A stretch of 26,648 nucleotides of DNA. It comes from Candidatus Methylomirabilota bacterium (lineage in GTDB: Bacteria > Methylomirabilota > Methylomirabilia > Rokubacteriales > CSP1-6). The position numbers and the translations under genes were made by a program. Of the stretch, positions 1 through 26,648 are shown piece by piece. Position 1 is the stretch's first letter. Each line of letters opens with the position of its first letter. The DNA lies in assembly GCA_046726415.1 (NCBI GenBank), contig JBKPAK010000234.1:1-26648 (forward strand), written 5' to 3'. The notes beneath the pieces were generated by a model. That model did not search any database, had not been told where the DNA came from, and worked only from the letters and a program-made list of their open reading frames with translations.

Positions 1-116
1 ACTTCATCATCCGCCAGCCGCCCCAAGAACTCGGCCACCAGCCGTCGTTTCTCGAGGCGGCCGCGATTCTCCACGAGTCGCTGGCACAGGGCGACGAATT
101 CTCGGAACGGAGTCAC
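1..116 (-). CDS. ATP-dependent DNA ligase, N-terminal fragment (runs off the window start)
   Basis: Not in the ORF track. Hand translation from GTG at 116 gives MTPFREFVALCQRLVENRGRLEKRRLVAEFLGRLADDE, resembling the DNA_ligase_A_N start of LigB/archaeal-type ligases (..SRLEKxxLLAxxLxxLxxDE). A -10-like CATAAT lies 6 nt upstream. Confidence 0.65.
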   Translation of the reverse strand, partial: MTPFREFVALCQRLVENRGRLEKRRLVAEFLGRLADDE

Positions 117-207
117 CCGCCCATTATGCGAGGCGACCGCGGGGGGCGCGTCGGTTCGGTCGTGCTCGAGCAGGGCGCGTCACTTCATCCGGCGGCCGCG
201 CGCAGCG

Positions 208-453
208 TCATCCGGCGATGAGGAACGCGACGGCGCTCCACGCGGCCAGGCCACTGAGGGCGATTGCCATCCTACCGATCTCCCGGCCGAGGCTCGACCT
301 CTCCATGTGTCGAGTAGTCCCGCGCAAAAAAGGGGCCGACCGCCGACGCTTGACTGAACACCGCGGCCGGCGCGGAGAGATGATCGTCGGGCGTGCAAGA
401 CGCCGGACGACCGATCGACGAAGAGACGGGTATCGCCGCGTGGAGGTATTCAT
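208..453 (-). CDS. Small hypothetical protein: basic N-terminus, single C-terminal TM helix
   Basis: ATG preceded by AGAAAGG at 6 nt, 17 bp downstream of the lexA stop. C-terminal MAIALSGLAAWSAVAFLIAG is hydrophobic. A shorter 32-aa version starting at MERSS is possible. Confidence 0.45.
   Translation of the reverse strand: MNTSTRRYPSLRRSVVRRLARPTIISPRRPRCSVKRRRSAPFLRGTTRHMERSSLGREIGRMAIALSGLAAWSAVAFLIAG
326..371 (-). terminator. Intrinsic terminator-like hairpin
   Basis: Minus-strand GCCGGCCGC...GCGGTCGGC stem (one G-U pair) followed by CCC-TTTTTT. It lies inside the 208..453 ORF. Confidence 0.35.
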
Positions 454-470
454 AACGCGCCTTTCTCGGG

Positions 471-1106
471 CTAGAAGCCTCTGACGACTCCGACGACTTT
501 GCCGAGGATGGTGACAGCGCGGGCTCGCGGGTCCACGACGATGGGCGTCATCGCCGGGTTCTCGGGCTTCAGCACGACGAGATCGCCGTCGCGCAGGAAG
601 CGTTTCACCGTCGCCTCGGGCTCGCCGCCATCGCCCAGCAGGGCGACCACGATGTCGTTGGGCTGCGCCGAATCTTGGCGGCGCACGACTACGAGGTCGC
701 CGTCACAAATGTGAGCCGCGATCATGCTCTCCCCGCGCACGCGCAGTCCGAAGAAGTCCTCCGGACGCCCGGGGAGCGCCGCGGGGACGATCGGGAGCTC
801 GCCTTCCCGGTGCTCTTCAGCGAGGAGGGGCGCCCCGGCGGCGATGCGCCCGAGGATCGGGACGCGCGGAAGTTCGTCGCTGATCAGTGGGCGCGCCACG
901 GTGAGGGCGCGGGACGTCCGCCCAGCGCTCTCGCGGCGCTTCAGCGCCCCTTTCCGCTCCAGGGCCTTGAGATGGTCGAAGGCCGCGCGAGGCGTCATGC
1001 GGAACCGCGCGCCGATCTCGCGCACCGTGGGGGGCACACCATGTTGGGCGCTGAACGCGCCGACGAACCTCAAAACGTCGTGCTGCCGGCTTGTCAGCTC
1101 GCGCAT
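471..1106 (-). CDS. lexA: SOS repressor LexA
   Basis: LTSRQ...PPTVREIG wHTH, Ala-Gly cleavage site (RIAAGAP), catalytic Ser (GESM) and Lys (ATVKR). Start placed at MRELT (1106), which has GGAGG 9 nt upstream. Confidence 0.96.
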   Translation of the reverse strand: MRELTSRQHDVLRFVGAFSAQHGVPPTVREIGARFRMTPRAAFDHLKALERKGALKRRESAGRTSRALTVARPLISDELPRVPILGRIAAGAPLLAEEHREGELPIVPAALPGRPEDFFGLRVRGESMIAAHICDGDLVVVRRQDSAQPNDIVVALLGDGGEPEATVKRFLRDGDLVVLKPENPAMTPIVVDPRARAVTILGKVVGVVRGF

Positions 1107-1128
1107 GCCCGGTGACCTCCGCGAACCG

Positions 1129-1175
1129 AGCATGACTCAACGTCTGTTGAGAAGTCAACTTTTGCGAAAAGTCGA
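1129..1175 (-). promoter_or_regulatory. lexA sigma70-type promoter with palindromic operator candidate(s)
   Basis: TTGACT (1158-1153)-N18-CATGCT (1134-1129). Perfect palindrome CTCAAC-N4-GTTGAG (1136-1151) in the spacer. A second inverted repeat TCAACTTTT-GCG-AAAAGTCGA (1155-1175) overlaps the -35. Confidence 0.65.
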
Positions 1176-1261
1176 TCGAGCCCGGCGAATCTAGCGAGTG
1201 TCACCCGGCTGGGAGCGCTGGGAGGAGGCCCAGGCCCCGCCAAGCCAATACACGTCCCCGA

Positions 1262-1741
1262 TCAAGCGGGTTCCCAGGGCTCGCACACCGGGCAGGTCAC
1301 GAGGCCCTGGTCCCGGGCGTCTACGAGTTGCTTGAAATACAGGCGATCGATTTCCGGAATGCGCTTGACCCAAGCGCAGTCGCGGCGATGGAAAATCTTC
1401 GAGTTGCGCTGGGCACAGAAGGGCTCGGTGCCGGTGTCCTCGGGAAGAGCCGGCGTCGCGGACGCAGAAGTCTCGTCGGGCACCACCGCGGGCGTGGGCG
1501 TCGGGTCCAAGGACGGAGACTCGGTCACCGCTCCGAAGGTGGAGGGCGGCTCTCTCACCGGATCGGGATCGTTGATGTGAAGATTCGTCTCCACGGTCGA
1601 CCGGAACTCGTCGCTGGCCCGTCGGAACTCCCGCATGGCCCGACCGAACATCCGGCCCAGTTCTGGCAGCTTCGACGGGCCGAACACGAGGAGGGCGAGG
1701 ACGCCGATCAACAGAATTTCCTGAAAACCGATGTCGAACAT
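1262..1741 (-). CDS. TatA/TatB-family translocase subunit fused to a C-terminal Ada-type Zn-binding domain
   Basis: N-terminus [40 protein letters not shown] is TatA/B. A Pro/Thr/acidic linker follows. C-terminus [10 protein letters not shown]...YF...A...G..TCPVCEP matches the Ada metal-binding domain pattern. Confidence 0.85.
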
Positions 1742-1746
1742 CCCCG

Positions 1747-2559
1747 CTAGCGTACACCCCCTGGGTCGGACTTCGCGATCCCGACCAAGGCAAGCAGCTC
1801 GTCGAACGAGCGGATCACCACGTCGGCATCGCGAGGGTCGGGCTGACCATCTGGCGCATACAGCACGGTGTGCATCCCGGCGGCCCGGCCTCCTCGCATA
1901 TCGGCGGCCGGGGTATCCCCGACCATGGCCGTGACGTCGGGTGACACGCCCATGCGCCGCATGGTTACGTGGAAGAGGGGCGGATCGGGCTTTCCGACCA
2001 CGAGTGGGCGAACGCCTGCTGCCACCGCTACTGCCTCCACGAACGCGCCGCAGCCGGGCAGGAAGTCGCCGTCCTCGAGAGGCAGTCGGGGATCCAGGTT
2101 GGGCGTCACCAGTGGAGCGCCGGCCGCGGCCACCCGCGCCGCGGCGGCCAGGCGCGCGTAGCTGACATCGAAGTCGTTGCCCACCACCACGATGGTGGCA
2201 CGTCGCGCGTCATCGAAGGCGACGAGGTCGTGACCGCCGCGGCGCACGGCTTCCACCAGCTCGGGCGCGCCCATGACGAGCACGCGCGACCGCCCGAAGC
2301 GCTCGGCGATGAACTCGCCGATGATCTCGAGCGGAGTCACCACGTGCTCGGCGACCTCGATGCCGTGGCCGCGCAGCCGCCGCCGCAGATCCGCGCCGGT
2401 GGCCCGCGAGTTGTTCGACAGGAAACCGATGGCACGGCCGCTCGCGTGCAGGGCCAAGAGGGCCTGGCGCGCCCCCGGCTCCAGGGTGGAGCCGTTCCAG
2501 ACGCAGCCATCCAGGTCGAAGACGAATCCCCGCAGCTGGGCGAGTGTGCCGGCCGGCAC
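1747..2559 (-). CDS. HAD-IIA (NagD-like) phosphatase
   Basis: Motifs FDLDG, LSNNS, VVGKP, MVGDT..DMRGG. Confidence 0.92.
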
Positions 2560-2565
2560 GGCGTG

Positions 2566-3747
2566 CTACTGATCCTCCGCGTGGCGTCGAAAGTCGTCGA
2601 TGGCCGCCCGGTAGAGAGCCTCGGTGCGGGCGGCCACGCTCTCCCAGCTGAATCTCTCCTCGACGCGCGCGCGCCCGGCCCGGCCCATGGCCTTCGCGCG
2701 CCTGCCGTCGCTCAAGGGCTGCAGCAGGGCCGCCGCGAGCTGACCTGGCTGCCGCGGGGGAACGAGCAGACCGGTCACGCCGTCCTCGACGACCTCGAGA
2801 ATGCCTCCGACGGCCGAGGCCACCACCGGGACCTCGCACGCCATCGCCTCCAAGTTGATGAGACCGAAGGGCTCGTAGACCGAGGGACAGCAGAAGACGG
2901 CGGCGTGGCTGTAAAGCTGGATCACGTCCTCTACTGGCAGCATTTCACCGATCCAGCGGACGTTCGGCCGTTCCGTCACGCGCTGGCGCAGCCGCGCCTC
3001 GATCTCGGGGGTGTCGGGCGCGGAAGCGCACAGAACCACCTGCACCTCCGCGGGAAGGGCCGTCGCTGCCTCGAGCAGATCGAAGATCCCCTTCTGGTCG
3101 GTGATGCGGCCGACGAAGAGCACGTACGGCTCGCGCACCCCCCATCGCCTCAGGGCGTCGCGCTGGGGCGTCCGGCGGTAGCGATCGGGATCGATGCCGT
3201 TGTGGATCACCACCACGCGGGCGGGATCGACCCGGAAGTGCTGCAAGATGTCCTCGCGCATCCGGGCTGACACCGCGATGACCCGGTCGGCGGCCTCCAC
3301 GGTCGTCCGTTCGATCCACGTGGAGACGAGGTAGCCCGTGCCGAGCTGATCGACCTTCCAGGGGCGAAGCGGCTCCATGCTGTGCAGGGTGACCACGAGG
3401 GGGACTCGATGGAGCATGCGGATGAGGAGCCCGGCCATGTCGGCGTACCACGTATGCGCGTGCGCCACGTCGGCGTCGACGGCGTCGCGCGCCATGGCCA
3501 GGTTGATGGAGAGCGTCTCCAGCGCCGGCGCGTAGCGCGGATGATCGGGGCCGCTCCCGACCCGCTCCCACGGCACGTAGCCCCGGACGTCGATGTCTTC
3601 CTTCGCCCGATCAGTCCGGCGCTCACCGAAGCAGCGCACCTCCACCGCCATGCGCCGCGAGAGGGCCCGGGCGAGTTGCTCCGCGACGACGCCCGCGCCA
3701 CCGTAGACGTGCGGTGGGTACTCCCGCGTGAGCACCAGGACTTTCAC
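2566..3747 (-). CDS. glgA: GT4 glycogen synthase, actinobacterial GlgA/GlgM type (maltose-1-phosphate synthase family)
   Basis: [66 protein letters not shown]. Confidence 0.88.
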
Positions 3748-5138
3748 GAGGCGGAAGCGGAATCCTGACTCCCGCCGCCGTCCGCCTCCTCCAGGCGCTC
3801 CAGCTTGCGTGAGACCGTGCGCGGGTCGATTCCCAGGAGTCTGGCCGTGAGGGTCTTGTTGCCGCGGGTGATCCGGAGGGTTTCGTCGAGGAGGCGCTGC
3901 TGCACCTCCGCCAGCGGCGTCCCGATCCGGATCGTGAGCACGCCCTCGGGGATCGGGGTGGCCCCGGAGACTTCTTCGGGAAGGTCTGGCACGTCGATGA
4001 GGGGCCCGCTGGCCAGGACCACCCCTCGCTCGATCACGTTCTCGAGCTCCCGCACGTTCCCCGGCCAGGCGTACGCTTCCAGCCGCTTGATGGCCTCCTC
4101 GCTGAGCCCTTCCAGGTTGCGGTTGTTCTTGGCCGCGTAGAAGCTCACGAAGTGCTGGGCGAGCAGTCGCACATCTTCCCGGCGCTCCCGGAGCGGGGGG
4201 ACTCGAATGGTGATGACGTTCAAACGGTAGTACAGATCCTTGCGGAAGCGCTTGTCCTTCACCATCTGGGCTACATCCTGGTTGGTGGCCGCGATCACGC
4301 GCACGTCAACTTTGAGGCTCTTGGTGCCTCCCAGGCGCTCGAACTCACCTTCCTGAAGGACTCGGAGGATCTTCGGCTGGGTCACCGGCGAGAGGTCAGC
4401 GACCTCGTCGAGGAACAGGCTGCCGCCGTCGGCCAGCTCGAAGCGCCCCTCCTTGCGTCCCACCGCTCCCGTGAAGGCGCCCTTCTCGTAGCCGAACAGC
4501 TCCGACTCCAGGAGCTGCTCGGGCAGAGCGGCGCAGTTCACCGCCACGAAGGGCCCCCGCCGACGCGCGGAGCGCTCGTGGATCTTGTTGGCCACGCCCT
4601 CCTTGCCGGTGCCGCTCTCGCCGATGAGCAGGATGGTGGCGGAGCTGTCGGCCACCTGATCGACGAGGGTCATCATGCGCCGGAAGGCCGGACTGAGACC
4701 GATGAACTGAGGCTTGCCGCGCAGATGCTCGATCTGCTGGCGGAGCGCCTTGTTCTGCTCGATGAGGGCGCGCCGTTCCAGCGCCTTGGTCACGATCTTG
4801 AGGAGTTGCTCGCCCCGGAAGGGCTTGGTGATGAAGTCGTACGCGCCGTCTTTCATGGCGCTCACCGCCTCTTCGACCGTCCCGAAGGCGGTGAGCAGGA
4901 TGACGTCGACGTCCATCGGAATGGCTTTGATGGCGCGCAGCAGCTCGAGGCCGGTGAGTCCCGGCATCTTGAGATCGGTCAGCACGAGATCGACACCGCC
5001 GGCTTGGAGCTGCCCGAGGGCGGCGCGGCCGTCGGAGGCGAGGACCACTCGGTAGCCGGCGCGCGTCAGCGTGCGCTGCAGGCTTTCGCGCAGTCCTGGA
5101 TCGTCGTCGGCGACCAGAAGGGTGGCTGGATCAGACAT
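3744..5138 (-). CDS. Sigma54-dependent response regulator (REC-AAA+-Fis HTH; NtrC/AtoC/PilR family)
   Basis: [51 protein letters not shown]-terminal HTH. Start at MSDPA (5138) overlaps the kinase stop. Confidence 0.94.
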
Positions 5139-6423
5139 GGTCGGCTCGCTTGAGGGGCAAACCGATGGTGAAGACGGCGCCACGCGGACCATTGACCCAG
5201 CACAGTTCACCACCGTGCTCCTCGATGATCTGGCGGGCGATCGACAGGCCGAGGCCCGTGCCCTGCGGTTTGGTGGTAAAGAACGGCTCGAAGAGACGAC
5301 GCCCGACGTCCTCGGCGATGCCCCCTCCGCTGTCCGACACCGAGATCTCGACGGTCTCGCCCCTAGCACGACTCGCGATGGTGATCTCACCACCGCTGGA
5401 CAGGGCTTCCATGCCGTTCTTCACCAGATTCAGGATGGCCAGGCGCAGCAGTCCACGGTCGATCTCCATCCTGGGAGTCCCAGGATCAGTTTCCACCCGG
5501 ACGATCAGCCCTTGACGCGTGGCCAGGGGACGGACGAACTCCGCCAGCTCATCCACCAGGTGGTTGATCGATTCCTCCTCGAAGTGTGGCTTGGGAAAGC
5601 GGGCGAACTGTAGATACTCCTCGGTGAGCGCGTCGAGCGCACTCACCTGGTCGAGAATGCCCGCCACCAGATGGGTGGCCTCGCCCATCTCGGATCGCGC
5701 CTCTTTCACGAGGTCCTGCAGCATCTCGGCGTTCAGCTCAATGGCGCTGATGGGATTGCGCACCTCGTGGGCGACCTTGAGCGACAGCCGCCCGACGGTG
5801 GCCATGCGCTCGGCCACCAGCAACTCGCCCTGCGTGGCCTCGAGCCGGTTGAGCGTGCCCTTGAGCTCGTCGTTGAGACGCTCCACTTCGCCGCGCGCGC
5901 GGCGTTCGCGCTCGGCCACGAGTCCGAGGATGACCGCGGGCAATCCGAAGACGAAGAGGAGGAGCAGGACCGGCGTCCAACCGACCCACGGTGGGACCAG
6001 TGCCGCCGCAGCGGCGTACAAGCCGCCGGCCGCCAGCGCCGCCCCCAAGCCGACGAGCGGGCCGAAATAGTAGGCGTTGACGCCCACCAGCGGAAAGAAC
6101 AGCACGTAGAAGAGACTGTAGGCGGCACCGGTCAGGCAGAGCAACGCGAACACCAGGCACAGGTCGATGGCGAGGGCGCCGAGAAAAATCAAGCGGGTGG
6201 CGCGCGGGTTCACGGTGACGAGAGCGAAGACCCCGAGCTTGTAGGCCGCGAACCAGAACACCAGCCGGTAGAGGTCGACCTCGTGCGGCGGTCGCAAGGG
6301 TACGAGTCCCAACGTGGCGAGGCCTCCGACCATCCCGACGGCGAGGAGCACGGCGAAGACGCGCTCGTCGTGCTCGAGCAGCCGAACGATCACGGTGAGC
6401 GGTGTGCGCTCTGCGGAGGTCAT
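5131..6423 (-). CDS. Membrane sensor histidine kinase (multi-TM, no obvious extracytoplasmic domain)
   Basis: About six hydrophobic helices, coiled coil, H-box AHEVRNP, N-box NLVKNG, DSGGG, FEPFFTTK, GTGLGL. Start chosen at MTSAE. Confidence 0.92.
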   Translation of the reverse strand: MTSAERTPLTVIVRLLEHDERVFAVLLAVGMVGGLATLGLVPLRPPHEVDLYRLVFWFAAYKLGVFALVTVNPRATRLIFLGALAIDLCLVFALLCLTGAAYSLFYVLFFPLVGVNAYYFGPLVGLGAALAAGGLYAAAAALVPPWVGWTPVLLLLFVFGLPAVILGLVAERERRARGEVERLNDELKGTLNRLEATQGELLVAERMATVGRLSLKVAHEVRNPISAIELNAEMLQDLVKEARSEMGEATHLVAGILDQVSALDALTEEYLQFARFPKPHFEEESINHLVDELAEFVRPLATRQGLIVRVETDPGTPRMEIDRGLLRLAILNLVKNGMEALSSGGEITIASRARGETVEISVSDSGGGIAEDVGRRLFEPFFTTKPQGTGLGLSIARQIIEEHGGELCWVNGPRGAVFTIGLPLKRADHV

Positions 6424-6436
6424 TCCCGGTGACGCG

Positions 6437-6457
6437 ACTATAGCATCAGTGTATACT
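6437..6457. promoter_or_regulatory. Back-to-back divergent -10 elements
   Basis: In the 52-bp gap: minus-strand TG-C-TATAGT (6445-6437) towards the kinase and plus-strand TATACT (6452-6457) towards the glycosyltransferase. Confidence 0.45.
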
Positions 6458-6475
6458 TCCTCCATCCCCGCCCCG

Positions 6476-7558
6476 ATGAAGGCCACAATTCTGCATACCG
6501 AGGCGTCTCTTGGCTTCGGCGGGCAGGAGCTGCGGATCCTCACCGAAGTCCGATGGCTCCTCGACCACGGCTGGTCGGCCGGCATCGCGGCCCAGCCCGG
6601 AAGTCGACTCCTCGCCGAGGCCCGCGCCGCCGGGCTTCCGATTTGTCCGGTGGCCATGACCAGTCCCGTGGGGCTTCCGGCCATTGTGCGATTGCGTCGC
6701 GTCATGCAGGCCCGTCGCGTCGATCTCGTTCACACGCACAGCTCGGTGGACAGCTGGGTCGCCACCTTGGCCGCGAAGTCTGCAGGGTGTCGGGTCGTCC
6801 GGAGCCGCCACGTGTCCATCGGGATCCGTCGCCGTCGCGGGCTCATCTATCGCCTCGCCGATCGGGTCATCACGAGCGGCGAGCACGTGAGGCAGATGGT
6901 GATGTCGGTCGGCGTCCCCGCCGATCGCGTGGTGGCCATTCCCGCCGGCATCGACGCCACGCGCTTCGGCCCGGATGTCTCGGGCGCTTCCGTGCGCTCG
7001 GAGCTCGCCCTCACGGGTCCCGTCGTCGGGCTCGTCGCCAACATCCGGGGCTCGAAGGGGCATCGATTCTTCCTCGAGGCCGCCCGCCTCGTTCTGGCCA
7101 GGCGTCCCGACACGCGCTTCCTCATCGTGGGCGATGGCGTGGGCTTCGAGGACGTCCGGCGCCGCGTCGCCGAGATGGCGCTCGACGCGGTGGTGCTGAT
7201 GACCGGATTTCGCCACGATGTCCCGGAGATCATGGCGGCCCTCGACGTGCTGGCCCTCCCGTCCATTCGGTCGGAGGCCTTTCCCCAGGTGGTGGCGCAA
7301 GCGCTGGCCGTCGGCACCGCGGTGGTCGGCACGACAGTGGGGGGAATTCCTGAGATCATTCGCGAGGGGCAGACCGGTCGGCTGGTGCCGCCCGCGGACG
7401 CCGAGGCGCTGGCGGGTGCCATCCTGGATCTGCTGGGCGATGTCGAAGCCGCCCGGGCTATGGCGCGGCGCGGTCAGGCGCTCGTGCGCGAGCGCTTCAC
7501 CGTCGACGCCATGATGGCCGCGACCATCGCCGTCTACCGGTCGGTGCTGGCCCGATGA
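6476..7558 (+). CDS. GT4 family glycosyltransferase
   Basis: ILHTEASLGFGGQELRIL, HTHSS.DSW, KGH, LPSIRSEAFPQVVAQA, VGGIPEII. Confidence 0.9.
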   Translation: MKATILHTEASLGFGGQELRILTEVRWLLDHGWSAGIAAQPGSRLLAEARAAGLPICPVAMTSPVGLPAIVRLRRVMQARRVDLVHTHSSVDSWVATLAAKSAGCRVVRSRHVSIGIRRRRGLIYRLADRVITSGEHVRQMVMSVGVPADRVVAIPAGIDATRFGPDVSGASVRSELALTGPVVGLVANIRGSKGHRFFLEAARLVLARRPDTRFLIVGDGVGFEDVRRRVAEMALDAVVLMTGFRHDVPEIMAALDVLALPSIRSEAFPQVVAQALAVGTAVVGTTVGGIPEIIREGQTGRLVPPADAEALAGAILDLLGDVEAARAMARRGQALVRERFTVDAMMAATIAVYRSVLAR

Positions 7559-8265
7559 TCCGCGTGGGTACGTCGGGCTACAACTACCCCGCCTGGCGCG
7601 GGTCCTTCTATCCCGAGCGGCTGGCCGCGGCCAAGATGCTGCCCTTCTACGCGGAGCGCTTCGGCACCGTCGAGATCAACGCCACGTTCTATCGCATGCC
7701 GTCGCCCACGACCGTTACCGCCTGGGCCGGGGCCACCCCTTCTGATTTCGTGTTCTCACTGAAGGCGCCCCAGCGCATCACCCACATCGGCCGCCTGGCC
7801 AACGTCGAGCAGCCGGTGCGCTTCTTCGCGGAGACGGCCCGCAACCTTGGGGCCAAGCTGGGGCCGCTGCTATTTCAGTTCCCGCCATCGTTCCGCAAGA
7901 ACACCGACCGCCTAGCCGACGTGCTCGGCCAGCTACCTCCGGATCTCCGCGTGGCCTTCGAGTTCCGCCATTCCTCGTGGTTCGCCGCCGACGTGTATGC
8001 CCTTCTCGGCGGCCGCGACGCCGCCCTCTGCATCGTCGACAGTGAGGAAGGCACCACGCCCGACGTGGCCACGGCTTCCTGGGGATACATGCGGCTGCGC
8101 GACCGCGACTACACCGACCTCGAGCTCACGGCGTGGGCGGCCCGCCTGGCCCGGGCGGGCTGGCGTGATGCTTTCGTGTACTTCAAACACGAGGACACCG
8201 GACTCGGGCCCGCGCTCGCTGCCCGACTGCTCACGCGATTGCCCCCGTCGCCTCGCGCCAATTGA
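7555..8265 (+). CDS. DUF72 (YecE-like) protein
   Basis: VGTSGY.Y..W.G.FYP, VEINATFYR.P, LKAPQRITH, LLFQFPPSF, FEFRH.SW, YFKHE. ATGA overlap with the glycosyltransferase stop. Confidence 0.92.
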   Translation: MIRVGTSGYNYPAWRGSFYPERLAAAKMLPFYAERFGTVEINATFYRMPSPTTVTAWAGATPSDFVFSLKAPQRITHIGRLANVEQPVRFFAETARNLGAKLGPLLFQFPPSFRKNTDRLADVLGQLPPDLRVAFEFRHSSWFAADVYALLGGRDAALCIVDSEEGTTPDVATASWGYMRLRDRDYTDLELTAWAARLARAGWRDAFVYFKHEDTGLGPALAARLLTRLPPSPRAN

Positions 8266-8281
8266 CGACCGACGCCGTGCT

Positions 8282-8305
8282 CGGGCGCCTCGCCGACGGC
8301 GCCCG
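8282..8305. terminator. GC-rich hairpin between convergent genes
   Basis: CGGGCGCC-N8-GGCGCCCG perfect 8-bp stem with no U tract. Confidence 0.4.
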
Positions 8306-8337
8306 CCGCGACGGATCGACCAGGGCAGCCCAGCTGG

Positions 8338-9348
8338 TCAGCGCCTCACGTCGCGCGCCGGCTTGTCCTCACGCAGGCCGAGGAACGTCGGATGGCGCAG
8401 GCGGCGATCCGCGGTCCACTCGGTGAATCCGACTTGGGCCACCAGGTGCGGCTCGAGCCACGTGGCGCCCGGAAACTTTGCGAGATCGGCGAACGGCGAC
8501 GTCGACCGGATGAGCGGCTCGAAGCGCCGGCCCAGATCCGCCAGGGTCGCCGCGGTGAAGCCCGTGCCCACCCCACCCGCATACCGCAGCTCGGCGCCGT
8601 CATAGACCCCGACGAGCAATGCGCCGAAGTGTGCCCGCGAACCCTCGGGGCGGGTGAAGCCACCGACCACGAACTCCTCTTCGTTGCGAAGCTTGATCTT
8701 TTTCCAGGCCGGTGATCGCAGCCCGGCGAGGTACTGGGACTGCGGATCCTTGGCGATGAGGCCTTCGAGCCCCAGTCGCTTGGCCTGGGCGAGCGCGCGC
8801 CGTCCATCGGACCCTAGCCGGCGTGCGACCTTGAGAGCAGGCCCTTCGCGCATTTCCCGCTCGAGCGCCGCGCGGCGTTCGACCAGCGGGCACGCGCGGA
8901 GGTCGTGGCCCCGCGCGTAGAGACAGTCGAAGACCACGAAGACCTCCTCACCGCCCTCCCCGCGCTGCAGGAGCCCGAAGCGGGACACCGCCTCGGCATC
9001 AAAGACGACGGCCTCGCCATCGAGGGCCAGGGTGGGCGCCGGCAGTGTCCGCACGGCCTCCGCGATCCGCGGGAAGCGCTCGGTGCGATCGATCATATTG
9101 CGGGTCATGAGGCTGACGCGCGCGCCCTCCTTGTAGGCGATGAGCCGGATGCCGTCGTACTTCTCCTCATAGATCCAGCCGGGTCGGTGAAACGCGCCCG
9201 CGACGAGCGTGGCGAGCATGGGCCCAACGCGGAAGGGGATGGGAGCTATTTCGTCCTCGAAGGGACGACCCTCGGGGGGCGTGGCCACGCGCCGGACGCG
9301 AGGGCCAGGCTCGCCTCCGTGCAGCCGCCGGGCCCGCTTGGCCTTCAT
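8338..9348 (-). CDS. ligD: ATP-dependent DNA ligase, LigD ligase module only (adenylation + OB domains)
   Basis: PMLATL, WIYEEKYDGIR (KxDG), LDGE, VFDCLY, EGLIAK, W.KIK, VVGGFT...G.R..FGALLVG, VGTGF, LRHPTFLGLREDK. No polymerase or phosphoesterase domain. Confidence 0.9.
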   Translation of the reverse strand: MKAKRARRLHGGEPGPRVRRVATPPEGRPFEDEIAPIPFRVGPMLATLVAGAFHRPGWIYEEKYDGIRLIAYKEGARVSLMTRNMIDRTERFPRIAEAVRTLPAPTLALDGEAVVFDAEAVSRFGLLQRGEGGEEVFVVFDCLYARGHDLRACPLVERRAALEREMREGPALKVARRLGSDGRRALAQAKRLGLEGLIAKDPQSQYLAGLRSPAWKKIKLRNEEEFVVGGFTRPEGSRAHFGALLVGVYDGAELRYAGGVGTGFTAATLADLGRRFEPLIRSTSPFADLAKFPGATWLEPHLVAQVGFTEWTADRRLRHPTFLGLREDKPARDVRR

Positions 9349-9388
9349 GCTCTCTGCCTACGCAGACCTCGACCTTATGTGAACGCGC

Positions 9389-10042
9389 TCAGTCGCTGAA
9401 CGCGAGGTCCAGACGCACCGTGGGAAGGCCAAGCGAGAGTTCGACGGCGGTGAGGCATTCTGGCTCTGGCTCTGGATCGTCGGGACGCAATAGATACGCT
9501 GCCCGCGTGGGGCAGGTCAGGTCCTCGAAGGGCAAATAGAATACCCCGGTGAACGTCCCGCTTCTGAACCAGTGGAACGGCCCACCCTTGGCGCCCTTGG
9601 CGTCCCAGATCCCGGCGATGGACCCCAACGGGATCCCCTTCTTGAGAGCCGGCGAGAGGTCGATGATCCCCCTGAGGAAACCTTCGACGACTATCCATTC
9701 GGGCCCGTCCCCGTCCGGGAGGCTGTCGAGCTGTACCACGATAGAGAAGGTTCCGCGGACAGGGCCCTTCCCGCTCTCCAAGTCGATGTCGTCGGAGGCC
9801 GTGACCACCACATTGCACGGACCGCGAAGAGTCGGCGGGCAGATGGGGGCATCTGACGACATTGTGCCAACGAGCGTCGCCGTAGCCGACCGCGTCCCTC
9901 TCTTCTTCAGGAGCCGTAAACTGGCGGTCTCCGTCACCTCGTAGAGGCTGCCTTGAGGAGCCAGGTCCTGCGCTTGGACAGGAGAGACTAACGCGAGGAC
10001 CAGCCAGGCGAGAAACCAGGCACCGGGGACCTTTCCAGTCAT
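9389..10042 (-). CDS. Secreted hypothetical protein
   Basis: Strong RBS AAGGGAGGAG before MTGKV. Signal peptide (AWFLAWLVLALVSPVQA|QD). The mature part is beta-rich with four Cys. Confidence 0.7.
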   Translation of the reverse strand: MTGKVPGAWFLAWLVLALVSPVQAQDLAPQGSLYEVTETASLRLLKKRGTRSATATLVGTMSSDAPICPPTLRGPCNVVVTASDDIDLESGKGPVRGTFSIVVQLDSLPDGDGPEWIVVEGFLRGIIDLSPALKKGIPLGSIAGIWDAKGAKGGPFHWFRSGTFTGVFYLPFEDLTCPTRAAYLLRPDDPEPEPECLTAVELSLGLPTVRLDLAFSD

Positions 10043-10092
10043 ATCTCCTCCCTTGTGAGAGTGAGACAGCCACGGCGGGGTTCGTCCCCCGG

Positions 10093-11118
10093 TCAACCGG
10101 CCTCTGGTAGGGCTGAACGGGACGAATCGACCAAGGTCGGGCCGCCGGTAGAGCCCCACACGCCCAAGTAGGGGACGGCGTCCCGCTTCCGTTGCTTCCG
10201 AATCTCGTGTTCGAGAATGCTGAAGACGATGATGTCGCTAGAGATCCCGTGATGGATGGCGGCCCCACGAAGGACGCCTTCCTGGACGAATCCGTTGCGC
10301 CGCAAGGCGTTGATGCTGAGCCGGTTGTAGTCGTAGACCTTGGCCTCGATGCGGCGGATGCCGAGCAGGTCTTGCGCGTAGAAGGACAGCATGCGCGAAG
10401 CCGCCACTCCCCACCCGCGGCGCAGCGCCTGGCGGCTAACGATGGCCGCCTCGAGAAATCCGTAGCCCTGTCCGAGGTGGATCCCGAAGAGCCTGACGAA
10501 CCCCAGGGGGACCTCCTGCCCGATGGCGGATTGCAAAATCAGCGTGAGCGAGGCGGGATGGTGCAGCACGCTGGAGGCGAACTCTGGATGGTATGGGCCG
10601 AGGTACCGGCACCGATACAACAGCTCGCTGCCAACCATGATCTTGAGGTTGGGATCGTGCGCCCACTGCTCGAAGAAACTCAGATCCTCCCACCGCACGC
10701 GTCGCAAGGCGAATTCGCCCGTGCGCACCACGGTCACATCGGGGTCCTCGTCTGGTTGTCCCTCGCGCCACAGTTCGGTCAAGCCTGACTCCGGTTCGCG
10801 CGGGCCGATCAGAGGTAGGTCCTCGACGATACCCGTCTCGAGGCTGCCGTGGAGGACGGCGGCACTGGGCAGGATGGAGAGGTGGACGCCCCGCTCCGCC
10901 GCCAGCTGCGCCGCCTGCAGCAGGGTGGCCAACCCGGCCACATCGACGATCTTCACCCCCTCCAGATTGATCTCGATGCGAGGGGTCCGCGCGGCGAGGT
11001 GTTCGCGAAAAGCCCAGGCGAAGCCGGCCGCCGTGCGCAAGGTCAGTTCGTTTCCCCCGGAGAACATCTCCCAACTGGCCGGGCTGGTCGCGCCGTCGGG
11101 CATGGCCAGGAATGCCAT
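10093..11118 (-). CDS. STAS (anti-sigma antagonist-like) domain fused to a RimJ/RimL-type GNAT acetyltransferase
   Basis: ELTLRTA..F...IEINLEGVKIVDVAGLATL is STAS-like. ALRRVRWEDL...RRGWG...LGIRRIEAKVYDYNRLSINALRRNGFVQEGVLR is Acetyltransf_3-like. TGATG coupling to the methyltransferase stop. Confidence 0.82.
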   Translation of the reverse strand: MAFLAMPDGATSPASWEMFSGGNELTLRTAAGFAWAFREHLAARTPRIEINLEGVKIVDVAGLATLLQAAQLAAERGVHLSILPSAAVLHGSLETGIVEDLPLIGPREPESGLTELWREGQPDEDPDVTVVRTGEFALRRVRWEDLSFFEQWAHDPNLKIMVGSELLYRCRYLGPYHPEFASSVLHHPASLTLILQSAIGQEVPLGFVRLFGIHLGQGYGFLEAAIVSRQALRRGWGVAASRMLSFYAQDLLGIRRIEAKVYDYNRLSINALRRNGFVQEGVLRGAAIHHGISSDIIVFSILEHEIRKQRKRDAVPYLGVWGSTGGPTLVDSSRSALPEAG

Positions 11119-11819
11119 CAGACCGCCCGTGTCCATGCCACCAGGCTGATCCCGCCGAGGAACGTTCGCGAGACGTCCAGGACCGCGAAGCCCGCACCCC
11201 TGAGCAGGGCGTGGAATTCCTCCGGGCAGAGATAGCGGCGCTCTCCGCGGCGCAGGGCCTCGAAGGCGGCCGTGGGGATGAGCCAGCGGAGCGCGCGCAG
11301 CCCGTCGCTCAGTCCCGCCTCGCCGGCGACGTCGCGGAACGTGCTCAACACGTGGGGCGGCCTGGCATACGTCAGAAACAGCGCATGCCCGCCTCGAGCC
11401 AGGGCCCGTCGGCACCCCGCCAGGAATCGCCCTGGCTCCGGATGCCAGTACAGCGTGTGCAGACTCACCAGCACATCGTAGCGGCCCGCCTGCGGCACTG
11501 CGGCCTGAGCCACGTCGAGGTGGTGAAAGATGACCTTCCCATCGAGACGGGAGAGCGGCGTCCCGCGCGCGATCTCCACCAGACGCCCCACCCCGTCGAG
11601 CCCGACCACGTCGTAGCCCTCGTGCGCCAGTCGCCGGGCGAGCGTGCCCGTCCCGCATGCCACGTCCAGGATGCGGATCTCGTCCCGCGCGACGGCGGAC
11701 GGCCTGGCCCGATTGATGCGCTCGACGATCTCATCGAGCAGCTGCGTGTATGGCCGAAAGGCGCGCACGACCGCGTCGTAGGCCAGGCCGTAGCCGACGG
11801 CGGCCAGGGAATCCATCAT
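11118..11819 (-). CDS. Class I SAM-dependent methyltransferase
   Basis: ILDVACGTG motif I, VVGLD, YDVLVS.HTLYW, LARGG. Starts 2 bp after the kinase stop. Confidence 0.9.
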   Translation of the reverse strand: MMDSLAAVGYGLAYDAVVRAFRPYTQLLDEIVERINRARPSAVARDEIRILDVACGTGTLARRLAHEGYDVVGLDGVGRLVEIARGTPLSRLDGKVIFHHLDVAQAAVPQAGRYDVLVSLHTLYWHPEPGRFLAGCRRALARGGHALFLTYARPPHVLSTFRDVAGEAGLSDGLRALRWLIPTAAFEALRRGERRYLCPEEFHALLRGAGFAVLDVSRTFLGGISLVAWTRAV

Positions 11820-11821
11820 GG

Positions 11822-14023
11822 TCAGCCCTGGCCCCGGGCTGGCGTGGTGTTCAAGACGTCCTCGGCGGGCCGCGGCGTGGTCCCGTCCGCCTCGCGCCGG
11901 TGCGGGATCTTGACCCGCATGGTGGTGCCCTGCCCCGGCTGACTCTGCACTTCGATGCTGCCTCCGTGCCGGGAGACGATGCTGAGGCTCACGGACAGGC
12001 CGAGGCCCGTCCCCCTTCCCTCACCTTTGGTCGTGAAGAACGGCTCGAAGATCCGCGCGACCTGCGCCTGATCCATCCCGGTCCCGGTATCCGTCACCCT
12101 GACGACGACCATCCCCTCCGCCGGTATCAGTTCCGACTCCACCGTGAGAGTTCCACCTCCCGGCATGGCATCGACCGCGTTGGTGAACAGGTTGATGAAC
12201 ACTTGCGTTAGCTGGTCGCGATCGCCCATGACCAGCGGCAGGCGCGGTCCGAACGCAGTATGCACGGTCACGCCGCCGCTCGCCAGCCGGACCTGCACGA
12301 TGTCCAGCGAGCGCCGGATCAGCTCGTTGGCATCCAGCGGTTCATGCTTCGGCTCCCGCCGGCGCGAGAAGTCAAGGAGATCCCGCACGATCTTTCCCGC
12401 GCGATTCGCCGCGTTGATGATGTTGGTGATCTTGGCGTAGGCGGCCGAATCGGACGGTGTCCGGCGGAGGAGCACGGCGCTGCTGCCCAGGATGACCGTC
12501 AGCGGGTTGTTGATCTCGTGGGCGAGGCTGGCCGCCAGCTCTCCGATGGCCGCCAGCTTGGCCGATTGGGTAAGCTGCTCCTGCGTAGTCTGCAACTCCA
12601 GCATCCGGTCCTTCAGGTCCTGGTACAGCCGCGCGTTCTTGAGCGCGATGGCCATCTGCCCCATGAGCATTTCGAGGATCCTGATGTCGGCGGGAGCGAA
12701 CACCTCCCCTGACAACTTCTCCCCCAGCACGAGTACAGCCGCCAGGTCTCCCTCGAGAAACATGGGAACCAGCAGCGCCACCCGCTCCGCCTCCAGCCGC
12801 TTGACGATGGCGCGGAGGCCAGGGTCGCTGCTGGCCTCGAGCGCCGCCTCGCCGACCACCATCGTCCGGGCCGAACGCCGCAGCCAGAGGGCGAGGGCGG
12901 GGTCCAGGTACCGACTCGTCGGGATCCCCTCGCCGGCCGGCGATACGGCCTCCGCGAAGCGCTCCAGGCTGCCCGCGCCGGGACGGTAGAGGTGAAGGGC
13001 GGCCCGCATCGCGGGAATTCGGGAGACCAGCTCCGAGGTGAGCCTCCGTCCGAGCTCGTCCAGGTCGAGGAGCGATGCCAGCTCCTTACTGAGATCCAGG
13101 AGGGCCTCGCGCACGCTGTGCTGGCGCGCAAACATGAGCCGTTCGAGACCCCGCTCGAGCACGTGCAGGAGCGGAAGCGCCAGGCTGAACCCGATGAGCA
13201 GCGCACTGCCGACGATGACGCTTCGCAGGACCCCTTCGACCGGGACGAGTTGTTCGAGGGCCCACTGCCCGAGCCAGTGCCCGAAGATGAGCACCGGAGC
13301 GAGGGCGATCGAAGCCGAGAGATAGAGCAGCAGCCGCCTGCCCAGGGCCCCCATGTCGAGCAGTCGGTAGCGGACGATGGCCAGGCCAAGCGCCAGCGCC
13401 AGGAGCGAGTTGGTCGGGATGCCCACGGGATACACCTTCTCTAGGCCCGGCAGAATGAAGCGAAGGAAATCGACGGCGCCGCCGAGCAGGCTGACGGTGA
13501 TGCCCACCATGACCAGGAGCATCCGGTGACGCCAAAAGCTCGACGTCTGCGCGCGCCGCGCCCGCACCAGCCGGACCAGTCCCCACACCATGTACAGCTG
13601 GAAATAGACGAGGAATAGCTTGTAGAGCGGTCCTTCGACCGGGACCCATCCCCAGTAGGTCTGCTCCACGCCCCGCATGAGCAGCGGCGTGGCGCACACG
13701 GACAGGAAGAAGACGCACAACACCCCTCCCACGAACAGCGATCGGCGTCGCGTCGGCAGCTCGAGAAAGATGACGATATAGCGGTAGAACAGGACGGGGA
13801 GAGGAATGACGCCGACGTGCACCACGATCTCCCACAGGAATGCCTCGTGGGGCCCGACACTCCACCGCAGCCCGAGCACTCCGAAGTTCCAGACGGCCTG
13901 GGCGGCCGCGAAATACGCGAAGCTGCGATTGAGGGGGCTCCGGCGGTCGGAGGCGAGGGCACTGACAATGAGGAGGAGATTCAGACCCAGGGCGAACAGC
14001 GGGACGAGCTTGTGGACAGTCAT
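11822..14023 (-). CDS. Sensor histidine kinase: N-terminal 7TM-type membrane region, GAF, HisKA, HATPase
   Basis: Multi-TM N-terminus (LNRSF..F....AVWN, AIVRYRLLD, typical of HisKA_7TM). GAF end (LVPM...L.LGEKLSG..F...D...L....QMAIALKNARLY), AHEINNP, QVFINL..NA.DA, FEPFFTTK, GTGLGL. Confidence 0.92.
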   Translation of the reverse strand: MTVHKLVPLFALGLNLLLIVSALASDRRSPLNRSFAYFAAAQAVWNFGVLGLRWSVGPHEAFLWEIVVHVGVIPLPVLFYRYIVIFLELPTRRRSLFVGGVLCVFFLSVCATPLLMRGVEQTYWGWVPVEGPLYKLFLVYFQLYMVWGLVRLVRARRAQTSSFWRHRMLLVMVGITVSLLGGAVDFLRFILPGLEKVYPVGIPTNSLLALALGLAIVRYRLLDMGALGRRLLLYLSASIALAPVLIFGHWLGQWALEQLVPVEGVLRSVIVGSALLIGFSLALPLLHVLERGLERLMFARQHSVREALLDLSKELASLLDLDELGRRLTSELVSRIPAMRAALHLYRPGAGSLERFAEAVSPAGEGIPTSRYLDPALALWLRRSARTMVVGEAALEASSDPGLRAIVKRLEAERVALLVPMFLEGDLAAVLVLGEKLSGEVFAPADIRILEMLMGQMAIALKNARLYQDLKDRMLELQTTQEQLTQSAKLAAIGELAASLAHEINNPLTVILGSSAVLLRRTPSDSAAYAKITNIINAANRAGKIVRDLLDFSRRREPKHEPLDANELIRRSLDIVQVRLASGGVTVHTAFGPRLPLVMGDRDQLTQVFINLFTNAVDAMPGGGTLTVESELIPAEGMVVVRVTDTGTGMDQAQVARIFEPFFTTKGEGRGTGLGLSVSLSIVSRHGGSIEVQSQPGQGTTMRVKIPHRREADGTTPRPAEDVLNTTPARGQG

Positions 14024-14106
14024 GACTGGCGCTCTCGCGCTACCCCAACTGCGCCGAGATTGCTCAGCCTCGCGAGTCCGGCCATGGGCACACGGGTGAC
14101 GTTGGG

Positions 14107-14137
14107 GTAATCGGCCGGCCGGCCCCCGCTCCGGAGG
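14107..14137 (-). promoter_or_regulatory. Candidate sigma28-type promoter of the kinase-MTase-STAS/GNAT operon
   Basis: CCTCCGG-N15-GCCGATTAC. The -10 matches the sigma28 GCCGATAA box, and the layout is identical to 17815-17845. Confidence 0.55.
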
Positions 14138-14195
14138 GGGCTTGGCCTCGCTATATCAAACCCCTGATCATGCCCTTGCCCTCAAGGTATTGATC

Positions 14196-14717
14196 TCAGA
14201 AGCCTGCCCCATACAGGAACCAATACACCATGACCCCGGTCACGGAAACGTACAGCCACACCGGAAGAGTCCACCGCGCGAGTCGTCGATGCCGGGCGAA
14301 CTCGCCGCGCCAGGCGCGATAGATCGTGACGAGGGCAAGCGGGACGATTGCCACGGCCAGCACGATATGGGAGGCAAGCAGAGGAAAATAGACCCAGCGG
14401 ATCCAGCCTTGCCCCGCGAACGGTCGCGATCCAAACCAGTAGTGGTAGGCCACATACGAGGCGAGAAAGACCACTGACGCGCCCAGGGCGGCGAGCATGC
14501 AAGCCCCGTGCGCCCCGCGCTGCCCCCTTCGGATGAACGCGTAGCCGACCATCAAGAGCGTCGCGCTCAGGCCGTTGAGAAACGCGTTGAACCCCGGCAG
14601 GGCCGATACTTCGGCGGCAGCACTCACCGGGGACCGTCCGAGGAGGAGCACGCCAACCACCCCCACCACCGCGACCGAGATGCAGGCAATCGTCGGGAGA
14701 GCCACGCGATCCTGCAT
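14196..14717 (-). CDS. DUF420 (YozB-like) membrane protein
   Basis: LP.FNA.LN..S, H...M, FL.SY..YH, F.G.G.IR.VYF..L.SHI.LA, HRR.ARWT.P.WLYVSVTGV.VY. Start at MQDRV (TACGAT 6 nt upstream). Confidence 0.9.
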   Translation of the reverse strand: MQDRVALPTIACISVAVVGVVGVLLLGRSPVSAAAEVSALPGFNAFLNGLSATLLMVGYAFIRRGQRGAHGACMLAALGASVVFLASYVAYHYWFGSRPFAGQGWIRWVYFPLLASHIVLAVAIVPLALVTIYRAWRGEFARHRRLARWTLPVWLYVSVTGVMVYWFLYGAGF

Positions 14718-14859
14718 GGCGCGATCGTACTCCAATCTACGCCATCCGGCACTCAGCTCGGGCCTGCCGAGACGGGCACGGGGTCCCCGTATCGGGACCA
14801 GATTGGCACACCCACGTGCGCCCTCCCGCCGCTACCGTGCGGAGCGGAGGATCCCAGAC

Positions 14860-15471
14860 ATGGCGATCGACTGGCCCCAGGACCGGATACTCGTGGTGGA
14901 TGACGATGCGGCCGCCCGCCGAACCCTCCAGGAGCTTCTGGGACAGGCTGACTACGCGTCGGTGGGCGTGGCCAGCGTGGCCGAGGCTCGGCGAGTCGCT
15001 GAAGGTGAAGAGCCTACCCTAGCCCTCCTCGACCTCGTTCTCCCCGACGGCGACGGCCTCCGCCTCTTGCGCGATCTACGCGCCTCGTGGCCGGCCATGC
15101 CGGCCCTCATCGTCACCACCTGCGTCGAGACGCGGAGCATCGTCGCCGCCATGCGAGCGGGCGCCTTCGACTACCTGACGAAGCCAGTGGATTGCGAGGT
15201 CCTGCTCTCAGCTTGTCGCGCGGCGCTGGCCCGCCGACCCTCCCGCTCGTGTGGTTCGGCCCGCTCGCACACCATCGTCAGGGAGATTGGCACGACCACA
15301 CCCTGGCCTCCGTCGTCCGCGTATCTGCGCCCGCTGCGCGACATCGAGGACGCGTACATCGATCACGTGCTGGCCGCCACCCGGGGCAATCGCACCCGCG
15401 CCGCCCGGATTCTCGGGGTCGCCCGCGAAACCTTGCGCACGCGCATGCTCACGCGCCGGGCCGTGTCGTGA
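14860..15471 (+). CDS. Response regulator REC + Fis-type HTH, lacking AAA+ domain
   Basis: ILVVDDD, LLDLVLPDGDG, GAFDYLTKP, a short linker, then LRDIEDAYIDHVL..TRGNRTRAARILGVARETL. GGAGG upstream. Confidence 0.85.
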   Translation: MAIDWPQDRILVVDDDAAARRTLQELLGQADYASVGVASVAEARRVAEGEEPTLALLDLVLPDGDGLRLLRDLRASWPAMPALIVTTCVETRSIVAAMRAGAFDYLTKPVDCEVLLSACRAALARRPSRSCGSARSHTIVREIGTTTPWPPSSAYLRPLRDIEDAYIDHVLAATRGNRTRAARILGVARETLRTRMLTRRAVS

Positions 15472-16349
15472 TGTCGGCGACCGCCGCCCGGACCACGCCG
15501 CCCGTACTCTCATCGACCTCGAGGGAAGCCACCATGAGGGCCACCGCGTTCCACTGGCCGTTCGAAACCGCTGGTAAGACGATCCCTGCGCAGGCGGTGG
15601 AAGCTGCGTGGCGAGAATACCGGACCGTGCGCTCGGAGGCCGCGCGCGAGACGCTGCTGCAGCGCTACATCCACCTCGTTCGCTACATGGCCAGCCGCCT
15701 GGCCCGAACGTTCCCCCCCTCGGTGGACCCCGACGATCTCGTCTCCGCAGGTGTCCTCGGCTTCCTTCGCGCCCTCGACGGCTATGACCCCACCGTCGGC
15801 ACGGACTTCAGCGTGTATGCCCTGACCCGTATCCGGGGGGCCATGGTCGACTTCGTCCGCACGATCGATCCCCTCGGCCGCGTCACCCGACGCCGGCTCC
15901 GCGACGCGGCGCGCGTGCTCGCCGGGCTCGAGCAGGAACTGGGACATCAGCCTTCGCAGGCGCAGACCGCTCACAAACTCGGGGTGACGATCGACGCGTA
16001 CCACGAGTTGCTGACGCAGGGGAGCGTGGCCAACGCCATGTCGCTCGAACGCCTGGAGAGCGACAGCGATGAGAACGGCAACGCCTTGACCCGGGCGCGC
16101 ATCCCGGACGCCACCACCAAGGGCTCCCTCACGAGTCTGGTCGACCGCGAAAGCGCCGCCCGCGTCGCCACCATGGTGAGCCAGCTCTCGAGCACCCACC
16201 AACTCGTCCTGCACCTCCACTACGTGGAGGAATTGAACTTCCGCGAGATCGCGATGGTCATGGACATCTCGGAGTCGCGCACCACCCAGCTTCACTCAGC
16301 CGCGATCACCGCGCTCCGGAGTCGGACGGCGGCGGCCACGGTGGTGTGA
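15471..16349 (+). CDS. fliA: FliA/WhiG-family RNA polymerase sigma factor (sigma28)
   Basis: LVRYMA.RL, VDPDDLVSAG.LG, F..YA..RIRGAMVD, LEQELG..P, L.Y.EELNFREIA.VM.ISESR..QLHS.AI..LR. TGATG coupling to the upstream regulator; alternative start 15534. Confidence 0.9.
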   Translation: MSATAARTTPPVLSSTSREATMRATAFHWPFETAGKTIPAQAVEAAWREYRTVRSEAARETLLQRYIHLVRYMASRLARTFPPSVDPDDLVSAGVLGFLRALDGYDPTVGTDFSVYALTRIRGAMVDFVRTIDPLGRVTRRRLRDAARVLAGLEQELGHQPSQAQTAHKLGVTIDAYHELLTQGSVANAMSLERLESDSDENGNALTRARIPDATTKGSLTSLVDRESAARVATMVSQLSSTHQLVLHLHYVEELNFREIAMVMDISESRTTQLHSAAITALRSRTAAATVV

Positions 16350-16356
16350 GCGCGGG

Positions 16357-17718
16357 CTACACCGACATGTTGTAGGACTTGAGCTTGTTGTAGAGGGTCT
16401 TGGGATCCACGTCGAGGATCTTGGCCGCCCGCGCTCGGTTGCCGCCGGTGTGCTGGAGCACCTTGAGAATGTGACGGCGCTCCACTTCGTCGAGCGAGGG
16501 AAGCTTCCCCTCGATCTCGGGTGAGGTGACGGGCAGATGGAGGGCCACGTCGCCGGGGGTGACCTCGTCGCCGGAGGACATTACCGTCAGCCGTTCGACG
16601 ACATTGCGCAGCTCGCGGATGTTGCCGGGCCACGGGTAGCGCGTGAGCACTTGCATCGCTTCCGCGGTGAACTTCAGCGGCCGTTGGCCAGGTCCGGTCA
16701 GTTGGGCGCCGAAGAACTCGACGAGGAGGGCGATGTCTTCCACCCGCTCCCGCAGGGGCGGCACCTCGATCACCACCACGCTCAGTCGATAGTAGAGATC
16801 GTGCCGGAACTGGCCGCTGGCCACCGCACGAGCCAGATCCTTATTGGTGACCGCGATGACCCGCACGTCGACGTGCAGGGTGCGATCGCCGCCCAGACGG
16901 CGGATCTCGCCGCTGTCGAGCGCGCGCAGCAGCTTCGCCTGCATGGCGCTCGACATCTCGGCCACCTCGTCGAGAAAGAGGCTCCCTTCGTGGGCGAGCT
17001 CCAGGAGCCCATGGCGCCGCGCGGCGGCACCCGTGAAGGCGCCCCGCTCATGACCAAACAGCTCGGATTCCAGCAACTCGTCGGGAAGAGCCGCGCAGTT
17101 GATGACCAGGAAGGGCAGCTCGCGACGCGCGCTGCTGGCATGCACCGCCCGGGCGGCCAACTCCTTGCCGCTCCCGCTCTCGCCGAGAATGAGCACGTGG
17201 GATTCGGATTGGCCGGCCCGTTGAAGCAGGTCGCGCAGCCGATCCATGGCGCGGCACTGGCCCTGCATGACCGGCTCGAATTCGTGCTGGGACACCGCCC
17301 GCCGGAGGAGCCGGTTCTCCCGGCGCAGCCGGCGATGCTCGGCGGCCCGGCCCACCACCTGGGCCAGCTCGGCAAAGCGGAAGGGCTTGAGGATGTAATC
17401 GAAGGCCTTGAGTTTGAGGGCCTCGATGGCCGTCTCGACCTCAGCGTGACCGGTGACGATGATGACTTCGCTGTCCTGGCCTTCAGCCCGCATCGTCTGG
17501 AGCACTTCGATGCCGTTCTTCTTGGGAATGCGAAGATCGAGGAGCACGAGGTCGAACTCCTCCTGCGCCAAGGTGGCCAGGGCGGTCTCCCCATCCGCCA
17601 CCGACACGACGAGATAGCCCAGACGGGTCAGAGCAGCGACGAGGGTATCGCGGAGGTCGGGATCATCCTCGACGACGAGCAGTCGAACGACGTTTGCCGT
17701 GCTACCGTTGGACTTCAG
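16357..17718 (-). CDS. Sigma54-dependent response regulator (REC-AAA+-Fis HTH), probable CTG start
   Basis: GESGSGKE, GAFTGA, WPGNIRELRN, HTH. The frame continues upstream of the ORF-track start (17607) as LKSNGSTANVVRLLVVEDDPDLRDTL with no ATG/GTG/TTG. GGAGG (17731-17727) sits 8 nt before CTG at 17718. Confidence 0.88.
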   Translation of the reverse strand: MKSNGSTANVVRLLVVEDDPDLRDTLVAALTRLGYLVVSVADGETALATLAQEEFDLVLLDLRIPKKNGIEVLQTMRAEGQDSEVIIVTGHAEVETAIEALKLKAFDYILKPFRFAELAQVVGRAAEHRRLRRENRLLRRAVSQHEFEPVMQGQCRAMDRLRDLLQRAGQSESHVLILGESGSGKELAARAVHASSARRELPFLVINCAALPDELLESELFGHERGAFTGAAARRHGLLELAHEGSLFLDEVAEMSSAMQAKLLRALDSGEIRRLGGDRTLHVDVRVIAVTNKDLARAVASGQFRHDLYYRLSVVVIEVPPLRERVEDIALLVEFFGAQLTGPGQRPLKFTAEAMQVLTRYPWPGNIRELRNVVERLTVMSSGDEVTPGDVALHLPVTSPEIEGKLPSLDEVERRHILKVLQHTGGNRARAAKILDVDPKTLYNKLKSYNMSV

Positions 17719-17769
17719 GCGGGGCGCCTCCGTCCGGGAACTCGTCGCTCTGGCAACACTGGACCTAAA

Positions 17770-17799
17770 AGCCTACTCGGTGGTGGCCGCCGAAGTCAA
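17770..17799 (-). promoter_or_regulatory. Sigma70-type promoter of the sigma54 activator gene
   Basis: TTGACT-N18-TAGGCT upstream of the RBS/CTG. Confidence 0.5.
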
Positions 17800-17814
17800 C
17801 GCCAGGGGCGGCGG

Positions 17815-17845
17815 CCTCCGGGCCGCCTCATCCGGTGCCGATCAC
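17815..17845 (+). promoter_or_regulatory. Candidate sigma28-type promoter of the flgM-like gene
   Basis: CCTCCGG-N15-GCCGATCAC ending 26 bp before the ATG; twin of 14107-14137. Confidence 0.55.
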
Positions 17846-17871
17846 TCCATCGGGGTGCGAGGGGGAGACCG

Positions 17872-18096
17872 ATGGGCGATCGGCACCGGGCGAACAACCG
17901 AGGCGTAGGTCCGCTGTCACACATCGATATCGCGCGCGCCGTGCTGGGTCATTGCGGAGCCGCCGAGGACGCCCCGTCCGCCGTGAGGGCGCGGCTCGAT
18001 CGGGTCAAGGCGGTGCGGAGGGGGCTGGCCGACGGTTCGCTAGTGCCGGACCCGGCGCGCATTGCCCGAGCGTTGCTCGCGCGCGGCGTGCTCTAG
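17872..18096 (+). CDS. flgM: FlgM-like anti-sigma28 factor (74 aa)
   Basis: RBS GAGGGGGAG. C-terminus RLDRVKAVRRGLADGSLVPDPARIARALL fits the FlgM sigma-binding pattern R..kV..lk..I..G.y.vd...IA..ll. A sigma28 gene is nearby. Confidence 0.65.
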   Translation: MGDRHRANNRGVGPLSHIDIARAVLGHCGAAEDAPSAVRARLDRVKAVRRGLADGSLVPDPARIARALLARGVL

Positions 18097-18393
18097 TCCC
18101 TTCTTGACCCGCGCCCGCTCGGCCGCCGCTGGGAACCCAGGGGGCGCTGTGGCCTGTCCTTCGCGTCCCCGCCGCAACTCTTCCAGAACGGCGCGGTCAA
18201 CCGCCACGACGTCACCGTGAGCCACGCGCAGGAGCCAGCGCAAACCACACACGCAGTCGAAGACGAGGGTCGACTGGAAGCTGCCCATGCTGCCCGCCGA
18301 TAGGACGTGGATCCGGTGCAGCTTCAGTCCATGCCGCTCCGTGCAAGTCTTGAAGCGGGCGTGCTGCTGGACCTCCGTCACCACCCGCGCCAT
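18040..18393 (-). CDS. Hypothetical protein with possible metal site (C-x3-H...C-x-C)
   Basis: ATG directly abuts the upstream TAA; third gene of a coupled operon. No family recognised. Confidence 0.5.
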   Translation of the reverse strand: MARVVTEVQQHARFKTCTERHGLKLHRIHVLSAGSMGSFQSTLVFDCVCGLRWLLRVAHGDVVAVDRAVLEELRRGREGQATAPPGFPAAAERARVKKGLEHAAREQRSGNARRVRH

Positions 18394-18861
18394 TTAGGAA
18401 GACCCCAGGGCTCGGCGCAGGCTTCCCTCGGACGGACAGAGGCGAATCGAGGACTGCGGGCTGGCGAATGGCCGACCGCACTGCGAGCATGGTCTCACCC
18501 ACCAGGCGCGCGGGTGCACGGTATGGCTCACGAACAGGTAGATGGCCAGCGGGTGGGCGTTGCGCACGACCCGGCACAGAGCGTAGAAATCCAAACCGTG
18601 GCCGTTGTTGTGTAGTGTGGTGACGTCTTCCTGCTGGGCAGGGGTGAGGGCGCGATACCGAGGGGCATTCAGATCCTTGTAGACCGGTACGCCGAGGCGG
18701 GCGAGCCGCGCCAAGGTCGTCAAGACCCGCTTGCGACCGCAGCCCAGAATGGCGGCCAGGTCGTTCACGGAGCAACTGCGTCGCAGAAAGATGACGGCGG
18801 CGATGAAGGCCGGATCGACTTTTTCGCGGCCGGGGCGGCACGGAGAAAGGGTTGCGCTCAT
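18394..18861 (-). CDS. Hypothetical DNA-binding protein: N-terminal HTH and C-terminal Zn-ribbon-like motif
   Basis: SVNDLAAILGCGRKRVLTTLARL is HTH-like; RPCSQCGRPF...RLCP. ATGA overlap with the upstream gene. Confidence 0.6.
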   Translation of the reverse strand: MSATLSPCRPGREKVDPAFIAAVIFLRRSCSVNDLAAILGCGRKRVLTTLARLARLGVPVYKDLNAPRYRALTPAQQEDVTTLHNNGHGLDFYALCRVVRNAHPLAIYLFVSHTVHPRAWWVRPCSQCGRPFASPQSSIRLCPSEGSLRRALGSS

Positions 18862-19622
18862 GATCGGGCCTCCGGATGACCGGTTAGACTGAGCATCTCG
18901 GCGAACAGCGACTGATAGCGATCGATAGACTCGTCGCTGAGCGGCGACGCCCCCGGAGGCAGGATCGCCGCCAGGGTGGCGAAGTCGGGAATCGCCACGG
19001 GAGGAAGCGCCCTCGCGAGGAGGTCGAGGCTGTCGTTGGACAGATCGCCGCGAAGCGTCCGAAGTGGTCCGTGAGCTTCCAGCTGTCCTCGACTCCTTGC
19101 GCGCTCCTCCGCGGCCAGAAGCAACAGCGCTGCGCGATTGAGGTTGGCGACGCGGTCCAGGATGCGCTTGGCCCCATCGGTCCAGTGCCAATGGTCCCGC
19201 AAGCCGTACGTGTCCCGCACCAGAGAGCTCAGCGCGCTCGCCATCCGTGGCGCAGTTCCCGAAATCAAGGCAAGCTGAAGGTCACGGTAGCGATCACGCG
19301 CAAGGGCACGTGCTTGCCGCGGGCTGACTGCGCCCTCGCGCCACGCGCCAGATGGTCCGAGACGAGACGGCACGAGGGTGCCGAGCAGTGTGGGCGCGGC
19401 CACGAGCGTCGCGAGCGAGAGAGGGGCTCCGTGGCCGACCTGGGACAGCAGAGCTTCGGGAAGAGGACTCGCGGGCCCGTAGAGTAACTGGACGGCGGTC
19501 GCCGCTGCCGAGGCGGATGGCAGCCAGAGCAATTCATCCACCAAACTCAGAACGGCGTAGTTGAAGGTGACCCTGAGGGTGTCCGATCGCCCATCTGTTG
19601 GCTGGTTTGCCAGTACCTTCAT
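18858..19622 (-). CDS. Hypothetical protein (helical, no recognised family)
   Basis: 254-aa ORF, first of a coupled trio, directly behind a sigma54 promoter. Confidence 0.6.
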   Translation of the reverse strand: MKVLANQPTDGRSDTLRVTFNYAVLSLVDELLWLPSASAAATAVQLLYGPASPLPEALLSQVGHGAPLSLATLVAAPTLLGTLVPSRLGPSGAWREGAVSPRQARALARDRYRDLQLALISGTAPRMASALSSLVRDTYGLRDHWHWTDGAKRILDRVANLNRAALLLLAAEERARSRGQLEAHGPLRTLRGDLSNDSLDLLARALPPVAIPDFATLAAILPPGASPLSDESIDRYQSLFAEMLSLTGHPEARS

Positions 19623-19642
19623 CGCGACGGTAGCATGGCGTC

Positions 19643-19658
19643 AGCAAGACACATTCCA
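19643..19658 (-). promoter_or_regulatory. Sigma54 -24/-12 promoter
   Basis: TGGAAT-GTGTC-TTGCT with exact GG-N10-GC spacing. Confidence 0.65.
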
Positions 19659-19709
19659 CGACAAACTGCCCCAATTCGGCGAAGAACTGGACGAATCCGA
19701 GCGGGCGGG

Positions 19710-19746
19710 CAGGAAACTTTCCATGGGCCGCACCAGGATTTTTTCC
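19710..19746. promoter_or_regulatory. Tandem enhancer (UAS)-like boxes
   Basis: CAGGAAACTTTCC (19710-19722) and CAGGATTTTTTCC (19734-19746) are dyad-like, 24 bp apart, about 80-115 bp upstream of the predicted sigma54 start. Confidence 0.55.
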
Positions 19747-19891
19747 CGACACTTTCGACCTCGCGGATGCGGTCGCCCGTCCAATCGCGCGCCGTGTCCA
19801 GGCTGGGCCGACGGTGGTATGCTCGCGCCACGCGCAAGACGCCGAAGGTCCATCAGCAAGGGCTGACCAGGGACGCGAAAGGAGTTACTCG

Positions 19892-20524
19892 ATGTCGGTG
19901 AGGCTGTTCGTCGGAGGTCTCTCTTTTTCCACCTCCACGGAGCGTCTTCGCGAGACGTTCGCCCGATACGGTGGCGTGGACTCAGCCGCCGTGATGACGG
20001 ACCGAGAAACGGGGCGATCGCGTGGGTTCGGATTCGTCGAGATGGCGTCGTCGGAGGAAGCCGAGCAGGCCATTGGCGCCCTGAACGGATCGAGTCTCGA
20101 CGGCCGCACAATTCGCGTCGACAAAGCGACCCCGCGCGGAGCGGCGCCGTCGCGAAGCGGCGCTTTCGAGAGGCGACCGAGTGGCACAGCGCCCGGAGGC
20201 GGAGCGCCCCGACGAATGCCCTCCGCGCCCGGTGCCGGCCCGCGCGGTCCGAGCGATCGCCCAGGCGGATGGACGCCCCGGCCCGGGGGGCCAGGCGGAC
20301 GAGGCCCGGGCGGCCCGGGATCGGGCGGGCGGGGTCCAGGTGAACCGTGGAACTTGAATGCGGGCGATCAGCGGCGTGGCAGCGGGCGCCGCCGCGACGG
20401 GGAAGGAAAGCGCAGCGGCAGCGAGGGGCGCCGAAGCAGTGGCCTTCGTCGCGGCGCCGGTCCCCAGCGCCGCAGCAATGATCGCGGACGCCGCAGCCTC
20501 GGAGACGACTACCGCACCTTCTGA
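19892..20524 (+). CDS. RRM-domain RNA-binding protein with long Gly/Arg/Pro-rich tail
   Basis: RNP2 LFVGGL, RNP1 RGFGFVEM, DRETGRS. RBS AAAGGAG. Extended -10 TG-G-TATGCT at 19815-19823. Confidence 0.93.
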   Translation: MSVRLFVGGLSFSTSTERLRETFARYGGVDSAAVMTDRETGRSRGFGFVEMASSEEAEQAIGALNGSSLDGRTIRVDKATPRGAAPSRSGAFERRPSGTAPGGGAPRRMPSAPGAGPRGPSDRPGGWTPRPGGPGGRGPGGPGSGGRGPGEPWNLNAGDQRRGSGRRRDGEGKRSGSEGRRSSGLRRGAGPQRRSNDRGRRSLGDDYRTF

Positions 20525-20593
20525 CGCCCGGAAGCGATCGCACCCCCCACGCCGCGTCCCCGGAACTCACGCCGACTTTGGCATACTCAGGGG

Positions 20594-22432
20594 GTGCAGA
20601 TTCGTTTCTGGGGCACCCGCGGCTCCATTCCCACGCCAGACCGGCGCACCAACTATTTTGGTGGCAACACCAGTTGCGTGGAGATTCGCGGGGCCGACGA
20701 CCGTCTGATCATCCTCGACTGCGGGACGGGAGCCCGGCCGCTCGGCCTCGACATCTTGGGTCGCGGCGAGAAGCTGCAGCCGATGCACATCCTGATCACC
20801 CACACACACTGGGATCATATCCAGGGCTTCCCCTTCTTCCTTCCCGCCTATGTGCCGGGGGCGCGTCTGACCTTCTACGGAACCCGGGGTCTGGAGCGCA
20901 CGCTCGAGGCGTCGATCTCGGGGCAAATGCAGCACACGTACTTTCCGGTTCAGCTGGGCGAGCTGCGCGCTCAGATCGACTTCATCGAGTTGGCCGAGCA
21001 GCGCTTCACGCTCGGTCCCCTTCGGGTGACCACGCAGTTCATGAACCACACGGCGGCCACCATTGGCTACCGCTTCGAGTGTGGAGGCTTGAAGTTTACC
21101 TATTGCACTGACCACGAACCGTTCTGGTGGCCCTCTCCCGCGCCGCGTCCGGGCGACGGCAACGCCGCGCGGCATCCGGGGGAGGATCGCCATATCGCCT
21201 TCATCGAGGGCGCAGATCTGCTCATCCACGATGCGCAGTACAGCGACCACGAGTATTCGGCCAAGCGCGGTTGGGGGCACAGCCCCATCGAATACGTCGT
21301 CGAGATCGCCGCCCGCGCCGGCGTGAAACAGCTCATCCTGTTTCATCATGATCCTCTTCACTCGGACGACTGGGTCCGTCGCCACACCGAAGCGGCCCGC
21401 CGCCAGGCGCGGCGACTGCGGTCCCCGCTCGAGATTCTCGCCGCCTCCGAAGGCCTGGAAATCAACCTCGACGAGCGGCACAGTCCCGGGCGCCCAGGGG
21501 CCAACGGCAGCGCTCGGCCGGCCCTTTCCTCGGTCGGAGGGCGGATCTTGGTGGCGGGCTCGTCAGCTGAGACGGTGAAGGAGCTTCGCGACATCCTCGC
21601 CGGAGACGGCTACGACATTGCGATGGCCGGCGACCGACATCTGGGGAGCGCGGTGACGCGGCGGCGACCACATCTGCTCATCCTGGTTGGCGCGCGAAGC
21701 GAAGCCGCGCTCCTGGAGACCGTACAGCAAGCCCGGGCCGAAGCGTGGGGGGCCTCGCTCCCCGTGCTCATCCTCGCCGGCTCGGAAGGTCCCGGGCCCG
21801 CCGGACGCCTCGTCGACGCCCTCACCGATGTCCTGTCACGCCCTCTGAATCCGGCGTTCCTTCGCCCTCGGGTGCGCGCGTGGTTGAGCCGTGCCGGCGT
21901 CGCCGTCCCCGCCCGCGGGGACTTGCACCGCCAGCGGATCGTCAGCGCATCGCTGGCCGCCGGGCGTGGCTTCTTGACCGGCTTGCCGCTCGCCGAGCGC
22001 GCGACCCTGCTGACCAGTGCGAAGACCGCGCGCTTCCGCCTCGGCGAAATTCTCTTCAAGCAGGGCGAGCCCGCCGGTGGTCTCTACTTCCTGCGCTCGG
22101 GGCGCGTGCGGCTCACTGTGCGCCGCAACGGACGAGAGGTCGTCGTGGCCACGGCCAGGGTAGGCGACACGGTCGGAGAGCTGGCCGCCGTCGATGGCGG
22201 ACCGCGCACGGCCACGGCACGGGCCATCGAAGCGACAACCGCCGACTACATTTCGCGCGAGGCCTTCGCGGCCAGCCTGGCCGCCGCGCCCGCGGCGGCC
22301 GCCCGCCTGATCCGCCGGATGGCGCAGCGGCTCCGCCAGACGGATCCATACGTGGGAGAATTGACGAGCGTCCGCGCCGCGGCCAGCGACGCGCCGACCC
22401 GCGGGAAGCCGGACAGCCCGCGGCGACGCTGA
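20594..22432 (+). CDS. MBL-fold metallo-hydrolase fused to a degenerate receiver and a cNMP-binding domain
   Basis: FWGTRGSIP, GGNTSC, ILDCGTG, THTHWDHIQG (HxHxDH), HDAQY, GWGHS, LFHHDP. A REC-like segment lacks the acidic pocket. cNMP domain: ILFKQGEP...LYFLRSGRV...GELA..DGGPRTATA. Confidence 0.9.
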   Translation: MQIRFWGTRGSIPTPDRRTNYFGGNTSCVEIRGADDRLIILDCGTGARPLGLDILGRGEKLQPMHILITHTHWDHIQGFPFFLPAYVPGARLTFYGTRGLERTLEASISGQMQHTYFPVQLGELRAQIDFIELAEQRFTLGPLRVTTQFMNHTAATIGYRFECGGLKFTYCTDHEPFWWPSPAPRPGDGNAARHPGEDRHIAFIEGADLLIHDAQYSDHEYSAKRGWGHSPIEYVVEIAARAGVKQLILFHHDPLHSDDWVRRHTEAARRQARRLRSPLEILAASEGLEINLDERHSPGRPGANGSARPALSSVGGRILVAGSSAETVKELRDILAGDGYDIAMAGDRHLGSAVTRRRPHLLILVGARSEAALLETVQQARAEAWGASLPVLILAGSEGPGPAGRLVDALTDVLSRPLNPAFLRPRVRAWLSRAGVAVPARGDLHRQRIVSASLAAGRGFLTGLPLAERATLLTSAKTARFRLGEILFKQGEPAGGLYFLRSGRVRLTVRRNGREVVVATARVGDTVGELAAVDGGPRTATARAIEATTADYISREAFAASLAAAPAAAARLIRRMAQRLRQTDPYVGELTSVRAAASDAPTRGKPDSPRRR

Positions 22433-22444
22433 GCGGGATTGTTC

Positions 22445-22510
22445 GGATGGGGCCCTGAGATGGCCCCATCCCCCGTGCCGCTCGCAACGCCCTAGCCAAG
22501 CCGGGCCGTC
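22445..22510. repeat. REP-like palindromic element / hairpin
   Basis: GGATGGGGCC-CTGAGAT-GGCCCCATCC perfect 10-bp stem followed by a weaker second hairpin; no U tract. Confidence 0.4.
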
Positions 22511-22717
22511 GGCGCACCACACGCAGCGCTATCCACGTCTCCACCGCCATCCCCACGGGGAAATTTGCATCGCCTGAGGCGGCCTCACGGCCGTGACCGT
22601 GGACCAACGCATTCTTTTCGGCCTCGAAGTGGCCCGGGCTATCGCCTGATGCGATTCGACGCCTCCGATCGAGCCTACCCTCCACCGGTGGCGCATGGGG
22701 AGCACGTGAATCCGCGA

Positions 22718-22748
22718 TTGACACGACCCCATCGCTCCCTCCTAGAGT
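22718..22748 (+). promoter_or_regulatory. Sigma70-type promoter candidate for the murB-like gene
   Basis: TTGACA-N19-TAGAGT (long spacer). RBS GAAGGAGG at ~22802. Confidence 0.35.
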
Positions 22749-22820
22749 GCCGGCGACGGCGACCCGTGACAGTCGCGCCGCGATCAGCGTGGACGACACG
22801 CGAAGGAGGTATCGGGCTCG

Positions 22821-23699
22821 ATGCTTGGATCGATCTGTGGCGACGTCCGTTTCAAAGAATCCTTGCGCATCCACACCTCCCTGCGCCTCGGGGGGCCTGC
22901 CGACATCTTCATCACTCCTGAGAACATCGACGACATCCGCCACGCACTGCGCTTCGCCGAGCGCGAACAGATGCCGGTCACGGTGATCGGCGCCGGGACA
23001 CACCTGCTCGTCACCGAGCGCGGCTTTCGCGGGGTGATCCTCCACCTGGAGGGGGTGCTCAGGCGCGTGGAGTTCTACGGCGAGGAGGCCGTGGTCGGAG
23101 CGGGTGCCGAAATGTTCGCCCTGATCCGCGCCGCCGCCGCCCTGAACCTCGGCGGCCTCGCGTCACTGGTGGGGATCGCTGGCTCCGTGGGTGGTGCGCT
23201 CGTGCTCCACGGATCTGCGCTCGGTCAGCCTCGGTCGTCGATCGTCTCAGCCGTGTATTTCGTCCGAGCTGATGGCGAGATCGACGAGGTGAAACCTGGA
23301 CTGCACGGACTCGGCGATCGTTCCCTCGAGGCGCCTGGACGCATTGTCATCGGCTGCCGGCTCCGACTCGAGCGCCAGCCGGCCATCAAGATCAACCGCG
23401 CGATCGCCCACGCGCTGCGGGGGCGCCCTCTGCTTCAGACCCTCGCCCTGCCTGGGGCCGCGGTCTGGAAGGATCCGCCCGGTCACTCCGCCGGGGCGCT
23501 GATCCAGCGGGCCGGACTCTCGGGCAAACGCTTGAACGGTGCGGAGATCTCCGCCAAGCACCCCTGCGTCATCGTGAACCGCGGCACGGCCACGGCGGTG
23601 GCGATCCTCGCTCTCATGGAGCTCACTCGAGAGCGCGTGCGGGCGCGGACCGGAATTCGCCTGGAGCCGAGCATCCGCACGCTCGGCGATCCGTTCTAG
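22821..23699 (+). CDS. MurB (UDP-N-acetylenolpyruvoylglucosamine reductase)-like paralogue with degenerate active site
   Basis: HTSLRLGGPAD, IGAGTHLLV, GI.GSVGGA, SAG.LI..AGL.G...GAEIS.KH are collinear with MurB, but the catalytic motifs are altered. Confidence 0.8.
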   Translation: MLGSICGDVRFKESLRIHTSLRLGGPADIFITPENIDDIRHALRFAEREQMPVTVIGAGTHLLVTERGFRGVILHLEGVLRRVEFYGEEAVVGAGAEMFALIRAAAALNLGGLASLVGIAGSVGGALVLHGSALGQPRSSIVSAVYFVRADGEIDEVKPGLHGLGDRSLEAPGRIVIGCRLRLERQPAIKINRAIAHALRGRPLLQTLALPGAAVWKDPPGHSAGALIQRAGLSGKRLNGAEISAKHPCVIVNRGTATAVAILALMELTRERVRARTGIRLEPSIRTLGDPF

Positions 23700-23797
23700 T
23701 TGGAGGAGGCGCCCTGCCCCGCCGCGGCCCAGGAGGAGTCGCGTCCGCTTCGCGCCTCGCGAGATGGAATCGGGCCGAATCCGATACCACAGGCCTC

Positions 23798-23813
23798 CGG
23801 CACGCAGTTTGCT
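23798..23813 (+). promoter_or_regulatory. Sigma54 -24/-12 promoter
   Basis: CGGCACG-CAGT-TTGCT, near-consensus YTGGCACG-N4-TTGCW with exact spacing. Confidence 0.72.
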
Positions 23814-23880
23814 TGTCTGTCATGGCACGAACCACACGCGAGGGCGCCCTGAAGATGCCCGAGCGACAGGGAGACAAGCG

Positions 23881-24129
23881 ATGCACAGTCGCAGGCGCAG
23901 TCAGACGCGCAGGGCGCAGACAGTCCCGCCCGGTCTGTTTCTCAAGTCAGACTGCCCGAGAGACATCGATTGGCTGATCGACTACTTCGGGGAAGCCGAT
24001 CGCCGACGACTACTCACAGGGCGCGGGCGGTGGTCAGCCAGAAGGGATGGTCAACAGGTGGTGAACTGCGAACACGGCTCGCTCAACAGGTGGCGACCTG
24101 CGGGTAACCCGGTCAAGGTGGTGGTGTGA
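23881..24129 (+). CDS. Possible small hypothetical protein (82 aa); the region may instead be an sRNA
   Basis: ATG with GGGAGA 6 nt upstream, downstream of the sigma54 promoter. The 3' part overlaps out-of-frame DNA repeats. Confidence 0.35.
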   Translation: MHSRRRSQTRRAQTVPPGLFLKSDCPRDIDWLIDYFGEADRRRLLTGRGRWSARRDGQQVVNCEHGSLNRWRPAGNPVKVVV

Positions 24130-24166
24130 CGGTCGATGGCGGATCGTCAACAGGTGACGATCTGCG
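24051..24166 (+). repeat. Direct repeats TCAACAGGTGRYGAHCTGCG, ~32-bp period
   Basis: Copies at 24051, 24083 and 24147, plus a degenerate copy at 24113. Each good copy has an internal dyad (CAGGT-N4-ACCTG, perfect in copy 2). Confidence 0.8.
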
Positions 24167-24177
24167 AGTCGAGGCTG

Positions 24178-26244
24178 TCAAGCGCTGTTTGGGATCAGGG
24201 CCAGCTGATTGAGCCATGCCGTGGCCTCGCTGTCGCTAGGGGCCCTATAGTCTCCGCGCGGAGACAGCGAGCCGCCGGAACCGACTTTGGGACTATTGGG
24301 GACACAGCTGCGCTTGTACTGACTCAGATGGAAGAAGCGTTCGAGAAAGATGCCGAGGAACGCCTTGATCTGGCCGATGTCGTACTGGCGGCGTCGATCG
24401 AGAGGCACGTCGGGCCAAACTCCCTGCCGTTCATCGTGCCACGCGCAGTAGGCCAAGAAAGCCACCTTGGGCGGCGGATAGCCGAATCTGAGGATGTAGT
24501 AGAGATTGAAATCCTGCAGCTCGTAGGGTCCGATCACTGATTCGGTGTCGGGAGCAGGCTCGGCACCGTTACCCGCCCGCGGAATCAGCTCGGGGCTGAT
24601 CTCGGTCGCGAGGATCTCGCGCAAGGTGTGACTCGCCTCATCGCCGAGCGCCCCGCGATCGGCCACCCAGCGGATCACGTGCTGCATGAGTGTCTTGGGC
24701 ACGCTGGCGTTCACGGCGTAGTGCGACATGTGGTCGCCGACGCCATAGGTGCACCAGCCCAGGGCCAGCTCGCTGAGATCACTGGTCCCGACCACCAGCG
24801 CCCGGCGATAGTTCGCGAGCCGGAAGAGGTGGCTCGTCCGCTCGCCGGCTTGCACGTTCTCGAAGGTGATGTCATACACCGGTGCGCCGTCGCCAGCGGG
24901 GTGACCGATGTCCCGGAGCATCCGTTCAGCGCTCGGCCGGATGTCCAATTCGTTGGCCTCGCATCCCACGGCCTTCATCAGCCGACGGGCCTGGTCGAGA
25001 GTGCGGCCGCTGGTGCCGAAACCGGGCATGGTATAGGCGAGGATGTGGCGGCGAGAGTGGCCGAGGAGATCCATGGCCTGCGCGCACACGAGGAGCGCGT
25101 GCGTGGAGTCGAGGCCGCCCGAGATGCCGATGACCACCCGCTCGATTCCGGTAAACTCCAATCGCTTGGCCAGCCCCTGCACCTGGATCTGGTAGACCTC
25201 GGCGCAGCGCTGGTCCCGCGTGGACGGATCGGCGGGGACGTACGGAAAGCGCTCGTAGCGGCGGGCCGGGAGCAAGCGGCCCCTGCGTGGCAACTCCACC
25301 GAGGCGCGGACCACGCGGACGCTGCGCAGCTCCCCGCGGTGTCGCTCGACCGTCTGACCGAAGGTTCCCTGCCGCCCGCGCTCCTGCGAGAGCCTTTCGA
25401 GGTCGATGTCGCCGACGATGAGCTGCGGCTCGCGGGCGAAGCGGCGCGACTCGGCGACCAGCGACCCGTTCTCGTAGATGAGGGCGTGGCCGTCCCAGGC
25501 GAGATCGGTGGTCGACTCGCCGGGCCCGGCCGCCGAATAGAGGTAGGCGGCCAGGCAGCGCGCCGACTGGCTGCTCACCAGTTGGTGGCGATACTCGGCC
25601 TTGGCCACGGTGACGTTGGAGGCTGAGAGATTCAGGAGCACCGTGGCACCGGCGAGGGCCGCGTACGACGACGGGGGAATCGGCACCCACAGGTCTTCGC
25701 AGATCTCGACGTGCAGTCGGAGCCGGGGCTCCTCCTCGATCTCGAACACGAGCCGAGCCCCGAAGGGCACGTGGCGCTGACCGCCCACGGAGATCTCTTC
25801 GCGCAGCGCGACGTCGCCCGAGCGGAACTGGCGCGCCTCGTAGAACTCCCGGTAATTTGGCAGGTACGTCTTGGGCACGACCCCGTGGATGCGTCCGCCA
25901 CCGACGAGCACGGCGCAGTTGTAAAGCTGATCGTCGATCACCAGCGGCATCCCTACCGCGGCGAGTACGGGCAATTCGGTCGAGGCGCAGACGAGCTGGC
26001 TCAGCGCCGCCTCGCAGCCCTCCAGGAGGGCGCGTTGCTGGAAGAGGTCCTCGCACGAGTACGCGGAGATCCCCAGTTCGGGGAAGAGGACGATCGCGGC
26101 CCGGCGCTCCACGGCCTGCCGCATCAGGGCGATGGTCTGACCGACGTTAAAGTCGGGATCGGCAACCCGCACGGGCGGGACGGCCACCGCGGCGCGAACG
26201 AAGCCGTGGTTGTAGAGATTGAAGAAGTCCTGGCCTTCCTTCAT
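24178..26244 (-). CDS. nadE: Glutamine-dependent NAD+ synthetase
   Basis: Nitrilase domain ([25 protein letters not shown]) plus synthetase domain ([45 protein letters not shown]). Confidence 0.97.
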
Positions 26245-26282
26245 CGCTTGGGGGCTCTCGGGTAATTCACGGCGTCTCCATG

Positions 26283-26648
26283 CTACCCCTTGATGCTGCC
26301 GATGGGCCGCAGCGACGCGACCCGACGCGAAATGCCAAGCCGATCGACGACATTCACGACATCGCCAAGGTCCTTGTACGCAAAGCCGGCCTCCTCGGCC
26401 AGGCCCGACCGGGAGGCTGCGCGCACCACGATGCCCCGCGCCCGCATGTCCCGGACGAGGTCCTCGCCGCTGACCCGCTTTCTGGCCTGGGCGCGCGACA
26501 TGATGCGACCGGCGCCGTGCGCGGTCGACCCGAACGTCTCCTCCATGGCTCGGGCGGTCCCCACGAGGAGCGCCGAGCCGGTTTCCATGGAACCACCGAT
26601 GATGATCGGCTGCCCCAGGGGGCGATAGGCGTCCGGCAGATCAGGCGC
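26283..26648 (-). CDS. rtcB: RtcB RNA ligase, C-terminal part (5' end outside the window)
   Basis: [35 protein letters not shown]...VV, LRPIG.IKG. Confidence 0.93.

Follow-up and report, generated by a model that had tools for sequence, protein, structure and literature searches.

The window, i.e., the whole 26,648-nucleotide stretch that we analysed, belongs to the metagenome-assembled genome (MAG) of a soil-dwelling member of the Rokubacteria, an uncultured group (7.6 Mb in 352 contigs, completeness 98%, contamination 4.66%). Positions 14860–19622 hold a compacted cassette of about 4.8 kb with seven ORFs, all of them open, which encode a REC-Fis regulator, a sigma-28 factor, a sigma-54 activator, a FlgM-like anti-sigma factor and the proteins U117, U155 and U254. 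The elements listed for 10093–19746 by the first-pass annotation (sigma-28, a divergent FlgM, the activator, REC plus Fis-type HTH, promoters and a kinase operon) were all recovered, and a Pfam scan of the 34 ORFs of the window returned neither flagellar nor che genes.

The sigma-28 gene (15534..16349, + strand) encodes a 271-aa protein of the FliA/WhiG family, its start being chosen after the homologue P0001. It matches the TIGR02479 FliA_WhiG profile with 195 bits (cut-off 189.6) and is the sole match above the cut-off in the genome. Orthologues in flagellated relatives are 52–66% identical and form the last gene of the fliL...flhA-flhF operon. At three loci the sigma genes, 64–66% identical, are placed after flagellar export genes: fliL-fliM-fliP-fliR-flhB-flhA-flhF in L048, flhB-flhA-flhF in L042, and fliR and flhA in L047. 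In the sigma tree, the regulator-linked sigmas, including that of the window (a clade of 18 entries, support 97/93), are nested among the flagellum-linked ones.

The REC-Fis gene (14860..15471, +; 203 aa, Pfam REC and Fis-type HTH_8) and the sigma gene follow one another on the same strand at a distance of 62 nt, adjacent without overlap. Aligned with its relatives of 417–433 aa, which contain REC, a partial Sigma54_activat, AAA_lid and HTH_8, the REC-Fis protein proved to be a GAFTGA-less activator minus the entire AAA+ core. We looked for a sigma-54 promoter upstream of the sigma and REC-Fis genes in the window and found none, so the sigma-54/sigma-28 cascade of the first-pass annotation is not supported at this point; a step from sigma-54 to sigma-28 was seen solely in a sister clade.

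The NtrC-type sigma-54 activator (16357..17733, −; Pfam REC, Sigma54_activat and HTH_8) retains the GAFTGA motif and is 87–91% identical in L041 and L039, while activators of 71–74% identity lie 2–4 kb from the sigma gene in L042, L047 and L048, beside flagellar clusters. The genome also encodes rpoN. The conserved start codon of the activator is ACG in the window and ATG in L039. No canonical start occurs upstream of the GTG at 17607, and initiation at that GTG would drop the first part of the receiver. In contigs from three soil runs that span the codon, none of the differences listed falls at 17731–17733; a 1-nt deletion at 17721, shortly after the ACG codon in the reading direction, is seen in one soil strain.

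The FlgM-like protein (17872..18096, +; 74 aa) is conserved only in its C-terminal ~36 residues and stays below both curated cut-offs (Pfam FlgM 21.1 bits against 25; TIGR03824 21.6 against 40.75). Pfam FlgM is matched by 5 of 9 orthologues at E up to 0.1, and the orthologues in syntenic loci were detected by tblastn or, where inspected, from ORFs. A profile of the nine, compared by hhalign with four canonical FlgMs of flagellated relatives, aligned over 36 C-terminal columns with 95% probability (E 4e-8), and a canonical FlgM of a relative, used as query, found this protein as the only match in the genome. The predicted complex of the sigma factor with the FlgM-like protein scored 0.92 (runs 0.92, 0.92, 0.78) versus 0.00 for the best of three controls, a score that may mirror likeness to solved sigma-28/FlgM structures; 58 of 80 solved complexes reach the mark applied, as do 2 of 110 mismatched pairs. 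At least 85% of contacts are common to the runs, with a partner pLDDT of at least 62, and in the model FlgM-like residues 41–74 lie against sigma residues 204–265. The modelling thus supports binding of the FlgM-like protein to the sigma factor of the window.

U254, U155 and U117 form a translationally coupled operon on the − strand, with a function predicted for none of the three products. U254 (18858..19622), the first gene, is 49–54% identical in L039 and L041 (dN/dS 0.30), and no family match was found in Pfam, NCBIfam-type profile or PADLOC-type searches. U155 (18394..18861) is a conserved protein restricted to Rokubacteria (76 clusters, all unnamed or hypothetical); its AF2 model (pLDDT 77) returned weak, local winged-helix/HTH matches with E above 0.1, and may possibly represent a winged helix with a Cys-rich tail. 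The small protein U117 (18040..18393), whose gene is positioned tail-to-tail with flgM with a 57-nt overlap, likewise belongs to a Rokubacteria-only family (35 clusters, all hypothetical), with no Pfam, NCBIfam or PADLOC match and no fold match (AF2 pLDDT 63).

The operon is preceded, 20 nt upstream of U254, by the sigma-54 promoter TGGAATGTGTCTTGCT (GG-N10-GC; 19643..19658, −). It is kept as TGGAAY-N5-CTTGCT in all four orthologous U254 loci (the window, L039, L041 and L074) and also precedes the same operon in G154, G012, G075 and G147; every U254-operon locus examined has it. Two palindrome-like boxes, CGGGAAAAAATCCTGG and TGGAAAGTTTCC (19712..19748, −), are candidate enhancer sites. Both L039 and L041 share them with the window, L074 does not, and GGGAA(A/T/G)TTTTCC palindromes occur at a similar place in four other genomes. 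The operon can also stand separate from the sigma gene; in one genome possessing it (G012), sampled searches detected neither a FliA-type sigma nor FlhA.

On the other side of the cassette lies a − strand operon for a 733-aa 7TM-GAF-HisKA-HATPase sensor histidine kinase (11822..14023; Pfam HisKA_7TM, GAF_2, HisKA, HATPase_c; 80% identical in L039 and 74% in L041, dN/dS 0.14–0.18), a 233-aa SAM-dependent methyltransferase (11118..11819; Pfam Methyltransf_23/25/11; 77% identical in L039) and, as the last gene, a 341-aa protein joining STAS to a RimJ/RimL-like GNAT acetyltransferase (10093..11118; Pfam STAS_2 38.6 bits, cut-off 29.2, and Acetyltransf_1), the start of which overlaps the methyltransferase stop as TGATG. 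The flanking gene for a DUF420 membrane protein (14196..14717, −; 150 bits) is at most a putative member of the circuit.

The kinase and flgM-like genes have a sigma-28-type promoter motif in common. TCCGG-N15-GCCGATNA is found within both TCCGGAGCGGGGGCCGGCCGGCCGATTA (14108..14135, −), 84 nt before the kinase gene begins, and TCCGGGCCGCCTCATCCGGTGCCGATCA (17817..17844, +), 27 nt upstream of the flgM-like gene. In its strict form the motif has 12 matches on both strands of the 7.6-Mb genome, two of which flank the sigma gene. It is present upstream of the flgM-like gene in 8 of 8 loci tested, and the canonical flgM of the flagellated G080 is preceded by the same form. L039 carries TTCGA-N15-CCCGATCA, read by eye, at the same place before the kinase, and in the sister clade the motif stands before a kinase gene heading the REC-x-Fis/sigma operon (4 of 4 loci). 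G132, a genome of the same genus without the sigma gene, also lacks the motif upstream of its kinase. Genome-wide enrichment was not seen (37 occurrences at spacing 15 versus 27–46 at other spacings), and the genome motif search yielded no convincing sigma-28 targets beyond the window. The sharing of the motif between flgM and the kinase operon makes feedback through the regulon of the sigma factor itself, as suggested before, plausible.

As for the flagellum, profile searches of the genome gave no Flagellin_N, FHIPEP or Flg_bb_rod match, and tblastn with FliL, FliM, FliP, FliR, FlhB, FlhA and FlhF of L048 returned nothing; with the low-complexity filter off, FlhF matched two GTPase genes alone (31–34% identity). 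A search for the MCP signalling domain in the genome was also empty. G073, a genome carrying the same module, gave no rod, FliP or FlhA match.

REC-x-Fis, sigma, activator and U117 occur together in 19 of 80 loci compared, and the whole block is kept in L039 and L041. Against two relatives (dS 0.45–1.5), dN/dS was 0.18/0.20 for sigma, 0.07/0.09 for the activator, 0.25/0.17 for REC-Fis, 0.39/0.32 for the FlgM C-terminus and 0.19/0.18 for U117, compared with 0.18/0.20 for the housekeeping MurB. The ratios (0.07–0.39) show the cassette genes to be under purifying selection. Yet the cassette is dispensable, since G132 has cleanly deleted exactly this segment while keeping both flanks, including the DUF420 gene beside the deletion, and no cassette match came from G163, another genome of the genus (72% complete).

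Since the orthologous sigma and activator sit by flagellar operons in relatives, we regard the cassette as a leftover flagellar tier: probably, the regulatory level of a polar-type hierarchy has outlived the flagellum itself in this lineage, where no flagellar structural genes are left. It still comprises four regulators, namely a FliA orthologue, a shortened FlgM, an NtrC-type activator and a cut-down REC plus HTH protein, apparently re-used for a small local gene set. In such a circuit a sensor kinase, here presumably the neighbouring 7TM-GAF kinase, would phosphorylate one or both receivers, and the activator with sigma-54 would drive U254-U155-U117, transcribed head-on towards flgM. The C-terminal helix of the FlgM-like protein may hold sigma-28 via region 4, and free sigma-28 would read TCCGR-N15-GCCGATNA before flgM (negative feedback) and the same motif before the kinase-methyltransferase-STAS/GNAT operon (positive feedback). 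As there is no export apparatus, proteolysis, a binding partner or lowered synthesis would have to account for the removal of FlgM.

The main alternative, that the cassette is a remnant of the lost flagellar system which no longer functions and is heading to deletion, with motifs merely inherited, seems unlikely. The ACG start, the 17721 deletion, the REC-Fis gene without its AAA+ core, the loss of the whole block in G132, the presence of the clade-B sigma in just 6 of 121 sampled family genomes and the failure to find a regulon beyond the locus would all fit decay. Against it, however, stand the seven open ORFs and dN/dS values in the range of MurB. The short REC-Fis form is common to the window and L039 (65% identity), and is therefore old and maintained. 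Moreover, the promoter motifs are preserved across clades whose sigmas are just 57% identical, and the indel in the flgM N-terminus seen in soil-run contigs is 3 nt and keeps the frame.

Less probable still is the HsbA-like partner switch proposed by the first-pass annotation, in which the STAS-GNAT protein binds FlgM and frees sigma-28 while the 7TM kinase feeds both receivers. The window STAS appears to have Val/Ala at what we take to be the usual phospho-serine position of the SpoIIAA-type motif, which would count against this scheme, and solved STAS structures gave no match by sequence. A STAS domain in an operon with a sigma-28-type promoter would yield positive feedback, and the genome has no FlgM export route; but the protein reaches 16.6 bits against TIGR00377, the anti-sigma antagonist family (cut-off 53.45), the Pfam scan of the window returned neither a PP2C phosphatase domain nor one of an anti-sigma kinase, and sister-clade modules have the FlgM-like gene with no STAS gene nearby. 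In G132 the kinase-methyltransferase-STAS/GNAT operon persists although sigma and FlgM are missing, which points to another role for the operon. The precedent comes from P. aeruginosa, where non-phosphorylated HsbA is reported to bind FlgM and free FliA (PMC6482189).

That the organism is flagellated, with flagellar genes left unbinned from a MAG of 352 contigs and 4.66% contamination, is highly improbable despite the flagellar genes reported for some Rokubacteria (PMC5712423) and seen in some relatives here, given the completeness of 98%, ten different flagellar queries that were all empty, other genes on the same contig at the site that holds the export operon upstream of fliA in flagellated relatives, flanks syntenic with G132 (20 contigs, itself without a FlhA match), and G073, which shares both the module and the absence of flagellar genes.

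The first-pass interpretation is supported in part: no flagellar genes were detected, the genome has a single FliA-level sigma, the block is syntenic in relatives and the model favours contact between sigma and FlgM, whereas nothing was found to support the release of sigma-28 by STAS partner switching. The description of the circuit as an undescribed type of switch has to be given up, as the sigma/activator pair is orthologous to the flagellar one and was left after flagellum loss, a situation known in Legionella: the closest precedent is the orphan FliA/FlgM of non-flagellated Legionella.

Genes were placed in the window (G+C ~68%) from an ORF listing combined with third-position G+C and family scans. 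On the minus strand, a 7TM-GAF histidine kinase gene (11822-14023) is the first of a three-gene operon which also comprises genes for a SAM methyltransferase (11118-11819) and a STAS+GNAT protein (10093-11118), the start of the latter overlapping the methyltransferase stop as TGATG. Next to it lies a gene for a DUF420 membrane protein (14196-14717, minus strand). The plus strand then carries a gene for a 203-aa regulator with REC and HTH_8 domains (REC-Fis; 14860-15471) and, 62 nt downstream, the FliA/WhiG sigma gene (15534-16349), whose product scores 195 bits against the TIGR02479 cut-off of 189.6 and contains the Pfam domains Sigma70_r2, r3 and r4. These are followed by an NtrC-type activator gene (16357-17733, minus strand), a FlgM-like ORF of 74 aa (17872-18096, plus strand) and three coupled minus-strand ORFs, named by their aa lengths U254, U155 and U117 (19622 down to 18040), with ATGA and TAAATG junctions. 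Beyond U254 come genes for an RNA-binding protein of the RRM type that ends in a long tail rich in Gly, Arg and Pro (19892-20524, plus strand), a metallo-beta-lactamase fold fused to a cyclic-nucleotide-binding domain (20594-22432, plus strand) and MurB; the first two are kept beside the deletion in G132, a genome of the same genus without the cassette.

The same window encodes LexA (471-1133, minus strand), a DUF72 protein (7555-8265, plus strand), an ATP-dependent DNA ligase with LigD-type ligase domains (8338-9348, minus strand) and the end only of an RtcB RNA ligase gene (26283-26648, minus strand). A second pair of a histidine kinase and a REC-AAA+-HTH sigma-54 activator (3744-6705, minus strand) is placed between GT4 glycosyltransferase genes (2566-3747 and 6314-7558), with uncertain starts because the listed ORFs overlap. 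Two candidate ORFs had no family match (9375-10268, minus strand, and 9549-9944, plus strand), the 131-aa plus-strand ORF having the higher third-position G+C (0.82).

As contig C234, the window belongs to a 7.6-Mb MAG in 352 contigs (98% completeness, 4.66% contamination), and its close homologues and related contigs carry the names Candidatus Rokuibacteriota or Methylomirabilota. When the whole MAG was searched, only the window sigma passed the FliA cut-off, and Flagellin_N, FHIPEP and Flg_bb_rod gave zero matches. A tblastn search of the MAG with FliL, FliM, FliP, FliR, FlhB, FlhA and FlhF of a relative gave no match. With the low-complexity filter on, the FlhF search missed even the SRP GTPases of the cell; unfiltered, it returned two GTPase genes at 31–34% identity and no FlhF. 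HAMP-like stretches were the sole matches to an MCP of a relative. The MAG does encode PilB, and rpoN was found at two places. The absence of flagellar genes, which the first-pass annotation had noted for the block, was borne out by the searches of the MAG, with the window sigma as the sole FliA-level match. We found here the combination characteristic of the Legionella-type orphan state, namely fliA and flgM kept and maintained with the flagellar structural genes absent. Variable flagellar gene content among Rokubacteria has been described in a paper that does not mention sigma factors (PMC5712423), and our literature search found no paper joining Rokubacteria or Methylomirabil with FliA.

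Among 151 sampled genomes of the phylum, FliA-level sigmas were detected in 22 and FlhA in 12; both occur together in 11 genomes, and the sigma without FlhA in another 11. Two of the latter (G078 and G150) are ambiguous because they are 83–86% complete and have FlhF/FlhA-like matches adjoining the sigma gene. In the tree, the sampled sigmas form two clades: clade A, 36–39% identical to the window sigma, and clade B, which contains it and is represented in 6 of 121 sampled genomes of the family. Three clade-B sigmas (64–66% identical) are encoded downstream of flagellar export genes identified with Pfam, i.e., fliL-fliM-fliP-fliR-flhB-flhA-flhF in locus L048, flhB-flhA-flhF in L042, and fliR and flhA in L047. 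In these three loci an activator copy, 71–74% identical to that of the window, lies 2–4 kb downstream of the sigma gene on the opposite strand, beside Cache/MCP genes. More broadly, sigmas 52–66% identical to that of the window come after flhA-flhF in L031, L042, L047 and L048, and the sigma of the flagellated relative G080 (52% identical) is encoded ~2 kb from flhA on contig C57.

Classified by the upstream gene, 81 sigma rows comprised 38 with REC-x-Fis, 12 with flhA or flhF, 10 with other genes and 21 on contigs too short to tell. In a tree of the 59 distinct rows, identical ones being dropped, REC-linked sigmas nest within the flagellum-linked ones, and the clade of the window sigma (support 97/93) pools 18 rows, 17 of them REC-linked. 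Taken together, the flagellar loci of the relatives and the nesting in the tree indicate that the window sigma and activator are orthologues of flagellar fliA and its neighbouring sigma-54 activator. The first-pass annotation had seen in this block a candidate for an undescribed developmental or stress switch; that reading does not hold, as the sigma and activator are no separate invention and orphan FliA/FlgM pairs are already known in Legionella.

Clade-A FliA-type sigmas (36–39%) also occur amid kinase/sigma-54-activator pairs, in loci L020, L021 and L022 (G034, G060, G074) and L017 and L018 (G078, G109). FlhA was not found in the genomes carrying them; three share one genus, in whose family 0 of 12 genomes were FlhA-positive. 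These loci may represent another orphan sigma-28 circuit.

The relatives cover all stages of flagellum loss, from flagellated genomes through those which have lost export genes but retain remnants to those with a compact cassette and one in which it is deleted. The compact stage is also represented by G073, where the module consists of REC-x-Fis, sigma, activator (71% identical), FlgM-like and U117 genes; in this 95% complete genome rod, FliP and FlhA were not matched. FlhA and FliP are likewise absent from G147 and G075, which have one and three rod-motif matches, respectively. The REC-x-Fis gene is located directly upstream of sigma in G147 and ~6 kb upstream in G075, and in the latter an HDOD protein, a PilB-like ATPase and a kinase stand between sigma and activator. 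One of the G075 matches, a partial rod motif (Flg_bb_rod positions 16–31; G075:C124:16677-16724), is found in the open frame that immediately precedes the sigma gene. It is probably the remnant of a deleted flagellar gene, and motifs of this type may explain the Flg_bb_rod+sigma 'fusions' among the homologues P0052, P0054 and P0082.

The genome G132, 95% complete in 20 contigs and from the genus of the window, is collinear with the window on both flanks (DUF72, STAS-GNAT, methyltransferase, kinase and DUF420 genes on the left; RRM, MBL-cNMP and MurB genes on the right), with 566 bp in place of positions 14860–19622. This gap retains a sigma-54 promoter, TGGAACATCTCTTGCT; therefore, the cassette was deleted in G132. 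In the comparison with L039 and L041, two loci of relatives that keep the whole block, dN/dS was 0.07–0.39 for all genes of the cassette and the kinase operon, and 0.18–0.20 for MurB. These observations are consistent with a regulatory tier of flagellar origin which survived the loss of the flagellum in compacted form; selection has preserved it in some lineages, and others have deleted it. Legionella already provides examples of the phenomenon in general. The present cassette adds a natural case that arose independently, in a soil phylum without cultured members, of a flagellar sigma-54/sigma-28/FlgM tier outliving the flagellum. The series of relatives could show how an export-based checkpoint is rewired after loss of the exporter and to what new use the freed sigma-28 circuit is put.

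The best match to the FlgM family in the MAG is the window ORF at 17872-18096, although it remains below the curated cut-offs (PF04316, 21.1 bits vs. 25; TIGR03824, 21.6 vs. 40.75), while canonical FlgMs of flagellated relatives reach 42–66 bits. The same ORF was the sole match in the MAG to the canonical FlgM of G080 (52% identity over 40 aa). Orthologous ORFs are present in every compact locus inspected, with conservation confined to ~36 C-terminal residues. A profile of nine orthologues aligned with four canonical FlgMs of flagellated relatives at 95% hhalign probability (E 4e-8, 36 columns), and five of the nine matched Pfam FlgM at E up to 0.1 (best 1.6e-5). The N-terminal part of FlgM is used for export through the flagellar apparatus. 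Canonical FlgMs of 102–110 aa have a conserved N-terminus, whereas that of the FlgM-like orthologues is unconserved; the latter are 55–92 aa long as called, and shorter where the promoter element lies inside the longest ORF. The window protein lacks the conserved N-terminal export part, and no export gate was found in the MAG.

A model of the sigma-FlgM complex scored 0.92, as compared with 0.00 for the best of three controls; of 80 solved complexes, 58 reached the mark, as did 2 of 110 mismatched pairs. FlgM residues 41–74 are placed on sigma residues 204–265 (region 4), the three runs sharing at least 85% of contacts with a partner pLDDT of at least 62. The proposed interaction is thereby supported as a likeness rather than proven, since sigma-28/FlgM complexes have already been solved and the score may reflect resemblance to them.

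At its 3′ end, flgM is always arranged tail-to-tail with U117 in the loci examined. The overlap of the two genes measures 57 nt in the window as well as in L039 and L041; in eight sister-clade loci ~9 nt separate the stops, and ~80 nt do so in L074, a further locus with an orthologous U254. A crude scan for intrinsic terminators found none between flgM and U117 and three in the region in total, no more than in shuffles.

FliA/WhiG-type sigma-28 recognises a GCCGATAA-type -10 element. We observed a sigma-28-type motif, TCCGR-N15-GCCGATNA, upstream of the flgM-like gene in all eight compact loci, one of which has TACGG at -35. The motif precedes the canonical flgM of flagellated G080, the kinase gene heading a kinase/REC-x-Fis/sigma operon in 4/4 sister-clade loci and, in the window, both the 7TM-kinase operon (14135–14108) and the FlgM-like gene (17817–17844). 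In G132, which is devoid of the sigma, the sequence upstream of the kinase is unrelated to it. The -35 form follows the sigma clade, being TCCGR-N15-GCCGAT in genomes with clade-B sigmas (L116 and the window) and TCAAG-N15-GCCGAT instead in those with clade-A sigmas (four promoters read, L115, L117, L118 and L120). The canonical TAAA -35 element was considered and rejected, as it is not conserved before the flgM-like gene. In two flagellum-type loci, L042 (6867, minus strand) and L049 (9320, minus strand), TCCGR-N15-GCCGATGA is directed, on the strand opposite to fliA, into the stretch immediately following that gene, in which no convincing gene could be called.

Genome-wide, the strict motif occurs 12 times, with two occurrences flanking the sigma gene. 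The form TCCGR-N15-GCCGAT was not enriched, with 37 matches at spacing 15 vs. 27–46 at spacings 9–22, and upstream of genes there were only 1–5 matches per spacing. Strict matches elsewhere in the genome (contigs C69, C150/C261, C190 and others) were dismissed as targets, since they fall within genes or have no downstream gene, and the genome-wide motif search revealed no convincing further target beyond the locus.

Sigma-54 promoters have a GG-N10-GC consensus with a TGGCAC/TTGC-like core. All four loci compared (window, L039, L041 and L074) retain the form TGGAAY-N5-CTTGCT before U254, and rpoN is present, in agreement with the sigma-54 promoter annotated earlier before three uncharacterized genes. 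Two palindrome-like boxes upstream of this promoter are conserved in three of the four loci, and GGGAA(A/T/G)TTTTCC palindromes occupy a comparable position in four further genomes. In four sister-clade loci the same promoter form is found both before U117 and directly before the sigma gene; the sigma genes of the window, L039, L041 and L074 have no sigma-54 promoter directly before them. No sigma-54 promoter was found before REC-Fis or sigma in the window; the best candidate, CGGGACCAGATTGGCA, agrees at 8 of 12 positions, departs from the form of the clade and was rejected. Upstream of REC-Fis, a stretch GTATCGGGACCAGATTGGCA is identical in the window (14775–14810, plus strand) and L039 (3920–3945), and its sequence agrees with neither of the two promoter forms of the clade, sigma-54 or sigma-28.

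The motifs fit a circuit whose visible outputs would be local, i.e., flgM, the sensor-kinase operon and, via sigma-54, the three-gene operon. Its wiring, including receiver phosphorylation, the removal of FlgM and what the circuit controls, we infer from sequence. The analysis defines a clade-specific sigma-28 promoter form, with TCCGR at -35, and a shortened FlgM.

The activator (16357-17733) scores 221.9 bits with Pfam Sigma54_activat and contains REC, GAFTGA and HTH_8. At its conserved start position the codon reads ACG (17733–17731), aligned with an ATG in L039. Within 17607–17772 (minus strand), no ATG, GTG or TTG occurs from the upstream stop to GTG 17607, and the first strand and acidic pair of the receiver are encoded ahead of this GTG. 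In four soil runs, contigs with no less than 95% identity span portions of the locus; X1 covers every bin, and X4 and X5 also bridge the activator start. Among the changes listed for these three bridging runs, none affects the ACG. A strain in one of the soil runs lacks 1 nt at 17721, immediately ahead of CTG 17718, and the same run shows a 3-nt deletion in the N-terminal part of flgM that leaves the frame intact.

In turn, REC-Fis (14860-15471) contains no AAA+ domain and reaches 70 bits against the 250 of the ActR/PrrA family. REC-x-Fis proteins of relatives (417–433 aa) keep Walker A and B and have the GAFTGA loop deleted; the whole AAA+ core is lost from the short forms of the window and L039, which are 65% identical. 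As for the STAS protein, the first-pass annotation had proposed release of sigma-28 by partner switching, with HsbA as precedent, which our results speak against: the protein scores 16.6 bits vs. the TIGR00377 cut-off of 53.45, and the Pfam scan of the window gave no PP2C or anti-sigma kinase domain. A check of the STAS serine against solved STAS proteins returned only spurious phosphotriesterase rows.

U254-U155-U117 is a conserved unit, which recurs behind the same promoter in G154, G012, G075 and G147, where it lies on other contigs. U155 was detected in 8 of 121 genomes of the family, five of which are among the six with a clade-B sigma. The U117 and U155 families comprise 35 and 76 clusters, respectively, their members being unnamed or called hypothetical and belonging to Rokubacteria wherever the source names an organism. 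U117 had no match in Pfam, NCBIfam or PADLOC, nor in the PDB with Foldseek at E up to 0.001, and the Atlas search returned the Rokubacteria cluster alone. For U155 there were HTH hints at E 0.12–0.28 and fold rows at E >0.1, and for U254 no family match was found in Pfam, NCBIfam or PADLOC. The analysis also defines these genes as a conserved, putatively sigma-54-dependent operon that occurs only in Rokubacteria. It is conceivable, if improbable, that U117, driven by the activator and sigma-54, inactivates the non-exportable FlgM by binding or by head-on antisense transcription, the sigma-54 output thereby standing in for the lost hook-basal body; if so, a class II to class III checkpoint would operate again in the absence of any flagellum.

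In the polar flagellar hierarchy of Pseudomonas and Vibrio, FleQ/FlrA acts on FleSR/FlrBC with sigma-54, and these on FliA/FlgM. Its gene order is described as flhA-flhF-fleN-fliA (PMC6424431). Similarly, the flagellated relatives have flhA-flhF, the sigma gene and then a nearby NtrC-type activator, and in a sister clade the sigma gene is immediately preceded by a sigma-54 promoter. In contrast, the window promoter would drive uncharacterized genes and not fliA, and the organism is devoid of structural genes and therefore of a hook-basal-body checkpoint. The HsbA-FlgM partner switch of P. aeruginosa (PMC6482189), as outlined there, resembles our locus in that the genes for FlgM and FliA have a STAS gene in their vicinity and an export-free release of FlgM is conceivable. 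Yet, no HsbR-type kinase or phosphatase is present here, the STAS domain is fused to GNAT, and the STAS operon persists in G132 without sigma and FlgM.

The closest parallel is found in the non-flagellated L. oakridgensis, L. longbeachae, L. israelensis and L. londiniensis, described as keeping fliA and flgM, some non-flagellated Legionella also keeping fleQ, fleN or fleR/fleS; in L. oakridgensis FlgM works, depends on sigma-28 and is presumed to undergo degradation (PMC5655016). As far as that account goes, both systems have lost the structural regulon and kept fliA/flgM, in some with sigma-54-linked regulators, and in both FlgM is not exportable and needs another way of removal, for which degradation was proposed in Legionella. 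Our system differs in belonging to another phylum, in a single compact cassette that also holds the sigma-54 activator, what is left of a REC-HTH regulator and three genes under a sigma-54 promoter, in an FlgM of 55–92 aa as against 102–110 aa in flagellated relatives, and in TCCGR at -35. Chlamydial sigma-28 is a family member acting in a non-flagellar programme, a trait shared by our sigma and by Streptomyces WhiG, whose anti-sigma is RsiG according to the source consulted (PMC12871210). Unlike in the WhiG/RsiG pair, the anti-sigma is FlgM-like here and no link to c-di-GMP was seen; and unlike in both WhiG and the chlamydial sigma, the flagellum was lost so recently that orthologous genes can still be found in flagellated relatives.
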